From a virus (lineage: Duplodnaviria > Caudoviricetes): a stretch of DNA of 55,101 nucleotides. Below are positions 1-55,101 of the stretch, piece after piece. Position 1 is the first letter of the stretch; each line of letters begins with the position of its first letter. Both the position numbers and the translations under genes were made by a program. The notes beneath the pieces were generated by a model. It was given only the letters and a program-made list of their open reading frames with translations, was not told where the DNA came from and made no database searches. Where the stretch lies: the IMG/VR virus record IMGVR_UViG_3300023109_000032, positions 1-55,101 of that record; one strand, given 5' to 3'.

Positions 1-17
1 AAAGAATCATTAAGATA

Positions 18-662
18 ATGGAAGAATCTATTAAAGAACTTATTCAAAAAGAAATTGAAGCTATAAGAAACATTCCTTTAGATAATAACTATAAAGGTGC
101 AGTTGATTTAATTGAAGGTTGTAATAAATTAGTAACATCAGGGATGGGTAAGGCTGGTCAAATTGCTTTAAACATTTCAACTACATTTAGTTCAACTGGA
201 ACACCATCAGTTTATTTACATCCTAGCGAAGCACAACATGGAGATTTAGGAATTTTACAAAAAGGCGATGTACTACTTTTACTCTCTAATTCAGGAAAGA
301 CTAGAGAAATTTTAGAATTAATACAGTTAGCAAAAAACATATATCCTCATATATACATAATCAGTATAACCGGCAAAAAAGAAAGTGAACTGTGTAAAGA
401 ATCAGATATATGTTTACATATTGGTGATGCTGAAGAAATTTGCCCATTAGGATTAACTCCTACGATTTCAACAACTCTTATGACTGTTATGGGTGATATC
501 TTAGTCGTAGAAACGATGAAAGCAATAGGGTTTACAAAAAAAGAATATTCAAAAAGACATCATAGTGGATATCTAGGCCAAAAGAGTAAAGAAGAATCAA
601 AATATCCACCAGGTAGTTTATTAAATGAATTACCACCATCAGATTATCAATTAGACAACTAA
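18..662 (+). CDS. kdsD: arabinose-5-phosphate isomerase (KdsD/GutQ family, SIS domain only)
   Basis: Motifs SGMGKAG, LHPSEAQHGDLG, LSNSGKT, EICPLGLTPT and HHSGYLG; no CBS pair; adjacent to kdsB. Confidence 0.92.
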   Translation: MEESIKELIQKEIEAIRNIPLDNNYKGAVDLIEGCNKLVTSGMGKAGQIALNISTTFSSTGTPSVYLHPSEAQHGDLGILQKGDVLLLLSNSGKTREILELIQLAKNIYPHIYIISITGKKESELCKESDICLHIGDAEEICPLGLTPTISTTLMTVMGDILVVETMKAIGFTKKEYSKRHHSGYLGQKSKEESKYPPGSLLNELPPSDYQLDN

Positions 663-1372
663 TGAATAAAGTAATTGCAATCATACCAGCAAGATGGGCA
701 TCTACACGGTTACCAGGTAAACCGCTAGCAGATATTAATGGCAAGACAATGATACAGTGGGTTTATGAAGCTGTTAAGAAATCTGATGTAGATAAAGTTA
801 TAGTTGCTACTGATCATGATGATATATTAAATGAAGTAAAAAGATTTGGTGGGGAAGGTATTATGACTAGCACAAAGCATCAAACTGGCACCGAGAGAGT
901 ATTAGAAGCTTATCAGCACTATAAAGATGATTATGATTTAGTAATTAATGTTCAAGGCGATGAGCCAATTATTAATGAAGAAGATATAAATCATCTTATA
1001 GGAGTTTTAAAAAAGAATAAATCTAACATAGCTACATTAGTAGGTAGTATTACTGAAAAACAAAAAGCAGATAGAAATACTGTTAAGGCTATATTAGATC
1101 ATGAAGAAATAGTAATGTTTACTAGAAGCCCTCTTTTTGGATCACCTATTTTTATTAAAAGACATATTGGAATATATGGTTTTAGTAGAGAAATGACAGA
1201 GCGAATTAATAAAAATATAATGATTGAAACCTCAAATGAAATTGTAGAAAACTTAGAACAAATAAGATGGGGTGATAACAGAATTAAATTTAGTTATGCT
1301 TTAGCTGCCGGTTTATATAAAGGAATAGATACACAAGAAGATTTAGATCATGTAAGAACATACTTAAACTAA
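662..1372 (+). CDS. kdsB: CMP-Kdo synthetase (3-deoxy-manno-octulosonate cytidylyltransferase)
   Basis: IIPARWASTRLPGKPL, HQTGTER, NVQGDEP, HIGIYG, ENLEQIR, IDTQEDL. Confidence 0.95.
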   Translation: MNKVIAIIPARWASTRLPGKPLADINGKTMIQWVYEAVKKSDVDKVIVATDHDDILNEVKRFGGEGIMTSTKHQTGTERVLEAYQHYKDDYDLVINVQGDEPIINEEDINHLIGVLKKNKSNIATLVGSITEKQKADRNTVKAILDHEEIVMFTRSPLFGSPIFIKRHIGIYGFSREMTERINKNIMIETSNEIVENLEQIRWGDNRIKFSYALAAGLYKGIDTQEDLDHVRTYLN

Positions 1373-1392
1373 ATATGAAAATTTGTATATAA
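1366..1392 (+). promoter_or_regulatory. putative class II promoter AAAC-N17/18-TATAA
   Basis: Same bipartite motif with a 21-22 nt offset at 7830, 26745, 44608 and 46612, each upstream of a gene start. Confidence 0.45.
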
Positions 1393-1404
1393 TAATAAAT
1401 ACCT

Positions 1405-1635
1405 ATGTTTAAAGTATATCAGAAAATTAGAAGTTGGTTTTTACCAAAACACGTTGGAACTTTCAGTTGGTCTCCAGGGGATTTTGTAAAAGCAAGAAGG
1501 TGGGCGAAGACTCAGCCTCACCCTAGTGTACCACAGTTAACACTCTGGGATTTTGTAGATAGCGGTTGGATTGATTCAGAATATAAATTAAATGAAATCA
1601 ATAAAGTTAAAACAATTAAAGATAAATCCATATAA
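1405..1635 (+). CDS. hypothetical protein
   Basis: ORF track; tightly packed with neighbours. Confidence 0.6.
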   Translation: MFKVYQKIRSWFLPKHVGTFSWSPGDFVKARRWAKTQPHPSVPQLTLWDFVDSGWIDSEYKLNEINKVKTIKDKSI

Positions 1636-1644
1636 TTAATAATA

Positions 1645-1902
1645 ATGGAAGGAAAACAAATGAACATTGATTTAGATTCTACACTAGAAATAGTTTGTGA
1701 TGAATGTGGTCATAATGTATTTAGACCAGCTTTCTTTTTAAGAAAGGTAAGTAGATTTATTTCTCCAGATGGTCAGGATAGATTACTACCATTAGATACA
1801 ATGGAATGTAGTAAATGTGGAAATATTAATAAAGAATTTCAGGCATCAACGCCTAAACCTAAAACAAAAATAAAAACAAATAAAGATGGCAAAGACAGTT
1901 AA
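1645..1902 (+). CDS. small zinc-ribbon protein
   Basis: CDEC...CSKC pairs. Confidence 0.7.
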   Translation: MEGKQMNIDLDSTLEIVCDECGHNVFRPAFFLRKVSRFISPDGQDRLLPLDTMECSKCGNINKEFQASTPKPKTKIKTNKDGKDS

Positions 1903-2521
1903 AATGGATACTACTGCACCGGGTGTTGTAACCGATCCTAACGAAATCATCAACGAGAACCCTCGTAAGATGAGTGAAATTATTGCAGATAAAAGGGCTG
2001 CATTAAAAAAGAATGAAGAATTACTTAGAGCTCTTCAGAAAAATGAATATGATATTCCTTTTGGTTCCGTAAAACTTTATAAGCAAGTATTAAAGTTTTT
2101 AGAAAAAGAAGCTGATTGGGGTCATACAACTGCAACAGGTTTGATTATGTTATATTCTAACTTAAAAGAACAACAACCAATAACTAGAGATAAAGACTGG
2201 GATGGTGTTATTAAATTAAGAGGTACTAGTATTACTATCTTTTGGACAATGATTACATCAATGAAAGGTAAAGGATTCTTTTCTGCTCGTGACTTTGTAG
2301 AGATGATGGCTGCATTTGGTGCAGATCTTTCTAAGGTTGTTGGAAAAGTTCATGAAGATAACCAAGCTCTTAGAGATAATCATGCTAATATGGCTAAATT
2401 AGATCAAGAAGTTAATAGCCCTGATGTTATTCTCGATGTTGCAATTGACAAATATAATGAAGCAGAAGAAGAGTTAACTAAATTAATGGATGAAGTTGAC
2501 CCAGTTGTAGAAACAGTTTAA
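1886..2521 (+). CDS. hypothetical helical/coiled-coil protein
   Basis: 211-aa ORF in operon context. Confidence 0.7.
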   Translation: MAKTVKMDTTAPGVVTDPNEIINENPRKMSEIIADKRAALKKNEELLRALQKNEYDIPFGSVKLYKQVLKFLEKEADWGHTTATGLIMLYSNLKEQQPITRDKDWDGVIKLRGTSITIFWTMITSMKGKGFFSARDFVEMMAAFGADLSKVVGKVHEDNQALRDNHANMAKLDQEVNSPDVILDVAIDKYNEAEEELTKLMDEVDPVVETV

Positions 2522-2523
2522 GT

Positions 2524-2772
2524 ATGGGATTCCACAAAAGATATATTGATAATGAGCAAGTAGTTCGTTTATTTAATGGTGGTGGAGTTACAAGAGTAAG
2601 GGATTGGTATACACGAGGTGTGGATGCATTAATCACAAGTACCGGCCTGGCTTCACAGGTCGGTTCTATTCTTTCAGATGCCGATTGGGAGCAATTTGGT
2701 ACAGTTAAACAAGATGAGGAAATCATTAAAATAATTCAACAACATTTAGGAGTAGAGGAAATCAAAAAATAA
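2524..2772 (+). CDS. hypothetical protein
   Basis: ORF track, operon context. Confidence 0.65.
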   Translation: MGFHKRYIDNEQVVRLFNGGGVTRVRDWYTRGVDALITSTGLASQVGSILSDADWEQFGTVKQDEEIIKIIQQHLGVEEIKK

Positions 2773-2785
2773 CTCCATCCTTGTT

Positions 2786-2801
2786 GAATAAATAAAGAAA
2801 A
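2786..2801 (+). promoter_or_regulatory. putative late promoter (AATAAATA, resembling T4 late TATAAATA)
   Basis: GAATAAATAAAGAAAA is identical at 15940-15955; related RATAWATA motifs precede virion-type genes. Confidence 0.45.
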
Positions 2802-2814
2802 TAAACTATTTAAC

Positions 2815-3873
2815 ATGGAACATATTAAAGACTATAAATTATTTAAAGAGTCTCTAGACACTGAACTACTTACCGAGAAATACAGTTCAGATATATTAAG
2901 ACAGTTTGCTGCACAAGACGGCGGTTCAAGATGGAGAGGCGGAATTGCAAAAGATATGCAAAAATTTGCTAATCTTGCTTTAGATAAAATTTCAGATGCT
3001 GATTTTACTACAACTACACCAGAAGCTTATTGGAAAGGTGGAGATGCTAAGAATCCAAATAAAGTAGGATTCTTTGTTGATGCAGATCCAGGATTTATTA
3101 AATGGGCAAAGGCAAACAAGAAATACATGCCAAGCGGATTATCATTAGGTAACATTTCTAAGTATGGAGTAGTACTTTCTGTTATTAGAGGAGGAATTGG
3201 AATGTATCATGGTTTTGCAATGGACAGAGGATCTTCATACAGCAGACATAGAAAAGGAACTGAAGAAAGATATGGAATTCTTGCAAAAGATTATGAAACT
3301 AATTCTTTATATAATGGATGGGAAGGCAGACCTGCAGCTAAAGTAACAAGAAAGAATCTTATCGATGCTGCAACTCGTGTTTATGTTTTAGACTTAGATA
3401 GTTTAAGAGACAAGTATGATGTAAGTGGATTAAAACAAGATCGTGCAAATTCTAAAGCTGGTGCAACTGCACTAAAAACTGCTAAAGACATCAAAAAAGA
3501 AAATCAAGCAAGGTATGATGCTATCTTAACTGATAGAGCTGCAATGACTGACATTGATAAGGCAGTTAAAGATTCGATTGAATTATTAAATCAACATATA
3601 TCCGATGCATTAAAAGATGGTAATATGGATCAATACGGAAACTTTATTATCGGTAAAAGTCCTAGAGGTAGAGATGTAAAAATTGAAGATGGTGCAAATG
3701 CTATCAGAAATATGTTAAATGATTACCAAAGATATAAGGATTACGAAAGACAAAATAAAGAAGCGGCAGCTGATGGTAGAGAAGATAACTATTATGCAAG
3801 AGAAGTAAAAAACTATGCTAAAAGACTTCAAGACTATTCTAAAAATGTAAAGGATAAAAATTACGGTTGGTAA
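2815..3873 (+). CDS. putative internal head protein with cleavable leader
   Basis: Leader MEHIKDYKLFKESLDTELLTE resembles T4 capsid-targeting sequences; late-like promoter upstream. Confidence 0.55.
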   Translation: MEHIKDYKLFKESLDTELLTEKYSSDILRQFAAQDGGSRWRGGIAKDMQKFANLALDKISDADFTTTTPEAYWKGGDAKNPNKVGFFVDADPGFIKWAKANKKYMPSGLSLGNISKYGVVLSVIRGGIGMYHGFAMDRGSSYSRHRKGTEERYGILAKDYETNSLYNGWEGRPAAKVTRKNLIDAATRVYVLDLDSLRDKYDVSGLKQDRANSKAGATALKTAKDIKKENQARYDAILTDRAAMTDIDKAVKDSIELLNQHISDALKDGNMDQYGNFIIGKSPRGRDVKIEDGANAIRNMLNDYQRYKDYERQNKEAAADGREDNYYAREVKNYAKRLQDYSKNVKDKNYGW

Positions 3874-3874
3874 T

Positions 3875-4738
3875 ATGAAACATATAAATGAATACTCTGA
3901 ATTTAAAAAATCATTAATCACCGAAAAATTAGCACGAGGGTTAAAGCCACTATTAAAGATAGGTTCAACTATTAATAAAAAGGCTGGTGAAGATGCATTA
4001 CTGGATTTATCTGATAAGTTTGATAGTATAGATGATGAATATGCTGGAACTATAGCAAGTCATTTAGACATGGCTATTGAACTAATGCAAGATGGTTATG
4101 CAGGAGATGCTACTAAAAAATTAAAGCAATTTAATAAAGCATGCAAAGATGTTCTTAATGGAAAAGAAGTTGGTTCAGCTTTTGAAAACGTTAATGAAGC
4201 AACATATAATTCAAAAAATCATATCGGATCTACTTCTGACGGACAAGGTTCTAATGCTGAGATTTATAAAAAAGGAAAAGGATACTATGTAGTTGTCAGT
4301 GGAGAAGCTGATTATGATTTTGATGCAAAGAATGACAAAGAGTTATTGAAAAAGTTAAAAGATAACGAATTTGATTCTACTGATATATTAGAAGTTAATG
4401 AAGCTACTGATATGAATGATCCAGTCTTAATGGCATTTAGAGCAACTCGAAGAGAATTACCTAAATTTAAACCAGCTAAAGCAAAATCACGTAGGTTAAG
4501 CTTTGATAAGTATATGGATTTATTAGATGATCAAAGGTATATAGAACAAGAACTTAGAGATTTAACTGAAGAAATGGCTCAAACACTTAGAGACATGGAA
4601 CAGGAGGCTGAACCGGAAGGTGGCAAGATTGCTGATAAGTATGGTTCTATTATGATGAAGCAAGAAAAAGAATATGCTAAGTTAAAAGCTAAGAAAGAAA
4701 AGATTGATGCTAGGCTTGACAAACATAGAATGGATTAA
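3875..4738 (+). CDS. putative multi-module internal head protein
   Basis: Leader MKHINEYSEFKKSLITE; two internal VNE|A linkers. Confidence 0.55.
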   Translation: MKHINEYSEFKKSLITEKLARGLKPLLKIGSTINKKAGEDALLDLSDKFDSIDDEYAGTIASHLDMAIELMQDGYAGDATKKLKQFNKACKDVLNGKEVGSAFENVNEATYNSKNHIGSTSDGQGSNAEIYKKGKGYYVVVSGEADYDFDAKNDKELLKKLKDNEFDSTDILEVNEATDMNDPVLMAFRATRRELPKFKPAKAKSRRLSFDKYMDLLDDQRYIEQELRDLTEEMAQTLRDMEQEAEPEGGKIADKYGSIMMKQEKEYAKLKAKKEKIDARLDKHRMD

Positions 4739-5541
4739 TGGAATTTATTAAAAAATATACAGAATTTTTATTAGAAAAGAAAAAGGAGAAAGAATCCTTT
4801 GAAGATAAAATTGAAGGTGATGGATATTATAAAGGTATATCTACAGCAACTGCTCGAGATAAGGTAGATCAAATGGCAAAACAATCTAAGATGTCTGATG
4901 ATGATCCAGATGCTTATAAAGAAATGCCTGGTGATACTAAAGGTAAAAAACTTTTAAAGAAATCTAAACATACAAAGGCATTTGATGATTTATATGCAGA
5001 TGAAGCTTTAGAAGAAATGGTTACTAATGAAGGTGTAATGAGCGAATTACATATAATGATGGAAGAAGCTAAAAACTTTGCTGATTTTAAGAAAAGATTT
5101 TATAAAGAATTTAGCGATAAAGTTAAACCTAACAAAGATTTAGATAGTTGGTTAAAAGATCTTTACTCTGAAGGCCTAGGAGAATCATTAGATGAAAAAG
5201 CTGGCGGAGATCGTGGTCCTATAAAAGGAAAGGGAATTGAAACTGGCCTTAAAAAGAAAGCAGATCAAACTGGAGTATCATTACCTTTATTAAGATTAGT
5301 AATGAGAAGAGGTATGGCTGCATGGAAAAGTGGACATAGACCTGGTGCTGGTCAAGAACAATGGGGTTATGCTAGAGTTAATTCATTTTTAACTAAAGCT
5401 CCAGGTACTTGGGGTAGACCGTTAGATGATCCTAAAAAGAATGGACCTAAAGGAAAATTTGGAGCTGATGCTGATATTGCTAAAGAAGTAATTAAAAAAG
5501 GCGAAGATAAGAAATTAAAAACAACAGGTTTACCTAAGTAA
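4738..5541 (+). CDS. putative internal head protein; C-terminal RRGMAAW..GHRPGA..QWGYARVNSF domain
   Basis: Leader MEFIKKYTEFLLE; TNE|G and ESLDE|K linkers; C-terminal motif recalled from other large DNA viruses (DUF5824-like, unverified). Confidence 0.55.
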   Translation: MEFIKKYTEFLLEKKKEKESFEDKIEGDGYYKGISTATARDKVDQMAKQSKMSDDDPDAYKEMPGDTKGKKLLKKSKHTKAFDDLYADEALEEMVTNEGVMSELHIMMEEAKNFADFKKRFYKEFSDKVKPNKDLDSWLKDLYSEGLGESLDEKAGGDRGPIKGKGIETGLKKKADQTGVSLPLLRLVMRRGMAAWKSGHRPGAGQEQWGYARVNSFLTKAPGTWGRPLDDPKKNGPKGKFGADADIAKEVIKKGEDKKLKTTGLPK

Positions 5542-6086
5542 TGAAATTTATAAAAGGCTTTACTGATTTTAAAAATGTATCTGAAGAACTTAAGTATCAT
5601 GTAGATAATGGTATAGGTTTAGATGATAGTGTTTTTCGTTTAGGATCTGATGCTCATAGTAAATTATTTGAAGAGGCTAAACAATATTGGGATAAAGGAA
5701 ATCTAGTATTAAAAGGTAAAAGCGGATTTATGGCTAAGAACCTTGAAGTAGGTAAGCAAGCAATTTATAAAGATCGTAAATCTGGAAGAACAAAAGATGT
5801 TAAATTAGATTCACCAGAAAGAGGCGGTAATAGAAAGTTTATTGTTTATCGTAATAGCGGAAGAACTGATAAAGAAACAGGAAAGATTGTTGCAAAAAAG
5901 ATTGAATGGGGAGATCCTAAATTGTCTGTAAAGAATGATGATCCAGGTGCAGCTGCTAGTTTTTGGGCAAGACACCAATGTGATCAAAAGAAAAAGATGG
6001 ATCCAAATAAAGCTGGCTTTTGGGCCTGTTATGGCCCAAGTCTATTTGGTAAGCAATTAGGATTAAAGAGTACTAATCCTTGGTAA
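5541..6086 (+). CDS. conserved phage protein (GDP...SFWARHQC...AGFWAC), putative virion protein
   Basis: Leader MKFIKGFTDFKNVSE; C-terminal motif resembles a family recalled from T4-like phages. Confidence 0.55.
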   Translation: MKFIKGFTDFKNVSEELKYHVDNGIGLDDSVFRLGSDAHSKLFEEAKQYWDKGNLVLKGKSGFMAKNLEVGKQAIYKDRKSGRTKDVKLDSPERGGNRKFIVYRNSGRTDKETGKIVAKKIEWGDPKLSVKNDDPGAAASFWARHQCDQKKKMDPNKAGFWACYGPSLFGKQLGLKSTNPW

Positions 6087-6110
6087 ATAAATAATAAAAT
6101 AAAAAAGGTA

Positions 6111-7481
6111 ATGAAAAATTTAAAAAGAATAGATGAAGCCGTAGGTTCTATCCTAGAAAGAAGAGCTTCTGCTGATAGACTTCTTAAAGATGTTGTAAAA
6201 GGAAATACATCTGAAGTAGATGGTATTAAATTATCCAAGGAAATGGCACAAGGCTTTTTAGATTGGTTACAATATTCTACTTATGGTAAAAAGTTTGGAG
6301 CTTTACCTTTTTATAAATTATTTACTGCTGCATTTAATTGGGGATTAGATAGATTTGTTAAAGGTGCTAATACTAAATTAAAAGCTGAATTTAAAGAACT
6401 TAAAGCTAAAGCTAAAGAAATGAGCAAAGCTGAAATGAAAGGTGAATCTTTAGATGAAGCTATTGATTTATTAAAATCTACATGGAGAGGAACTAAAGGA
6501 TGGAATGATGTTGCAAGAGTAATGGATGCAGGATTAATGAAAGCTATAAAGGCAGGTGGTGTACCATTAAGTTATGCTAAAGATTATGTTAAGTCATTAG
6601 AAAGAATGGCAAAAAGAAATGCTAAAAAGTTCTTTGATGAGTATGGTAATTTTAGTGAAGATGATTTTATCGAGGATATTGAATACAATATGGCTAATGA
6701 GAGTAAGGTTAATGAAGCTAAGTTTAGTTTTTCTGAAGATGAAGTAAAAAATGTTGCTGATTTAATAGCAAAGGCAATTGCAAAAGTTGATAAATCTAAA
6801 ACAGCAGTACATGATATGGAATATGATGCAGGTCGTGGAGCCGGCTTTGAAATATCAATGGACGGAGAAAGATATGAAGGTGGTAGCTATGTAGTAAGAC
6901 CTAATGGTGAAGTTTATAATGCTGCAATTGGTAATTCATTTCCTAACGCTGTATATGCAAAGATAGGTGATACTGATATTAGAAAAGTAATGAAAAATAT
7001 TAAAAAGTTTGAATCTGTTGAAGTATCTGAAAACTATGATACAGAACAAAGAAAAGAAATGGCAGCAAAAGGTTTTGCTTTAGCTGATGGAAGTTTTCCT
7101 ATTGCTAATTTAGAAGATCTCAAAAATGCTATCCAAGCTTATGGTAGAGCAAAGGATCAGGCAAAAACTGCTAAATTTATTGTAAAGAGAGCAAAAGCAT
7201 TAGGTGCTGAAGATCTTGTTCCTGATACGGATGACTTTCAGAAATCTTTAGACGAAACGAGTACTTATATTATGGAAGGTAAGGATATAGGATCATGGAA
7301 TCAAGGAGGACTTAAAGGTGATAAAAATGTTTTAATAACTACTTTTGTTGGGCCTAAGGATATTGAAGATTTTGGTCTAGGAAGAAAATGCATGCAAATA
7401 AATGTTGGTATGGATTATATTTCATTGAATCCTGCTGATATTGTAGAGTTAAAGGATATTCTTAAATCTTATAAAGTATAA
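6111..7481 (+). CDS. putative polyprotein-like internal head protein
   Basis: Leader MKNLKRIDE|A; linkers ESLDE|A, ESKVNE|A, ESVEVSE|N, KSLDE|T; one module carries DGSFPI..DLKNAIQAYGRAK. Confidence 0.55.
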   Translation: MKNLKRIDEAVGSILERRASADRLLKDVVKGNTSEVDGIKLSKEMAQGFLDWLQYSTYGKKFGALPFYKLFTAAFNWGLDRFVKGANTKLKAEFKELKAKAKEMSKAEMKGESLDEAIDLLKSTWRGTKGWNDVARVMDAGLMKAIKAGGVPLSYAKDYVKSLERMAKRNAKKFFDEYGNFSEDDFIEDIEYNMANESKVNEAKFSFSEDEVKNVADLIAKAIAKVDKSKTAVHDMEYDAGRGAGFEISMDGERYEGGSYVVRPNGEVYNAAIGNSFPNAVYAKIGDTDIRKVMKNIKKFESVEVSENYDTEQRKEMAAKGFALADGSFPIANLEDLKNAIQAYGRAKDQAKTAKFIVKRAKALGAEDLVPDTDDFQKSLDETSTYIMEGKDIGSWNQGGLKGDKNVLITTFVGPKDIEDFGLGRKCMQINVGMDYISLNPADIVELKDILKSYKV

Positions 7482-7487
7482 TAACTA

Positions 7488-7826
7488 ATGCCTTGTAAAT
7501 GTAAATCATGTGGCTGTAAAGACCTTACTGAAGAAACGGTAATTTCTCAAATAGAAGATCAAACTAAACCTTTTACACAAGAGGATTATTCTGCTGATAC
7601 TATTTTAAGACATTTTGATAAAGCCGCACCTAATCATTTATATAAATGGCATGCAGACGATGAAGATCGTTATGTAGAATCATTAAATGAAAATGATTGG
7701 AAATTTCAATTTGATAATGAATTACCACAATCAATAGAACCGGGTAAGATTATTTATATTCCTAAAGGATTAATCCATCGCTTAATTAAAGGTTCCTCTG
7801 AATTAAGTATTTCTATTAAATCTTAA
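7488..7826 (+). CDS. cupin-like phage protein
   Basis: WHADDEDR...WKFQFDNELP...IPKGLIHRLIKG cupin-type pattern. Confidence 0.55.
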   Translation: MPCKCKSCGCKDLTEETVISQIEDQTKPFTQEDYSADTILRHFDKAAPNHLYKWHADDEDRYVESLNENDWKFQFDNELPQSIEPGKIIYIPKGLIHRLIKGSSELSISIKS

Positions 7827-7829
7827 CTT

Positions 7830-7908
7830 AAACCATTTTTTATTTCGCAGTATAATTAATATACATTAATAACCACTTTCAGAACTGGTTATTTTTTGTT
7901 ATAATTAA
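7830..7908 (+). promoter_or_regulatory. tandem putative promoters: class II (7830-7855) and class I TTCAGA-N15-TTATAATTA (7878-7907)
   Basis: Both motifs recur elsewhere in the window with conserved spacing. Confidence 0.55.
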
Positions 7909-7926
7909 ATTATACTAAATAAAACT

Positions 7927-9945
7927 ATGGGAGAAATTTATCCAGAAGAAGAAGAAAAGCAAAGAAAGCCTAAATTTAAAAAACAGACTTTAGTCTTAGA
8001 TACTTATGGTACTAATTTAAGTAAAAGAGCTATCGAAGGTAAATTAGATCCAGTCATCGGAAGAACTGATGAAATCCTTAGGGTTATACAAATTCTAGGA
8101 AGACGTAGAAAAAACAATCCTGTTTTAGTTGGGGAACCCGGTGTAGGTAAAACTGCAATTGTTGAAGGGTTAGCATTAAAAATGGTAGAAGGAAATGTTC
8201 CTGTATCATTACAAGGTAAAGTTATCTATACTTTAGAATTATCAACAATCGTAGCAGGAACAAAATACCGTGGTCAATTCGAGGAAAGAATGAAAAGTAT
8301 TGTAGATGAGTTAATACTTAATCCACATATTATTGTTTTTATTGATGAATTACATACACTCGTTGGGGCAGGAGGTTCTACAGGATCCTTGGATGCGTCA
8401 AATATTATTAAGCCAGCATTAGCAAGAGGAGAAATTAGATGTATAGGTGCAACTACATTTGATGAGTTTAGAGAAAACATCGAAGACGATGGGGCTTTGG
8501 ATAGAAGGTTTCAAAAAGTTACAGTTGAACCACCAACGATGGATCAAACTATTGAAATACTTTCTAATATAAGACATAAGTATGAAGAGCACCATAATGT
8601 TTCTTATGATGATTCAATAATTGAAATTATTGTTAAATTAGCAGATCGTTATATTATGGATAGGTACTTTCCTGATAAAGCAGTAGATATATTAGATGAG
8701 GTAGGTTCTTATAAACACTTAATTAATATGAAAGTTCCTCAAAAAATCAAAGCATTAGAAGAAAAGTTAATTCAAAAAGAAAATGCTAAGAGGAAGGCTG
8801 TATCACGACAACTTTACGAAGTAGCTGCAAAAGAAAGGGATGCATGCTTAACACTCAAAGAAAGAATTAAACAAGATCTTGCGATATGGAAAGAACAAAT
8901 GGCTGTTAATCAATTAGAGATAACCGAAGATGATGTATTAAAGGTTGTATCTAAATCAACAGGTGTTCCAATTGAAAAAATATCAGATAAAGAAAATAAA
9001 AATTTATTAGGGCTTAATAAACATTTATCATCAAGAGTTATAGGACAAGATGAAGCAGTTAATAAAATTGCAGTAACAGTGCAAAGAAACCGAGTAGGTA
9101 TTAGAAAAAGAAACCGAACAATGGGTAACTTTATTTTCTTAGGACCTACTGGAGTTGGTAAAACTCAATTAGCAAAAGAATTAACAGAATATCTTTTTAA
9201 TAGTGAAGATTCATTAATTAGAGTTGATATGTCTGAATACATGGAACCTCATTCTATTTCTAAATTAATTGGAGCACCTCCTGGATATGTAGGATTTGAA
9301 GGTGGTGGATTTTTAACAGAGCAGGTAAAGAGAAAACCGCATTCTGTTGTATTATTTGACGAGATAGAAAAAGCTCATCCAGAAGTCTTTAATGTACTTC
9401 TACAAATGTTAGATGATGGGCAGTTAACCGATTCTTTAGGAAGGACTGTTGATTTTAGAAATTGTTTAATAATTCTTACTTCAAATACAGGATCTAGAAA
9501 ATTACAAGATTTTGGCCAAGGTATCGGTTTTGAAAGTTCTACTAAAATGGTTAACCAAGCTGAAGAAGAAAAAACTATTTTAAGAAAGGCTCTTAAAAAT
9601 AAATTCTCACCAGAATTTTTAAATAGAATTGATGAGATTGTAGTATTTAATAGATTAACCGAAGATAATGTAATGGATATTTTAACTAAAGAATGTAAAG
9701 AACTTGCATCTAATTTAGAAGAAGTAGGAAATTATATTTTTAAAATATCTAAAGGTGCTAAAACAATAATTCTTAATCAAGGATATGATCCTAAATATGG
9801 AGCAAGACCATTACGTAGAACAATTGAAAGAATGATTGAAAATAAGATATCTGAGCATATTCTTAAAGGAGAATTAAAAGAAGGCGGTACTATTAATATT
9901 AAAAGTACCAAAGGTGAATTAATAATTGACATAACAAATATATGA
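7927..9945 (+). CDS. clpC: ClpC-type Hsp100 AAA+ ATPase lacking the N-terminal Clp repeat domain
   Basis: Walker A GEPGVGKT and GPTGVGKT; RVDMSEY; [10 protein letters not shown]; UVR-like M-domain; GIGF ClpP-docking loop; GARPLRR. Confidence 0.92.
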
Positions 9946-10313
9946 GAATAGCTTTAGTAGCTCATGATGGAAAGAAAGCAGATATGGTTGCTTTTGTTAT
10001 GAAAAGATTAGATTTTTTTAAAAGAAAAGATGTAGAGTTAGTAGCAACAGGAACAACAGGAGGTATGATTGAAAATGCCGGCTTAAAGGTTCAATGCTTA
10101 AACAGCGGACCTTTAGGTGGAGATGCAGAAATTGGCGCAATGGTTACTCGTGGTGAAATGGATGCAGTTATATTTTTTAGAGATCCATTAGACAAACATC
10201 CTCACGATGTTGATATTGCAATGTTAATGAGGCTATGTGATGTTCATAGAATACCTTTAGCTACAAATTATGCATCAGCACATATAATAATTAAATACTT
10301 TAAAAGCAAATGA
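9942..10313 (+). CDS. mgsA: methylglyoxal synthase
   Basis: IALVAHDGKK, ATGTTG, SGPLGGD, FFRDPL..HPHDVD, PLATN. Confidence 0.95.
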   Translation: MRIALVAHDGKKADMVAFVMKRLDFFKRKDVELVATGTTGGMIENAGLKVQCLNSGPLGGDAEIGAMVTRGEMDAVIFFRDPLDKHPHDVDIAMLMRLCDVHRIPLATNYASAHIIIKYFKSK

Positions 10314-10978
10314 ATTACGGAAAAGAATTTCAAAAATATGCAATGAGTGATCATAATGTTAGTTCATCTAAACTAAATTATTATGAAAAGCAAATTGAAA
10401 ACTCAATGACTCCTTATATTTTAGAGGAGAGAGAAATGAGAGCAACACAGATTGATATATTCTCAAGGTTAATGATGGATAGATTACTTTGGGTTGCAGG
10501 ACCAGTTAATGATGGAATGTCAACAATTGTTCAGGCTCAATTAATGTTCTTAGATAGTGTAGAGAAAAAAGATATTACAATGCATATTGATTCCCCGGGA
10601 GGTTCGGTTAAATCAGGACTCTCTATGGTAGATGTTATGGATTATATCAAATCAGATATAAGAACAGTTAATACTGGAATGGCTGCATCTATGGGATCTG
10701 TTTTACTTGGTGCAGGGACAAAAGGAAAAAGAAGTTCACTAAAACATTCAACAACAATGTTGCATCAATCATCAGGTGGTTTTAGTGGAAACATACAAGA
10801 TGCTGAAATAGATTGGACTGAATGGAAAAAAGTTAATAAAGAACTTTTTGTTCTGTTAGGAAAATACTGTGGCAAAAAACCAGAAAAAGTAGCAAAGGAT
10901 GCAACAAGAGATTTCTGGATGAATTCTGAGGAGGCTCTTAAGTATGGAATAATAGATGAAATTATAGGAGTAAAATAA
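10310..10978 (+). CDS. clpP: Clp protease proteolytic subunit
   Basis: DIFSRLMMDR, IDSPGGSV, GMAASMGS (catalytic Ser), MLHQ, RDFWM. Confidence 0.96.
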   Translation: MNYGKEFQKYAMSDHNVSSSKLNYYEKQIENSMTPYILEEREMRATQIDIFSRLMMDRLLWVAGPVNDGMSTIVQAQLMFLDSVEKKDITMHIDSPGGSVKSGLSMVDVMDYIKSDIRTVNTGMAASMGSVLLGAGTKGKRSSLKHSTTMLHQSSGGFSGNIQDAEIDWTEWKKVNKELFVLLGKYCGKKPEKVAKDATRDFWMNSEEALKYGIIDEIIGVK

Positions 10979-10987
10979 ATATATTAT

Positions 10988-11371
10988 ATGAATTACCACG
11001 AAGACGATAGAGCACAAAGATTATTAGACATATTTCCAGTAAGCGAAGGTCAAGTTAACATATCTTACATAAATTCAACAGATCATATTGTTGCTTGGCA
11101 TAAACACGAAGAGCAAACAGATTATTGGATATGCCTCAAGGGAAGTTTAAAGATAGGATGGGCAACAGAAGAAAATGGTTGTGAATTTAAATATCTGTCA
11201 GATAAAAACCTACAAGTAATGGAAATACCGCCAGGTGTTTATCATGGCTATAAAGCATTAGAGCCAGGAACTATATTAGCATATTATGTTACTAAAAAAT
11301 ATAACCCTTCAGATGAACATAGGGTAGATGTAGGGCATTTTGGTGAAGAATGGAAGGTAGAGAATAAATGA
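10988..11371 (+). CDS. RmlC-like cupin (dTDP-sugar epimerase/isomerase family)
   Basis: AWHKHEEQTD...IPPGVYHGYKAL...Y. Confidence 0.7.
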   Translation: MNYHEDDRAQRLLDIFPVSEGQVNISYINSTDHIVAWHKHEEQTDYWICLKGSLKIGWATEENGCEFKYLSDKNLQVMEIPPGVYHGYKALEPGTILAYYVTKKYNPSDEHRVDVGHFGEEWKVENK

Positions 11372-11429
11372 TTAAAAAATTAATTTTTATAATAAGACTT
11401 ACATTAGCAAAAAGAAAAAGAAAATCAAT

Positions 11430-11639
11430 ATGGGATCTATGAAGAAATTTATTAAATTTTTCTTAATTTGGTATAGTCAACAGATGGCCATACCCTTTTG
11501 GGTTATCGGTCATGTGCATTTACATTTTGCTACTTATCATGACTTATATGAATATAGTTTATCGATTTTTTTACACCTAATGGTAGCTATAGGTTTTTGG
11601 ATAGATTGGAAACAGAACGGAAAAAACATTAATAAATGA
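11430..11639 (+). CDS. small membrane protein
   Basis: Two hydrophobic segments. Confidence 0.55.
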   Translation: MGSMKKFIKFFLIWYSQQMAIPFWVIGHVHLHFATYHDLYEYSLSIFLHLMVAIGFWIDWKQNGKNINK

Positions 11640-12712
11640 GATTACATATATTAGGAATTGCAAGAAATGCTTCTACTCCAACACTTACGATGGACCCTTA
11701 TGCAATGATTAGTTATTATACAGCAACATATCTGCATAGAGCAGGCCATGAGGTACATTATTATGGTTATAAAGAATCAACAGTAGAATGTACAAAAAAA
11801 TGGGAATGTGGTAATAAAGAGTTTTTAGAAAAATATTACATTACTAAAGGTTTTGAAAAAACACATTGGAAAAATTCAGATGAAGGCTGCGAAATTTTTT
11901 TTAATAAAGCAAAAGATCATTTATTAAAAAATTATAAAGATGGTGATATTATTATATGTAATTGGAGCCCTTCGGTTGATATTTTAAGAAGATCATTTCC
12001 ACATGCTAAAATAGTAGATGGTAATATTAATCACCGTTCACCTTCACCAGCAACTAACTATCATGTACATTCTTCCATAGCTAACCAACATTTTTTATAC
12101 GGTGCAGCTGCTGAAAGAAAAGGTGATTATGATACTGAAGATCATTGGCAAGATACTGTGATATATCCTATGGCTAATGAATTAAATAACTTTATTTATA
12201 AGAAAGATAAAAAAGATTACTTTTTCTTTATGGGTAGGTTAGGTCTTAATAAAGGTATTCATATTCTTAGAGATCTTGCTGCTCATTTTCCAGATAAAAA
12301 ATTTATTATTGCTGGTCAAGGTTCAATGATTATAGATCTTTTACCTAATATGGAATTTGTAGGGTGTTTAAATGGAGAGGAGAAAAAAGAATATCTTTCA
12401 GATGCTAAAGCAATAATATCTCCATCCACTTATAGCGAACCGTTTGGGCTAACACCAGTAGAGGCAGGATTATCAGGTACTCCTACTATTTGTACTGATT
12501 GGGGTGGGTACACTGAAAATGTATTAGACGGCGTTACTGGTTTTAGATGTACTTATTTTAATGATTTTGTAAATGCTATTAACAATATAGAAACTCTTAA
12601 ACCAGAAGATTGTAGAAAATTTAGTGAAAGGTTTGCGGCAGAAACTTTAATAAAGGATTGGGAAAAATATTTAAATAAAATTAATAGAGTAGGCTGGTAT
12701 GATATTGACTAA
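11636..12712 (+). CDS. GT-B glycosyltransferase (GT4-like)
   Basis: FMGRL..NKG, EPFGLTPVEAGLSGTP, GVTGF. Confidence 0.88.
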   Translation: MRLHILGIARNASTPTLTMDPYAMISYYTATYLHRAGHEVHYYGYKESTVECTKKWECGNKEFLEKYYITKGFEKTHWKNSDEGCEIFFNKAKDHLLKNYKDGDIIICNWSPSVDILRRSFPHAKIVDGNINHRSPSPATNYHVHSSIANQHFLYGAAAERKGDYDTEDHWQDTVIYPMANELNNFIYKKDKKDYFFFMGRLGLNKGIHILRDLAAHFPDKKFIIAGQGSMIIDLLPNMEFVGCLNGEEKKEYLSDAKAIISPSTYSEPFGLTPVEAGLSGTPTICTDWGGYTENVLDGVTGFRCTYFNDFVNAINNIETLKPEDCRKFSERFAAETLIKDWEKYLNKINRVGWYDID

Positions 12713-12716
12713 AATC

Positions 12717-12748
12717 TTTCAGAAACCTATATTGTTTGTTATATTTAA
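12717..12748 (+). promoter_or_regulatory. class I promoter TTCAGA-N15-TTATATTTA
   Basis: 21-nt offset shared with many other copies. Confidence 0.65.
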
Positions 12749-12763
12749 ATTAAATACAAACAT

Positions 12764-13741
12764 ATGAATCCAAACACTCAACTAGGTTATTGCTGTATCA
12801 ATCTAAATTTGCGACAGATACCTATCACCGTTAATCGAACATGCAGAAAAGCAACTTTTGAATCTAACGGATTATCTCATGTAAGTAATCTTGCATTACA
12901 AAACATTAGAGATCTTGTTGAGATTATTAAATGGAATGAAAAGAATGGATTTAAAGTTTATCGCATGTCATCAAACATGTTTCCTTGGATGTCAGAGTAT
13001 GAGCTTAAAGATCTACCTGACTATCAAAAAATATCTACATTACTTAAAGGTGCTGGTACCCTTTCTAAAAAATACGGACAACGCCTCAGTTTCCATCCAG
13101 GACCTTTCAATGTACTAGGATCACCTAATCCAGTACTTGTAACAAAAACAATCAAAGAACTTAATCAAACGGCAGAGATTATGGATATTATGGGATTAGA
13201 ACAGTCTAATCATTATCCTATTAATATTCACTGCAACGGTGTTTATGGAGATAAGAAGGCTACATTACAAAGGTGGTCAGATAATTACAAAAGACTTTCA
13301 AAATCAGCTCAAGCCAGATTGGTTGTAGAGAATGATGATAAGGCAAGTATGTATTCTGTAAAAGATTTGTATGACGGTATCTTTTCTGAAGTACAAGTAC
13401 CTATTACATTTGATTTTCATCATCATAGATTTCAACCAGGTGGTTTATCAGAACAAGAAGCATTTGAATTGGCAATGACTACATGGCACCATCATAATGT
13501 AAAACCTTTGTTTCATTACTCATCATGCCGAAGAACATTCGAGGATCCAGGTTGTAAAGCTCAGGCCCATGCTGATTTTGTATATGAAAAAATTAATGAT
13601 TATGGCCATGCCGTAGATATAGAAGTAGAAGCTAAAGCTAAAGAAGTTGCTGTATTAAAATACAAAGATGATAATAAATTATTAGAATCTTATTTACCTT
13701 TTGATGTACATATAGACAATCAATTAGTATTAGAAGTTTAA
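12764..13741 (+). CDS. uvsE: UV damage endonuclease (UVDE)
   Basis: LGYCCIN, YRMSS, RLSFHPG, INIH, LVVENDD, FDFHHH, HYS, AHAD, EAKAKE. Confidence 0.95.
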   Translation: MNPNTQLGYCCINLNLRQIPITVNRTCRKATFESNGLSHVSNLALQNIRDLVEIIKWNEKNGFKVYRMSSNMFPWMSEYELKDLPDYQKISTLLKGAGTLSKKYGQRLSFHPGPFNVLGSPNPVLVTKTIKELNQTAEIMDIMGLEQSNHYPINIHCNGVYGDKKATLQRWSDNYKRLSKSAQARLVVENDDKASMYSVKDLYDGIFSEVQVPITFDFHHHRFQPGGLSEQEAFELAMTTWHHHNVKPLFHYSSCRRTFEDPGCKAQAHADFVYEKINDYGHAVDIEVEAKAKEVAVLKYKDDNKLLESYLPFDVHIDNQLVLEV

Positions 13742-13755
13742 CTAAAAACAAAAAA

Positions 13756-14046
13756 ATGATTAAAATTGTTAAAGAAAAACCAATTAAAAGTACCACATCT
13801 GTTGAAGGTATATTAGTACAAGTAACAGGGGGACAATGGTACGGAATTACAATATTTAGACCAGCAAGAAATCCTTGGTTAGGTAGGGCAAGTAAGTCAA
13901 CTACCACAGGAAGAATGGAATTTACTGCAGGAAGTGAAACCTTTCAGATGCAGTTTAAAGAAAAACCAAACTTTGAAGAACTAAAGGAAACTTTAGTAAA
14001 TGTATTAAATGGAGCAGAAGCTGTTAAATGTAAAATTTCTTATTAA
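13756..14046 (+). CDS. hypothetical protein
   Basis: ORF track. Confidence 0.6.
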   Translation: MIKIVKEKPIKSTTSVEGILVQVTGGQWYGITIFRPARNPWLGRASKSTTTGRMEFTAGSETFQMQFKEKPNFEELKETLVNVLNGAEAVKCKISY

Positions 14047-14210
14047 TGGGAACGATAATGGAAATGTTTGCATGCCTATTTATTATAGGATTAAGTTTTT
14101 TATTTCATTTAATTGTTTATGAAGATGATTGGGTTGAAAAATGGTATTGGAAAGTTTTAGGTGGTGGTGGCATTCTCCTTTTAGTTTTTGCTGCTATACT
14201 AGGTTACTAA
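14046..14210 (+). CDS. small two-TM membrane protein (54 aa, below ORF-track cutoff)
   Basis: TAATG overlap with the upstream gene; MGTIMEMFACLFIIGLSFLF...GILLLVFAAILGY. Confidence 0.55.
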   Translation: MGTIMEMFACLFIIGLSFLFHLIVYEDDWVEKWYWKVLGGGGILLLVFAAILGY

Positions 14211-14223
14211 AAAAACAAGAGTT

Positions 14224-14263
14224 TATAGTTCAGTTTTCAACAAAATAGTTTATATTTATATTA
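14224..14263 (+). promoter_or_regulatory. class I promoter (TATAGTTCAG...TTATATTTATA)
   Basis: Matches the 3' half of the repeated cassette. Confidence 0.65.
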
Positions 14264-14264
14264 T

Positions 14265-14429
14265 ATGAATAACACAATACAATTTTATTTCAACCAGTAT
14301 ATTAAAAGTTATAAAAGCTTTAATCTGGAATTTTCTGAGTTTATTGCAAGTAAACTTGGCTGTACTGAAGCCCATGCAGTACAATTGATTAAAACATGGA
14401 AAGAAAACAAACAACTAATAAACGCATAA
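14265..14429 (+). CDS. hypothetical protein (54 aa)
   Basis: Directly after the promoter motif; stop 1 nt before the next ATG. Confidence 0.5.
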   Translation: MNNTIQFYFNQYIKSYKSFNLEFSEFIASKLGCTEAHAVQLIKTWKENKQLINA

Positions 14430-14430
14430 T

Positions 14431-14619
14431 ATGAAAAAGGTAATAGGTAATTTTATAGTAGAGCTTTCAGGCGAAAGTTTAATGATTAAAAATTCAAAAG
14501 GTGATTTGTTAAAGGCAGATTCTGTTAAGCCATTTGAATCAGAAGATAAATTTAAAGAACTGTGTACCGGTTTAGAAGAAAAAATTGCTGAAAGAAAAAG
14601 ATTAGGCTTAGCAGTATAA
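14431..14619 (+). CDS. hypothetical protein
   Basis: ORF track. Confidence 0.6.
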   Translation: MKKVIGNFIVELSGESLMIKNSKGDLLKADSVKPFESEDKFKELCTGLEEKIAERKRLGLAV

Positions 14620-14635
14620 TTAAACATAGTTTCAG

Positions 14636-14726
14636 AATTGTTAATAACTTTTTGAAAATAATATGAAACTATAGTTCAATTCCCAAGAAATTGTATTATA
14701 TTTATAATATAATTAAATAACGGAAA
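14636..14726 (+). promoter_or_regulatory. repeated promoter cassette, copy 1
   Basis: AATTGTTAATAACTTTTTGAAAATAA...TATAGTTCA...TTATATTTATA...AACGGAAA-ATG. Confidence 0.8.
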
Positions 14727-15452
14727 ATGGAACATAAAATATTTGAAGTCGGTGGTTGTGTAAGGGACGAAATCTTAGGAGTTCATACAAAAGACATCGA
14801 CTTTACTTTTGTATTAGATAATACTGATATGACAGTAGAAGAAGGGTGGAACAAAATGTTATCTATCCTTGAATCTGAAGGATTCAAAATATTCTTAAAA
14901 ACACCAGACTGTTTTACTGTAAGAGCTATGTTTCCTAAAGGGCATGAGCATGAAGGTTTAGTTGCCGACTTTGTTATGTCTAGGAAAGAAGTAGGAGTTA
15001 TACCTGGAACAAGAAAACCTATATTAGAATTAGGAACTTTAGAGGATGACTTAATGAGAAGGGATTTTACTCTTAATGCCTTATGTAAAGATGAGAATGG
15101 TAATATCATAGATATGTTTAATGGTGTTATAGATTTAAATAATAGAATCCTTAGAACTCCATTACCTCCAATGAAAACTTTAATGGATGATCCTTTAAGA
15201 ATGATAAGAGGTTTAAGATTTTCCATAACCAAAGGTTTTACATTTGATGATGAATTATGGGAATGTATGCAAGAGCCAGGTTTGTTAAGAAAATTAGAAG
15301 ATGTAGTTTCTCAAGAAAGAATCAGAGAAGAAGTTACTAAAATGTTTAAGCATGATACTCTTAAGAGTTTAAATCTTTTAAGAACTATACCTGGATTAAT
15401 GGAAGTTATATTAAAAGATGGGATGTGGTTAATGCCAACAACTAAAAAATAA
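14727..15452 (+). CDS. tRNA nucleotidyltransferase (CCA-adding/poly(A) polymerase family)
   Basis: VGGCVRD, KDIDF, RRDFTLNAL, DDPLRMIRGLRF, SQERIREE. Confidence 0.9.
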   Translation: MEHKIFEVGGCVRDEILGVHTKDIDFTFVLDNTDMTVEEGWNKMLSILESEGFKIFLKTPDCFTVRAMFPKGHEHEGLVADFVMSRKEVGVIPGTRKPILELGTLEDDLMRRDFTLNALCKDENGNIIDMFNGVIDLNNRILRTPLPPMKTLMDDPLRMIRGLRFSITKGFTFDDELWECMQEPGLLRKLEDVVSQERIREEVTKMFKHDTLKSLNLLRTIPGLMEVILKDGMWLMPTTKK

Positions 15453-15455
15453 GAT

Positions 15456-15659
15456 ATGAGATATACTGTAACAATGACAATTTATATAGATGCCGAAAAT
15501 GATAAGCATGCAGTTTCAAAAGCTGAGATGATTACCAAAAGAGAACAGATAAAATACCCGGCACAGAGGTGTGAAATGGAGAAACTTCATTGTACTCCAT
15601 TTGCATCTTTACAAACAAGAGAAGTAAATATTAATAAAATTAAGTATGAAGAAGTATAA
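15456..15659 (+). CDS. hypothetical protein
   Basis: ORF track. Confidence 0.6.
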   Translation: MRYTVTMTIYIDAENDKHAVSKAEMITKREQIKYPAQRCEMEKLHCTPFASLQTREVNINKIKYEEV

Positions 15660-15945
15660 AATAGAATCACATATGAATATTGCTTTTGCAACATTTAACG
15701 GGCAGAAGTATCTATTTCCAGGATGGATTCCTGTAGAGGATCATATATCATTCGATGATGTAGAAGTAATTAATCCTTATGCAAATGTTAAGGTTGAGGA
15801 GTATCAAATAACTGGATCAAGAGGGGATAAATATACTGTTACTAATAGAAATGGTAAATTTTCATGTAATTGCCCAGCTGGCAAATTTAGAGGATATTGT
15901 AAACATTCAAAGCAAGTTCAAAAAGATCTTAGCTTAGTTGAATAA
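15646..15945 (+). CDS. SWIM zinc-finger protein
   Basis: YTVT...FSCNCPAGKFRGYCKH (CxC-xn-CxH). Confidence 0.8.
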   Translation: MKKYKIESHMNIAFATFNGQKYLFPGWIPVEDHISFDDVEVINPYANVKVEEYQITGSRGDKYTVTNRNGKFSCNCPAGKFRGYCKHSKQVQKDLSLVE

Positions 15946-15966
15946 ATAAAGAAAACAAATATAATT

Positions 15967-16320
15967 ATGTTACCATACGGAATAGCTAAAATTGATGTTG
16001 CAACAGTTACTGATGACAGTGTGCAATTTAAAAGAGATACAGATTTAGGAATTAATATGACTCAGCAAAAGGAGGAAATAGTTTTAGGAACTAAAAACAA
16101 AACACAAGGCCCTATTAAGAAATATCCTATTGCAATATTAGTAACTAAAACTGGTGCAACTGCTGCTGCCCCTGAAACAATTACTGTTTTAGATCAAGTA
16201 GGTAATGAGGTTGTTATGGGTGGAATGGTAACTGGTGTAATAAGACCATTTAGTTTCAGTCAAGTACTAGGAGCCGGTACAACCCCTTCAGTTGGAGAAA
16301 TAACTATTTTTTATAGATAG
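15967..16320 (+). CDS. hypothetical protein (late-like promoter)
   Basis: ORF track; GAATAAATAAAG upstream. Confidence 0.65.
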   Translation: MLPYGIAKIDVATVTDDSVQFKRDTDLGINMTQQKEEIVLGTKNKTQGPIKKYPIAILVTKTGATAAAPETITVLDQVGNEVVMGGMVTGVIRPFSFSQVLGAGTTPSVGEITIFYR

Positions 16321-16356
16321 TTAAGTATTTAAATTTAAAAATAAATAAATTAAGTA

Positions 16357-16545
16357 ATGGAAAAAGCAAAAGAATTATTTGGAAAAGTAGTAAGTTGGAT
16401 TGACTCAAAAGGTTTCTCTGCTTTATTATCATTAGGCCTAGGTGCAGGTCTTTGGGTGTTTGGTTACAAGATATATGCTGGAATTGCATTCGGTGTATTC
16501 TTAACTAGAAACTGGGATCTTTTCAGAGGATGGCTAAAGAAGTAA
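16357..16545 (+). CDS. small two-TM membrane protein
   Basis: Gly-rich hydrophobic hairpin with a basic C-terminus. Confidence 0.65.
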   Translation: MEKAKELFGKVVSWIDSKGFSALLSLGLGAGLWVFGYKIYAGIAFGVFLTRNWDLFRGWLKK

Positions 16546-16654
16546 TTAAAAGAAAGAATGAATCATCTCAGTTTATTTTTTGTTACTGGGATGATTATTC
16601 TACTTTACCACAAGAAAGAATTAAGAATATTAAAACGAAAACAAAAATAAGAAA

Positions 16655-17539
16655 ATGAAATATATTAAAATTTTAGATTTAAACGAAAGTTTAGATGAAA
16701 AAGTAAACGAAGCAGTAAATGCATCAGGCTATATTAAAGCTGGTAAATTAGGTTACAATGATCAATTTTTAGGAAGAAGATCTTTATCATGGACATTATC
16801 AACTGATTTAGGTTTAAAGGCAGCTGATGAATTCGTTGGTCCGTGGTTAGGATTTGATCATGTATCAATGTATGCTATTGGTAAAAAAGGAGGTACTATT
16901 TTAGATGATGCATTAACCAACAAATACACTTATGAAGAACTCAAATCTGCTGCTGCAAAGTATTTAGGGATTAAAGAATCAGCTGATTTAAATGAAGCTA
17001 AATTTGTAAGTTCATATGATACAAAAGTAAATGATGCCGAAACAGAAAAAGACGTTTTAAAAATATACCCAAAGGCTAAATTCTTTACAGGTAAATTAAC
17101 TCACTTCTTTGGAGAACTTGAACCAAATCTTTTCTTTAAAGCTTATTATCCTAAATATTATAAGGAAGATACTGGTAAAACTGTTAAAGGTGATTTTAAA
17201 ATTACTTCAGTCTATTCTGAAAAAGGTAGAAAATATGTTGAGTTAATGAAAGAATCATTAAATGAAGCAAAGAAATTTAAACCAGGTGATAAATGGTCAA
17301 ATGATTTTGATTATGATGGAATGATGAAGTATGCTTTAACGGTGAATCATAAAACTCCACTAAAAACTCTTCAGAAATTACATGATTCTGCAACTGATGT
17401 AAATTACCATACTCCTTTTTCAGGTTTAGGTAATGCAATTGATTGGATAACTGATGATGGTGTTAATTCACAAGAAGGTAAAGACTTTATGAAACAATTT
17501 CATAATGATATTAAATCTGAAATAAAGAAAATGGCATAA
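16655..17539 (+). CDS. putative polyprotein-like internal head protein
   Basis: Leader MKYIKILDLNESLDEKVNE|A; ESADLNE|A; ESLNE|A. Confidence 0.55.
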   Translation: MKYIKILDLNESLDEKVNEAVNASGYIKAGKLGYNDQFLGRRSLSWTLSTDLGLKAADEFVGPWLGFDHVSMYAIGKKGGTILDDALTNKYTYEELKSAAAKYLGIKESADLNEAKFVSSYDTKVNDAETEKDVLKIYPKAKFFTGKLTHFFGELEPNLFFKAYYPKYYKEDTGKTVKGDFKITSVYSEKGRKYVELMKESLNEAKKFKPGDKWSNDFDYDGMMKYALTVNHKTPLKTLQKLHDSATDVNYHTPFSGLGNAIDWITDDGVNSQEGKDFMKQFHNDIKSEIKKMA

Positions 17540-19017
17540 TGAAATATATTAAATTATTTGAAAAGTTCACTAAGGACTATATGAAAAAAATAGACCTTAG
17601 TGATTTTAAGAAAATCAAAAAAGGTTCTAAGATTTTATACATGGGTGGCCAAGTGGAAGTTTTAGATAATAATGGATATGTTCTTAAACTTAAAGGAGAA
17701 GACGGTAGAACCTTTACTATTAATAAATCTCAATTTGATCACGGAGGAATGATTAAAGAAGTATCTGATGGAAAGAAAAAGAAAAAGAAAAAGGAATTCC
17801 ATCCAGATATGATGTATGAGGCTAAAGGCAAAAAGGTTATAAATGATCTTTATAAAATGGATGCTCAAATTGATTATCTTTCTGATGCTGATGATGCAAC
17901 TAAAAAGATATGGAAAAAGGCAGGAGTTAATCCTAATGATGATAATCAAATTATTCTTTACTCATATGTTAATTCATGGCCTGAAACTAAAAAACTTTTA
18001 GACAAATCAAGAATTAAGTATAAAGAATTAGAAGATCCTAATTCTGCAGGTGAATCTTTTATTGTATTTGATGTTAATGAATCAATTAATGAATTAAGAA
18101 CATCACCAGTATCTGGAACAATGGCTGGTTTTACTACATCGTTAGAAGATAGAAAATATGAATTAAAGAAAGATGTTAAAGGCGCTACTATTGGAAACTT
18201 TTCAAATGTAACACTTCCTAAAGGAACTATTATTTATAATTTACCTGGTGGGGTATTTGCAGATCATTTTGCATTAAAACAAAGGTATACGAGTAGATCA
18301 TCACAAGGTCCACAATATTTTGATAAACCAACCTTTAAAGGTATAATGATTAAACAAACACCTGCTGTCTTATCATACATTGAAAAGAACAGTAAAGTTT
18401 TAGAATCATTTGATACAGAAGACGAAGTAATCAATTTTATAGATGGAATAGTTAACGAAGCTAGTGATCAACAAAGATTAACTCATTTAAGAAAATTTGG
18501 AATTGCACCTAATAACCAACCACAGAATGGTGCTTATATAAAACAAGTAGCAAAACCTGGAAAATTCTTCGTGGATTGGAAAGATGCTTTTGATCTAGGT
18601 GATGTTGCATTAGAGTTTGTAAAATCTGTAGGTAGTATTTCTGAGTTTGATATTATTGATCTTAAGACAATGAAACGCACAGGTAAGCAATTAGATGTTA
18701 AGAAAGGTCAATTAGGAAATTTAAGAACTACTTATGGTGTTAGAGTTAATGAATCTCTTAATGAATTATCATCTGCACAAGATGGTACTAAAGATTCTGA
18801 TGGTAAACATAGACATGAACATCATTTAGAAGAAGATATAGAAGCAATGTGGAAAAAAGCCTATGGTGAGAATTTTAGTTCTCAATATCCAGCAGTTGCT
18901 AAAATTATTAAACAAAGAAAGATTAAAGATAAAAGAGAAATTGCTAGAATATGGCAAGATACTTATGGTGAGGATTTTGAAAAAGAATACCCAGCATTAT
19001 TCCAAAAGTTAAGTTAA
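17539..19017 (+). CDS. putative polyprotein-like internal head protein
   Basis: Leader MKYIKLFE; VNESINE|L; IVNE|A; VNESLNE|L. Confidence 0.55.
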   Translation: MKYIKLFEKFTKDYMKKIDLSDFKKIKKGSKILYMGGQVEVLDNNGYVLKLKGEDGRTFTINKSQFDHGGMIKEVSDGKKKKKKKEFHPDMMYEAKGKKVINDLYKMDAQIDYLSDADDATKKIWKKAGVNPNDDNQIILYSYVNSWPETKKLLDKSRIKYKELEDPNSAGESFIVFDVNESINELRTSPVSGTMAGFTTSLEDRKYELKKDVKGATIGNFSNVTLPKGTIIYNLPGGVFADHFALKQRYTSRSSQGPQYFDKPTFKGIMIKQTPAVLSYIEKNSKVLESFDTEDEVINFIDGIVNEASDQQRLTHLRKFGIAPNNQPQNGAYIKQVAKPGKFFVDWKDAFDLGDVALEFVKSVGSISEFDIIDLKTMKRTGKQLDVKKGQLGNLRTTYGVRVNESLNELSSAQDGTKDSDGKHRHEHHLEEDIEAMWKKAYGENFSSQYPAVAKIIKQRKIKDKREIARIWQDTYGEDFEKEYPALFQKLS

Positions 19018-19069
19018 TGGCACCATATTTAATTTTTGCTATTATCTTATGCATATTAATAGATACAAT

Positions 19070-19396
19070 ATGAAATACATTAAACCACTTAACGAAGGAA
19101 GACCTATGTTCCAAGATACTCCTAATGAGTTTGCTTATTTAGATTTTGCAAAGTGGGCATCAAAAAACAAAGGCGATATTAAAAAAGAACTATCCAATAT
19201 TAATGATGGTACTACATTCTTTATAGCACTTAGAAAACTGTGGATGCGTTGGGCTATGAAATATGCAAAGAATTGGAGTTACTTACATTCTACTGCTGTT
19301 GCTAAAAAAGATTTTGGTAGAGCCTTAGCTGTTATGTTAAAGAAAGATAATTTAATAATTAGAAATCAAGGTAATAAATTAACAGATTTAAAATAA
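19070..19396 (+). CDS. putative internal head protein
   Basis: Start moved to 19070, giving the leader MKYIKPLNE|G seen in neighbours. Confidence 0.55.
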   Translation: MKYIKPLNEGRPMFQDTPNEFAYLDFAKWASKNKGDIKKELSNINDGTTFFIALRKLWMRWAMKYAKNWSYLHSTAVAKKDFGRALAVMLKKDNLIIRNQGNKLTDLK

Positions 19397-19966
19397 ATGA
19401 ATAACATCCCAACATTTAATGAATTTAAAAACCGAAGATTAGTAAATGAAACTTATGATCTTTTAGAAGGGAGTGTAAGTTATGAAGATCTTAATGATGT
19501 TTTAAATGAAGGAATCTTTTCTTTTATTAAGGGTATATTTATGAACCCTTTTCAAAAAAGAAAGTTAAAAAAGTTAGGGGATGAATTATTTAAAATAAAG
19601 GTTCAGATTCAAAAACTAGAAATAGAAGAAAATGATATTGATAGAATGGAGGATGAATTAAAATCAAAAGATTCTAATTATAGTTCGGATTCTTCTATAA
19701 AGAATGCAAAAACCGCCGAAGATAAAAAATTAAAAGCTTTACAGAATAAAGAAGCGATTATAATTGATCAAATGGATACTGTTGCTGGAGATAATCAAAC
19801 TCTAACTAAGTATGTAAATAAGATAAAGCTAGAAATTAGAATGAAGGCAAATGATGCAACTATAAAAATGGCTGATGCCGAAATGAGTAGAATCTTAAAT
19901 AAGATGCAAAAGAAGGATGCTAAAGAAATTAAAGTACTGGATAAAGAATTGGCTAAGGCGGCCTAA
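19397..19966 (+). CDS. putative internal head protein, coiled-coil
   Basis: MNNIPTFNEF..LVNE|T..LLE|G..LNE|G. Confidence 0.55.
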   Translation: MNNIPTFNEFKNRRLVNETYDLLEGSVSYEDLNDVLNEGIFSFIKGIFMNPFQKRKLKKLGDELFKIKVQIQKLEIEENDIDRMEDELKSKDSNYSSDSSIKNAKTAEDKKLKALQNKEAIIIDQMDTVAGDNQTLTKYVNKIKLEIRMKANDATIKMADAEMSRILNKMQKKDAKEIKVLDKELAKAA

Positions 19967-20222
19967 TCAAGTTCAACCTGATGAATATGATAACTGGTAT
20001 CCAGATAGATAAAAGGTTAACATTTATTTAACAATTAATTAATATCAGATTTATAAACAATTCGTAGTTTTTACCATAAATATTATATGGAAACAAAAAC
20101 TAAACATGATATCTCCTCGGCATTGTATATAGTAATTATGATTATTGTATTTACACTTGCACTTTAATATATAAATTCAACAGCCTTGAACGCAAGGCCA
20201 ACTTTCAAAAAAATTTATTAAA

Positions 20223-20843
20223 ATGAAAAAGCTCACCTGGTTGTTAGTGTCTTTGTTTTTGCCTTTTGTTGTTTCTTCTCAGTTATGCGATGTTGAATTA
20301 TTAGATATGGATTGGGATGACCAAATTATAACATTAACTTTAAATGATAATGTTTGTTCTAATTCATCTACTCCTAGTTGGGTACCTTACCCTGATTCTG
20401 TGTATGTAGTACAATTAGGATTAAGTTATGGTGGTACGACTTGTACGATAGCTGCTAATTCTACTAATTTTTATCCACCTCTTGGATTAAATGATACTCT
20501 TACTTATACTTTTAGTGATTGGTCAGATCCTTTTGATTGTTTTGCAAATGCATTTACTTATTATCAAGAAACTTGTATAGTTACAGTTTCAGTAGTAGGA
20601 CCTAATAATTCTATTAACTTAGATATGAATAATGGAAATAATTATATAGGCTTTAATCCTGTATGGGATAACTGTTATGGTGTAGCTAATGTTACTGAAT
20701 TAATAAATGCTAATAAGCAGGTAATAGGTGTGTTTGATTTTCTAGGCCGATATATTCAAAAAGATATAATTGGCTTGATTTCTGGGAAATTATATTTAAT
20801 CAAATATAATGATGGCACCATAAAAAAATTACTAGTTACCTAA
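20223..20843 (+). CDS. secreted Cys-containing protein with T9SS-CTD-like tail
   Basis: Signal peptide ending VSS|Q; C-terminus VFDFLGR...LYLIKYNDGTIKK. Confidence 0.65.
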   Translation: MKKLTWLLVSLFLPFVVSSQLCDVELLDMDWDDQIITLTLNDNVCSNSSTPSWVPYPDSVYVVQLGLSYGGTTCTIAANSTNFYPPLGLNDTLTYTFSDWSDPFDCFANAFTYYQETCIVTVSVVGPNNSINLDMNNGNNYIGFNPVWDNCYGVANVTELINANKQVIGVFDFLGRYIQKDIIGLISGKLYLIKYNDGTIKKLLVT

Positions 20844-20891
20844 AGCCCTTTGTATTATGTATCTTAGAGTCACCTTTAAGATATATAATAT

Positions 20892-22088
20892 ATGCGATAC
20901 TTCAAATTATTCATCTTATGTTTTATCCTGGCGATGCCTATCGTCCATGCACAAACTACTACAGTAAACTTGAGGTCACTTAAAACTCACTATGGTGGAA
21001 GCCAATCAGGTCAGATGTATTCACAAAATGCTGACAGTCACATAGAATTTGATGCAATGGTTAATCTTGCTGATGCCGGTACTACACTTTATTTAGATAC
21101 AACGGTAGATATAACAAGTTACCAAGGACCAAGAGGTGGTAATCATACTCCTTATCAACTATGGAATCCACCAAGATGGGGTGGAGCTGGTACTCAAAGA
21201 TATGCAATTATCTATACAGGTTGGTTTAAACCTAATAAAACAGGTACATACGGGTTCAGAACATTCACCGATGACTCACATGAGTTTATGATTAAAGGTA
21301 TTGGTAAAACTAATGATATAGTTACTAAACATTATGGGTGGAATACATGGGCTTATGGTACGGCAACACTAAACAAAAATACATGGTATGAGTTTGAATA
21401 TAGAATACAGAATTTTGGTGGTATAGGTGCTGCAAATTTTCAATATAAAATACCAAGTAGTAATACATACAATCAACTTAGTCCTAATCATCCATTTGCA
21501 GAATGGACTTCTACAGATCCTAACGCGGTACCTATCACGGCGAGTGGTTATATTAAAGGAGCAGAAGAACAAGGTATTGCAGGACAAACTGTTTATCTAA
21601 AGACACAAAATAAAAACCAAGTAGGTTTCTCATATACAACACAAGCAACTACAACAACAGATTCAAATGGATATTATTCATTTAATACTATTTTAAATTA
21701 CAACGATTACGATTTTACAATAGACATCACTCCGACAATAGGAACACTTACAACTTCAGATATTAACTGGTTCCAAGATAGATTACTATCAGATACAGTT
21801 AGTTCTAAAGATTACTGGAGACTTGATGTAAATAATACAGGTTCATTTTCTGCCTCTGACATTTATCTAATGCATCAGAAGAGACAAGGTAACATTTCTA
21901 GTTACCCTGGTGGAGGCCAGGAAATATGGACTACAAATTACTGGCAGCAACCTCATGTATGGGATGCCGTTTCAGTAGACATAGATGATAAATCATTGCT
22001 CTCTGGTTACGGAGCATGGTCCCTCTTTGATTTAGCTAATGGAAATCAAACAACTTTCTATGTAATAAGAGCGGGCCATAAAAACTAA
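20892..22088 (+). CDS. secreted PA14-domain protein with dockerin-like module
   Basis: Signal VHA|Q; YTGWFKPNKTGTYGFRTFTDDS...QNFGG (PA14); DVNNTGSFSASDIYLM (dockerin-like Ca loop). Confidence 0.75.
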   Translation: MRYFKLFILCFILAMPIVHAQTTTVNLRSLKTHYGGSQSGQMYSQNADSHIEFDAMVNLADAGTTLYLDTTVDITSYQGPRGGNHTPYQLWNPPRWGGAGTQRYAIIYTGWFKPNKTGTYGFRTFTDDSHEFMIKGIGKTNDIVTKHYGWNTWAYGTATLNKNTWYEFEYRIQNFGGIGAANFQYKIPSSNTYNQLSPNHPFAEWTSTDPNAVPITASGYIKGAEEQGIAGQTVYLKTQNKNQVGFSYTTQATTTTDSNGYYSFNTILNYNDYDFTIDITPTIGTLTTSDINWFQDRLLSDTVSSKDYWRLDVNNTGSFSASDIYLMHQKRQGNISSYPGGGQEIWTTNYWQQPHVWDAVSVDIDDKSLLSGYGAWSLFDLANGNQTTFYVIRAGHKN

Positions 22089-22105
22089 AAAATAATTAAA
22101 AACAA

Positions 22106-23200
22106 ATGAAACTAAAAAACATTTTTCTAACACTGGCTTTAGCTATCAGTACAACGACGGTCTTCGGCCAGACTACTGCACCTGATGCAACAAAACCTTA
22201 TGTTATTTTTGATTCAACGTACACTTTAGAATCCACTGGTTCTAGTTCAAACACTGAGTTTGATATTTACTATGATAACACATCTGGTAATGCAGTTAAA
22301 GGTATTCAGTTTTCGTTTAATTATGATAACACGGTATTTGATGAACCAACATTAACATATAACAATACATCCGGCCCTGTTGGATATTTGTCGTATGATG
22401 TTGATTCAACAAACGGAGTAGTAAAAGTAGTATGGGTTTATACTGGAGCATCTACCACTTTCGATGTGGTTACTGGTAATATGTTTACAGTAAATGCACC
22501 TTTTCTATCAAATTACACAAACGGAGCAGTTGCTGATGTAGATTTTACTGCTGATCTTACTGCTTATTATGTAAAAGCTGATGGAACAGATGGAGCTCTA
22601 GGCACACAAGATAATGGTGGTAACTTTATAGAACCGGCATTTGATTATGTAGCAACTATCTTAAATAGTGGAACAAATCCAGCTGAATCTATTCCTGTGA
22701 TTTTACAAAAATCATCTGATGGAAATACTTGGGTAGATGTAACTACAGTAACAACGGCTGCTAATGGAACTGCAACATTTTCAGAAAGCTTAGATCAATC
22801 TTACTGGCAAATTAGACTTAAGATTGCAAGTGGATTAGATGCAACTACGGCACTATCAACTGCAGATGCTAATATGATCGCACAAATTGCTGCAGGAGTA
22901 CAATCAGCTTCTGGTATTCAGTTCTATACTGCAAATCCAAATCAAGCTACTGGAATTACAGCATCGGATTCTTATTTAGTATTCTCTAGATTAGCACAAG
23001 GTAACTTAAGTTACGCTTCTAATCCAGATGTATTGTTCTTTACTGAAGCACAATATAATACTATTAATGGTTCTAGTTCAGATCAATCAAGTTCAATTCC
23101 AGGACTATCAGTATTTTTATCTCCACAAATTAATGGAACTACTACCGGTAACTTCTACCTATTAATCTTAGGTGATGCCAACGGTACAGGTTTAAACTAA
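22106..23200 (+). CDS. secreted cohesin-like + Ig-like + dockerin-like protein
   Basis: Signal VFG|Q; VKGIQFSFNYDNTVF (cohesin-like); LSTADANMI...ANPNQATGITASDSYL...LGDANGTG (degenerate dockerin). Confidence 0.65.
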   Translation: MKLKNIFLTLALAISTTTVFGQTTAPDATKPYVIFDSTYTLESTGSSSNTEFDIYYDNTSGNAVKGIQFSFNYDNTVFDEPTLTYNNTSGPVGYLSYDVDSTNGVVKVVWVYTGASTTFDVVTGNMFTVNAPFLSNYTNGAVADVDFTADLTAYYVKADGTDGALGTQDNGGNFIEPAFDYVATILNSGTNPAESIPVILQKSSDGNTWVDVTTVTTAANGTATFSESLDQSYWQIRLKIASGLDATTALSTADANMIAQIAAGVQSASGIQFYTANPNQATGITASDSYLVFSRLAQGNLSYASNPDVLFFTEAQYNTINGSSSDQSSSIPGLSVFLSPQINGTTTGNFYLLILGDANGTGLN

Positions 23201-23201
23201 T

Positions 23202-23939
23202 ATGAGGAGTATACTATTAACATTACTGTTATTACTAACAGCAAGCGCTCAGTCTCAGGTCGTATTTAACGTACCTGAGATTGATGTGCCTGTAAGTGAG
23301 TACATTAACTTGCCTGTAGAAATTGAAACTTCAGGCGAAGATGTTGGTAGTCTAGAATTTGCATTGAACTATAATACTGATTTTTTAGAATTTGTATCAA
23401 TAAGTGTTACAGCTAAAGCACAAGAATGGTTAACCTATACTATGGACTGGGAAGGGGAAACTGTTAGGTGGGGTGGTTATGACGCATCTTTTGGTACCTA
23501 TACGATAAGTAACACTACTGAACTATTCACTTTAAGATTTAGAGTCATTAGTCAAGATTGGGATACTATACCTATTACGATTGGTAGAAAAACAGCAGGT
23601 ACAGAATTAGGCTGGGATATTGAAGTTGAAAATACTGATGGGTATGTTAATAAAAGAATGGCATCATTTGACACCAGACCAATGGATGGAATTTATGGGT
23701 TGGTTTATCCAATCCCAACACGAGGTTTGTTAACTTTTGATCTAACTGTACCAGATAATGGTGATTATGAAATCAGAGTAATAAATTATAATGGAGTAGT
23801 ATACAAAAGACTTAAGAAAAGATTCTTTAGTGGATATGTTTCATTCCAAACAGATTTATCTGATTTAGCACAAGGAATTTATTTGTTGCAAGTAACAAAC
23901 GGTGTGTATGTAAAAACATTCAAAATAATAAAGAAATAA
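23202..23939 (+). CDS. secreted cohesin-domain protein with type A T9SS C-terminal sorting domain
   Basis: Signal AQS|Q; LPVEIE..VGSLEFALNYNTDFLEFVS; YPIPTRG...DLSDLAQGIYLLQV...KTFKIIKK. Confidence 0.8.
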   Translation: MRSILLTLLLLLTASAQSQVVFNVPEIDVPVSEYINLPVEIETSGEDVGSLEFALNYNTDFLEFVSISVTAKAQEWLTYTMDWEGETVRWGGYDASFGTYTISNTTELFTLRFRVISQDWDTIPITIGRKTAGTELGWDIEVENTDGYVNKRMASFDTRPMDGIYGLVYPIPTRGLLTFDLTVPDNGDYEIRVINYNGVVYKRLKKRFFSGYVSFQTDLSDLAQGIYLLQVTNGVYVKTFKIIKK

Positions 23940-23940
23940 G

Positions 23941-24201
23941 ATGGAAGATAAAAAGGGAGGGTTCTTTTCAGAAATTAAGAATCAAATAGTAACTGGGATA
24001 GGTTTAGTTATAACAGCGGCTTTTGGATTATTGATAGCCAATATGCAATCTATATTTGAGCCTAAAGAAGAAAAAGTAGATCCACCTGTCATGGAGCAAA
24101 GAATCAATACACCAAATAATATAAAAGATACTTTGGTAATAACAAAAACAATAGTTATACCTCCTAAGAAAGAAGAAAAAGAAGAAGAGATATCATGGTA
24201 A
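23941..24201 (+). CDS. small single-pass membrane protein
   Basis: One TM segment then a charged Pro-rich tail ending in W. Confidence 0.65.
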   Translation: MEDKKGGFFSEIKNQIVTGIGLVITAAFGLLIANMQSIFEPKEEKVDPPVMEQRINTPNNIKDTLVITKTIVIPPKKEEKEEEISW

Positions 24202-24899
24202 GAATATTTTTAATTGCATTACTTTTATTTAATCTTACGGCTAATGCTCAAATAGGAAAAACTGAAACTGAAGACTATAAGGCTGGCTTTGAACAAAAAT
24301 CAGACATAGATGAGGTATCAGATTATATGTTAGATTATCAATTACCTATTCAAGTTTTAAATATTGGCTTTACTCCAGAATTATATGAGTTCTATCCAGA
24401 GTTAAGAGAGAATCGAGTAGGTCTTGGTGTAAGTAACATTACTTTGTCTTATTTGGAATGGACAGATAGATTTTTATTTACTGAAGATAAAGAAGAAATC
24501 AAACAAAGAATGGTAAAACAACATAAAGCAGCTGCGAAAGGTATATCCGCAAATGATATTAAAGTTGTAGGTAATGTTGTATTGGCAGAGTATTTTGTTT
24601 ATATAGAAATATATGATTATTCTGTATCAGAGGAAGAAGAAGTTACAGTCAGTGGTGTAAAGACAGTTCTTAAAACTATTATCGGTATGCAAGTAAGATT
24701 TGTTAATGCTGAAACAGGAACAATCTTTACAGGAAGTGGGAGCGGTGAAGCAGTTACAATTAAAAGAAGTCAGATTGGTGAAGATAATGAAGTTAAGTTT
24801 AATAAATCAACAATCGGTATTGCAACTAAGAAAGCTTTGGAAACTGCATCAGCTCGTATCATAAAAAGAATGATTAAGCGTGGAATATTTAAAGAATAA
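24195..24899 (+). CDS. CsgG/HfaB-like periplasmic or outer-membrane protein
   Basis: Signal ANA|Q; GLGVSNI..YLEWTDRF; IGMQVRFVNAETGTIFTGSGSGEA; IGIATKKALE. Confidence 0.7.
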   Translation: MVRIFLIALLLFNLTANAQIGKTETEDYKAGFEQKSDIDEVSDYMLDYQLPIQVLNIGFTPELYEFYPELRENRVGLGVSNITLSYLEWTDRFLFTEDKEEIKQRMVKQHKAAAKGISANDIKVVGNVVLAEYFVYIEIYDYSVSEEEEVTVSGVKTVLKTIIGMQVRFVNAETGTIFTGSGSGEAVTIKRSQIGEDNEVKFNKSTIGIATKKALETASARIIKRMIKRGIFKE

Positions 24900-26163
24900 A
24901 ATTTTAATTCTATTACTGTGTTTACCATTTGCTACTTTTGGCCAATGGTCTTATACATTTACAGATCCTTGTACTTTAAATCAACAAACAATCCAAATGG
25001 GTTCCAGTAATTCTATTGCTTTAAATTATTTTGGTAATGTTCAAACATTTACACAGACAGATTTTACAAATGGTACATTTGACTCATGGATGGATTTAGT
25101 AACACAAGCTAATAGTTCATCACCATGTTCAGGTGTAACACAAGTAATTATGAATACCTCAAATACTATTGCTATTCAGAATACTATCTTAGTCGTTACA
25201 AATGTTATGTCAATATTAGGTGGGGAGATGTTACCTAAAGCAATATCTGCATCAGCAGTTCCAGTTGCAGAAGCTATAGATAATGCAGCAGGTGAAGAAG
25301 AGGAAGAAAAAAAGAAAGGTTCATCTAAAAATCAAAATAGTAATAGCACCAGTTCTGAAAATCAAAACAGTACATCAAGTAATGAAAACCAAAGTAGCAG
25401 TGGAGAAGGCAATGGAGGTGGGGAAACTAATGGTGGAGAAGTGACTGAGGAAGAGGAAACTGAAGGCGGTGCAAATTTGTCATTAGCTAATTCTATTTCT
25501 AATGCATTGGACGGTGGAGATGAAGATAATAAAAATAGAGGATCATTAATTGCATCAGGTGATATTATAGTTATTGATAATAGGGATAATTCAAATGGGC
25601 AACAGTTAAAGGTAGTAGGTTCTATTACACGAGCCAATACAAAACAGAGCAGAATTCAAGGTGCTCTTTTTACATACACATCTGTTACTAATGATTTTAG
25701 TTTAACATTTTACAAATCTTGGATTAACCCTAACAAAACTTTTAATTTAGTAGGGGCCAATACAACGATGACTGATTTTAATCAAAATCATTTTAATACC
25801 ACAACAGCTTTAGAATCATGGAAGTGGGGTAAAATTACAGGTATGGCTGGAGCTAACTTTACATTTGGTAAGTTAGGAAAAAGAAATTTACAAAACTTAT
25901 CAGCTGTTACTGGTGCACATAGAAATTTTAGAATAAGTCCAAGGATTACTACTTCAACATTAATACTAGGTGTTTATTCTCCGTTCACTCAATTCTATGA
26001 AGGTAAGTGGTGGGATTCTGGAATTTTGGTAGTTCCATTTAGTTCATGGGATATTAAGATAACAAAAACTTTTAAATATAATATCAGTTTTACAGGCGTT
26101 TGGCATTCTAACGGTAATGCTTTAAATTATCAAATTTTAACCGGTGGTAAAATAAGATTTTAA
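24880..26163 (+). CDS. outer-membrane beta-barrel protein with N-terminal domain and acidic S/G/E linker
   Basis: Signal TFG|Q; alternating amphipathic strands; ends in the beta-signal-like YQILTGGKIRF. Confidence 0.7.
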   Translation: MEYLKNKILILLLCLPFATFGQWSYTFTDPCTLNQQTIQMGSSNSIALNYFGNVQTFTQTDFTNGTFDSWMDLVTQANSSSPCSGVTQVIMNTSNTIAIQNTILVVTNVMSILGGEMLPKAISASAVPVAEAIDNAAGEEEEEKKKGSSKNQNSNSTSSENQNSTSSNENQSSSGEGNGGGETNGGEVTEEEETEGGANLSLANSISNALDGGDEDNKNRGSLIASGDIIVIDNRDNSNGQQLKVVGSITRANTKQSRIQGALFTYTSVTNDFSLTFYKSWINPNKTFNLVGANTTMTDFNQNHFNTTTALESWKWGKITGMAGANFTFGKLGKRNLQNLSAVTGAHRNFRISPRITTSTLILGVYSPFTQFYEGKWWDSGILVVPFSSWDIKITKTFKYNISFTGVWHSNGNALNYQILTGGKIRF

Positions 26164-26164
26164 T

Positions 26165-26602
26165 ATGAAGAATTTAATTATAACATTAATGTTTTTACCT
26201 ATGCTTTCTTTTTCACAGGAATGTTATACTGTGGCTAAAGTAGGTACACACGTAGAGATGGAAGAAATGAGTAAGAACCGTATTGTTTTCGGAATTAAGC
26301 AAATGGTTGAAGATATTATTTCAGACAAGTATGAATTATGCATGGATGGCAAACCTGTAATAATAGTAGTGAAATCAATCGAAGCTCCAACAACTGGAAT
26401 TGAATTAGGCCCATGGACTAAAGTAAGTAAAAAAACTATTGTGAAGTTACTAATCTATATGGATGGTAAAGAAATTGCAGTAGAAGGAAAAGCTAAATCA
26501 ACAGTTGAGGCAACATTCATAGATCTTAATAATGATAAATTAGACTTTAATAAAACTACATTTTCATCAGCAGTTAAGAAAGCAATCGAAAAAGCTCTTT
26601 AA
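26165..26602 (+). CDS. secreted CsgG-paralogue-like small protein
   Basis: Signal SFS|Q; FGIKQMVEDII and FNKTTFSSAVKKAIE parallel FNKSTIGIATKKALE of 24195..24899. Confidence 0.55.
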   Translation: MKNLIITLMFLPMLSFSQECYTVAKVGTHVEMEEMSKNRIVFGIKQMVEDIISDKYELCMDGKPVIIVVKSIEAPTTGIELGPWTKVSKKTIVKLLIYMDGKEIAVEGKAKSTVEATFIDLNNDKLDFNKTTFSSAVKKAIEKAL

Positions 26603-26790
26603 GATAATCTCACTTCTAGTGGGAGATAATCTAATTACATATATACATACATAGTATATAACTAATGATGCTAGCACATCCTTAACATCCTTATATGTAG
26701 ATAAAAGAACTGTATGGACTACATAATGTAATTTATTTTATATAAAACAAAATCATTTTATTACATATAATAATAAATTAGATTTTTATT

Positions 26791-27240
26791 ATGAATAATA
26801 CAAAAGGTAAGATAGGATTTACTGCAGGTAATTTTGATATAATACATCCTGGTTATATTTACACATTTGAAACTGCTAAACAGCATTGTGATTATTTTAT
26901 GGTATTTTTACATGCAGACCCTTCATTACACAGAAAAAGTAAATATACTCCAGTGATACCTTTACATGAAAGGTATAAGACTTTAATGTCATTAGAGTAT
27001 GTTGATGAAGTTGTTACTTATGAAAGCGAAGAAGATCTTTTAAAGTTAATAGAATTTTTTAAACCTGATCTTAGAATACTTGGAGATGATTATATAGGAA
27101 AAAGATTTACAGGAGATCATCTGCCAATAGAAGTTATGTATACAACAAGAAGTCATGGATGGTCAACAACTAAATTAAAGAACTTAATAACTCGAATGAC
27201 TATGAAACAAAACCCTGATTTTTTAAAAAATAAGAAATGA
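26791..27240 (+). CDS. cytidylyltransferase-family nucleotidyltransferase (TagD/RfaE-like)
   Basis: GFTAGNFDIIHPGY (HxGH variant), VDEVVTY, LGDDY, RSHGWSTT. Confidence 0.85.
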   Translation: MNNTKGKIGFTAGNFDIIHPGYIYTFETAKQHCDYFMVFLHADPSLHRKSKYTPVIPLHERYKTLMSLEYVDEVVTYESEEDLLKLIEFFKPDLRILGDDYIGKRFTGDHLPIEVMYTTRSHGWSTTKLKNLITRMTMKQNPDFLKNKK

Positions 27241-28181
27241 GAATAATTGTAACAGGAGGTTTTGGTTTTATAGGATCTGAATTTGTTAATCTTATTGCTA
27301 GAGAAAACCCAAAGGCTCAGATTGTAGTTGTAGATAAAATGACATATGCTGCAAACCCAAAGAATGTTAAAACTGGAATAGCTCTAATTAAAAAAGATAT
27401 ATGTGATGTGACACCCCACGACTTAGGAGAATATGATTACATAGTACATTTTGCAGCAGAGAGCCATGTAGATAATTCTATAACAAATGGCAAACCTTTT
27501 ATCAGAACAAATGTTGAAGGAACATTTAATCTTTTAGAATGCGCAAAACAAAATAAAACTTTAAAGAAATTTATTCACATTTCAACTGATGAAGTTTATG
27601 GCGATATGGATGATCCTAAATACCACTCAATTTTAGGCATTAAGAAAAGAGCAGACGAAAATGATTCTTTAGAAGGTTCTTCATATTACTCTGCAACTAA
27701 AGCTTCATCAGACTTATTAGTTTTGGCTGCTAATAGAACTTTTGGATTACCTTACATAATTACTAGAACTTGTAATAATTATGGATCACATCAACATAAA
27801 GAAAAGTTTTTACCAACTATCTTAAGATCCATTAAAGAAGGTAAAGAAATACCAGTTTATGGTGATGGTAAAAATGTTAGAGAATGGATTGATGTTAGAG
27901 ATAATGTACGACAATTATATAGTTTAATGTTATCAGATTTAACAAATGAAATATTTAATATAGGAACTGGAGAAACTTATACTAATTTAGATATTATAGG
28001 AATGATCGGAATCATTATGAAAAAACCTGTAAAATTCAAATTTGTAAAAGATAGGCTAGGCCATGACAGAAGGTATGAATTAAACTCTAATAAATTAAAT
28101 CAGTGTGCAGATCATTGGATTGATGGTAAATACAGAACATTAACTAACTTCTTGGAAGAAGAAATTAAAAAATTAAAATAA
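27237..28181 (+). CDS. rmlB: dTDP-glucose 4,6-dehydratase
   Basis: VTGGFGFIGS, FAAESHVDNSI, ISTDEVYG, YSATKA, NNYG, RLGHDRRY. Confidence 0.95.
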   Translation: MRIIVTGGFGFIGSEFVNLIARENPKAQIVVVDKMTYAANPKNVKTGIALIKKDICDVTPHDLGEYDYIVHFAAESHVDNSITNGKPFIRTNVEGTFNLLECAKQNKTLKKFIHISTDEVYGDMDDPKYHSILGIKKRADENDSLEGSSYYSATKASSDLLVLAANRTFGLPYIITRTCNNYGSHQHKEKFLPTILRSIKEGKEIPVYGDGKNVREWIDVRDNVRQLYSLMLSDLTNEIFNIGTGETYTNLDIIGMIGIIMKKPVKFKFVKDRLGHDRRYELNSNKLNQCADHWIDGKYRTLTNFLEEEIKKLK

Positions 28182-28438
28182 TGGATAATTGGTTAGATCA
28201 GGCAGTTTGGAATTCATATCAAGTATTAACAGGTATGTATGATTTTGATGGTTTAATAGACCACCTTGAATTAAGAAAGGAAGAAGTTGAAGATCCAGAA
28301 GATGTATCGGTTATGCCGGTATTTTTTATTCCACCTGATAAAGAAGTAGATAACGAAGACATAGATGAAATGATTGCATATTATGAAGACTTGGAGTGTT
28401 ATGAAGAATGTGCAGTATTATTAAAATTAAAAAAATAA
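28181..28438 (+). CDS. acidic protein with C-terminal UVR-like helix
   Basis: YYEDLECYEECAVLLKLKK. Confidence 0.6.
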   Translation: MDNWLDQAVWNSYQVLTGMYDFDGLIDHLELRKEEVEDPEDVSVMPVFFIPPDKEVDNEDIDEMIAYYEDLECYEECAVLLKLKK

Positions 28439-28557
28439 AGATGAAAAGAAAAACAGAAATGAAAAATTTCCTATTAAATCATAAAGGAAATAAATATAAA
28501 GCAAATAACATTTTAAGTTTATTGTGGAATTTTGCAACAGGAAAAACAAGTAAGTAA

Positions 28558-28746
28558 ATGACTAAAGGGCTTATTATATTAGGTGTATTTTTTATACTAA
28601 GTTGGTGTTGGATAGCATATGAAATATGGAAAGCACCCTTAATGCCTGACGACTTTGAATTAAAAGATGAAGATATATGGCCTGCTGATGAATGGCCTGA
28701 TCTATTAGAAGAAGAAGAAGATGAAGAAGATTTTCCAAAAGAATGA
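28558..28746 (+). CDS. small membrane-anchored acidic protein
   Basis: N-terminal TM segment, acidic tail. Confidence 0.55.
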   Translation: MTKGLIILGVFFILSWCWIAYEIWKAPLMPDDFELKDEDIWPADEWPDLLEEEEDEEDFPKE

Positions 28747-28764
28747 ATTGTAATAAATTTAACA

Positions 28765-29079
28765 ATGCCAACAAAAAAGATTAGAACAGAATTTAAAGAA
28801 GCAAGTCTGAAGGAAGTAAGATATGCTATTGTAGAAAATTTCTTTTTTGGATTTAGTGGAGCTATCATTGTTCCGTTCATTGCACTAAGAATGGATGTAG
28901 CAGTACTTATAGGTTATATGATACATTACTTTTATATTAGTAAAGTTATTAACCGACCTAAATACACCACATCATTAGCTAAGTTTATCTTATTCCCTAT
29001 ACCAACAGCGCTTGGTGGATTCACTGGATATAAAGTAGCTTATTTTGTTTCACAATATTTAACAAATTACATACAATGA
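28765..29079 (+). CDS. multi-pass membrane protein
   Basis: Three hydrophobic segments. Confidence 0.65.
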   Translation: MPTKKIRTEFKEASLKEVRYAIVENFFFGFSGAIIVPFIALRMDVAVLIGYMIHYFYISKVINRPKYTTSLAKFILFPIPTALGGFTGYKVAYFVSQYLTNYIQ

Positions 29080-30152
29080 TAGAAGATAAAGATTTTACAA
29101 TAGATGAAAGATACCAGGAGCTGTTACAGACTATTTTAGATTTTAGTAAAGATAAAAAAGATAGAACAGGTACAGGTACAAAATCAATTTTTGGTTATAC
29201 TATCAGGTGGGATATGACTCAAGGGTTTCCTCTTTTAACTACAAAGAGAATGCCAATGAAAACAATTGCCACTGAGCTAAAATGGTTCTTAAAGGGAGAT
29301 ACTAATATTAAGTATTTGGTGGATAATGGGTGTAACATTTGGAACGGTGATGCATATAAGAAATACTCCATGTATGCCGGTAACTTAGAGGAACCAGATT
29401 ACGATGTTCATGTTGAAGACTTACAAGAAAATAGAGTAAGAATTCTGACTGAAAAAGAATTTGTTGAAAGAATCAAAACCGATGATGAGTTTGCTAAGAA
29501 GTGGGGAGAATTAGGTCCAATATATGGAAAGCAGTGGAGAAAATGGGGTAGTGGGGTTTTAGAGGATAAGCACCTAGAACCTATAGACCAAATCAAAGAT
29601 CTAATCAATGAACTTAAAACAAATCCAGACAGTAGACGATTAATGGTTAACGCATGGAATGTTGGTGAATTAGATCAAATGACACTTCCACCTTGCCATT
29701 ACGGTTTTCAGATGTACACAACTGAATTAACATTAGAAGAGAGACAATTAGAATTCTGCCACAGATTAGGTAAAAGCATACACTATGCAAAAAACTTAAA
29801 CCATGCTGATTTAGATTCAGATTATGTACCTAAGAGAAAAATTAGTTTAATGTGGAACCAAAGATCTGTTGATGTATTTTTAGGATTACCTTTTAATATT
29901 GCAAGTTATGCATTACTCTTAAAGTTAATTGCTAAAGAAGTAAATATGGTACCTGATCAACTAATAGGTAACTTAGGAGATACTCATTTATATCTTAATC
30001 ATTTAGACCAAGCAAAAGAACAGCTGAAGAGAGAACCATATTGTTTACCTGAATTAAAAGTAAGTAAAGTAGATATATTAAACGGTGACTTTAATTATGA
30101 ATTACATAGTTATGAAAGTCATCCAAGTATTAAAGCACAATTGAGTAATTAA
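29076..30152 (+). CDS. thyA: thymidylate synthase
   Basis: DRTGTGT, FPLLTTK, LGPIYGKQWR, PDSRRL, LPPCH, QRSVDVFLGLPFNIASY, HLYLNH. Confidence 0.97.
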   Translation: MIEDKDFTIDERYQELLQTILDFSKDKKDRTGTGTKSIFGYTIRWDMTQGFPLLTTKRMPMKTIATELKWFLKGDTNIKYLVDNGCNIWNGDAYKKYSMYAGNLEEPDYDVHVEDLQENRVRILTEKEFVERIKTDDEFAKKWGELGPIYGKQWRKWGSGVLEDKHLEPIDQIKDLINELKTNPDSRRLMVNAWNVGELDQMTLPPCHYGFQMYTTELTLEERQLEFCHRLGKSIHYAKNLNHADLDSDYVPKRKISLMWNQRSVDVFLGLPFNIASYALLLKLIAKEVNMVPDQLIGNLGDTHLYLNHLDQAKEQLKREPYCLPELKVSKVDILNGDFNYELHSYESHPSIKAQLSN

Positions 30153-30154
30153 GA

Positions 30155-30976
30155 ATGGATAAAATAGCATTATTTACAAACGGAGATAAGAATTATTTTT
30201 TAAAAGCCAAAAGGTGTTTTGAAATATTTGAAGAATTTAATCCTGGTGTTTTTGATTTTTATTATGTAACATCTGATACTGAAGCAAAATCATTAGGCAA
30301 CATGAATGTAATTATTCTTAATCCTAATGATTATATTGAAGGGTTCACTGATACTGGTTATGCACCTGAATCATTTCTTTACTATCCTGCTCCTGATATT
30401 TTTTATAAGAAAGGTTATAAATACTCGATGTGTGTTGATGCAGATACTGTATGTTTTAAGAAATTAGATTTTTCTTGGTTAGAAGAAGACTTTGTATATG
30501 CAGGGGCAAAAAGGCTTCGTAATAATTTAGCAGATGAAATTGATGCTTGGTATTTTCTTAATGCCGTTACTAATCCAGAAACTATTAACTTTTTAGAAAA
30601 TACATTTGAATTACAGAATAAAAATAACATTATAGAGATAATGGATGCTGTGTTAATTTTTAATAATAAAAACTATACTAAGCATAACATATATAATAAA
30701 GCTTATTCTCTTTTTAGAAAATGTAAAGATGCAGGCTATCCTATGAGAGATACTGATATACTTTCTGCATTATTGATTTTAGATACACCAAAATCTTTTT
30801 GGAAACATTTACCTCCGGCTTGGAATTGGTATTATGAAGATCCTCGAAATGAATCGAATGGTGGTGATGATGTAAATATTTTACATATGTTAGCAGTAAA
30901 ACCTTGGGATATTACAAGCAAGCATAAAAATAGAGTTTTAAATAAAGGGAAAATGATCTGGAATTACTTAAATTAA
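30155..30976 (+). CDS. GT-A glycosyltransferase (GT8-like)
   Basis: VDADT (DxD), LPPAWN, ILHML..KPW. Confidence 0.75.
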   Translation: MDKIALFTNGDKNYFLKAKRCFEIFEEFNPGVFDFYYVTSDTEAKSLGNMNVIILNPNDYIEGFTDTGYAPESFLYYPAPDIFYKKGYKYSMCVDADTVCFKKLDFSWLEEDFVYAGAKRLRNNLADEIDAWYFLNAVTNPETINFLENTFELQNKNNIIEIMDAVLIFNNKNYTKHNIYNKAYSLFRKCKDAGYPMRDTDILSALLILDTPKSFWKHLPPAWNWYYEDPRNESNGGDDVNILHMLAVKPWDITSKHKNRVLNKGKMIWNYLN

Positions 30977-31147
30977 AAATATGAAGAAATTAGCAATTAT
31001 AGGAGGATTAAGCATGATGACAATGGGTGGAGGTTATATGATTCATCACAAACAGTCAATAACACCAAAATTTAATTTAAATCCAAATACATTAGCGATT
31101 GCAAGTGGTGGGTTTTTTGTAGCATTAGGTTTAACATATAGATTTTA

Positions 31148-31339
31148 ATGGGAAAACCAAAACTACCACCTGAACAATATGAGTTCTTTAAAGATAGATT
31201 ATCCACCATCTCACTTATCATGGAAGGGCTTTTGCAGCAACACCCCGTTGCTAAGATAAATCCACAAATTAAAGATCATATATCAGCATCCGTTGATGAA
31301 TTATATAAAGCAGCACAATATATTAGAGAAAACTGTTAA
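31148..31339 (+). CDS. hypothetical protein
   Basis: ORF track. Confidence 0.55.
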   Translation: MGKPKLPPEQYEFFKDRLSTISLIMEGLLQQHPVAKINPQIKDHISASVDELYKAAQYIRENC

Positions 31340-31431
31340 ATTGTTAATAACTTTCTAAAATAACTGCCAAAGTATAGTACAAAACCCATAAAATAGTATT
31401 ATATTTAAATATAATTTAAAAAACGGAAAAC
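31339..31431 (+). promoter_or_regulatory. repeated promoter cassette, copy 2
   Basis: AATTGTTAATAACTTTCTAAAATAAC...TTATATTTAA...AAACGGAAAAC-ATG. Confidence 0.8.
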
Positions 31432-31890
31432 ATGCAAATTACAGAACACAGATCGGAATTAGGAAACGGATTTTCAATTACTCAACAAGTAAAAGGTAAG
31501 CAATACAAATTCCATGCCCATAAGCACGGATTATGCTGGGACAAGGAATATGACTATCAAGTTATTACAAAATGTCAAGCTGGGTTTTTTACTGTATCAA
31601 CAGGAAAATCTAAGTTATGCAATATTGTTACAGGTTATAAGACAAACAAATTGCATACTGTACAACTTAAATCTGAAAGCGGTTTTTATCTAACTGCTCT
31701 TGCAATGAAAGGTGGTAAGTTCTACCTAATAGATAAAGAAATCCTAGAATGTTTAACAGTAGGAGATATTCATTCTAACTTTCCTGCAATGGCTGACTAC
31801 AACCATTGGAAAAACATCGGTTCAAAAACATGGGCAGATCCAGCATACGGAATGTTAGTTAACTCAACAGTACAGTTTCAAAATTGTTAA
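31432..31890 (+). CDS. hypothetical protein
   Basis: ORF directly behind the cassette. Confidence 0.7.
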   Translation: MQITEHRSELGNGFSITQQVKGKQYKFHAHKHGLCWDKEYDYQVITKCQAGFFTVSTGKSKLCNIVTGYKTNKLHTVQLKSESGFYLTALAMKGGKFYLIDKEILECLTVGDIHSNFPAMADYNHWKNIGSKTWADPAYGMLVNSTVQFQNC

Positions 31891-31991
31891 TAACTTTTTG
31901 AAAATAACAAGATTTTATAGTTCAGAATCACAAAAAAAGTATTATATTTATACTATAAATAATTAATTAAACAAACATAAAAACGGAAATT
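31882..31991 (+). promoter_or_regulatory. repeated promoter cassette, copy 3
   Basis: Same cassette; AAACGGAAATT-ATG. Confidence 0.8.
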
Positions 31992-32870
31992 ATGGCAAAA
32001 GTACAAAAAATCAAATCAAGGCTAACTCAGATTAGCAATGTCAAATATGAGAAAGGATTATTCGAGGCTCATAAAACAAACACACCATTAGATGGGTTAT
32101 TCTCAATTGATGGCGGAGTTCCAAAAGCAACTAACTGGATGGTAGTTGGAGATCCTGGTGTTGGTAAATCTACTGTAACACTAGATATTATTGCAAATGC
32201 AAAAAAGACTGGATCTAAAGTACTATTCATTTCAGCTGAGATGAACCAGGTGGATCTTTACCTTTATGTTAAAAGATATCCTAAGTTCGGAGAATTAGAT
32301 ATATTCTTTCCACAAGAAATAGAAGACAATGAGGATCCGAAACAAGTACTAGAAGAAATCTTATCTGAAGGGTATGATATTGTTTTAACCGACTCCTTTA
32401 TTGAATTACAAGAAACAATCAGAGAATCAGGTAGAATGACCAGAAACAGTTCTGAGAAATACTTATTGGATTTAATGTACCGACATAATCTAGGTGATAA
32501 CAAAGCTAAGAAGTTTACATCTTTCCTTAATATACAACAAGTAAACAAAGGTGGTACATTTGTCGGATCAAATAAACTGAAGCATATGACTACGGGTATG
32601 ATGGAGATAAGGTTCGTAGATGAAAGGGATCAGGAAGAAAGGTATGTTACTTTTTCTAAAAACCGTCGAGGTCATGTAGGAAAACAAATGTATTTTGATT
32701 TAGCTGCATCTGGAGATGTAACTTATGATACTGAAAGGTTCAAAAAAGCTGAAGGTCTAAAGCAATTAAAGAAAGCTGAAAAGGAAAAGATTAAAAAATC
32801 AGGTTTACAATTCGATGCACTATTCGGATTAGATAAAGACAAAGAAGAAAGTGAAACAACAAATAAATAA
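31992..32870 (+). CDS. RadA/Sms-like RecA-fold ATPase (no Zn finger or Lon domain)
   Basis: GDPGVGKST, LFISAEM, VLTDSF, GSNKLKHM, SKNRRG. Confidence 0.8.
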   Translation: MAKVQKIKSRLTQISNVKYEKGLFEAHKTNTPLDGLFSIDGGVPKATNWMVVGDPGVGKSTVTLDIIANAKKTGSKVLFISAEMNQVDLYLYVKRYPKFGELDIFFPQEIEDNEDPKQVLEEILSEGYDIVLTDSFIELQETIRESGRMTRNSSEKYLLDLMYRHNLGDNKAKKFTSFLNIQQVNKGGTFVGSNKLKHMTTGMMEIRFVDERDQEERYVTFSKNRRGHVGKQMYFDLAASGDVTYDTERFKKAEGLKQLKKAEKEKIKKSGLQFDALFGLDKDKEESETTNK

Positions 32871-32983
32871 ATTGTTAATAACTTTAGAAAAATAACTTAT
32901 AATTATAGTTCAGAAACAGTAAAAATTGATTATATTTATACTATATTAATTAAACAAATAACAAAAACAAAAAAGTACAAATT
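32870..32983 (+). promoter_or_regulatory. repeated promoter cassette, copy 4
   Basis: AATTGTTAATAACTTTAGAAAAATAAC...TATAGTTCAGA...TTATATTTATA. Confidence 0.8.
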
Positions 32984-34141
32984 ATGAAAGAATTAACTAC
33001 ATTATCGCCAACTGCATTCGCCGCTAGAAAAGCCGAAGCTGTTAGGAACGAAGTAATGAGAAAAGAAATCAGTTTATCTGAGTTCAATGTAATCGACAAT
33101 ACTCATATCGAGGTTGACGGAGTAAAAATTGAGTTAACACCCTTTGCATTCAAAAGGTTATTGGGTAGGCTAAGAATTCCTACAGCATTTGCTAAAAGGT
33201 TTGAAACAGGTTTTGGATCTGATGGACTAAAGCAATTAGTTCAAATGATGAAAACTATGAAATCATCTAAGAATGATCAAACTGTAACACTGTTGGTTGA
33301 TCCAAGAGCAAAGAAAGTTACTAACATTCTACCTGCAGGATATGCAAGTATTAGTAATGAAGCATTCATTGATTTTGCTGAAGGGTATATCAATCAATAT
33401 GGATTAGAAGTAAAAGACTTCGGATCAGATCCATCAGGTGGAGCTACAATTAACTGTGTATCGCCTAACGGTGTATTCTCAGTACCAGGAATGTCAGATG
33501 AAGTATTTAATACTGGTGTAACATTCAGAAATACTCCAACTCGTGGATTAGAAGTATCACCATATCTAAACCGATTGGTTTGTTCAAATGGAATGACATC
33601 TACATCATTCTCTGAAACATACGGTTTACATGAACTAACTGATAAATCAATCAGAGAATTCAATGATCATATGATTAGCATGGCATCTACAGGATTCCAA
33701 CCTGTAGGATTAGCTGAGAAAATTAAATCTGCAAATAACACTGATGCATCAATTGCTGAAGTACAACGCGCAATGTCCGCTATGTTATCAACTGACAAGA
33801 AAATTGATTATGAATACATGCAAAGGTATTTACCAATTAACCGAGTTATGAAAGCATACTCTGATATTGGAGCTGAGCCATCTACATTTACTACAAAGCA
33901 ATTACAAAATGCTAAATCAGGTTTATCAATCTGGGAAGTAGTAAACGGTATAACAAACTTTGCATCTAATGATCAAAAGTACAATATCGACGATCATAAA
34001 ACAGGTAATCTAATGGTATCAGCAGGAAACCTTTTAATGAAAAAGAATTTTGATACTGAAGCATTAATCCAATTTGATCCATTTGCAACAACTGGGTTAC
34101 TATCGGAAAATGAATCTGCACGTTTAATGGGACAAGCATAA
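32984..34141 (+). CDS. DUF932-like protein
   Basis: GVTFRN...RLVCSNGM signature; SIWEVVNGITNFAS C-terminal helix. Confidence 0.65.
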   Translation: MKELTTLSPTAFAARKAEAVRNEVMRKEISLSEFNVIDNTHIEVDGVKIELTPFAFKRLLGRLRIPTAFAKRFETGFGSDGLKQLVQMMKTMKSSKNDQTVTLLVDPRAKKVTNILPAGYASISNEAFIDFAEGYINQYGLEVKDFGSDPSGGATINCVSPNGVFSVPGMSDEVFNTGVTFRNTPTRGLEVSPYLNRLVCSNGMTSTSFSETYGLHELTDKSIREFNDHMISMASTGFQPVGLAEKIKSANNTDASIAEVQRAMSAMLSTDKKIDYEYMQRYLPINRVMKAYSDIGAEPSTFTTKQLQNAKSGLSIWEVVNGITNFASNDQKYNIDDHKTGNLMVSAGNLLMKKNFDTEALIQFDPFATTGLLSENESARLMGQA

Positions 34142-34241
34142 TAGCTAAACCCTACTAAAGGATGAGGTGGTAGTTTAGATTTCCGTTTACCTACTTCCAA
34201 CAATCCGCACAGGAGCTCTGTTAACTCAGGGCTCCTTTTTT
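34142..34241 (+). ncRNA. candidate 3'-UTR-derived small RNA
   Basis: Hairpin 34160-34206 whose loop carries ATTTCCGTT, complementary to the AACGGAAAT leader motif; intrinsic terminator follows. Confidence 0.4.
34211..34241 (+). terminator. intrinsic terminator
   Basis: AGGAGCTCTG-TTAACT-CAGGGCTCCT followed by a T-tract. Confidence 0.88.
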
Positions 34242-34278
34242 GCTTAACAATATATAATTAAATCAACTAAACTTTCTT

Positions 34279-35100
34279 ATGAAAAACTTACTTAAACTAA
34301 TCTGCATAGTAGTCTTATTTTTCTCAGTTAATAGCTGTGGTGTTCAATGGCAAATCAATTCATATAATCCAGACTATGTTGATGAGAATTACCAAATAGA
34401 AGAGATAAACACAGTAAGTCAATTAAGATGGAAACTTCAAACAGATTGGGTCTTTGCTGACAACTATTACAGATACTTACAAAGACAAAACTACAGCTTC
34501 TTTCATAATCAATTTTATCGCAATAGACTATATAGATATGGATGGCAAAGTCCACATAATTATTGGTTGAATTGGGAATGGAGCTACCACTTCGGTTATG
34601 GCTATAATAACATGTGGAATCAGTATCCTTATTATGGCAATTGGGGATCAAGCTATTGGTACTGGAATCAGTGGAATAACCCGTGGCAATATTCATATAC
34701 TTATGGTCCAAGAACTCAGTATTTAGGGAATGTATATGGCCGTAGATCTTCATATAGAAATCGCTCCTTTATTTCTAATTCTAATAGATCTAGATCCATC
34801 TTAGTCTCAGATGGCAGCACATCTGATAGTCGCACATATTTACCAAATACAGCGTCACCAATACAAAATCAAATTATCCGTAATAACAAACCACGTGTGC
34901 TACCAACCACAAAACCACCAGTAGTTACTAGACCGCCTGTAATAATCAACAAGCCAGTAAGGAACAATCCAATTCGTAATAACAACAGGCCAAGGATCAA
35001 TAGTTCCAGCTCTCGCCCTAATTTTAATCGACCAGTTAGTAGACCAAGCTCTCCAAAAACAACTACTAATTCATCAAGAAAAAGGAATAACCCTAGATAG
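34279..35100 (+). CDS. lipoprotein with W/Y/N-rich segment and R/S/N/P-rich disordered tail
   Basis: Lipobox-like FSVNS|C; aromatic low-complexity middle; basic tail. Confidence 0.7.
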   Translation: MKNLLKLICIVVLFFSVNSCGVQWQINSYNPDYVDENYQIEEINTVSQLRWKLQTDWVFADNYYRYLQRQNYSFFHNQFYRNRLYRYGWQSPHNYWLNWEWSYHFGYGYNNMWNQYPYYGNWGSSYWYWNQWNNPWQYSYTYGPRTQYLGNVYGRRSSYRNRSFISNSNRSRSILVSDGSTSDSRTYLPNTASPIQNQIIRNNKPRVLPTTKPPVVTRPPVIINKPVRNNPIRNNNRPRINSSSSRPNFNRPVSRPSSPKTTTNSSRKRNNPR

Positions 35101-35518
35101 TCTGAGACAACCTTATAGTAATCGCGTATACCAGTAATACCATTATATACGCATTGTACTCATATTCCTTTCGGTCTTATCAGTTAATCCGTTCCGGTAG
35201 TCCGATATGCTGAAACTGGCTCATGACTTACGGTTCCAGACAACTATGATATATACTAGCTGAAATGTACCTTTTCTATGGTCCTGTGATTAACTAATAG
35301 TCCCTCTAAGTACTCCTCTCAACTGTAAGTACCCATAAATAGCCTTTTTAGTGGTCAATGTCTAGTAGAGAAATCCAAATCCGCGGGCACATGCTAACAC
35401 CTGACCTAGGGGTCCAGAATCCTACCGAGCTGAATCTGTACTCTGAAGAATCACCTACATGTACTCATAGCACTATAATACTGTACTCCAACAGGAATAG
35501 CCCTGGTACTGGCGAAGC
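35101..35518. repeat. non-coding region with clustered GTAC(TC) repeats
   Basis: GTAC at 35156, 35267, 35310, 35329, 35438, 35461, 35483 and 35506. Confidence 0.55.
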
Positions 35519-35612
35519 AATTGTTAATAACTTTTTGAAAATAACTGCCTAAGTATGGCCCGAGTCGCGAAAAATTGATTATATTTATATTATAATTAAA
35601 AAACAAACTACT
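35519..35612 (+). promoter_or_regulatory. repeated promoter cassette, copy 5 (divergent middle)
   Basis: AATTGTTAATAACTTTTTGAAAATAAC...AAAAATTGATTATATTTATA. Confidence 0.8.
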
Positions 35613-35813
35613 ATGGCACAATTTAAATTAAAGCAATACATGTTTACCTTCGAAGGTGGAGGTTGGAATACCGTCTGGGCTAAAACTAAAGCCGGCGCCA
35701 TTAAGGCAGCAATGCTCGAGTACAAAGATTCGGATAGTCTGAATCCTCGAAAAGAATCGTTCCATGTAGCAACCGAGGCTGGGCTACAATCAGCAATGAG
35801 CCTCTTCTATTAA
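35613..35813 (+). CDS. hypothetical protein
   Basis: ORF behind the cassette. Confidence 0.7.
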   Translation: MAQFKLKQYMFTFEGGGWNTVWAKTKAGAIKAAMLEYKDSDSLNPRKESFHVATEAGLQSAMSLFY

Positions 35814-35836
35814 TCTAATAACTAAAAACGGAAATT

Positions 35837-36232
35837 ATGCAAAGTATTAAACAATTCAACAAGACAAAAATCATTCAACTAAGAAGTTCAATCAATGAGG
35901 CGCTAGACCAGGTAGCTAAAGAATATGGTATTACTATATCAGCTGGCAATTGCTCATTCTCAGGTAATGAGGCTAACTTCAAACTTAAGCTAAATACTAT
36001 TGGAGACAACGGTACTGTTATTACTCGCGAATCTCAGATGTGGGATCTATATAAAAGCAGAACAAACTGTGGCCACCTGAGTATTGGAGATAAGATAACA
36101 ATCCAAGGTAATACTTATACGCTAAGCGGTTACAATACCAGAGCTAGAAAGGCTCCGATTAACTTTACTGATAGTAGAGGTAATGGCTACAAATGTTCTA
36201 TCCAAATGTTGAACCAATACAACTCTAAATAA
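35837..36232 (+). CDS. hypothetical protein
   Basis: Preceded by AAACGGAAATT. Confidence 0.7.
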   Translation: MQSIKQFNKTKIIQLRSSINEALDQVAKEYGITISAGNCSFSGNEANFKLKLNTIGDNGTVITRESQMWDLYKSRTNCGHLSIGDKITIQGNTYTLSGYNTRARKAPINFTDSRGNGYKCSIQMLNQYNSK

Positions 36233-36233
36233 T

Positions 36234-36485
36234 ATGGACTTACAATATATTGAAAAGGAAGCTGTGCTGGATTTTATCAATGGAATGGATGAGGTTTCGA
36301 CCGACTCCATTCTAGATGATCCAAGTATACAACAACTACTAACTGGCAGTGTACCTCAACAAATCGAAGATCAACCTAATCCTCTAGGTACTATTGAAAG
36401 CTTTCTACAACTGTTTATAGCTAGAGAAGAATATGAAATTTGTGCCGATCTACTCAAGGCCGTTCCAGAGCTAGGTAAATACTAG
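36234..36485 (+). CDS. acidic protein with C-terminal UVR-like helix
   Basis: FIAREEYEICADLLK. Confidence 0.6.
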   Translation: MDLQYIEKEAVLDFINGMDEVSTDSILDDPSIQQLLTGSVPQQIEDQPNPLGTIESFLQLFIAREEYEICADLLKAVPELGKY

Positions 36486-37170
36486 GCAAATTATGATGTA
36501 AAAACACTCCTTTTTTGGGTGCAAATACCAGGTCCTCTAGACAGCCGCTCTAGAAGGCCTATATTTGTGTGTATTTTAGGCTATATATGGGCTATATTGG
36601 GCCTCTAGAAGCAGCTAATATCGTCAAAGTTCGTCTAGATGCACCCTATATAGCTCCCTACAGGCCGCTAGTAGCCCTATATTGCCGCTATATTCGTCTA
36701 TAATGGGTATATATGATCATTTGCCGCAACAGTCTTAGAAGTCACGTCCTGTATAGCCGATAGCACCAACCCTTGCTAGCTCACAAATACAACTACTAAA
36801 TCATCAACAACCCTAGTACGGTCTAGACAAGCTATAGGGCCCGCTAGACTACAGTTACCAGCAATATCCATAGTATAGCAACAACACGAGCAACTAGCTA
36901 TATGGTGGTCTAGTAGTGGTGGTAGTCTTGTGGCCATGATCAACTGCGTTGTGGTGGCAAGAGACAATCAAGAGTATCTTTCTCTTAAAGTGTATTTTTC
37001 TCTTAAGCATCTAGAGGTCTACTGGGCGCATGACTTTTACCTGTACAAAAATTTCCAGTCTAGAAAAAGAGCTAGTCCAGATATGTGAACCGATTACTAT
37101 GTCTATTCGGTTCATTTCTAGTCCAGAAAAAAACTAGCCCGAAAAAAATATGTGTAAAAAAAGTCTTATA
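36486..37170. other. long non-coding element with phased CTA repeats, CTAG cluster and hairpin (candidate ori/pac/genome end)
   Basis: No credible ORF; 17 CTAG in 36482-37137; CTA about every 10.6 bp over 36537-36709. Confidence 0.55.
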
Positions 37171-37174
37171 CTAC

Positions 37175-37206
37175 TTTCAGAGTTAAGGTACACTTGTTAT
37201 ATTTAA
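37175..37206 (+). promoter_or_regulatory. class I promoter
   Basis: TTTCAGA...GTTATATTTAA, 21-nt offset. Confidence 0.65.
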
Positions 37207-37388
37207 ATTAAACAATAACAATAAAAAAGAAACTATGTTAGAAGCCCTTACTCAAAACTCAACAGATGTGACATCAATCAAACTAGCCCTAGACAACATC
37301 GCGCTATCTCTGCGATTCGTTGTATACATTGGTCTGGTAGTATCCGTGTTGTACTGTGGTAATACTATTAATAACTGGAAGAAGTAAA

Positions 37389-37769
37389 ATGAAACTACTG
37401 TTCTGTAATACATGCGAGGATATCGTGAAACTAACAAAGACTACCAGTACCTGCCGTTGTGGCGCGACTGGTGGACATTATAAACAAGACGGACTTAACG
37501 CGGTCTATTACGGTCCTGCTATTCCACTCGGTTTTACTAATAGTACTTTTGTAGATGCTATTCGTAATCAACCTGAGTACGGGGATGGCTACCGTTATAC
37601 TAGTTTTGTTATTCCTAAGGTCTGTCCTACTATGGTCCATATAGATATTGATGATTATGAAGAAGTGGTTGATTACTATTGGGATGACGGGTTTGATGAT
37701 GTAATGGAAGAAGCTGAGTTACAGAAGAAACAAAAGAAATTGAAAAATGTATTTAAAGATGAGGATTAG
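37389..37769 (+). CDS. Cys-containing hypothetical protein
   Basis: Likely start at 37389; CNTC...CRCG. Confidence 0.65.
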   Translation: MKLLFCNTCEDIVKLTKTTSTCRCGATGGHYKQDGLNAVYYGPAIPLGFTNSTFVDAIRNQPEYGDGYRYTSFVIPKVCPTMVHIDIDDYEEVVDYYWDDGFDDVMEEAELQKKQKKLKNVFKDED

Positions 37770-37955
37770 AAAAGGAGTATTAAAGTTCTGTGAGAACTGT
37801 ATTTACGGGATAGGTTGGACTTTTATGGGCGGACTCTGTTGTTTAATTATGGGGGCAATCGGATTCGCGTTCTACCAATTGTTTCTGGAGGTGTTTAGTT
37901 AACTATGTGCTTCAGATGAAAAATGTGCGACGGATGTGCGACCGCCCTATAAAGA

Positions 37956-38153
37956 ATGCAAGTACTAATAATAAATAAAGAAATGAAAAAAATATTAAAG
38001 TTTATACAAAAAGAATTCTGGCTAACTTTTATGTTAGTCGGTGTAGGTCTATTGACTTGGGCAATAAGTCAAGGCGAAGGATTTGCAGGCCACATCCCAC
38101 TGGCTTGTTTGTTTATATTAGCAGGTGTGGGATTAGAATCAAATAAAAATTAA
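37956..38153 (+). CDS. small membrane protein
   Basis: Two TM segments. Confidence 0.55.
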   Translation: MQVLIINKEMKKILKFIQKEFWLTFMLVGVGLLTWAISQGEGFAGHIPLACLFILAGVGLESNKN

Positions 38154-38156
38154 TGT

Positions 38157-38345
38157 ATGATCAATAGAGGAAGAGAATGGGATTGGATGGAAGAAGAAGT
38201 TCAAGTAGAGGAAATACTAACAGAAGCCAATGCATACAATCTTAAAGCTGAGGTTAATATTACTGCTATGAAATTTATGAAAGAAGATCCTGAACTTAGT
38301 AAGGTAGCCGCATATCAGATGGCTTACATTGAATGGGTAAAATAA
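38157..38345 (+). CDS. hypothetical protein
   Basis: ORF track. Confidence 0.6.
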   Translation: MINRGREWDWMEEEVQVEEILTEANAYNLKAEVNITAMKFMKEDPELSKVAAYQMAYIEWVK

Positions 38346-38351
38346 CAATAT

Positions 38352-38540
38352 ATGACAACAATTAATTATATAGCAATTTATATGTTAGTAGGAATCGTGT
38401 TTTCGGCTGGGTTTGAATATTTAATGGCAAAGCTAGATTCTCCACGAAAAAATGAAACCGATAATTGGAAAAGATTAGTTTGGATTACTGCATGGCCGTA
38501 CTGTGCTCTTATGTTTTTCGTAGGTATGTTTAGAAAATAA
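38352..38540 (+). CDS. small membrane protein
   Basis: Two TM segments, WP motif. Confidence 0.6.
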   Translation: MTTINYIAIYMLVGIVFSAGFEYLMAKLDSPRKNETDNWKRLVWITAWPYCALMFFVGMFRK

Positions 38541-38545
38541 AAATT

Positions 38546-39331
38546 ATGAATACAAAACCAAAAGTGTTAAGGGTAGTTATTTCGACTAATAGGACTGAAT
38601 ATTTAAAACAAACATTTGAATCCTGTAATAAAATAGATTACACAGGTTTAGACATGTATCATTTACTAATTGATGATTGGCCTAAAGATAGAAATAATAA
38701 AGAATTTATTAAGTTTGTCATGAGTCATGGTTTTGATGAAGTAATTCTTAATAGAGAAAATAAAGGGATTGCTTGCCAATGGGACAAGATATTTGAAATA
38801 GGTAAAGATTTTGATTATGTCTTTATGCATGAAGATGATATTTTAGTTAGACATCCATTTATGCTAAATCATTTAATTATTTTATTAGAACGAGATAGTC
38901 ATTTATCTCAAGTACAATTAAAAAGAACTAAGTGGTATCATCACGAAAAGGATGTGACGAGTAAAGATGATGACTGGTCATTTGGTGATTTTAGGTATGA
39001 AAAGTTTGATGCAACTCCACATTTTTGGGGTATGATGTCAATTTGGCCTTCATCTGTTTGTAAAGAAAATATCACAGAAGAAACTGGATATAGGTTAGGT
39101 GAAAATATTATTGGATGGTATATGAAAAAAAAATATAGTAAAGAAACCGGTTTAATTAAAACGAAAAAAGGAGATGCTATGATTGAACATATTGGTGAAT
39201 ATACGCGAGGAAAAAAAATAATGCCAGGTGAACCGGGGTGGAAAGAAGAAGTTCATGGCAAGCTAGGAGATTCTGATTATTATTCTAAAGAAGTAGGAAA
39301 TATAAAATATGACAAGAAAATTTCAGAATAA
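38546..39331 (+). CDS. GT-A glycosyltransferase (GT2-like)
   Basis: STNRTEYL, LLIDD, YVFMHEDD, IEHIG. Confidence 0.75.
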   Translation: MNTKPKVLRVVISTNRTEYLKQTFESCNKIDYTGLDMYHLLIDDWPKDRNNKEFIKFVMSHGFDEVILNRENKGIACQWDKIFEIGKDFDYVFMHEDDILVRHPFMLNHLIILLERDSHLSQVQLKRTKWYHHEKDVTSKDDDWSFGDFRYEKFDATPHFWGMMSIWPSSVCKENITEETGYRLGENIIGWYMKKKYSKETGLIKTKKGDAMIEHIGEYTRGKKIMPGEPGWKEEVHGKLGDSDYYSKEVGNIKYDKKISE

Positions 39332-39351
39332 GTTTTTATAGATTATAATTA
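39321..39351 (+). promoter_or_regulatory. class I promoter
   Basis: TTTCAGA...ATTATAATTA, 21-nt offset. Confidence 0.6.
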
Positions 39352-39383
39352 TACTGTAACAAACAAATTAAAACAAATTAAAA

Positions 39384-39632
39384 ATGAGTCGTTATAATTC
39401 AAGAATGCACGGAGTAACAGAAGATAACTGTAAAGTAGATCTTAACTGGGGTTTTGATCATGTACTAGGTTATTGGTATGATATTATCGAAACACGTAAT
39501 GGTGAAGAAAATGTTATCGAGGAATGGCATTCAGGTATGGGAGGAAGCAGAGGTAAGATGCTAGATTTTTTAATAAAGTATAATTGCCCAGAAAAACATC
39601 GCAGCATGGTAGCATTAGATATGGAATTTTAA
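39384..39632 (+). CDS. hypothetical protein
   Basis: ORF track. Confidence 0.65.
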   Translation: MSRYNSRMHGVTEDNCKVDLNWGFDHVLGYWYDIIETRNGEENVIEEWHSGMGGSRGKMLDFLIKYNCPEKHRSMVALDMEF

Positions 39633-39643
39633 ATAAAGAAAAA

Positions 39644-39844
39644 ATGGAATTACACCAAGTACCCAACAATAGTAGAATAAAAATAGTTACCAAAGATAAG
39701 GTACCGCCCGGAGCCCCTCCTGTTGAAGAAGGAGAAGAACTTAACTTTAGATCTATAGATGGAATGTATAGTTACTGTACCAGAGACAATGGTGAAGTAG
39801 TACATTTAGTAGCATGGACCGAAGTAGATATCGTGAATGAGTAA
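39644..39844 (+). CDS. hypothetical protein
   Basis: Likely start at 39644, which avoids the overlap. Confidence 0.6.
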   Translation: MELHQVPNNSRIKIVTKDKVPPGAPPVEEGEELNFRSIDGMYSYCTRDNGEVVHLVAWTEVDIVNE

Positions 39845-39849
39845 CAGAT

Positions 39850-39938
39850 GCCGCTGTGGTGGAATTGGTAGACACGACAGACTTAAAATCTGTTGAGCAG
39901 TAATGCTCGTGGCGGTTCGAGCCCGCCCAGCGGTACCA
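39850..39938 (+). tRNA. tRNA-Leu(TAA), CCA encoded
   Basis: Acceptor GCCGCTG/CAGCGGT; anticodon arm ACAGA-CTTAAAA-TCTGT; long variable arm; GGTTCGA. Confidence 0.95.
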
Positions 39939-39952
39939 AAAAATAAAAAGAT

Positions 39953-40132
39953 ATGAATAGTAAATTATACAGAGGAAAGGGTTATGTTGGCGGGGTATGC
40001 CAGGGGCTAGGTGAATGGTCAGGAATACCTCCAATCTTATGGAGATTAATTTTTTTGTTTACACCTATACCATCTGCTTTTCTCATGTATGTAGTCTTAT
40101 GGATATTTCTTAAAAAGGGCTTTCAGAATTAA
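39953..40132 (+). CDS. PspC-domain protein (59 aa, missed by ORF track)
   Basis: KLYR...VGGVCQGLGEWSGIPPILWRLIF...YVVLWIFL. Confidence 0.85.
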   Translation: MNSKLYRGKGYVGGVCQGLGEWSGIPPILWRLIFLFTPIPSAFLMYVVLWIFLKKGFQN

Positions 40133-40151
40133 AGCAAATAGATTATAATTA
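40121..40151 (+). promoter_or_regulatory. class I promoter
   Basis: TTTCAGA...ATTATAATTA, 21-nt offset. Confidence 0.6.
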
Positions 40152-40179
40152 TACTATAACAATTAAACTATAAAATAAT

Positions 40180-40431
40180 ATGGCAGATTTACAAAAAGGA
40201 GATAAAGTAACGTGGGTAGCTGAAATGCAATGTGTACCACACCCTGAAGGAAAAACTGATAGAAAGGGCGAAGTACTTCCAGTATTTAGAGATAAAGATA
40301 TGACTGGTACTATTGTTAATTCTCATTATGACAATAAATTCACCGTAAGACCTGATGGGTATACTACACCTAGAGGAATGGATTCTTATTATGATAAAAT
40401 GGTACCGGGTAAAAAACTTTCAAAGATTTAA
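40180..40431 (+). CDS. hypothetical protein
   Basis: ORF track. Confidence 0.65.
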   Translation: MADLQKGDKVTWVAEMQCVPHPEGKTDRKGEVLPVFRDKDMTGTIVNSHYDNKFTVRPDGYTTPRGMDSYYDKMVPGKKLSKI

Positions 40432-40434
40432 TGT

Positions 40435-40656
40435 ATGAGTATTCAAATTAAAACAGAAAAGGAAGTTTGGTGGGCATCAACCAAAGAATATGATCTTGAA
40501 GTAAATGGAGAAAATGTATCAGTAAGAATTGCTGAAACTCCAAAAGAAACTGAATTCTTTGAATGGAATGAAACTACTGGATGGGAACCTGCTGATATTG
40601 ATAGCGGATTAATGAAAGAAGTATATGACGCATGGTCAAACGGAGAAATAGAATAA
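40435..40656 (+). CDS. hypothetical acidic protein
   Basis: ORF track. Confidence 0.65.
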   Translation: MSIQIKTEKEVWWASTKEYDLEVNGENVSVRIAETPKETEFFEWNETTGWEPADIDSGLMKEVYDAWSNGEIE

Positions 40657-40804
40657 AATGAATTGGAAAAAGATAAAAGAAAATAATATGTATAGACAAG
40701 GCAGATCTGAGGAACAAGTAAGAGGAGCTTATATAGGAGCCTTTATTGCAATCATAGGATTGGCTGTTACATTAATTATAGCAGCTTTAACATCATAAAG
40801 ATCT

Positions 40805-40878
<74 letters not shown>

Positions 40879-40886
40879 CCGCGACT

Positions 40887-40963
40887 CGGGATGTATCTCC
40901 TCAAGCTTATACCTTGTAGAAAGAGTAATTGGTTACATATGAGTTCAAGTCTCATCTTCCCGA
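40887..40963 (+). ncRNA. atypical tRNA-like RNA with TAT (Ile) anticodon-like loop
   Basis: Acceptor CGGGATG/CTTCCCG+A; T-arm ATGAG-TTCAAGT-CTCAT; CAAG-CTTATAC-CTTG arm; no normal D-arm. Confidence 0.7.
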
Positions 40964-40999
40964 CCTTAATCTAATAAATATAAAAACAAAAACTTAAAT

Positions 41000-41188
41000 A
41001 TGCTAATAATTAAAAAAGGAGAAAAAGATTCAATTGACAAAGTACTAAAACAGTATAAAAGAAAATGTAGAGAAACGCAACTCCTTAAAGATATTAGATC
41101 AAGAAAAGAATTTGTTAAACCTTCAGAAGCTAAGAGAAAGCAAAAACAGAAAGCCATATATCAACAAAAGCAAAATAAACAGTTTTAA
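41000..41188 (+). CDS. rpsU: ribosomal protein bS21
   Basis: SIDKVLKQYKRK...IRSRKEFVKPS..KRKQKQKAIY; Bacteroidota-type MLII N-terminus. Confidence 0.92.
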   Translation: MLIIKKGEKDSIDKVLKQYKRKCRETQLLKDIRSRKEFVKPSEAKRKQKQKAIYQQKQNKQF

Positions 41189-41189
41189 A

Positions 41190-41288
41190 AATTGTTAATA
41201 ACTTTTTGAAAATAACGTGAATTTATAGTTCAGAATCCGAAAAAATTGTTTATATTTATATTATAATAATTAAAACAAAAACGGAACT
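41190..41288 (+). promoter_or_regulatory. repeated promoter cassette, copy 6
   Basis: Near-identical to copy 8; AAACGGAACT-ATG. Confidence 0.85.
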
Positions 41289-41729
41289 ATGGCAACATTA
41301 AGAATCTTTACTCAGTACTACGAAAATTACTCGGACTCTCAAACTCCACACTGGAAACCAAAAGGTGGGCAAACATTCATCATCAAAGATATTGAAGGTG
41401 ATATGATTATGTACTGTGATAATCTAACAGAGGTTTGTACAAACCTTGTATCTGCAAAAAGTAATGAACATTACAAATATGAATACAGAGAACATGAAGT
41501 TGACTTTATGGGCGACGAGGAAATCTCTGTCACAGAACTTACCAATGAAATAAGGGATCAGTTTAACAATGAAGGGAAATATGCAACTAATGATATTCCT
41601 GGATTTGAAGGTACATTAGAAAACTTAAATAAACTCTGTGATGATATGATAAGTCATGCAAACAGTGCAGGTACTGTAGTTGAATGTTCTGCTGATTTAG
41701 ATAATGAATGGGCTAATGAATCAGAATAA
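41289..41729 (+). CDS. hypothetical protein
   Basis: TQYYENY...HWKPKGG motif. Confidence 0.7.
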   Translation: MATLRIFTQYYENYSDSQTPHWKPKGGQTFIIKDIEGDMIMYCDNLTEVCTNLVSAKSNEHYKYEYREHEVDFMGDEEISVTELTNEIRDQFNNEGKYATNDIPGFEGTLENLNKLCDDMISHANSAGTVVECSADLDNEWANESE

Positions 41730-41834
41730 TATGAAAGAAATTAAAAGATACTTAAAGAATATTGAATCTATAGATATTGTAATGATTTTTGCAATCTGTC
41801 TATGTACAACAATGTTAGTATTCACAATAACAAA

Positions 41835-42416
41835 ATGGATTTAGATAACGACATAACCATTAATGTTTTGGAGGAAAAGTTATGGGATCATTATTCCGAA
41901 CTTCCAAATCCTTTATGGTATGCACAACAAGATAAATTAAAAGATATGAAAAAAGACGTAGTAATATTTGACCTCGACGGTACACTTGCTCTTATTGATG
42001 ATAGGAGAAAGCTTGCCACTAAAACAAACGGTAAAATGGATTGGGATACATTTTTTGATCCTGATAATATTAAATTAGACTTACCTAATGATTCGGTAAT
42101 TGAAATGGCAAAAACTTTAGATGCGCAAGGTTTTACTATTGTGATATTCTCAGGAAGGAGTAAAGCCACTAAAGATGCAACAGCTGCATGGTTGGATAAA
42201 CATAATGTTCCATTTAATATAATGAAGATGAGACCGACTGGCCACCCTTGGGCTTTTATGCCAGATGATAAGTTAAAGAAAGGTTGGTTAGATGATATAT
42301 TTCCAGGTGAGAAAAAGGACCGCATACTCTGTGTGTTTGATGATAGAACTAAAGTTGTAAATATGTGGAGAGATAATGGCTTAAGCTGTTTTCAAGTAGC
42401 TCCTGGTGACTTTTAA
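41835..42416 (+). CDS. HAD-family polynucleotide 3'-phosphatase (T4 PseT C-terminal-like)
   Basis: IFDLDGTLA, FSGR, MRP, FDDR..VVNMWR..G..CFQV..GDF; start uncertain (41835 or 41946). Confidence 0.85.
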   Translation: MDLDNDITINVLEEKLWDHYSELPNPLWYAQQDKLKDMKKDVVIFDLDGTLALIDDRRKLATKTNGKMDWDTFFDPDNIKLDLPNDSVIEMAKTLDAQGFTIVIFSGRSKATKDATAAWLDKHNVPFNIMKMRPTGHPWAFMPDDKLKKGWLDDIFPGEKKDRILCVFDDRTKVVNMWRDNGLSCFQVAPGDF

Positions 42417-42425
42417 AATAAAGAT

Positions 42426-42713
42426 ATGGAATTTAAAGATTTAAGATTTAAAAAACAAACACACGGTGGTATTGGAACTACTGCAAAATTTAAAGATGTA
42501 ACTATAAGCATTCAGGCCGGGAGCTTTGTGTATAGTACCCCACGAGAAGATGGATTAGACTCCACTGAGTACTGTTCATTTGAAGTAGGAATATTTGAAA
42601 ATACTGGAGATGGCGGTTTTGTTACAAGTAAATATATTGATTGCGGTGAAGAGCTTGTTGCAGGGTGGGTATCAAAAGAAGAAATTGAAAATGTTTTACA
42701 AAAATTAAATTAG
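42426..42713 (+). CDS. hypothetical protein
   Basis: SIQAG...YSTPR...FEVG...AGWV. Confidence 0.65.
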   Translation: MEFKDLRFKKQTHGGIGTTAKFKDVTISIQAGSFVYSTPREDGLDSTEYCSFEVGIFENTGDGGFVTSKYIDCGEELVAGWVSKEEIENVLQKLN

Positions 42714-42718
42714 AGAAA

Positions 42719-43057
42719 ATGAAAATATTACAAAAGATAGCATGGTTAACTAGAAAGTGGAATTTATCAATAAGATTATTTGACTTGCAATTACACGATA
42801 ATCTTAACTCTTGGGGGTTTCATATACTAGCAATTAATTATAATCATTCTGTATATTCACTTTTAGCATTTGAATGTAGATTACCTAACTGTGCAGACGT
42901 TAAACATTTTGTAGTAGACCATGTAGATATTCTATTTTTAAGAAAGCCTCTTAATGATTGGGCTTGTGGCTTGGAAGAAAATGCTATGTGGTCTGGTAGA
43001 ACTCCAACTAAACTAGAAGAGATTATGATTGCTTTGGTTGGTACAATCTTTAAATAA
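42719..43057 (+). CDS. hypothetical protein
   Basis: ORF track. Confidence 0.6.
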   Translation: MKILQKIAWLTRKWNLSIRLFDLQLHDNLNSWGFHILAINYNHSVYSLLAFECRLPNCADVKHFVVDHVDILFLRKPLNDWACGLEENAMWSGRTPTKLEEIMIALVGTIFK

Positions 43058-43148
43058 ATTGTTAATAACTTTTTAAACAAAACGTGAAACTATAGTTCAG
43101 AATCTAAAAAAATTGATTATATTTATACTATAATTAAAAACAATATAT
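43057..43148 (+). promoter_or_regulatory. repeated promoter cassette, copy 7
   Basis: AATTGTTAATAACTTTT...TATAGTTCAGA...TTATATTTATA. Confidence 0.8.
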
Positions 43149-43454
43149 ATGAGCAAGTATCAAGAACTATTACAAAACCCACCAACATTTACAGAACTTT
43201 ATGATAGTGAAAATCTAAGAGAAGTTATTTTTGAAACTATTAGCTGTATGTGTGATAACAGGCACTTCCTAAAATTCAAAAAGAATTCTGACGGTGATTT
43301 TAAAATGAATGGAAATGGACATTCACTTAGCAACTGGTCGATGAAACATACTCCTCATGATATTGAATGGGAAGCTGATGATCAAAATTGGGGAGCGGTT
43401 GTAAATATGATTAATACTGGAACTTCAAAGATATCAACTGTTAAGTGTAGATAA
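43149..43454 (+). CDS. hypothetical protein
   Basis: ORF behind the cassette. Confidence 0.7.
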   Translation: MSKYQELLQNPPTFTELYDSENLREVIFETISCMCDNRHFLKFKKNSDGDFKMNGNGHSLSNWSMKHTPHDIEWEADDQNWGAVVNMINTGTSKISTVKCR

Positions 43455-43533
43455 TGAATTGTATTAAATGTAAAATTGACGAGGAAGTACCACATGCATT
43501 TAGAAATTGGAAAAATTCAAAAATATATCGATA

Positions 43534-44037
43534 ATGAAAAATGTTTTATTAGCATCAACCTTTTTAGTGACTATGACAGGATCACAAAGTGAGAATCAAG
43601 AGGTTATGGCAATTCAACCAGAACCAGTGATTGAAATTATAGAGGAAGAAGTTAACCTTATTAATGGAAGGATTGATAACCGAGAAGAACTTATAGAAGC
43701 CATGGCGTTTGTTGAAAGTAGAGGAAACCCTTCTGTGATTGGAGATACTGATTTAGGATCACCTTCAGTAGGCCTCTTACAAATTAGACCTATCATGGTT
43801 AGAGAAGTAAATAGAATTTTAAGAAACCAAGGGTTAGATAAAAAATTCAAATATAGTGATAGAAGTAGTGGAGACAAATCCATTGAGATGTTTAATATAT
43901 GGGCTGATGCTTATCATTTAAATAGTTCATATGAAAAGATGGCCAGAAATTGGAACGGTGGGCCAAAAGGGTATAAGAAACCTGCAACTGCTCATTATTG
44001 GAATAAAGTCAAAAATTATATAAAAACAAATTTATAA
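43534..44037 (+). CDS. lysozyme-like/lytic transglycosylase with N-terminal signal
   Basis: VESRG (catalytic Glu), VGLLQI, ARNWNGGPKG, YWNKV. Confidence 0.8.
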   Translation: MKNVLLASTFLVTMTGSQSENQEVMAIQPEPVIEIIEEEVNLINGRIDNREELIEAMAFVESRGNPSVIGDTDLGSPSVGLLQIRPIMVREVNRILRNQGLDKKFKYSDRSSGDKSIEMFNIWADAYHLNSSYEKMARNWNGGPKGYKKPATAHYWNKVKNYIKTNL

Positions 44038-44165
44038 GATATGATAAACAAAATAATAAAAAGAATTAAAAAATGGCATGCCTATTGGTCATGGATTGAA
44101 GAGCAGAGATTAAAGGCTGCTGAGCATTCATGTAGTGCAGGCCCTCTAATGTAAATTTATAAGAT

Positions 44166-44579
44166 ATGGTAAAAGTAAAAGTAGTATATATGAATGGGAA
44201 AGAAACTGAATACGATGTTGATTACCCAAAAGCATACATAGCAAAAATTATGGACAGTGAAAATGACTTAATGCCGGAAAGGAAAGCAGTAAAAGAAATT
44301 TATGCAGGAGATAAACTTATTGCTAAATTTAATAATGGATTTTTAAATGAATTGGTATTAGAAAAACCTAAACCTAAAAAGACTGCAGGTATGGGTAGGT
44401 ATAAAGGTCATACAGTTCCTACGCATGATGACCGCATGCCTAATATAAAAGATAAGGCTAAAGCTGAAGAAGATTGGAATGAATATCAAGCAGAAATTTT
44501 ACATGCTCAAAAAATGTTAAAGGACAATGTATGGGTAACAGACCATACTGGTGGGGACATAGAAATAACTTACTCTTGA
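44166..44579 (+). CDS. hypothetical protein
   Basis: ORF track. Confidence 0.65.
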   Translation: MVKVKVVYMNGKETEYDVDYPKAYIAKIMDSENDLMPERKAVKEIYAGDKLIAKFNNGFLNELVLEKPKPKKTAGMGRYKGHTVPTHDDRMPNIKDKAKAEEDWNEYQAEILHAQKMLKDNVWVTDHTGGDIEITYS

Positions 44580-44643
44580 AGTTGTAAGGTTCTCGAGAGT
44601 TGAACCTAAACAAAAATTAAGCTCTCTATATAATTAAATAAAA

Positions 44644-45177
44644 ATGAAGATGAAGAAGATTTTAATGATGGTAATAGTTTCGCTTGGACTACAATTACAA
44701 GCACAAACGTTATGTGATTCAAATATGACTTACACAACAGGTTCACAGTATCAATTAGAAATAGCAATTCCACAAACTGGAAATAGTTTACCAACAATGG
44801 CTCCACTATATGCTGTCACTTATGGTGGTCAAACAATGTTGGGTCAAGACAGTTGTTTTGCTGGTCCTTGTACACATACAGTATACAATTACAATCCAAC
44901 TACTGGAATGCCTTATGATACAATTACAACTTGTATTAGTTATACCTTAACAGATACATTAGGTTATGTTGATACGATGAGTTGTTGTTTCAATCAAGTA
45001 TGGGATGGGCAGGCTTGGATGAGAATGTCTATGGGTGGTACTGTTGGTATAGAAGAGTTGTACAATACTGAAAAACAAGACTATAGAATATTTAATGTAT
45101 TAGGTAGACAATTAATAGAAGCTCCAATTGGAGAAATGTATATTCAAAATAGAAAGAAATATATTAAGCTGAGATAG
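44644..45177 (+). CDS. secreted Cys/Thr-rich protein with short T9SS-CTD-like tail
   Basis: Signal LQA|Q; VGIEEL...IFNVLGRQ...MYIQNRKKYIK. Confidence 0.65.
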   Translation: MKMKKILMMVIVSLGLQLQAQTLCDSNMTYTTGSQYQLEIAIPQTGNSLPTMAPLYAVTYGGQTMLGQDSCFAGPCTHTVYNYNPTTGMPYDTITTCISYTLTDTLGYVDTMSCCFNQVWDGQAWMRMSMGGTVGIEELYNTEKQDYRIFNVLGRQLIEAPIGEMYIQNRKKYIKLR

Positions 45178-45194
45178 TAAAAAGCTTTAAGACT

Positions 45195-45223
45195 AAAAGG
45201 CCACTCATAGAGTGGTCTTTTTT
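45195..45223. terminator. bidirectional intrinsic terminator
   Basis: AAAAGGCCACTC-ATA-GAGTGGTCTTTTTT between convergent genes. Confidence 0.88.
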
Positions 45224-45231
45224 AGTTTAAA

Positions 45232-45657
45232 TTACATTCCTATGTCTTTATGAAGAACTTTCATAAAACCTTTATAAGTATGTTGGCCATACTCATCTCT
45301 TAATATTTGACCAACAGCCAGTGCAAAATCTTCATATGACATGGAGTCATCTATTTTAATCATTGCTTTATCCATTGCTTTTGCTAAAGCTTCAGACTTC
45401 TTAGATTCAAATATATTAAATTTAGACACGTGATTTTCATTTTGAGTTTTTTCATCTTCATGACCTTCTTTCCAATGAGGACTTATAACACCAGGATCTC
45501 TAGTTGGATGAACATCAAATCCTTGTCTTACTGGGCTATCATACGCGTTAGTATCTTTTCCTCCGGCTAAATCATCAAACATATCTTTAAATTGTTTGAT
45601 AGTTCCTTTATAATGTCTAATTGCATTTTCATCTTTATCTTCTTGTGGTGTTTCCAT
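45232..45657 (-). CDS. hypothetical protein (putative head-associated)
   Basis: Internal HVSKFNIFE|S leader-like motif. Confidence 0.6.
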   Translation of the reverse strand: METPQEDKDENAIRHYKGTIKQFKDMFDDLAGGKDTNAYDSPVRQGFDVHPTRDPGVISPHWKEGHEDEKTQNENHVSKFNIFESKKSEALAKAMDKAMIKIDDSMSYEDFALAVGQILRDEYGQHTYKGFMKVLHKDIGM

Positions 45658-46112
45658 TACTTTCCGTATTTTTGCTTAAGCTGATGTATCTTAGTTTGAT
45701 ATCCTAATTTTTTTATATCTATTTTGTCTATTGCAATTCTCAGTTGATAATATTCTACACCAAAAGGATCTTCTCTATCTTGTGCAGCTCTGAACCTTTC
45801 AATATTTTGTTGTTCTCTTCTCTTTAATCTTTCAGCAGTTGAATTTGGATTAAATTCATGTTTCTCAGCTTCAACAATTCCATCTTTACCATCCATAGTA
45901 TCATGTACTGAATTTAGATTTTTAACTGAGTCTGAAATTTTAGAATACATCCAAGCATCTAATTGTTGACCCTGTGACATTCTATCTTTAATCATATCAG
46001 CATAATCACCAATTCTTTCTAAGTCAGTTGATGCCATGCTATTAAGATTGTCAATAGTTTTATCATTTTCATTAAAGGATTCAAATCCTGGTATTAAATC
46101 TATACTTGCCAT
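45657..46112 (-). CDS. putative internal head protein
   Basis: Leader LIPGFESFNE|N; LDAWMYSKIS motif. Confidence 0.55.
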   Translation of the reverse strand: MASIDLIPGFESFNENDKTIDNLNSMASTDLERIGDYADMIKDRMSQGQQLDAWMYSKISDSVKNLNSVHDTMDGKDGIVEAEKHEFNPNSTAERLKRREQQNIERFRAAQDREDPFGVEYYQLRIAIDKIDIKKLGYQTKIHQLKQKYGK

Positions 46113-46113
46113 A

Positions 46114-46581
46114 TTAAAATGTTGAATTCATGATTAGTTCTGCAATCTCTTGTTCCCATGCTTTTACTGATCTACTACTAATCGCTTTTTGATCGTAAAA
46201 TTCAGCTACGATAAGCTTTGCCAATACTTTTGCTCCAGAAGGTTTATCTTTTCCTTTTATTTGAACCATTGCTTCATTAACTTCACCTTCATTAGTAGCA
46301 GAATAAGATTCATAAGCTTTATCTATTGCTTCATTAATATGTTTCTTAGCTTCTTTAAGATATGAATCGGCTTTATGTTCGTCATTATCATTTTTTTCAT
46401 AAGTATCTGCTTCTTGTGCTATATGATTGGAACATGATTCTACTACACCGGCTATCGGAGTCATACTATAACCTGTTTGTGGTGTTGCTCCACCTAGTGC
46501 AAAATTATTGATTCCCATCTGACCAAAACCTGCTGCTACAATGGTTTCATTAAATTTATCGAACTCTGGTATCTTACTCAT
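46114..46581 (-). CDS. putative internal head protein
   Basis: Leader MSKIPEFDKFNE|T; INE|A; VNE|A; AATATATA upstream on the minus strand. Confidence 0.55.
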   Translation of the reverse strand: MSKIPEFDKFNETIVAAGFGQMGINNFALGGATPQTGYSMTPIAGVVESCSNHIAQEADTYEKNDNDEHKADSYLKEAKKHINEAIDKAYESYSATNEGEVNEAMVQIKGKDKPSGAKVLAKLIVAEFYDQKAISSRSVKAWEQEIAELIMNSTF

Positions 46582-46652
46582 AATTAGTTTTATATTTGTT
46601 TATATATTTGTAAACAAACTTTGAGTTTGTGCATATAAAAATAAACATAATT

Positions 46653-46838
46653 ATGTCAGAATTTTTTAGAACACAGATGGGTCGCAAAATGGTTGATAAG
46701 GATATACCTAAATTGGTAAATGTCTTAGAGAGAATCGCTATTCAATTAGAGCAAAAAAATAAATTAGATGAAAAGCGATTTATTTTAGAAGAAAGAATAC
46801 AAAAGCTTACAATAAAAGAATCAAATAAGAATGCCTAA
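46653..46838 (+). CDS. hypothetical coiled-coil protein
   Basis: Likely start at 46653; FFRTQMGRK. Confidence 0.6.
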   Translation: MSEFFRTQMGRKMVDKDIPKLVNVLERIAIQLEQKNKLDEKRFILEERIQKLTIKESNKNA

Positions 46839-47097
46839 AAAGGATATTACATATAAGCAGTTTATTGCTCACATGGATAAAGGCAATAAAGTTTATATGA
46901 AAAAACCTAGATCATGGCAAAAGGTATGGTTTTGGTGGGAGAGCAAAAAAGAGAAGTGGTTTTTAAATAAAGCATTTGATAAAAGAGAGGATGGTAGGGT
47001 AGAACCAGAGCCTTCAGTATGGATAACTGCAAAACAAATGGAAAGCCACATGGACCACATGGTTAGACAAGGCTATAAATATCATATAGATGAATAA
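46831..47097 (+). CDS. hypothetical protein
   Basis: ORF track. Confidence 0.65.
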   Translation: MPKKDITYKQFIAHMDKGNKVYMKKPRSWQKVWFWWESKKEKWFLNKAFDKREDGRVEPEPSVWITAKQMESHMDHMVRQGYKYHIDE

Positions 47098-47434
47098 ATT
47101 ATTATTGGCATTTTTGCTGTTCTTTACAGGCCAAGCAGCAATATGGTTTCAAACAAACGGACAATTTGTATGGCCTTGGTTTAAAAAGAACCCATTTACA
47201 GTTTCAGTTTTATTTGGAACTGCAATTAGTTACATATTAATTTATGGCACCAGGTTTATGGTAGAATATTATGATGGCTTATTGTGGCCAGGTAGATTTA
47301 TTGCATTTGGTTCTGGTATTATTTCGTTTACATTTTTAACTTGGTATTTTCTTGGGGAAGGCATTACTACAAAAACTATAGTATCACTGTTCTTAGCCTG
47401 TAGCTTAATAGGCATACAGTTATTTTGGAAATGA
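47090..47434 (+). CDS. four-TM membrane protein (DMT/SMR-like)
   Basis: Four hydrophobic helices; YFLGEGIT before the last helix. Confidence 0.65.
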   Translation: MNKLLLAFLLFFTGQAAIWFQTNGQFVWPWFKKNPFTVSVLFGTAISYILIYGTRFMVEYYDGLLWPGRFIAFGSGIISFTFLTWYFLGEGITTKTIVSLFLACSLIGIQLFWK

Positions 47435-48249
47435 AAGATCCATATAACATATTAGGAGTAGATAAAGCTTCATCAGAAAATGATATTAAAAAGGCTTATA
47501 GAAAATTAGCTAAAGAGTATCATCCTGATAAAGCAGAAGGCAATGAAGAAAAATTCAAAGAAATTGCAGATGCATATGAAACTCTAAGTAATCCACAAAA
47601 GAAAAATCAGTATGATCAAATGGCAAATAATCCGTTTGCTGATTTTGGGCATGATTTTACTGGTAGTATGTTTGATGATTTATTAAAGAATCAAAATTTT
47701 GCTGGAGCATTTAATCAAAGATATGGTTACAATACGAAAGGTAGAAATACCACGGGTGTTTTGAGAATAACATTAGCCGATGCTTATTACGGTACGAGCA
47801 GAGATGTTGGTATTGGTATGAAAACTATAAAGGTTGACATCCCACCTGGTATAAGAAGCGGGCAGAAGTTAAGATTAAAAGGATTAGGGCAAAGAGGGCA
47901 AACCGAAGATCTTAACGGTGATCTGATTATGACTATAGAAGTTATTAATGATTCTAATTTTTTTGTCGATAACCAAGGTTTACATACAATAAAGAATATA
48001 ACTCTTTACGATGCTATCTTAGGAGGGAAGGAAAGTATTGATTGCTTTGACAAAACTATAACATTTACAATTCCACCTGGTACTATTAATGGAAAAGTAT
48101 TAAGAGTCAAAGGAAAAGGCTTTCCAGTATACAAGCAATCTACATTTTCTGATTTGCTTATAAGCATTATAGTAGATATACCAATAAACTTAGATGAAGA
48201 AGATAAGAAATTAATACAAAAAATAAAAGATAAACATAATGGAAAATAA
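47425..48249 (+). CDS. DnaJ/CbpA-type co-chaperone (no Zn finger)
   Basis: DPYNILGV, IKKAYRKLAKEYHPD, IPPG..GQKLRLKG, LRVKGKG. Confidence 0.93.
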   Translation: MEMKDPYNILGVDKASSENDIKKAYRKLAKEYHPDKAEGNEEKFKEIADAYETLSNPQKKNQYDQMANNPFADFGHDFTGSMFDDLLKNQNFAGAFNQRYGYNTKGRNTTGVLRITLADAYYGTSRDVGIGMKTIKVDIPPGIRSGQKLRLKGLGQRGQTEDLNGDLIMTIEVINDSNFFVDNQGLHTIKNITLYDAILGGKESIDCFDKTITFTIPPGTINGKVLRVKGKGFPVYKQSTFSDLLISIIVDIPINLDEEDKKLIQKIKDKHNGK

Positions 48250-48526
48250 TTATGGTAACGGATTTAATGATGACTTTATTAAAAGTTTATTATTAACATT
48301 AGAGCAAACTGATTTTGCAGAGTTTATGAATCTTTCATATGCCGTGATGATGCATAACCCTAGTCAAATATTAAAAAGAAAGGATGCAATGGAATCTAAA
48401 GTAAAAGCAATAGATGGATTAATAAAATATTTTGAAGAAGTTGAAGAATACGAAAAATGTACTAACTTACAAAAACTTAAGCAGTTATTATTTTTAAACA
48501 CATCAGATGATAAAGATAATATATGA
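48239..48526 (+). CDS. protein with C-terminal UVR-like helix
   Basis: YFEEVEEYEKCTNLQKL. Confidence 0.6.
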   Translation: MENNYGNGFNDDFIKSLLLTLEQTDFAEFMNLSYAVMMHNPSQILKRKDAMESKVKAIDGLIKYFEEVEEYEKCTNLQKLKQLLFLNTSDDKDNI

Positions 48527-48552
48527 GAATAAATAATATAACAAATTAGAAT

Positions 48553-49140
48553 ATGAAAACAAACTTAATTATAACAGATGACTTTTATCAAGATCCTGAT
48601 GAAATTCGCAAGTTTGCACTAAATGAAGAATTTAATGTAAAAGGTAATTACCCAGGACAAAGGACAAAGACTTATCATGATTGGCCAGGCTTAAAAGAAG
48701 GTATTCAAGGTATAGTACAGAATGCTGGTGGTAAAATAACATGGTATGAATCTGAATATACTTCATGCTTTCAATATACAACTAAAAATGATTCTAGCTG
48801 GATTCATCCTGATCATACAACAATGTGGGCAGGTGTTTGTTACTTAACACCTAACGCTCCTACTAGTGGAGGTACTGGATTATTTAGGCATAAAGAAACT
48901 GGGTTAGAGAGACCACCTAAATTAGCAAATGGTAGTCATGATGAAGAATGGTTAAGCAAACACTGTTGGCCACATAGTAGAGATTTTTCTAAATGGGATA
49001 TGACTGCTATGGTAGGTAATGTTTATAATCGCCTTGTTTTATATAGAGGTGATTTATTTCATTCTTCTTTAGATTATTTTGGCGAAGGTCTTAATGATGG
49101 CAGACTATTTCAAACATTCTTTTTTAACACAGAATATTAA
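48553..49140 (+). CDS. 2OG-Fe(II) oxygenase-like protein (DUF6445-like)
   Basis: DDFY.DPD, YPGQRT, WIHPD, WAGVCYL, GGTG, NRLVLY..FH, RLFQTFF. Confidence 0.8.
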   Translation: MKTNLIITDDFYQDPDEIRKFALNEEFNVKGNYPGQRTKTYHDWPGLKEGIQGIVQNAGGKITWYESEYTSCFQYTTKNDSSWIHPDHTTMWAGVCYLTPNAPTSGGTGLFRHKETGLERPPKLANGSHDEEWLSKHCWPHSRDFSKWDMTAMVGNVYNRLVLYRGDLFHSSLDYFGEGLNDGRLFQTFFFNTEY

Positions 49141-49325
49141 ACTAAACACATATGAACATTTTAGAATTTATATTTTCATCTTTTTGGCATTTTGCCGGAA
49201 CAGTATTTCTATTACTTATTTTAGTATCATGGAAACCCTTTTCATTAAATAATCAAGGGTTAACTTCAAAGCAATTTGAAAAATTAATTAAAAATCTTAA
49301 AAACAAAAAAGAGGATTAATTATAT

Positions 49326-49398
49326 TGTGCCTTGGTGTAACTGGCAACACGTCTGGTTTTGGTCCAGAAGAGTAGAGGTTCGATCCCTTTAGGCACAA
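49326..49398 (+). tRNA. tRNA-Gln(TTG), no encoded CCA
   Basis: Acceptor TGTGCCT/AGGCACA; TCTGG-TTTTGGT-CCAGA; GGTTCGATCC. Confidence 0.93.
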
Positions 49399-49402
49399 CA
49401 TA

Positions 49403-49477
49403 CGGGATGTAGCGTAGTCCGGTCATCGCGCCGCGTTTGGGACGCGGAGGTCGCAGGTTCGAATCCTGCCATCCCGA
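49403..49477 (+). tRNA. tRNA-Pro(TGG), no encoded CCA
   Basis: Acceptor CGGGATG/CATCCCG; CCGCG-TTTGGGA-CGCGG; GGTTCGAATCC. Confidence 0.95.
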
Positions 49478-49491
49478 CAACACTGTTTCAG

Positions 49492-49588
49492 AATTGTTAA
49501 TAACTTTTTGAAAATAACGTGAATTTATAGTTCAGAACCGAGAAAATTGTATTATATTTATATTATAATAAATTAAACAAAACGGAAT
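49492..49588 (+). promoter_or_regulatory. repeated promoter cassette, copy 8
   Basis: Full cassette; AAACGGAAT-ATG. Confidence 0.85.
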
Positions 49589-50914
49589 ATGACTGAACTA
49601 ACAAACAACTTCGATTATCTACAATCTTTCATTAATGAAATGAACGATTCATCTTCAGGTAATCATAAAATTGCAACCATTAAAAAGTATGCTGATAACT
49701 CAGAGGAAAACGAGGATAGGGAATTTCTACAAAAGATTTTCTACTATACTTATAATCCTTACTTTAAGTATAATGTTACATCCAAGAATTGCAAAAAGAA
49801 TTTTGATTTACTAGGTCACCCTAATACTTATGGTAGTATTTTTACTTTATTGGATGATTTAAGAAATAGAGTTTGTACTGGTCATACTGCTATTGCAAAT
49901 GTTAACAGATTTATTTTAGAAAACAAACAATACGAAACTCTTATCTACAGCATTATTGATAGAGACCTTAAAATGGGTGCTAATACAACATCAATTAATA
50001 AAGCAGTACACTCAGATTTAATTCCAACATTTAAGGTTGCATTAGCAAATCCTTATAATGTAAAAAGAGTAGATTTTCAAAGTGGAGATTGGTACGGTTC
50101 CAGAAAATTAGATGGAGTTCGATGTATTTGCCGAAAGGAAATGAATACAGTAACATTTTATTCTAGAAGTGGTAAAGAATTTTTAACATTAGATAATTTA
50201 GCAAATGAAATTTCTAAGATAGGTGGTGATTTTATCCTAGATGGAGAAATCTGTATGGTTGATAAAGACGGTAATGAAGATTTCCAAGGAATTATGAAAC
50301 AGATTAGAAAAAAGGATCATCAAATAGATAATCCTAAATTCTTTGTATTTGATTATTTAACTTTAGAGGAATTTGATAATAAGGTTGGAACTAAGCCACT
50401 TACTGAAAGGCTTTCAAATGGATATGATTCCCTCCCAGAAAATATTAATTCAGATATGTTAGAATTCTTACCACAGGAACAATTAACAACAGAGGAACAA
50501 TTTACTGAAATGGCAAAGGATGCTGAAGAGGCAGGATTTGAAGGAATCATGGTTAGAAAGAATGTAGGCTATGAAGGTAAAAGAAGCCATAATCTACTAA
50601 AGGTTAAAAAATTCCATGATGCAGAATATACTGTCCTAGATGCAATCAATGGAAATATCCGATGGACAGAAAACGGTAAACAAATAGAAAGAGAATGTTT
50701 AAGCAGTATTACAATTGAACATAAAGGTTGTAAAGTAAATGTAGGATCAGGATTTTCTAAAGAACAGAGAGAAATGTACTATGAATCTCCACAAGATATT
50801 ATTGGTAAGACTGTAACGATTCAGTATTTCGAGGAAAGTAAAAATCAAAACGGAGGATATAGTCTAAGATTTCCTGTATTAAAACATGTTTATGCTAATG
50901 GAAGGGATTGCTAA
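49589..50914 (+). CDS. ATP-dependent DNA ligase
   Basis: RKLDGVR (motif I), LDGEI, FVFD, EGIMVR, LLKVK, VGSGFS, SLRFP. Confidence 0.95.
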   Translation: MTELTNNFDYLQSFINEMNDSSSGNHKIATIKKYADNSEENEDREFLQKIFYYTYNPYFKYNVTSKNCKKNFDLLGHPNTYGSIFTLLDDLRNRVCTGHTAIANVNRFILENKQYETLIYSIIDRDLKMGANTTSINKAVHSDLIPTFKVALANPYNVKRVDFQSGDWYGSRKLDGVRCICRKEMNTVTFYSRSGKEFLTLDNLANEISKIGGDFILDGEICMVDKDGNEDFQGIMKQIRKKDHQIDNPKFFVFDYLTLEEFDNKVGTKPLTERLSNGYDSLPENINSDMLEFLPQEQLTTEEQFTEMAKDAEEAGFEGIMVRKNVGYEGKRSHNLLKVKKFHDAEYTVLDAINGNIRWTENGKQIERECLSSITIEHKGCKVNVGSGFSKEQREMYYESPQDIIGKTVTIQYFEESKNQNGGYSLRFPVLKHVYANGRDC

Positions 50915-50987
50915 TCGCAGACACCTTTTAAGTACATCTAATGTGTTCTACATATTTAATTGATAAATAATAAAAGGAAAATTTAAA

Positions 50988-51569
50988 GTGAGGCTATTTG
51001 AAGCAAATAAAAGAAATGCAATTACCATATTTGATGTGGATGATACTCTTGTAGTTACTCGCAGTAAAATTAAAGTTCATAATCCTAAAACAGGTTTTTC
51101 TACTGAACTTACGCCACAAGAATTTAACACATTTAGGAAAAGACCAAATGACAGAATGGACTTTTCAGATTTCCAAAGTTTAGATATTCTTAAAGCTGGT
51201 AAAATTATAGAATGGGTATTCTCTATTTTAAAAAGAACTATACAAAAAGGTAAAGCGGTTGGGATTATTACAGCAAGAGATGATTCAAGACTTATTCAAC
51301 AATTTTTAGCTCATAACGGAATTAATATAAATCCACAATACATATTTGCTATTAACGATACTTCATTAGGATTTAAAGGTTCTACTTCAGAAAAGAAAAA
51401 AGAAGCATTTAGAAAATTCATAGAAATGGGATTTAATGACTTTACCTTTTTTGATGATGATGAAGAAAATATTAAACTTGCTAAATCATTAAGTAAAGAA
51501 CCTGGCATAAAAATGAGAGCCAAATTAATTAAGAGCAAATGGATACCAAAATTCAGCGACTTCAAATAA
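50988..51569 (+). CDS. HAD-superfamily phosphatase
   Basis: IFDVDDTL, IITAR, FFDDDEENI; GTG start, RLFE|A N-terminus. Confidence 0.8.
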   Translation: MRLFEANKRNAITIFDVDDTLVVTRSKIKVHNPKTGFSTELTPQEFNTFRKRPNDRMDFSDFQSLDILKAGKIIEWVFSILKRTIQKGKAVGIITARDDSRLIQQFLAHNGININPQYIFAINDTSLGFKGSTSEKKKEAFRKFIEMGFNDFTFFDDDEENIKLAKSLSKEPGIKMRAKLIKSKWIPKFSDFK

Positions 51570-52012
51570 AGATATCTACATTTACAAAGATTTTAGAAAA
51601 TATAAAAAATCTTTCTAATTCATCCACTACTAAAGTAGGTTGTATTGCACTAAGAAAAGATTTTAGCAAAATTGCTAGTTTTGGATATAATGGGTCTTAT
51701 AGCGGTGCTAATATAAATGAAGATACTGGTACTGAAGAAGATAGTCTTGAGCCAGGTGAAAGTGGCTTTATTCATGCTGAGGTAAATATGATAGCTAAGT
51801 TTAAAGAATATGATCCTGAAAATTACATTGTTCTTTTAACTTTATCACCTTGTAAAATGTGTACAAAAATTTTGGTTAATGCAGGATTTAAGCATGTATA
51901 TTGGATAGATAATTATCGTAATCTAGATCACCTACAAATTTTTAAACAATCTAAAATCACACACGGGCCTATATCATGTCTTACTGATGACTACCATCTA
52001 ATCAAAGACTGA
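51539..52012 (+). CDS. dCMP deaminase
   Basis: KVGC, FGYNG, IHAEVN, LSPCKMC. Confidence 0.9.
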   Translation: MDTKIQRLQIKISTFTKILENIKNLSNSSTTKVGCIALRKDFSKIASFGYNGSYSGANINEDTGTEEDSLEPGESGFIHAEVNMIAKFKEYDPENYIVLLTLSPCKMCTKILVNAGFKHVYWIDNYRNLDHLQIFKQSKITHGPISCLTDDYHLIKD

Positions 52013-52037
52013 ATATATAACAAAAAAGTAGACTCCA

Positions 52038-52613
52038 TTGATTTTAGAAGGAATATCATTTAAACTAGCTTTAGACTTCTTTATCTTTTTGAAAAAAAAT
52101 AAAATAACCTCAACTAACATTAAGGTTGATTTTTTTGATAGGGTAAAGCATGAATACATTGACTTTGCAGATGTTACTGCAATGGAAAAGTATTTTCAAA
52201 AAAACTACATACCTCTTGATAATTGTAATTTAGGAGATTTGGTTTCTATTTCATTTTTCTTAGCCGCGAGTGATCTTTATGATTTTAGTACAGAATTTAA
52301 AGCAATAGATGTTACTAATAATTTAAAACTTGAAACAGGCTCTGCGTATGATAGACAAAGAAACTCTGGTAGAAAGGTATTTATAGACAGGCAAGTTCAA
52401 CTAATAAAGAATGCAGTTACTGATTATGTAAAGTATTATTCAGAGCTAAAATATATTTATGTAACTGGAATTTATTCACCATGTTATGCAGTACCTGGTT
52501 GGTCAGAAAACACTTGGTATCTTAAATCATTTAGAGAAGCCTTTACTTCTGTAAAAGACACTTCACAATTCCCATATAATGATATAAAGATTGAAGAATA
52601 TCCACCAAACTAA
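52038..52613 (+). CDS. hypothetical protein
   Basis: ORF track (TTG start); late-like AATATATA upstream. Confidence 0.6.
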   Translation: MILEGISFKLALDFFIFLKKNKITSTNIKVDFFDRVKHEYIDFADVTAMEKYFQKNYIPLDNCNLGDLVSISFFLAASDLYDFSTEFKAIDVTNNLKLETGSAYDRQRNSGRKVFIDRQVQLIKNAVTDYVKYYSELKYIYVTGIYSPCYAVPGWSENTWYLKSFREAFTSVKDTSQFPYNDIKIEEYPPN

Positions 52614-52654
52614 AGATATAAGAAAGAAGAATAAATAAAAAAATATTTAACTCA

Positions 52655-55101
52655 ATGGCAACGTCATTTAACCTACAAGAATATATTCTTTTTAGAACAG
52701 AAATAAAAAGAGAGCTTACCAATAATGAAGTAGACACTAATTTTAAAATGGTGGCTAATCCTTGGGAAGATACTAGAATATATGAAATAGGAAACATTGT
52801 ATATCATCCGGTAATAGTAGATGATCCCTCAACAACAGGATTAGATCAAGTCTTAGCTTGGTGGAGAGCAAACGTTAGAACTACACAAGGTGTGTTTGAT
52901 ACATTTCAATGGGATATGATTGGAGGTATTGGTTCTGGTAATATTAATATACAAGGCGCGAATAGTTTTGGTAAAATTAAAGTTAACTCTACCGCACCAA
53001 CTGGAGCTTTACAAGCTGGTTTTGATGCATTAGTAGAATCGTCAACTCCTAATGATACTTTTAATTTTATTGCAGGCCAAGGAATACAATTACAATATAA
53101 CCTATCTTCTAAATCAATAAAAGTTGTAAATACATTAGCATCCAATCCAGGTGAAGTAAATATTGGAGAAAATATAGGTCTGGGTGCTACACATCAAGAT
53201 ATCTATTCAGGCAAAGTTGGTGTTAATCTACAATTTTATGGTTTAGATTCAACCAATACTGGAGCGGGAACTGCATTAACTATAAGTACTGATTCCACAT
53301 TACAGAATGTTGTTTACAATTTTGATGAAGGTGAAGTTGACTTAGCTCAATTAAATAGTGGAGCACCAACAATTGGTATGTTATCAAATGTAGCGACCGG
53401 TGCAGATACTCCTGCTGCTAACGGGTATATTTTACAATGGAGTGCTAGTGCTGGTGAATATCAACCAATACCAATAGGTTCATTAGGACAAGTAAATATT
53501 TATGGTAGTGATGGGTCAATAGGTTCTGCTACTAGAATTGTTTCATTAAGTGGGTCTGCAGGCCAATTACAATTTAATAGACTTACTAATACAAAAACAG
53601 GTTTACATATTGATAATACAGCAACAACACATCAATTACAACTTAGAGTTGAAAGTGCTACTGGGAATGCTGCAACTCAATATGCATTAAATTCTGTAGT
53701 AGTAGCAACTGCTGGTATTTATGGTACTGATGGTTCCTTTGGTATTAATTTTGGTGCTACTGGTTTACAGGGGTTGAGCGTTGATGGTTTAAGTATATCT
53801 TCAAATAATGAATTATATGTTCCTCAACTGGCGTCTGATACAATAACAACAGTAGAATCATTTAGGATTCCTTTAGTTGATATAGGTGTTGCAAGTACAG
53901 GTAAGTTTGATTCTGGTGATCAATATGAAGTATCATCGTATTCAACTGATGCACCTAATACTTATTTAAGAGTTTCACAGAAAGGTGAATACTATTTAAG
54001 GTCTGGTAACCAAAGCGGCCAAACAGATTCTAAATCATTTTTAATCGATGTTGAGCATGATTATTCAAATGGATTAATTGATGGGTTTGGTTTATACATG
54101 AATTATAAGACACCTACAAATATTGAAGGTGTTAATATTTTACAGTGGATGGACAAGGCAGACAGTCGTTATATAGGAAACCAAATACAAACAGATATAA
54201 CAAGTGACGATGCTACTAAATACATTGGTTCTAATATATCGCTATCTTATAAGACAGGTTTATCAATTACTGTTGGGGAAATGATATCATTCACAGAGGC
54301 ATCAGCAGGTGGGTCTCCACAAACAATAGGTTTATATTCTAATGTTGTAGATACATTTGCTCAAAATGAACAAGACGGTGAAGCAATTCTAACCAGCTTA
54401 ATTGCTGACAGTGGAACATGGGCTGGTTATTTTGTAGGTTGTGTTAATATAGATCAAGGTGGATTAGTTCTTCCTTCTACAAGTTTTGCAAATAGGCCAT
54501 TATGTAATGATGTAAGTGGTGGAAATATTGATGATAGGATATTATGGATTAATTCTGCAAATGGCCACTTATACAGAGGGACTGTTGATATTGAAGCAGG
54601 AACTGGCGGTAGCTCAACATTAAGCGGTTTAACTGATGTTTCAATTACAAATATACAGGATGATCAATTGCTTGTATATAATAGTTCTACTAATGTATGG
54701 GAGAATGCATCTTTAGCTGCTTATAATTTAAATGCAGTTGGATTATCAAATGGGGCTGTAAGTATCCAATTAAGTGATGGGGCTGCAAGTAGCGATGTTG
54801 ATTTAGTACCTGGTTCAAATATCTCGTTTGTTGTAAATGAAATAACTGATGAAATAACAATCAATGCTGTTGGTGGTGGTGCACAAGGACCACAAGGACC
54901 ACAAGGCCCACAAGGGTCTGGTGAAACTGGAGCAACTGGAATCCAAGGTCCACAAGGTCCACAAGGTCCACAAGGTTCTGGTGAAACTGGTGCAACTGGT
55001 ATTCAAGGCCCACAAGGTCCACAAGGTATTCAAGGTCCACAAGGGTCTGGTGAAACTGGTGCAACTGGTATTCAAGGCCCGCAAGGACCGCAAGGTATTC
55101 A
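52655..55101 (+). CDS. tail fibre-like structural protein with collagen-like region (3'-truncated by window)
   Basis: ATG at 52655, in frame with the collagen repeats and apparently open to the window end; [10 protein letters not shown] and LSGLTDV..QLLVYNS..WEN fibre-type motifs. Confidence 0.8.
54878..55101 (+). repeat. collagen-like tandem repeat (GPQ)[12 protein letters not shown]
   Basis: 9-nt GGNCCACAA units within 60-69 nt higher-order repeats. Confidence 0.92.

Follow-up and report, generated by a model that had tools for sequence, protein, structure and literature searches.

The DNA analysed here is a 55-kb fragment (the window; CheckV completeness 19%) from an uncultured marine virus, most likely a jumbo myovirus whose head module is of the T4 type. 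Between positions 2815 and 7481 the ORF listing gave five tandem plus-strand ORFs, O1–O5, each with a leader which ends in hydrophobic-x-Glu and resembles the T4 capsid-targeting sequence (here and below, a slash within a sequence marks a leader end or joint).

2815–3873, plus strand: O1, 352 aa, start MEHIKDYKLFKESLDTELLTE/K
2815–2877, plus strand: O1 leader, aa 1–21, ends LLTE/K
3875–4738, plus strand: O2, 287 aa, start MKHINEYSEFKKSLITE/K
3875–3925, plus strand: O2 leader, aa 1–17, ends LITE/K
4738–5541, plus strand: O3, 267 aa, start MEFIKKYTEFLLE/K
4738–4776, plus strand: O3 leader, aa 1–13, ends FLLE/K
5541–6086, plus strand: O4, 181 aa, start MKFIKGFTDFKNVSE/E
5541–5585, plus strand: O4 leader, aa 1–15, ends NVSE/E
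6111–7481, plus strand: O5, 456 aa, start MKNLKRIDE/A

The initial annotation had described five consecutive ORFs with a common leader type, and the ORF listing confirmed this. A loose leader pattern devised in this analysis fits four of the five ORFs (and 9 of the 133 window ORFs of at least 50 aa); the O5 leader is a shorter form which lacks the aromatic core (MKNLKRIDE/AVGSILE/R, aa 1–9 or 1–16). A strict T4-type pattern fits 36 of 120 O2/O3-family and 5 of 120 O5-family proteins among the matches listed. The proposed kinship with the T4 internal-protein leader also held, the likeness being close to the MKTYQEFIAE/A leader of IPII and IPIII (the IPI leader in the T4 record is MKTFKEFTSTTTPVSTITE/A). 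T4-like leaders found in relatives include MKNFRTYGEFITE/A and MKNFKTYGQFIAE/A, and MEHFKTYGEFITE/G and MAKLKTYSEFLNE/G are additional examples from here or from relatives, the last belonging to the gene directly after the capsid gene of G001, a 181,663-base contig of the relative L003.

Modules, joints and their rearrangement

After their leaders O1 and O4 each consist of one basic module (331 aa, pI 9.4, and 166 aa, pI 9.7, respectively) and are not polyproteins. The O1 family is uniform in size (82 database matches, nearly all 349–355 aa), and O1 has a single [VLIM]xE site, LLTE21, over its 352 residues (3.0 expected). O2, O3 and O5 are chains of 55–114-aa modules with joints of the ES(V/L)(N/D)E/A type, and every internal linker quoted earlier was found in them.

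O2 modules: 2a, aa 18–108; 2b, aa 109–176; 2c, aa 177–287
4181–4198, plus strand: O2 joint FENVNE/A, predicted cut after E108
4385–4402, plus strand: O2 joint ILEVNE/A, predicted cut after E176
O3 modules: 3a, aa 14–98; 3b, aa 99–153; 3c, aa 154–267, contains DUF5824
5014–5031, plus strand: O3 joint EMVTNE/G, between 3a and 3b
5179–5196, plus strand: O3 joint GESLDE/K, predicted cut after E153, directly 5' of the DUF5824 module
O5 modules: 5A, aa 17–116; 5B, aa 117–202; 5C, aa 203–307; 5D, aa 308–382; 5E, aa 383–456
6441–6458, plus strand: O5 joint GESLDE/A, predicted cut after E116, low-pLDDT segment 108–130
6699–6716, plus strand: O5 joint ESKVNE/A, predicted cut after E202, low-pLDDT segment 196–203
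7014–7031, plus strand: O5 joint SVEVSE/N, predicted cut after E307, low-pLDDT segment 302–309
7239–7256, plus strand: O5 joint QKSLDE/T, predicted cut after E382

It should be noted that [VLIM]xE is a low-information motif, and that the joint between 3a and 3b falls outside it because its P3 residue is Thr (the counterpart in the L003_2 protein is AESVDE/S). At the DNA level, three VNE/A joints have GTTAATGAAGC in common.

The longest polyproteins among the database relatives have 1,039 aa, and over 240 of these relatives the 4-mers with the most distinct sequence contexts were ESVV (59, with 0.8 expected), VNEA (55), VTEA (50) and SVNE (44). Burial of the linkers in folded domains is not what AlphaFold2 predicts, with 18 of the 21 sites placed in linker segments of low confidence which make up about 27% of residues, although discontinuities in the alignments may account for part of the low pLDDT at joints. 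In O5, seven of eight sites lie in segments of pLDDT <50 (30% of residues), as do 11 of 13 sites in L003_2 (24.5% of residues), where the homologue of the E108 joint of O2 (E216) is within a low-pLDDT segment. Module interiors contain seven sites where 15.3 were expected (9 of 1000 shuffles reach seven or fewer), a test which is not fully independent since module edges were set partly from the motif itself; the 44 other window ORFs contain 186 sites with 166 expected.

A comparison with five related contigs showed modules fused, split, inserted, dropped and permuted, with split-off pieces acquiring their own leaders. In L003 a fusion joins O2 to O3, 2a and 2b lie within a 600-aa product and a different module follows the counterpart of the E176 joint (E284 in L003_2), and in L004 module 2c is preceded by different modules. 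The whole of O3 is fused after other modules in L005 and retains its leader internally as NE/KNFIKKYTEFLLE/K; leader remnants persist within other fusions too (e.g. ESVLE/NFKTFGEFVSE/K). L003 and L005 have a split O5, in which 5D forms an ORF of its own that starts with a leader, the 5A–5B order is reversed in L006, other modules follow the E116 joint in relatives, and an extra stretch is inserted at the E382 joint in L003_5. Module G, which is found inside O5 in L003, L004 and L005, follows 5C in L004 and precedes it in L005, and in the window it is part of a 294-aa ORF elsewhere (see below). The O5 family is large, with 938 matches at E ≤ 1e-5 among 8,000 candidates scored, and the 120 matches listed are 318–706 aa long with query coverages of 20–100%.

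The expectation that shuffled modules would have their junctions at the linkers was borne out, with 29 of 38 rearranged module edges no more than 2 aa from a [VLIM]xE site compared with 11.2% for random positions (the other nine edges lie away from any such site). Similarly, 24 of 71 BLAST breakpoints fell within 3 aa of a site, with 8.5 ± 2.7 expected (reached in none of 5000 shuffles), and in a larger breakpoint set the figures were 153 of 518 and 63.4 ± 7.5.

Head protease of a relative and known systems

Neither a protease nor a capsid gene was found in the 55-kb window, and the gp21-type prohead protease invoked by the initial annotation, absent from this fragment, is instead encoded by the syntenic relative G001, whose orthologs are 77–97% identical to those of the window (the search behind this evidence covered two of the five related contigs). 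In G001 a portal gene is followed by a 573-aa protease–scaffold fusion, in which the protease belongs to the T4 gp21 family (Peptidase_S77), and then by a Gp23-family capsid protein; the family matches behind these assignments include PF03420 (E 6e-16), PF07068 (E 2e-17) and phrog_207. T4 gp21 cleaves by an L/I-x-E rule. The N-terminus of the G001 capsid protein has five [VLIM]xE sites in 56 aa with 1.3 expected (5 of 2000 shuffles reach five), and the scaffold part has 26 sites with 12.1 ± 2.9 expected, including EESINE/S and LESINE/S; the mature capsid part shows no depletion, with five sites and 3.3 expected.

Family searches matched no module to a known effector or anti-defence family, the family hits included no T4 IP family or homology to mature regions of the T4 IPs, and no embedded peptidase was found in the cluster modules. 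Module 3c matches PF19141 (E 2.2e-14) and 5D is similar to lambda Ea8.5. In Gordonia phage DalanDe the 1,634-aa 'capsid maturation protease' encoded next to the capsid gene ends in a 5D-like module, and in other phages such a module falls within genes annotated as portal or protease, which suggests that this type of module is associated with heads and would favour packaging. The core domain of O4 occurs without such a leader in phages immuto, pT24 and Melnitz, HTVC008M gp131, two podophages and an archaeal spindle virus, and as the O4 and DUF5824 domains lack leaders of this kind in other phages, among them podophages and an archaeal virus, T4-type packaging is not required for them.

Among known systems, T4 internal proteins and polyvalent proteins come closest. 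Like IPI, IPII, IPIII (and Alt), the cluster proteins begin with a short leader, nearly identical in sequence to that of T4 and terminated by hydrophobic-x-Glu; their lineage has a gp21-family protease, their mature parts are mutually dissimilar, their loci are hypervariable, and their predicted products are similar in size to IPI and IPII (95 and 100 aa before processing). They differ in carrying several unrelated modules per leader rather than one protein, in chains that can reach about 1,000 aa, with a conserved joint between modules, a free module order, a P2 residue which is mostly Asn, Asp or Thr, and an origin in a distant marine jumbo phage lineage. At least ten Ips of T-even phages have been recognised from the leader, and Ip1–3 inhibit GmrSD enzymes, according to PMC12373910.

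Polyvalent proteins also combine many unrelated domains in one polypeptide with extensive mosaicism, and Iyer et al. 2017 (PMC5512222) predict that they accompany DNA into the new host and that domains are released by proteolysis, the authors likening them to viral polyproteins. Effector domains can be recognised in them, usually together with an embedded zincin-like peptidase or with anchors such as MuF (PMC5512222), whereas the cluster has small modules without a family match or embedded peptidase, which a T4-type leader would load and the prohead protease would cut in trans at one fixed joint peptide. The ejection or inner-body proteins of phiKZ, 201phi2-1 and SPN3US are similar in that a T4 gp21-related protease cleaves on the C-terminal side of Glu, processing affects many proteins inside the head, in some cases at multiple positions, and paralogs have conserved N-termini, but the motif is A-x-E or S/A/G-x-E, multiple cuts are mainly inside long, discarded propeptides, and cassette-like strings of exchangeable modules are not described in the portion of PMC5694885 from which these points are taken. 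The T4 scaffold and core proteins gp22, gp67 and gp68 are also substrates of the head protease, and the G001 scaffold has the same ES-I-N-E/S words, but dense sites yield small peptides which exit the head, whereas the cluster proteins have sparse sites between folded domains.

Pelagibacter phage HTVC008M belongs to another T4-like phage family (Kyanoviridae), and the C-terminal half of its gp130 ('cytidyltransferase', phrog_3041) holds 3a- and 3c-like (DUF5824) modules with VNE/E, INE/N, VDE/E and IDE/T at module borders (EIDE/T is at the position of the O3 E153 joint). The following gp131 is an O4 homolog, so that the order is that of O3–O4, but gp131 has no leader, and gp130 has an N-terminal nucleotidyltransferase domain and a start, MKTLKELL, which is only faintly leader-like.

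Probable packaged polyproteins and alternative explanations

We consider it probable, from the sequences and structural models, that the O2/O3/O5-type products are head-packaged polyproteins. The leader of 9–21 residues, as the counterpart of the T4 capsid-targeting sequence, would bring the precursor into the prohead core, where the gp21-family protease would cut after the Glu of hydrophobic-x-Glu, removing the leader and severing the ES(V/L)(N/D)E/A-type joints, and one leader would therefore load several unrelated small proteins. About 13 products of 6.5–37 kDa are predicted from the five ORFs, which would remain with the DNA as internal proteins because they are too large to exit the shell, and would most likely enter the host along with it; by analogy with T4, an effector or anti-defence role may follow. 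Module order and gene boundaries would be free to vary because the products act separately, and the joints are the points at which related phages swap, insert, lose and reorder modules. The cassette arrangement first suggested is consistent with the leaders, the shuffling and predicted disorder at joints and the protease of the relative, though O1 and O4 have single modules. If correct, this would mean that several exchangeable small proteins are loaded per T4-style leader, separated by the head protease and delivered with the DNA.

It is unlikely, in our view, that these are uncleaved multi-domain proteins in which the ES-V-x-E peptides are only conserved flexible inter-domain linkers, perhaps also recombination joints in the DNA, and the shared N-termini have a different role, such as in translation start or in recognition by the downstream ClpB/C-like ATPase and ClpP. 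Shuffling at linkers is common among multi-domain proteins, the shared GTTAATGAAGC would suit DNA-level joints, and the cluster is followed by a ClpB/C-like AAA+ gene (7927–9945) and clpP (10310–10978) in the window and likewise in L003 and L004, with the AAA+ gene present after it in L005 and L006 as well. However, the joint motif is also found at the ends of the leaders, which match the leader that is cleaved in T4, and the scaffold and the capsid propeptide of the relative are rich in it beyond expectation; internal leader remnants have sites on both flanks, and the permuted orders and splits exactly at joints with a leader gained fit separately working parts.

Packaging and cutting would also be expected of accessory proteins of the prohead core or scaffold resembling T4 gp22, gp67 and gp68, with pieces expelled or inert rather than delivered as effectors, and we regard this explanation as a little less plausible still. 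The T4 core proteins share the leader and site grammar and are gp21-cut (PMC5694885), no effector domain was recognised in the cluster, and O1 and O4 are stable, conserved genes. Nevertheless, sites in the G001 scaffold are about 16 aa apart, whereas those of the cluster proteins are 55–114 aa apart and flank confidently folded domains; the extreme mosaicism of O2, O3 and O5 resembles T-even internal-protein loci rather than assembly parts, and the G001 cluster is about 50 kb from the head genes. That the ORFs encode unremarkable hypothetical proteins, with chance or functionless shared ancestry behind their similar N-termini and motifs ending in Glu, is very improbable: the motif is short, Lys, Glu and Asn are common and the genome is AT-rich, but this is contradicted by the breakpoint coincidence in both sets (in the smaller one unmatched in 5000 shuffles), linker 4-mers in 50–59 distinct contexts with fewer than one expected, the 18 of 21 sites within about 27% of residues, and the module-edge test.

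Further loci in the window

The cluster originally placed at 2815–7481 is real, and the same grammar recurs outside these coordinates at two other loci, one of them a weaker candidate.

16655–19966, plus strand: second locus, four ORFs
45232–46581, minus strand: third, weaker candidate locus

In the second locus a 294-aa ORF, which contains module G, has MKYIKILDLNE/SLDE/KVNE/A, a 492-aa ORF has MKYIKLFE/KF, a 115-aa ORF has an internal MKYIKPLNE/G, and a 189-aa ORF has MNNIPTFNEFKNRRLVNE/T. In the third, the ORF at 46114–46581 starts with MSKIPE/FDKFNE and has internal KHINE/A and GEVNE/A, and its neighbour starts with MASIDLIPGFESFNE. We note a candidate late-promoter word, TATATAAA, 17 nt upstream of 46581, which was not found upstream of O1 or O5 in the window; in G001 it occurs upstream of O5 and also of SbcC-like, topoisomerase II and Hsp20 genes.

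Architecture of the cluster and its relatives

The N-termini quoted in the initial annotation for five consecutive ORFs (O1–O5) were borne out by the ORF listing, and every internal linker quoted there was located in the ORFs. These linkers, referred to here as joints, are of the ES(V/L)(N/D)E|A type and contain a [VLIM]xE site (the bar marks the predicted cut after Glu), and the segments between them are referred to as modules (2a–2c in O2, 3a–3c in O3 and 5A–5E in O5). The reading of the cluster as polyproteins holds for O2, O3 and O5, which have several modules each, and not for O1 and O4, which have a leader and a single module:

O1–O5 together: window 2815–7481, plus strand
O1: 352 aa, leader and one basic module
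O2: leader and modules of 91, 68 and 111 aa
O3: leader and modules of 85, 55 and 114 aa, the last (3c) being DUF5824 (Pfam)
O4: 181 aa, leader and one basic module
O5: leader and modules of 100, 86, 105, 75 and 74 aa

The O1 family is stable compared with O2, O3 and O5, with 82 matches nearly all of 349–355 aa. Four plus-strand ORFs at 16655–19966 also carry cluster-type leaders and joints (e.g. MKYIKILDLNE|SLDE|KVNE|A), and because this region shows the same grammar, the window has at least two loci of this kind, of which 2815–7481 is one. The first of these ORFs (16655–17539) carries module G, which is part of O5 in three related viral loci (L003, L004 and L005), and its presence in another gene of the window indicates that modules move between loci. 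A loose leader pattern of our own, applied to the 133 window ORFs of at least 50 aa, matched nine of them: O1–O4, two evident false matches, and the following candidates:

17539, further leader candidate
19397, further leader candidate
46581 (minus strand), further leader candidate

No leader was present on the CCA-enzyme-like ORF at 14727–15452. Three minus-strand ORFs lie at 45232–46581 amid otherwise plus-strand genes, and two of these combine leader-like starts (MSKIPE|FDKFNE and MASIDLIPGFESFNE) with sites of the VNE|A or INE|A type.

The window record (55,101 bases without N, 19% complete, about 31% GC) carries nearly all of its genes on the plus strand, and Pfam identified KpsF, KdsB, a ClpB/C-like double AAA+ protein, ClpP, UvdE, thymidylate synthase, a RecA-like protein, DnaJ, an ATP-dependent ligase, dCMP deaminase and glycosyltransferases. 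No cultured phage with the cluster was found by tblastn or blastn; the sole nucleotide match to it, in a blastn search of 50,697 phage records, was 168 bases of the Pelagibacter phage HTVC008M, and tblastn matches of O5 in cultured phages were via a 5D-like module only. The O5 query did recover five related viral contigs with a common gene order around the cluster. One of these, G001 (the contig of L003; 181,663 bases, 65% complete), has orthologs 77–97% identical to those of the window, and the nearest relatives of its capsid protein are from uncultured huge phages (LR756500, 50.6% identity), followed by Lak, Tenacibaculum, Chryseobacterium, Flavobacterium and Sphingomonas phages. A Bacteroidota host is hinted at by a 245-aa window protein (23202–23939, plus strand) in which a cohesin domain is combined with a C-terminal sorting domain for type IX secretion (Por_Secre_tail). 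From this protein, the capsid relatives and the 'Flavobacteriales' label carried by two homologs among the database relatives, we infer that the host may be found among the marine Flavobacteriia. The phage also seems to carry genes for surface-sugar biosynthesis (18–1372, 11636–12712 and 26791–28181, plus strand), including a KpsF-like arabinose-5-phosphate isomerase and KdsB of the Kdo pathway, a glycosyltransferase, a cytidylyltransferase-like protein and an NAD-dependent epimerase. An ORF of at least 815 aa which runs past the window end (52655–55099, plus strand) has collagen-like repeats at its end and is probably a fibre protein.

Leaders, joint sites and a T4-type head module

Translation of the T4 record gave IPII and IPIII proteins beginning MKTYQEFIAE|A and an IPI beginning MKTFKEFTSTTTPVSTITE|A, with the bars at what we take to be the cut positions in the three leaders. 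The N-terminal leaders of O1–O4 resemble MKTYQEFIAE and that of O5 is a shorter variant, and from O1 to O5 they end at hydrophobic-x-Glu (LTE|K, ITE|K, LLE|K, VSE|E and IDE|A), where the prohead protease would cut. T4 propeptides of 10–20 residues are described as capsid-targeting sequences removed by gp21 (PMC5694885). Leaders found in relatives include MKNFRTYGEFITE|A (L003), MEHFKTYGEFITE|G (L005), MKYFKTHSEFLNE|A and MQHIPDYRQFVNE|G, as well as MKNFKTYGQFIAE|A in three of the 120 O5-family matches listed, and the gene immediately 3' of the G001 capsid gene begins MAKLKTYSEFLNE|G. A strict pattern of our own for the T4-type core was present in 36/120 O2/O3-family and 5/120 O5-family proteins among the matches listed, and another 97/120 of the O5-family matches listed had the short MKNLKRIDE|A leader type.

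No gene for a gp21-family (Peptidase_S77) protease was found within the 55-kb window fragment; two of the five related contigs were searched, and one of them, G001, had a match. G001 carries a T4-type head module:

Portal: phrog_213
Protease-scaffold fusion: 573 aa, PF03420 Peptidase_S77 (E 6e-16) and phrog_207 (E 2.3e-40)
Capsid protein, Gp23-family: PF07068 (E 2e-17)
Sheath and tube genes

In T4 the scaffold and the capsid propeptide are cut, and the gp21 cleavage rule is L/I-x-E. Residues 1–56 of the G001 capsid protein contain five sites (LINE|A, VIE|E, ITE|K, LNE|S and one more) compared with 1.3 expected (five were reached in 5/2000 shuffles), and the scaffold part of the fusion has 26 sites in 408 aa (12.1 ± 2.9 expected), including EESINE|S, LESINE|S and LLNE|S. 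The mature capsid protein shows no depletion (five sites, 3.3 expected). The studied proteases of the gp21 family are described as all cutting after Glu (PMC5694885).

The joint is a real, recurrent element. We scored each 4-mer by its number of distinct flanking contexts in 240 relatives (120 of 938 O5 matches and 120 of 717 matches to the fused O2/O3 form), and the top-ranking words were ESVV (59 contexts, 0.8 expected), VNEA (55), VTEA (50) and SVNE (44), followed by NEAK (40), ESVN (38) and VVTE (36), all of which are parts of E-S-V-(V)-N/T-E|A-K. In the longest relatives (1,008–1,039 aa among the matches listed) the element recurs many times. Module interiors in the window cluster contain seven [VLIM]xE sites compared with 15.3 expected (seven or fewer in 9/1000 shuffles), a depletion we take as supporting evidence since the interiors were defined partly from the motif; 44 other window ORFs contain 186 sites (166 expected).

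A scan for sigma-70 promoters and terminators gave no informative signal. The T4 late-promoter word, TATAAATA, was rejected as a cluster signal, with 15 copies in the window compared with 14.9 expected and none before the cluster. Another word, TATATAAA, has 46 plus-strand copies in G001 and lies 9–44 nt upstream of 22 plus-strand ORFs, including those for the portal, protease-scaffold, sheath, tube and tail fibre, O5a and O5b (the two parts of O5 there) and several leader-bearing ORFs, along with genes for SbcC-like, topoisomerase II and Hsp20 proteins. The word is absent before O1 and O5 in the window, and is found 17 nt upstream of the first minus-strand ORF of the 45232–46581 locus, as in G001. 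TATATAAA is possibly a late promoter of the G001 lineage, unlike the T4 TATAAATA, and gives a weak hint of when the cluster is expressed.

The cluster ends with a conserved 112-aa protein (7488–7826, plus strand), likewise in L003–L006; its N-terminus is rich in Cys (MPCKCKSCGCK) and its C-terminus weakly resembles JmjC/cupin domains (Pfam E 0.0024, below the cut-off). Directly 3' of the cluster (7927–10978, plus strand) are genes for the 672-aa ClpB/C-like double AAA+ protein, a 123-aa MGS-like protein and the 222-aa ClpP. L003–L006 likewise have the AAA+ gene after the cluster, and in L003 and L004 clpP was seen after it. These Clp proteins might conceivably be linked to the cargo, for example by unfolding or clearing unpackaged precursors.

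Module shuffling and predicted domain boundaries

The locus is hypervariable, with six architectures in six loci, and the database relatives range from 318 to 1,039 aa among the matches listed. When O2, O3 and O5 of the window were cut into modules and compared by BLAST with 30 cluster proteins from the six loci, modules were found to be fused, split and re-ordered. In L003, one 600-aa protein combines 2a and 2b, further modules, and 3b and 3c, and 5D and 5E form a separate ORF with its own leader. In L004, O5 contains extra modules and keeps a leader remnant internally, before 5D (ESVLE|NFKTFGEFVSE|K); in L005, O3 has new modules fused on and retains NE|KNFIKKYTEFLLE|K internally. The order is 5C–G in L004 and G–5C in L005, and 5A–5B in the window and 5B–5A in L006. 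L005 alone has a leaderless 342-aa Gly/Ser/Thr-rich ORF between O4 and O5 (8958–9986).

Amongst 41 module instances in L002–L006, 32 left edges are no more than 2 aa from a [VLIM]xE site, and so are 36 right edges (right edges within 2 aa of the C-terminus were also counted; the rate for random positions was 11.2%). The shuffling with junctions at the linkers, which had been proposed as a test among related phages, was seen in the edges whose neighbour differs from that in the window, 29/38 of which are equally close to such a site, the nine misses being mostly the variable 5B start, with one T-N-E joint and one C-terminus. Taking BLAST alignment ends without assuming modules, 24/71 lie within 3 aa of a site in the six loci (8.5 ± 2.7 expected; 24 was reached in 0/5000 shuffles), and 153/518 in 150 proteins (63.4 ± 7.5 expected; maximum 91 in 2000). 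These fractions also mean that many alignment ends are off the joints, and the association of breakpoints with joints is strong but not exclusive.

The AlphaFold2 model of O5 (mean pLDDT 63.5, 68-row alignment) has confident blocks at residues 20–107, 131–195, 204–301 and 329–381, and segments with pLDDT below 50 that include 1–19, 108–130, 196–203, 302–309 and 382–443. Such segments make up 30% of the residues and hold seven of the eight [VLIM]xE sites, and in the 600-aa L003 fusion (mean pLDDT 65.2, 105-row alignment) 11/13 sites fall in low segments making up 24.5%, although it should be noted that alignment breaks at joints may lower pLDDT by themselves. Since most sites lie in low-pLDDT segments in both models, the linkers are not predicted to be buried within folds; such burial is what the initial annotation had named as evidence against its reading.

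Proposed head-delivered cargo, its alternatives and known systems

The reading we favour, and hold to be reasonably probable, is that the cluster encodes leader-loaded, S77-cut head cargo which enters the host with the DNA. The leader would bring the precursor into the prohead core, where the S77 protease would strip it and sever the joints, and the domain-sized products would remain in the head and enter with the DNA. Modules that work apart in this manner would be free to change order, split and fuse because their products act separately. Alternatively, the cluster proteins might stay uncleaved as multi-domain proteins in which the joints are only conserved linkers, and they might be tied to the phage Clp genes next to them; the matching sites in the G001 capsid propeptide region and scaffold count against this alternative, which we regard as unlikely. 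The proteins might also serve in assembly only, as core proteins, for which T4 gp22, gp67 and gp68 would be the models. These differ in being mostly helical, non-globular proteins with dense sites that yield small peptides, whereas the cluster sites are 55–114 aa apart and separate confident domains, one of which is alpha/beta, and we consider an assembly-only role quite improbable. Set against the recurrence of joint words in so many contexts, chance is a very remote explanation.

For head-delivered cargo the closest likeness is to the T4 internal proteins, with which the cluster shares the leader, its hydrophobic-x-Glu end and a hypervariable locus. T4 Ips are described as having only the leader in common, the T4-type leader has been used to find Ip genes, and Ip loci are hypervariable (PMC12373910). 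No internal-protein family was identified by Pfam or PHROGs in the mature parts of O1–O5. The polyvalent proteins (Iyer et al. 2017) likewise combine unrelated domains in one mosaic polypeptide, here of up to 1,039 aa, but differ in having known conflict or effector families and either a peptidase embedded in the chain (such as a zincin-like MPTase) or a head anchor such as MuF, none of which was found in the cluster by Pfam or PHROGs; release by embedded peptidases is an existing concept (PMC5512222). Multi-site processing is already known in phiKZ-like phages, and the cleavage motif of phiKZ and SPN3US is given as S/A/G-x-E (PMC5694885), in contrast to the cluster sites, which have Val, Leu or Ile at P3. 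Full-text literature searches, in which subscription journals are thinly covered and which leave absence unproven, gave no description of exchangeable modules chained behind a single T4-type leader with prohead-protease joints; the single paper using both 'polyprotein' and 'capsid targeting sequence' was set aside as the former was an unrelated foot-and-mouth virus antigen.

Searches of Pfam and PHROGs with O1–O5 and their relatives returned only DUF5824/phrog_3041 and sub-threshold matches (a weak Lambda_ea8_5, and AAA_16 in L006). Sequence searches of the PDB with 5D, 3c, O4 and O1 were uninformative, as the single match below E 0.01 was an AI-designed TIM barrel. Foldseek found no PDB match to the O5 model at E ≤ 0.001, and in BFVD matched the 600-aa L003 model to uncharacterised viral proteins only, one named as DUF5824-containing; in the ESM Atlas O1 had no usable match, and O4 matched only viral clusters without a name. 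Module 5D alone appears, from sequence matches, to be tied to heads in unrelated phages: short stretches match 23 phage records, some under portal or capsid-maturation-protease annotations, and in Gordonia phage DalanDe a protease gene of 1,634 aa adjoining the capsid gene ends, at its C-terminus, in the 5D-like part. The O4 core domain occurs without a leader in cultured myophages (pT24 and immuto homologs), two podophages and an archaeal spindle virus, and is therefore independent of the leader delivery route. HTVC008M is the one cultured phage in which homologous modules together with joint-like sites were found (4419–6610): gp131 is an O4 homolog, and gp130 ('cytidyltransferase') has a nucleotidyltransferase domain followed by 3a- and 3c-like modules bordered by VNE|E, INE|N, VDE|E and IDE|T.

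By analogy with T4 Ip1–3, all described as inhibiting GmrSD enzymes (PMC12373910), the modules might have an anti-defence role. That the three T4 proteins are specific inhibitors of host restriction enzymes is a recent result, and if our reading is correct, abundant marine giant phages would hold far larger, combinatorial sets of head-delivered proteins. With the leader and joint grammar, the genomes of uncultured phages would then suffice to read off which early-acting proteins are packaged, hundreds of small domains would become candidates for first-minute host takeover or counter-defence, and the fluid gene boundaries and domain order at these loci would be explained, with several proteins entering the capsid from one tag as a natural design. 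We suggest, more tentatively, that the ES-V-x-E joint could work at two levels, as a head-protease site in the protein and as an in-frame recombination joint of 11–18 conserved bases in the DNA. Any module could then be moved among cargo genes, within one phage or across phages, and one leader would load a reshuffled library of hundreds of module families in chains of more than 1,000 aa. Marine giant phages would in this way have their own equivalent of the anti-restriction Ip hot spot of T-even phages, and many proteins would be delivered in a fixed ratio by a natural system.

A candidate enzyme cargo is the 452-aa product of L006 8205–9563, which has the leader MKFIPNYGDFKNSLNE|A and a QESVNE|G joint followed by a P-loop NTPase-like part (AAA_16, E 5e-5, below the cut-off).

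Follow-up and report, generated by a model that had tools for sequence, protein, structure and literature searches.

The window analysed here (55,101 nucleotides) is the whole of its viral record, a 55-kb phage fragment that encodes a thymidylate synthase, an FtsH-like protease, a DNA ligase, glycosyltransferases, a tail-fibre-like protein and four tRNAs, the last being the only matches in an Rfam scan of the window at gathering score. Contigs of relatives reach 181 kb at a CheckV completeness of 65%, and the genome of this phage is therefore probably large. A blastn search against cultured and deposited phages gave no match and a tblastn search gave a single one, at 23%; none of the contig identifiers sought is present in the abstract and main text of the moraphage paper (PMC12619734), and no link to it is claimed.

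The gene of central interest here, which encodes a protein of 385 aa, was also found on four short contigs binned in MAGs. Since three of the four MAG labels are Flavobacteriia, Bacteroidota and Cryomorphaceae (the remaining one is Rhodospirillaceae), the host of this marine phage is likely a member of the Bacteroidota. A 16S rRNA gene was not found in three of the MAGs carrying the 385-aa gene. Two genomes belonging to the same family as the Cryomorphaceae-labelled MAG G004, in which a near-identical contig of the phage was binned, supplied 16S genes instead (L113 and L114); the 3' tail of these genes reads ...GGCTGGAATATCTCTTTTTTT, without the anti-Shine-Dalgarno word CCTCC. The phage leaders agree with this, being A-rich and entirely without Shine-Dalgarno (SD) sequences, an SD-like tetramer lying upstream of 0 of the 54 window ORFs of at least 100 aa against a background of 9%. 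Judged from these sequences, SD pairing is evidently not used by the host.

The 385-aa gene lies downstream of a RecA/KaiC-like ATPase gene (31992-32870); it and features that follow it are listed below with their window coordinates.

32984 to 34141, + strand: 385-aa gene (phrog_1362, function unknown), the 3'UTR of which bears the element
34160 to 34206, + strand: anti-leader hairpin domain, from the predicted fold and covariation
34179 to 34188, + strand: seed ATTTCCGTTT, with the core TCCGTTT invariant across relatives
34211 to 34242, + strand: strong intrinsic terminator with a T run, its 10-bp stem (6 G-C pairs) capped by a loop of 6 nt
39850, 40805, 49326 and 49403: four tRNAs

A preliminary description of this DNA had called the upstream gene DUF932-like, a label that found no support: no DUF932 match was found in the protein with Pfam at E<=1, the sole Pfam match being DNAG_N (E=0.072), and PHROGs assigns the protein to phrog_1362. 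A profile search of the protein against PDB sequences found nothing. A minus-strand 69-aa ORF with a TTG start (33994-34203, -) overlaps the gene. The gene past the terminator (34279-35100) begins with a lipoprotein-like signal, MKNLLKLICIVVLFFSVNSCG, has a conserved box of the ATATATAAT type upstream, and lies inside a stretch of higher G+C content (0.37-0.39; 34001-38000) in which the local GC skew is negative.

Stop codon (34139-41), hairpin (34160-34206) and terminator (34211-34242) thus follow one another in the layout of a 3'UTR-derived sRNA. The minimum free energy fold of the hairpin comprises the helices GGAU 34160-63/AUCC 34203-06, GG 34166-67/CC 34197-98 and GGUAG 34169-73/CUACU 34191-95, with the arms where the preliminary description had placed them, and is capped by a predicted apical loop of 17 nt (34174-34190); the terminator stem-loop occupies 34211-34236. 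The claim that the motif lies unpaired in the loop stands in part: it is enclosed at the top of the hairpin, but a weak inner helix, UAGAU/GUUUA with two G-U pairs, hides some of it in the predicted fold, and the unpaired probability of the core in the window is 0.54. An alternative pairing of CTAAAC with GTTTAG, also put forward earlier, exists in the window, but L001 and other close relatives lack CTAAAC. As had been said, the minus strand has no ATG downstream of the motif.

By itself the upstream hairpin is not unusually stable (z -0.31, with 58 of 200 shuffles folding equally well), and the z of -2.98 for the region is due to the terminator. Neither G-U pairs nor hairpin stability assigned the strand, stability favouring the + strand in 17 domains and the - strand in 25; the + strand was assigned from gene orientation and the terminator T run. 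When 34050-34330 was compared with Rfam at E<=10, the only match was that of the terminator to CsrB, at 15.9 bits against a gathering score of 71, and the element matches no Rfam family.

The seed is, exactly as first reported, the perfect reverse complement of AAACGGAAAT, which occurs at 31981-31990 and 35826-35835, and the match to the four remaining leaders was found likewise, with 8-9 nt shared and AACGGAA at 14719, 31422, 41280 and 49581. Over both strands there are 3 exact 10-mer matches where 0.16 are expected, a number reached by 1 of 100 shuffles. Taken alone, a match within a single genome would be weak evidence, and it is the relatives, which provide strong comparative evidence, that carry it beyond chance.

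Loop conservation and stem turnover among relatives

The 385-aa gene was recovered from viral, metagenome and genome contigs at 112 loci, some of them duplicates, with 64-99% amino acid identity. Four scans (two alignment-based ones of viral contigs, one of metagenome contigs and one of genome contigs) for more distant relatives, whose core might differ, gave none below 64% identity. Counting the window, all 84 loci first collected with the stop codon (60 distinct sequences, some loci duplicating one contig) had the motif [A/T]TCCGTTT within 140 nt past it, as did 8 of 8 loci added later, which gives 92 of 92; the motif was kept down to 64% protein identity, where the remaining UTR is unalignable. 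Each of the 52 distinct complete modules has a terminator past its hairpin; besides these, three loci were without a run of five T and three were cut by contig ends.

The helix that encloses the motif is always present and is lineage-specific, with at least ten unrelated stems, among them GTAG/CTAC, CTAAG/CTTAG, CTAG/CTAG, CCTCAAC/GTTGAGG and GGGTGGTA/TACCACCC. The stem TCAAGGT/ACCTTGA occurs together with the double variant TTAAGGT/ACCTTAA, and CCAGG/CCTGG, CCTGG/CCAGG and CCGGG/CCCGG show three pair types at one position. Stem covariation was significant: among 20 clade-A sequences, 86% of cells were paired as compared with 73% after shuffling, the observed value being reached by 0 of 500 shuffles, and slid partners gave 36-56%; both sides had changed in 13 of 21 pairs, including 4 of the 5 pairs of the loop-closing helix. 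Invariant columns of the clade-A alignment were confined almost entirely to the loop and the T run. For the core, the predicted probability of being unpaired averaged 0.67 against 0.43 for the rest, with values of 0.80 in clade B and about 1.0 in clade D.

Loss of the loop where the leader motif persists, the outcome that the preliminary description had named as telling against its proposal, was looked for, and the loop was found to be kept in all 92 loci while stems and UTR changed around it. These comparisons support the loop motif as a selected element presented in single-stranded form. A hairpin that served merely to stabilise the 3' end or to assist the terminator, with its leader match arising by chance, would need no invariant loop, whereas here the core is invariant in 92/92 loci as the stems turn over. 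Although the 10-mer match within the single genome is only modestly unlikely, and the scan of duplex energies described below does not discriminate, such a stabiliser appears to us most improbable.

Conserved loops on variable stems are also the classic signature of a hairpin recognised by a protein, and the element might be a nut/boxB-like antitermination site or the operator of a regulator, the complementarity to leaders being incidental. In phage lambda the nutR boxB, whose short N-bound loop does not vary in size, lies before tR1, and the order of gene, conserved-loop hairpin and terminator resembles that of cro-nutR-tR1. In contrast to boxB, however, the loop measures from 8 to 35 nt across lineages, holds one to three copies of the motif and is complementary to leaders. 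The motif TTTCCG is repeated three times in tandem in L005:2290-2330 (= L022) and twice in L087:1500-1530, in each case within a long G+C-rich stem. Such variation in loop size, together with the tandem motifs, fits a pairing seed better than a loop shaped for a protein. A protein site would also leave unexplained why 7 nt, and locally 10-14 nt, are complementary to a conserved tag linked to start codons, and why the flanks co-vary. We therefore regard it as unlikely, and return to it below where transcript cover is considered.

In the clade with 85-90% identity a second anti-leader module was found directly past the stop codon of the ATPase gene, consisting of CATAAATTTCCGTTTATG and its own terminator. 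This module, seen at L076:5740-5900, L049:4345-4500, L052:2100-2260 and 10 other loci, has a long GGGGTGG...CCACCCC hairpin followed by a T run and is absent from the window at 32871-32983. Its complement fits the ATPase leader over 11 nt and, past a 1-nt bulge, also the ATG. The anti-leader of this second module is nearly stemless, which again argues against a protein site.

The leader tag and its complementarity to the loop

Six window genes (14727, 31432, 31992, 35837, 41289 and 49589) have AACGGAA 1-3 nt ahead of their ATG. These tagged starts, and two of the promoter-like boxes, are as follows.

14718 to 14729, + strand: tag AACGGAAA and ATG of a poly(A) polymerase/CCA-adding family gene, 8-nt complement to the loop
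31421 to 31434, + strand: tag AAACGGAAA and ATG of a 152-aa gene, 9-nt complement
31943 to 31966, + strand: promoter-like box TTATATTTATACTATAA ahead of the ATPase leader, from a family of about 10 boxes
31981 to 31994, + strand: tag AAACGGAAAT and ATG of the RecA/KaiC-like ATPase gene, 10-nt complement
32931 to 32954, + strand: promoter-like box of the same family as that at 31943, upstream of the 385-aa gene
35826 to 35839, + strand: tag AAACGGAAAT and ATG of a 131-aa gene, 10-nt complement, without a promoter box directly upstream
41279 to 41291, + strand: tag AAACGGAA and ATG of a 146-aa gene, 8-nt complement
49580 to 49591, + strand: tag AAACGGAA and ATG of the DNA ligase gene, 8-nt complement

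Of 11 AACGGA[AT] sites on the + strand, 6 precede by 0-5 nt an ATG that opens an ORF of at least 100 aa, a location that by chance takes up 0.6% of positions. The gene tagged at 14727 (14727-15452) matches PF01743 of the poly(A) polymerase/CCA-adding family at E=9.7e-18, in a phage with four tRNAs. Words of the ACGGAA type were also seen just before two minus-strand ATGs, at 45660-45669 (-) and 28865-28874 (-), the ORFs concerned being of 141 aa (45657-45232) and 133 aa (28880-28479); in relatives the site at 28865-28874 lies inside a + strand open frame and the minus-strand ATG is not kept.

The promoter-like boxes form a family, TTGATTATATTTATAnTATAAT, with members at 12740, 14251, 14697, 31400, 31943, 32931, 35580, 37198, 41251, 43118 and 49553, all on the + strand. 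Tag and box are separated by 22-39 nt, and the gene at 35837 is tagged without a box of its own. As the distance to the ATG is 1-3 nt while that to the box is variable, or the box is absent, the tag goes with the start codon and not with the promoter. The AACGGAA tag follows only about half of the promoter-like boxes, and the 385-aa gene's own leader, from the box at 32931, bears no tag.

This placement bears on the possibility that AAACGGAAA/TTTCCGTTT is a duplex-DNA site of one phage regulator, read in either orientation, with RNA playing no role. The identical 9-mer is indeed present in both orientations near transcription signals, and the genome-wide counts of the 8-mer stay near those of the reversed control (14 vs 13, 16 vs 12 and 15 vs 9); the signal is therefore positional rather than one of over-representation, as would be the case for operator sites. 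However, the spacing of the tag is fixed relative to the ATG and not to the promoter, internal genes without boxes are tagged (35826; L018:5249), and the inverted copy always sits within a covarying helix, for which a duplex-DNA site has no need. We thus give a DNA site very little credence. The four other + strand copies of TCCGTTT in contigs G001 and G002 (181 kb and 140 kb) each fall within an open frame, so that the intergenic anti-tag is unique in these contigs.

A further candidate, in which the tag would enhance initiation by pairing with rRNA and the loop would mimic rRNA, was weakly rejected, with the identity of the host assumed. The words TCCGTT, TTCCGT and CCGTTT are absent from the 16S rRNA of the two candidate-host-family genomes, L113 and L114.

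In every clade the tag stands ahead of homologous genes, and its invariant core, AAACGGA, is the exact reverse complement of TCCGTTT, which is the invariant core of the loop. We infer that for two independently conserved 7-mers to be exact complements by chance would have a probability of about 4^-7 per given pair. The longest contiguous match of a loop to the leaders of its own lineage ranges from 7 to 14 nt. In L018-L021 and L023, where the leaders read TAAACGGATA (most of them TAAACGGATATG), the loop reads UAUCCGUUUA (TTTATCCGTTTA) and the match is 10 nt; the altered loop of L049 and L052 matches its leaders over 12-14 nt, and that of L022 over 12 nt.

Covariation of seed and leader, which the preliminary description had suggested as a check, was found to a modest degree in the flanks. 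In a permutation over 20 loop types, the mean match of a loop to its own leaders was 9.68 as compared with 9.08 across lineages (p=0.0024) and the mean of maxima 10.25 as compared with 9.76 (p=0.033), p-values that are optimistic because the loop types are interrelated. Clade D (L014, L024 and L082-L085) is an exception, in that its loop has retained TTCCG although ACGGAT is the reading of most of its leaders, leaving a match of 8 nt, shorter than the cross-lineage matches.

A ranking of targets by pairing energy, also suggested earlier with IntaRNA and carried out here with RNAduplex, failed to separate start regions from random windows in this AT-rich genome. Duplexes of -9 kcal/mol or lower were predicted for 15 of 82 start regions and for 411 of 2000 random windows, shuffled loops giving an average of 10, and the tagged start regions make up 7 of the 8 best-ranked ones.

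Transcript cover and possible action in cis

Sixteen runs that contain part of the window are labelled metatranscriptomic, ten of them being on record as RNA. Four runs were examined as Logan contigs, which give neither transcript ends nor strand. Contig cover in these four runs was about 14-27 over 33470-34138, 0-8 over 34139-34305 and about 0-2 over the next gene, which fits an expressed gene with an effective terminator. An RNA contig from a close relative runs from 33500 to 34216, through the hairpin and into the terminator, while those of the other three runs (X1-X3) end at 34089-34159, before the hairpin; gaps in contig cover, there or over 34279-35100, do not prove absence. In run X4, the promoter-box region at about 35594 and the ATPase leader at 31979 lie side by side on a contig from a relative, separated by 12 other letters, which suggests that gene order varies between strains and that promoter-leader cassettes serve as recombination junctions.

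The fall in cover past the stop codon indicates that the terminator matters, so that control of read-through by a protein bound at the hairpin, as considered above, would be meaningful. In a second alternative, the 3'UTR loop would fold onto the tagged leader of its own transcript and limit translation or change stability in cis only, with no regulon in trans. Pairing between the 5' and 3'UTR is described for icaR of Staphylococcus aureus (PMC3868564) and hbs of B. subtilis (PMC5737220), where an anti-SD motif in the 3'UTR pairs with the SD of the same mRNA. In the window no terminator is predicted from the ATPase box at 31943 as far as 34211, and a bicistronic RNA would hold both tag and anti-tag; the ATPase leader, tied with that at 35826, has the longest match in the window. 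Among relatives, the 385-aa gene of clade B has a tagged leader and a promoter box to itself, and the ATPase gene of the 85-90% clade has its own anti-tag and terminator, with the 11-nt leader match extended by the ATG past the bulge. With such monocistronic layouts, clade B and the second module would be open to cis action as well.

In contrast, however, the leader that the 385-aa gene of the window would have from its box at 32931 is untagged, and the distant tagged genes (14727, 41289 and 49589) keep their tag without a local anti-tag. The gap between the ATPase and 385-aa genes (32830-32862) was not bridged by RNA contigs in 4 of 4 runs, a weak point against a bicistronic RNA since contigs prove no absence. 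As the 385-aa leader is untagged and several tagged genes lie far away, trans action is favoured in the window, and we consider it unlikely that the element acts in cis alone.

Proposed mode of action and relation to known systems

The reading that we favour, and hold to be somewhat the more probable, is that the 3'UTR of the 385-aa gene yields an anti-leader RNA that pairs with the tagged start regions and represses their translation. The 3'UTR would form a hairpin displaying UUUCCGUUU in single-stranded form, followed by the intrinsic terminator of the mRNA itself. The loop would pair over 7-14 nt, through the core UCCGUUU with AAACGGA, with the tag 1-3 nt upstream of the AUG, and the predicted targets include the RecA/KaiC-like ATPase, the 152-aa and 131-aa proteins, the CCA-adding-type enzyme and the DNA ligase. 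A host without SD pairing would need open, A-rich leaders for initiation. Pairing across positions -12 to -1 would then keep the 30S subunit from binding, and the tagged messages would be shut down as the 385-aa transcript accumulates. The acting form may be the full mRNA, a 3' fragment guarded by two hairpins, or, where a transcript carries the tag, the same molecule in cis. Pairing in vivo, repression, a short RNA species, early expression and a role in timing are all putative.

The preliminary description had already read the element as a trans-acting sRNA derived from the 3'UTR, a putative species of about 80-100 nt made from an early operon and acting as a negative-feedback timer. The comparisons support that reading in part. 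In its favour are the conserved motif in a single-stranded loop and the conserved tag linked to start codons, while the ranking by energy does not discriminate and the covariation between seed and leaders is modest.

Enterobacterial 3'UTRs reportedly give rise to base-pairing sRNAs such as CpxQ, SroC, DapZ and GlnZ. The element resembles these in lying between a stop codon and the intrinsic terminator of the parental gene, in its predicted targeting of start regions and in its conserved single-stranded seed, which at 92/92 loci is conserved beyond the surrounding UTR, as is characteristic of 3'UTR-derived sRNAs. It differs from them in being a phage element, with its seed in a hairpin loop rather than in a linear stretch and with the phage's own tagged genes as its predicted targets. 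To our knowledge, Hfq is not expected in a Bacteroidota host. SRNAs of Bacteroides with loop seeds, GibS and others, are said to mask start regions and to be chromosomal and independently transcribed; they are alike in pairing with start regions in a phylum without classical use of SD sequences, and no homology is implied. With the icaR and hbs contacts the element shares a 3'UTR motif complementary to a ribosome-binding region, but here none of the 54 leaders has an SD sequence, a private tag abuts the AUG instead, and several unlinked genes are tagged.

Phages offer other parallels. The c4 antisense RNA of phages P1 and P7 pairs through its loops beside a ribosome-binding site and belongs to the same transcription unit as its target. 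In that system the antisense RNA lies upstream of the target and serves immunity, whereas the present element is at a 3' end, seems to address a multi-gene set and belongs to a large phage of the lytic type. In phage T4, early mRNAs are shut off post-transcriptionally by the translational repressor RegA and the endoribonuclease RegB; a short start-region motif shared by a gene set to be silenced is common to both cases, but the effectors are proteins in T4 and would be RNA here. Very few base-pairing RNAs through which lytic-type phages regulate genes of their own are known to us, and we know of none for Bacteroidota phages. Literature searches gave, among the matches listed and outside supplements, no phage 3'UTR sRNA of this kind and no phage paper for the motif strings. 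On the sequence comparisons made here, we rate the element as a candidate private tag/anti-tag pair of an uncultured and widespread marine phage lineage, akin in kind to 3'UTR-derived pairing sRNAs and to contacts of the icaR type.

A broader proposal, which we put forward tentatively and think possible though not probable, is that this lineage of large marine phages, infecting hosts without SD recognition, has its own tag/anti-tag control of translation. A tag of 7-10 nt at the AUG (AAACGGAA) would mark a regulon of replication and nucleotide metabolism, and one or two 3'UTR hairpins, sometimes with two or three tandem seeds, would titrate the tag as the transcript bearing them accumulates and so time the shut-off, as an RNA-only counterpart of T4 RegA/RegB.

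With over 60 distinct variants in nature, the element is a new conserved RNA motif, usable for RNA family libraries and for annotating this uncultured lineage. If the proposed pairing is true, it would provide a compact and portable tag/anti-tag pair for the engineering of Flavobacteria, and would show that sets of genes can be addressed post-transcriptionally in a host that lacks Shine-Dalgarno recognition.

Follow-up and report, generated by a model that had tools for sequence, protein, structure and literature searches.

What kind of element is a tract of DNA in which short TA-containing words return at about every turn of the double helix in a place where the phage carries no gene? The tract lies at positions 36531-36716 (no strand assigned) of the window, that is, of the whole 55,101-nucleotide stretch analyzed here, which derives from an uncultured marine jumbo phage with nearly all genes on one strand. 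It consists of about 17 units. The spacer that holds it is 750 bp long, more than any other ORF-free stretch of the window's phage, and extends from the end of an upstream operon to a conserved sigma-70-like promoter. An earlier note, made from the letters alone, had listed 17 sites with a mean spacing of about 10.6 bp. All 17 were verified letter by letter (14 CTA, GTA at 36571 and 36707, and CAA at 36625), and the intervals between them range from 9 to 13 bp with a mean of 10.625 bp. Because no further CTA occurs between 36483 and 36775, the number of off-phase copies is zero.

The helical-repeat periodicity proved to be real. Between 36530 and 36715, CTA shows a peak at 10.7 bp with a power of 9.11 that was matched in 1 of 2000 dinucleotide shuffles and in 8 of 20,000 random placements, and the TA step peaks at the same 10.7 bp, a value equaled by none of 2000 shuffles. 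Among 5493 sliding 180-bp segments, the scores of CTA (9.11) and TA (9.19) both rank first, the runners-up reaching 6.01 and 7.71, respectively. At 10-11 bp, GC/AT periodicity (5.71) ranks first as well, here of 5492 segments with a median of 0.25, and the array is by all three measures the strongest 10-11 bp signal across the 55-kb window. The period in the window is 10.6-10.7 bp. The GC blocks are displaced by 6.1 bp from the TA steps, roughly half a period, so that the two alternate in antiphase as the earlier note had it, and the GC content of the array is 43.5% compared to 32% for the window.

CTA is merely the local spelling of the repeat in this phage. The true unit combines a GC head of 4-6 bp with a TA-rich core of 5-7 bp (TATATA, TCTAGA, or TATTTT), and the repeated words exceed CTA, being mainly CTATAT and TCTAGA after a GC-rich head. 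The array is a degenerate tandem array, and the notion that it holds no exact tandem repeat has to be abandoned: TRF identified an 11-bp unit at 36579-36602, a repeat search recovered families of 18-19-mers, and relatives gain and lose whole units. Specific enrichment within the arrays is seen for TCTAGA and (C)TATAT, the density of TCTAGA being 14.2 per kb there versus 2.6 per kb elsewhere in the spacers. Near the 5' edge of the array lie the paired palindromes TCTAGA-N7-TCTAGA (36536-36554, no strand assigned). The more relaxed arrangement TCTAGA-N5-8-TCTAGA is confined to the array, occurring once in G000, once in the 181-kb G006, and twice in the 67-kb G005; it is not found in G001 and G002, two contigs that stop short of the array. 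In an alignment of six homologues, the columns of TCTAGA and GCCTAT are invariant. In view of these enriched words and invariant columns, the idea that shape and not sequence carries the information goes too far.

Comparison with related phages, found by using a Cys-rich 126-aa protein encoded downstream as an anchor, extended this picture. The position and polarity of the array are conserved among the relatives, whose arrays comprise approximately 10-20 units of 10 or 11 bp and measure roughly 110-210 bp. The phased but divergent tracts that the earlier note had envisaged in related phages do exist: for 26 of 32 non-redundant relatives, the top GC/AT period within the range of 6-16 bp lies between 10.3 and 10.7 bp (mean 10.50, standard deviation 0.08), and in each of the 26 none of 100 shuffles reached the peak, although the relatives share ancestry and these cases therefore do not represent 26 independent events. 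Downstream coding DNA, used as a control, peaked at 10-11 bp in 0 of 30 cases. TA steps alone follow the helical period in 19 of the 32. The six relatives that lack a top peak at 10-11 bp include three without any peak exceeding the shuffles (L101, L102, and L106) and three with a peak near 9.5 bp (L104, L128, and L131). The relatives span 55-100% identity of the neighboring protein. The phase is kept while the words drift. In a comparison of six arrays, CTA keeps a 10-11 bp period only in the window and in the homologue closest to it and is no longer the periodic word in more distant relatives; all six retain a peak at 10.3-10.7 bp for TA and for the pattern TCTAGA|ATAT, which is weakest in L034 and L035. 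The arrays also evolve by whole units. Among pairs sharing 75-99.5% identity, 56 of the 68 internal gaps that are at least 3 bp long measure 9-11 or 20-21 bp, and such gaps are also visible in alignment A2. However, slippage gives any tandem repeat whole-unit indels, and the gaps therefore are no proof of selection for phase. In the 181.7-kb relative (G006), a scan of 18,196 segments returned the array as the sole outlier (5.14, the next value being 2.16). This genome segment thus contains a single array, and the spacer around it, with 778 bp, is again the largest ORF-free stretch.

Neither a coding sequence nor a structured RNA, the two explanations that the earlier note regarded as fatal to its view, is supported. 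Under translation table 11, just one frame, of 44 aa and starting with GTG, is open in the tract. Longer frames are open if TAG is read as glutamine, but the lengths of the internal gaps, 47 of 68 being 10, 11, or 20 bp, argue against this candidate. Fold z-scores relative to shuffles are unremarkable and not significant (-1.06 for the array, 0.14 and 2.02 for the middle region of the spacer), and the interval 35500-38500 has no Rfam match at an E-value below 0.98. RNAalifold found 0 consensus pairs in the 3' block of the spacer, which is a weak test with two of nine rows out of register. RNA contigs of the upstream genes end at 36438 and 36454. Both flanks of the array are represented in RNA contigs from three studies, and the array itself is touched by only one RNA contig of low depth (2.3), at 36524-36727. 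The adjoining stretch from 36742 to 37143 has no RNA contig cover and, with contigs only, is uninformative either way. RNA contigs from two studies start at 37226 and 37230, which is a weak hint in support of the predicted promoter.

The remaining parts of the spacer are arranged in a defined order. A leader (36486-36530, plus strand) reaches from the stop codon of an 83-aa ORF to the array and includes a short GC-poor dyad with a T-run behind it. A second subgroup of relatives has a clear hairpin and T-run in its place; a terminator scan of the window called none. The array is followed by the variable middle of the spacer (36720-36960, plus strand), which is C/A-rich up to approximately 36895 and then G/T-rich. 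This composition is conserved: counted from the first TCTAGA pair, GC skew is negative between +60 and +280 (0-5 of 23 relatives positive per bin) and positive at +380 (20 of 23) and +400 (22 of 23). The tandem 18-mers AAGAGTATCTTTCTCTTA and AAGTGTATTTTTCTCTTA (36970-37005, plus strand), which are kept in relatives, open a conserved 3' block. It also contains two near-palindromes of the form TTTC(C/T)AGTC(T/C)AGAAA (37051-37131, no strand assigned) that are 63 bp apart and followed by A-tracts; they are conserved in the alignment of relatives and look like operators, as far as their sequence can tell. The predicted sigma-70-like promoter (TTCAGA-N16-TATATT with a TG extension; 37176-37203, plus strand) is conserved in relatives and lies 470-650 bp behind the array. 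The downstream operon starts with genes for a 50-aa hydrophobic protein (37235-37387, plus strand) and for the conserved Cys-rich 126-aa protein used as the anchor (37389-37769, plus strand). Neither product matches a Pfam family above the cut-off, and the AlphaFold model of the Cys-rich protein is poor (mean pLDDT 55.6).

Based on these results, the array is best explained as a single-copy, cis-acting DNA element that is bendable toward one face and serves the assembly of a protein, a reading to which we assign a probability of roughly 0.55. Across roughly 110-210 bp, flexible TA-step cores would recur on the same face of the helix, and many copies of an oligomerizing protein, which may be phage-encoded, virion-borne, or of host origin, would bind to that face with one unit per helical turn. 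The DNA would be bent or wrapped as a result, giving a defined nucleoprotein complex. The role of the array would be to mark a unique landmark of the genome. Such a role is suggested because the array is touched by a single RNA contig of low depth, precedes an operon of small genes, and belongs to a genome coded almost entirely on one strand.

The earlier note had named a small terminase ring, a topoisomerase, an initiator, or a histone-like protein as possible partners, and none of them could be singled out as the binder. Searches of five partial records, each covering at most 65% of the genome, yielded no match above the cut-off to HU/IHF and no Phage_integrase, ParB_N, or histone-fold protein. 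The ORFs neighboring the array lack a DNA-binding family, and no regulator was recognized among them. The 181.7-kb relative encodes a T4 gp52-like type II topoisomerase, whose 449-aa subunit appears too short for a wrapping C-terminal domain. Strong gyrase sites of the Mu SGS type combine a preferred cleavage site with an anisotropically flexible arm, and the flexibility pattern of such an arm is present in the array. Annotation could not be transferred from a cultured relative either: no match was obtained when 50,697 phage records were searched by blastn with the spacer and by tblastn with the Cys-rich protein. A tblastn search with the FtsH-like protein returned distant or unannotated matches only, and the 131-aa upstream ORF retrieved no relatives.

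The array shows the helical-turn spacing of phased protein-binding arrays such as cox-boxes and parC iterons, its own cognate oligomerizing protein being putative. The parC locus of plasmid R1 has ten 11-bp iterons in two sets of five; every iteron binds a ParR dimer, and the curved DNA folds into a U-shaped complex (PMC2241845). Those iterons are exact in length, flank their own promoter, and lie directly upstream of parM and parR, whereas the array mixes 10- and 11-bp units and is not part of a par operon. An R1-type parC/ParMR locus is also not indicated by the genes downstream, which lack a family assignment, or by the distance between the array and the promoter.

Among the more specific roles that such an element could play, a replication origin or site of initiator loading is tentatively favored over a site of packaging, a terminus, or an entry site. 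In this case the array would provide an iteron-like platform for an initiator, and the adjoining skewed tract and the AT-rich A-tract region before the promoter would unwind or prime with the aid of transcription from the early promoter. The uniqueness of the array within the largest spacer, the single low-depth RNA contig, the conserved succession of a C-rich and a G-rich tract, and the conserved promoter downstream would all fit, as would the T4 gp52-like topoisomerase of the relative and a gene for a RecA/DnaB-like ATPase 3.6 kb upstream of the array in the window. That promoter points away from the array, however, no initiator gene adjoins the array in any relative examined, and GC skew reveals no genome-scale switch or inversion. 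Moreover, the units of just 10-11 bp are very degenerate and shorter than classical iterons, those of plasmids being longer. A parallel is offered by the T4 origin oriE, which pairs evenly spaced 12-nt repeats with the early promoter on which it depends, and related phages retain similar repeats at syntenic places (PMC3016281). Like oriE, the array has short direct repeats at even spacing in a region linked to an early promoter. The oriE repeats are 12 nt long and exact enough to be named iterons, whereas the array units are degenerate. The role of the oriE repeats is itself unproven (PMC3016281), and a RepEB-like initiator was not identified for the array.

Alternatively, though with more doubt, the bendable DNA might be recognized via conformational selection by the ring of a small terminase or by some other protein of packaging or ejection, in which case the array would lie at, or close to, the physical beginning of a genome read in one direction. 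The strong strand bias (135 of 141 ORFs of at least 150 aa on one strand in 181 kb) and the placement of this single site within the largest spacer, shortly before a host-type promoter and many small genes, would suit such a function. The termini or the first headful cut map at or near pac and cos sites, usually beside the terminase genes. Of 25 viral contigs, 9 stop less than 800 bp upstream of the anchor gene, compared to an expectation of 0.67, which would also suit a packaging role. However, one of the nine has unrelated coding DNA upstream (L037) and another is cut within the anchor gene (L038), and the ends are scattered over approximately 550 bp of array and spacer instead of meeting at a single nucleotide, as repeats and strain variation would yield. 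Because the stops are spread through the array and spacer, a fixed genome end is rejected as the cause of the breaks. Other contigs, including a DNA contig of run X12, pass straight through the array, the IMG/VR records have no end repeats, and the gene for the large terminase lies 79 kb from the array in G006. The T7 genome, according to Dunn and Studier, reportedly carries arrays of short repeats beside the terminal repeat and ahead of the early promoters. They occupy the non-coding junction of the last and first genes of a one-direction genome, are irregularly spaced at approximately 10-14 bp, and lie upstream of strong host-type promoters. A literature search on terminal-repeat arrays of the T7 type found no description, and the T7 arrays flank a terminal repeat, unlike the array here, which is seen in contigs from records without end repeats. 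A likeness in composition is found in the pac DNA of SF6 and SPP1, which shows the same alternation of AT runs with GC pairs and has been likened to nucleosome-core DNA; the small terminase recognizes such bendable DNA by conformational selection without a strict motif (PMC4737164). That pac site overlaps promoters as well as the beginning of the gene for the small terminase, whereas in G006 the large terminase gene is far from the array.

An unlikely but more far-reaching form of the preferred reading, the one-face protein-assembly element, would regard the array as a shape-coded "spool", a degenerate but strictly phased tract that a protein of this marine jumbo-phage lineage reads mainly by its bendability and that forms the single start of a one-direction 280-kb genome; this start point would serve replication, packaging, or DNA entry. 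Comparable in form are nucleosome-positioning repeats of the TATAAACGCC type, 10-bp repeats reportedly described by Widlund (1999) and Roychoudhury (2000). In these eukaryotic or selected sequences, TA-rich and GC-rich halves alternate each helical turn, as they do in array units like GCCCTATATA. However, the TATAAACGCC-type repeats measure 10 bp, whereas the array period of 10.5 bp is the repeat of free B-DNA, and they bind histone octamers, whereas no histone-fold gene was found in the five partial records searched.

Less probable still is a regulatory filament or loop, with a repressor or activator that polymerizes on the array, contacts the near-palindromes on the promoter side, and switches the early operon off or on. 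Cox and Apl, which polymerize on DNA, would be the model, the Apl sites of phage 186 being relatives of the P2 Cox sites. The half-site TCTAG is common to the near-palindromes and to the TCTAGA cores of the array, and 7 of the 15 TCTAGA sites of the window fall within the 750-bp spacer; most array units have TATA-type cores, however, instead of TCTAGA. In P2, cox-boxes that start 10-11 bases apart regulate promoters, and the DNA has been modeled as wrapped around a Cox helix of nucleosome-like diameter (PMC3936717). Multiple short sites one helical turn apart are thus common to both systems. Yet the cox-boxes have a 9-bp consensus of the TTAAA(G/C)NCA type, occur in about six copies, protect at least approximately 70 bp, and overlap promoters or attP, whereas the array has 10-20 very degenerate GC/TA units distant from the promoter; Cox and ParR arrays overlap or abut theirs. 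The cores TATATA, TCTAGA, and TATTTT and the lack of Phage_integrase in the five partial records also do not match the P2 Cox/186 Apl type, no Cox-like gene was found, and the neighboring genes include no recognizable regulator.

It is very unlikely that the array has no dedicated function and is either a hypervariable minisatellite kept by slippage, with a period near 10.5 bp by accident, or a preferred site of a host enzyme such as DNA gyrase without benefit to the phage: the whole-unit indels, the strong divergence between close relatives, the assembly breaks, and the missing binder could be explained in this way, but a drifting repeat would be expected to homogenize to one unit length or decay, whereas mixed 10- and 11-bp units hold the mean period in most relatives across a wide range of neighboring-protein identity, GC-rich heads are kept against a background of 31-32% GC, and position, polarity, and single copy number are conserved.

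Almost no cis-elements such as origins, ends, or switches have been mapped in uncultured marine jumbo phages. As a unique, conserved, and readily recognized feature of the largest spacer in such a genome, the array provides a landmark. A fragment of approximately 200 bp containing it is usable for pull-downs and footprints, and the array can serve as a marker to orient the fragmentary contigs of this lineage, at the same time being a hot-spot of assembly breaks, beside which more than a third of the viral contigs end. The retention of helical phase (10.50 ± 0.08 bp) while the words drift bears on how proteins read the shape of DNA. If the array indeed acts as a spool, it would be a phage counterpart of nucleosome-positioning sequences and would offer a handle on a new class of DNA-wrapping protein.

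The array lies in a 750-bp spacer (36486-37235) between the stop of an 83-aa ORF and the start of a 50-aa ORF. The sites listed for it in the earlier note, from 36537 to 36709, are all right (14 CTA, two GTA and one CAA, at intervals of 9-13 bp with a mean of 10.625 bp), and no off-phase CTA is present between 36483 and 36775. The site words extend beyond CTA: seven read CTATAT, one CTATAA, and four are CTAGA within TCTAGA, besides variants, with a GC-rich head, for instance GGGC, GCCC, CCGC or CGTC, in front of each. Seven of the 15 TCTAGA sites of the window fall inside the spacer. The same note had seen no exact tandem repeat here, but TRF and a repeat search detect a degenerate tandem array. 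The 10-11 bp peak against shuffles, proposed there as a check, is significant for both CTA and TA at 10.7 bp. In local Fourier analysis, the CTA power of 9.11 was reached by one of 2000 dinucleotide shuffles and the TA signal by none of 2000, and random placement of the 14 sites equalled the CTA signal 8 times in 20,000. Among 5493 sliding 180-bp windows the array ranks first for CTA (9.11, next 6.01) and for TA (9.19, next 7.71), and it also leads 5492 windows for GC/AT alternation in the 10-11 bp band (5.71; median 0.25). Because the array tops both the shuffle and the whole-window tests, the signal is real and not a product of post hoc region choice. GC content rises to 43.5% in the array versus 32% in the window. 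The GC blocks lie 6.1 bp, about half a turn, off the TA steps, and GC heads and TA-step cores face opposite sides of the helix.

A structured RNA or a CDS, the two explanations named earlier as incompatible with a wrapping signal, were looked for and neither is supported. Translation table 11 leaves just a 44-aa frame open; under TAG=Q, frames of 158-160 aa are open, but most indel lengths are not divisible by three. The array region has no Rfam match, and fold z-scores are -1.06 for the array and 0.14 and 2.02 for the middle of the spacer. The array is neither recognisable as RNA nor coding. RNA contigs from three studies span 35615-36454 and resume at 37226, 37230 or 37348, and one low-depth contig (2.3) spans 36524-36727; these contig-level data hint that the array is not clearly transcribed.

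Relatives were collected through the conserved Cys-rich 126-aa gene (37389-37769, + strand) that follows the 50-aa ORF downstream of the spacer. This anchor gave 25 viral-contig loci and 171 metagenome relatives, 80 of which were kept, and many of these loci share a homologous spacer. Counting the window, 48 sequences extend 1050 bp or more upstream of the anchor gene, and 32 were left once near-duplicates (15-mer sharing of at least 50%) had been dropped. TA steps carry a 10-11 bp signal in 19 of the 32, each reached by at most one of 100 shuffles, and their median band power is 7.9 versus 3.5 in downstream coding DNA. With a GC/AT indicator, run in 250-bp windows over periods of 6-16 bp, the strongest period is 10.3-10.7 bp in 26 of the 32 (mean 10.50, sd 0.08; reached by 0/100 shuffles), whereas none of 30 downstream controls peaks at 10-11 bp. 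By this indicator three relatives (L104, L128, L131) peak at 9.4-9.6 bp and three (L101, L102, L106) have no peak above shuffles. Three others (L056, L066, L082) score low by TA steps, yet inspection reveals arrays with TATTTT or AAATAG cores. Coherent tracts measure 64-209 bp in 26/32 by a threshold that understates length, giving 113 bp for the window versus 17 units by eye. The commonest array hexamers in relatives are TCTAGA, CTCTAG, TATATA, CTATAT and ATATAT, and TCTAGA is denser in arrays (14.2 per kb) than in the remaining spacer sequence (2.6 per kb). In more distant homologues the periodic words are TA and TCTAGA or ATAT instead of CTA.

Length changes follow the repeat unit. The alignment of array homologues contains gaps of about 10, 11, 13, 20 and 52 columns. 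In a census of internal gaps between 46 pairs at 75-99.5% identity, which share events so that counts are not independent, gaps of 1, 2, 3, 7, 8 and 9 bp occurred 53, 29, 2, 4, 3 and 8 times, and those of 10, 11, 16, 20, 21 and 29 bp 16, 21, 2, 10, 1 and 1 times; 56 of the 68 gaps of at least 3 bp equal one or two units, again over non-independent pairs. In the 181,663-bp relative G006, the array is the only outlier in 10-11 bp GC/AT periodicity (5.14, next 2.16; 18,196 windows), and TCTAGA-N5-8-TCTAGA is confined to the array in the three records reaching it. The array is thus a single-copy, non-coding element kept at the helical repeat of B-DNA, whose phase is conserved even as the words diverge.

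From 5' to 3' the spacer comprises the upstream operon end (with a clear hairpin and T-run in a second subgroup of relatives), the array, a variable tract, a conserved block, A-tracts and a promoter. The variable tract (36720-36960, + strand), C/A-rich and then G/T-rich, varies in sequence and keeps its composition pattern in relatives: counted from the first TCTAGA pair, GC skew is positive in 0-5 of 23 relatives per bin at +60 to +280, and in 20 and 22 of 23 at +380 and +400 bp. Folding gave no significant RNA structure for this tract. The conserved block (36970-37131) holds tandem 18-mers and two near-palindromes, TTTCYAGTCYAGAAA, 63 bp apart; lying upstream of the 3'-most element, the promoter TTCAGA-N16-TG-n-TATATT, they look like operators.

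Of the 25 viral contigs, nine break off no more than 800 bp ahead of the anchor gene, compared with an expectation of 0.67; they include L037, with unrelated coding DNA upstream, and L038, cut inside the anchor gene itself. Viral and metagenome contig stops (L028, L029, L036, L039-L042, many of L053-L132) are scattered over array and spacer, and run X12 has a DNA contig that spans 35715-37413. We attribute the scattered stops to failed assembly across a tract that is repetitive and varies between strains, which makes the spacer an assembly-breaking hot-spot. As evidence for a fixed physical genome end they were rejected, since they occur at many different places, but they do not speak against such an end either.

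Sequencing runs in which the stretch occurs bear the label seawater or marine metagenome. CheckV rates the window, an IMG/VR virus record of 55,101 bp and a fragment, at 19% of a genome and G006 at 65%, so that the genome would be in the order of 280 kb. Nearly all ORFs of the window (GC 31-32%) are on the + strand; its sole minus-strand block (45232-46581) has three ORFs of 141-155 aa without a family match. In G006, 135 of 141 ORFs of at least 150 aa share one strand, a layout unusually one-directional for a jumbo-phage genome over 181,663 bp, and GC skew is negative in only two of 90 two-kb windows, one just upstream of the spacer. Recognised genes include glycosyltransferases, a sugar epimerase, an endonuclease, thymidylate synthase, a RecA/DnaB-like ATPase, a PNKP-type phosphatase and an ATP-dependent ligase. 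The phage also encodes a full-length FtsH-like ATP-dependent protease (7927-9945; phrog_4871, E 9e-238), a DnaJ with J and C-terminal domains (47425-48249) and four tRNAs (39850-40880 and 49326-49478: Leu-TAA, Arg-TCT, Gln-TTG, Pro-TGG), all decoding A- or U-ending codons, consistent with an AT-rich genome. A tail-fibre-like ORF (52655-55099, >815 aa) is still open at the window's end; its C-terminal part carries collagen-like tandem repeats of 9 and 60-69 bp (Gly-X-Y type; 54882-55101), to which its tail-fibre family matches are confined. A roughly 100-bp intergenic element, directly upstream of genes, has ten + strand copies in the window, 76-85% alike (31860-31995 and at 14209, 14628, 31338, 32869, 35519, 40122, 41179, 43056 and 49482), and recurs multiple times in contigs of two relatives; it resembles a class of phage-specific promoters or leaders that differs from the spacer promoter.

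Of all base-pair steps TA deforms most readily, and once-per-turn alternation of AT-rich and GC-rich segments confers direction-dependent bendability; multimeric proteins bind such DNA on one face or wrap it. Nucleosomal DNA has a period of about 10.2 bp. The 10.5-bp period of the arrays matches free B-DNA instead, and therefore one-face binding or a near-planar bend would fit better than a tight left-handed superhelix. Precedents are found in phages and plasmids. The cox-boxes of P2 start 10-11 bases apart, and their DNA is modelled as wrapping about a spiral of Cox whose diameter resembles that of a nucleosome (PMC3936717); in R1 parC, one ParR dimer binds each of ten 11-bp iterons (PMC2241845); SF6/SPP1 pac DNA, chosen by conformational selection, has been compared to nucleosome-core DNA (PMC4737164); and T4 oriE, which relies on an early promoter, carries 12-nt repeats at even spacing (PMC3016281). 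Given these precedents, the phased, conserved array and its deformable TA steps, the array is a putative protein-assembly and bending site, with a probability of roughly 0.55. Of the wrapping signal proposed in the earlier note, the period, the antiphase and the conserved phase stand, whereas protein wrapping was inferred and no candidate gene was found: searches of five partial records for HU/IHF, integrase, ParB and histone-fold genes were negative. G006 encodes a T4 gp52-like topoisomerase subunit.

The array's spacer is the largest ORF-free stretch of G006 (778 bp, next 614 bp) and stands at the head of a small-gene operon in a one-direction genome, which points to a landmark function. A replication origin, for which oriE offers a parallel, is a tentative candidate; however, an initiator was not found and a large-scale skew switch is absent. 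A packaging, end or entry site comparable to pac is slightly less probable; the distance to the terminase gene, 79 kb in G006, speaks against it. That the array nucleates a regulatory filament or loop is doubtful: Cox-like assemblies would suit it, but array and promoter are 470-650 bp apart. An array without function is very improbable for a phase so widely kept.

The putative assembly and bending site belongs to a known kind of element, the helically phased binding array; narrow searches of phage records and literature found no description of this one. What is new is a long, degenerate, GC/TA-coded array kept at 10.50 bp across an uncultured marine jumbo-phage lineage.
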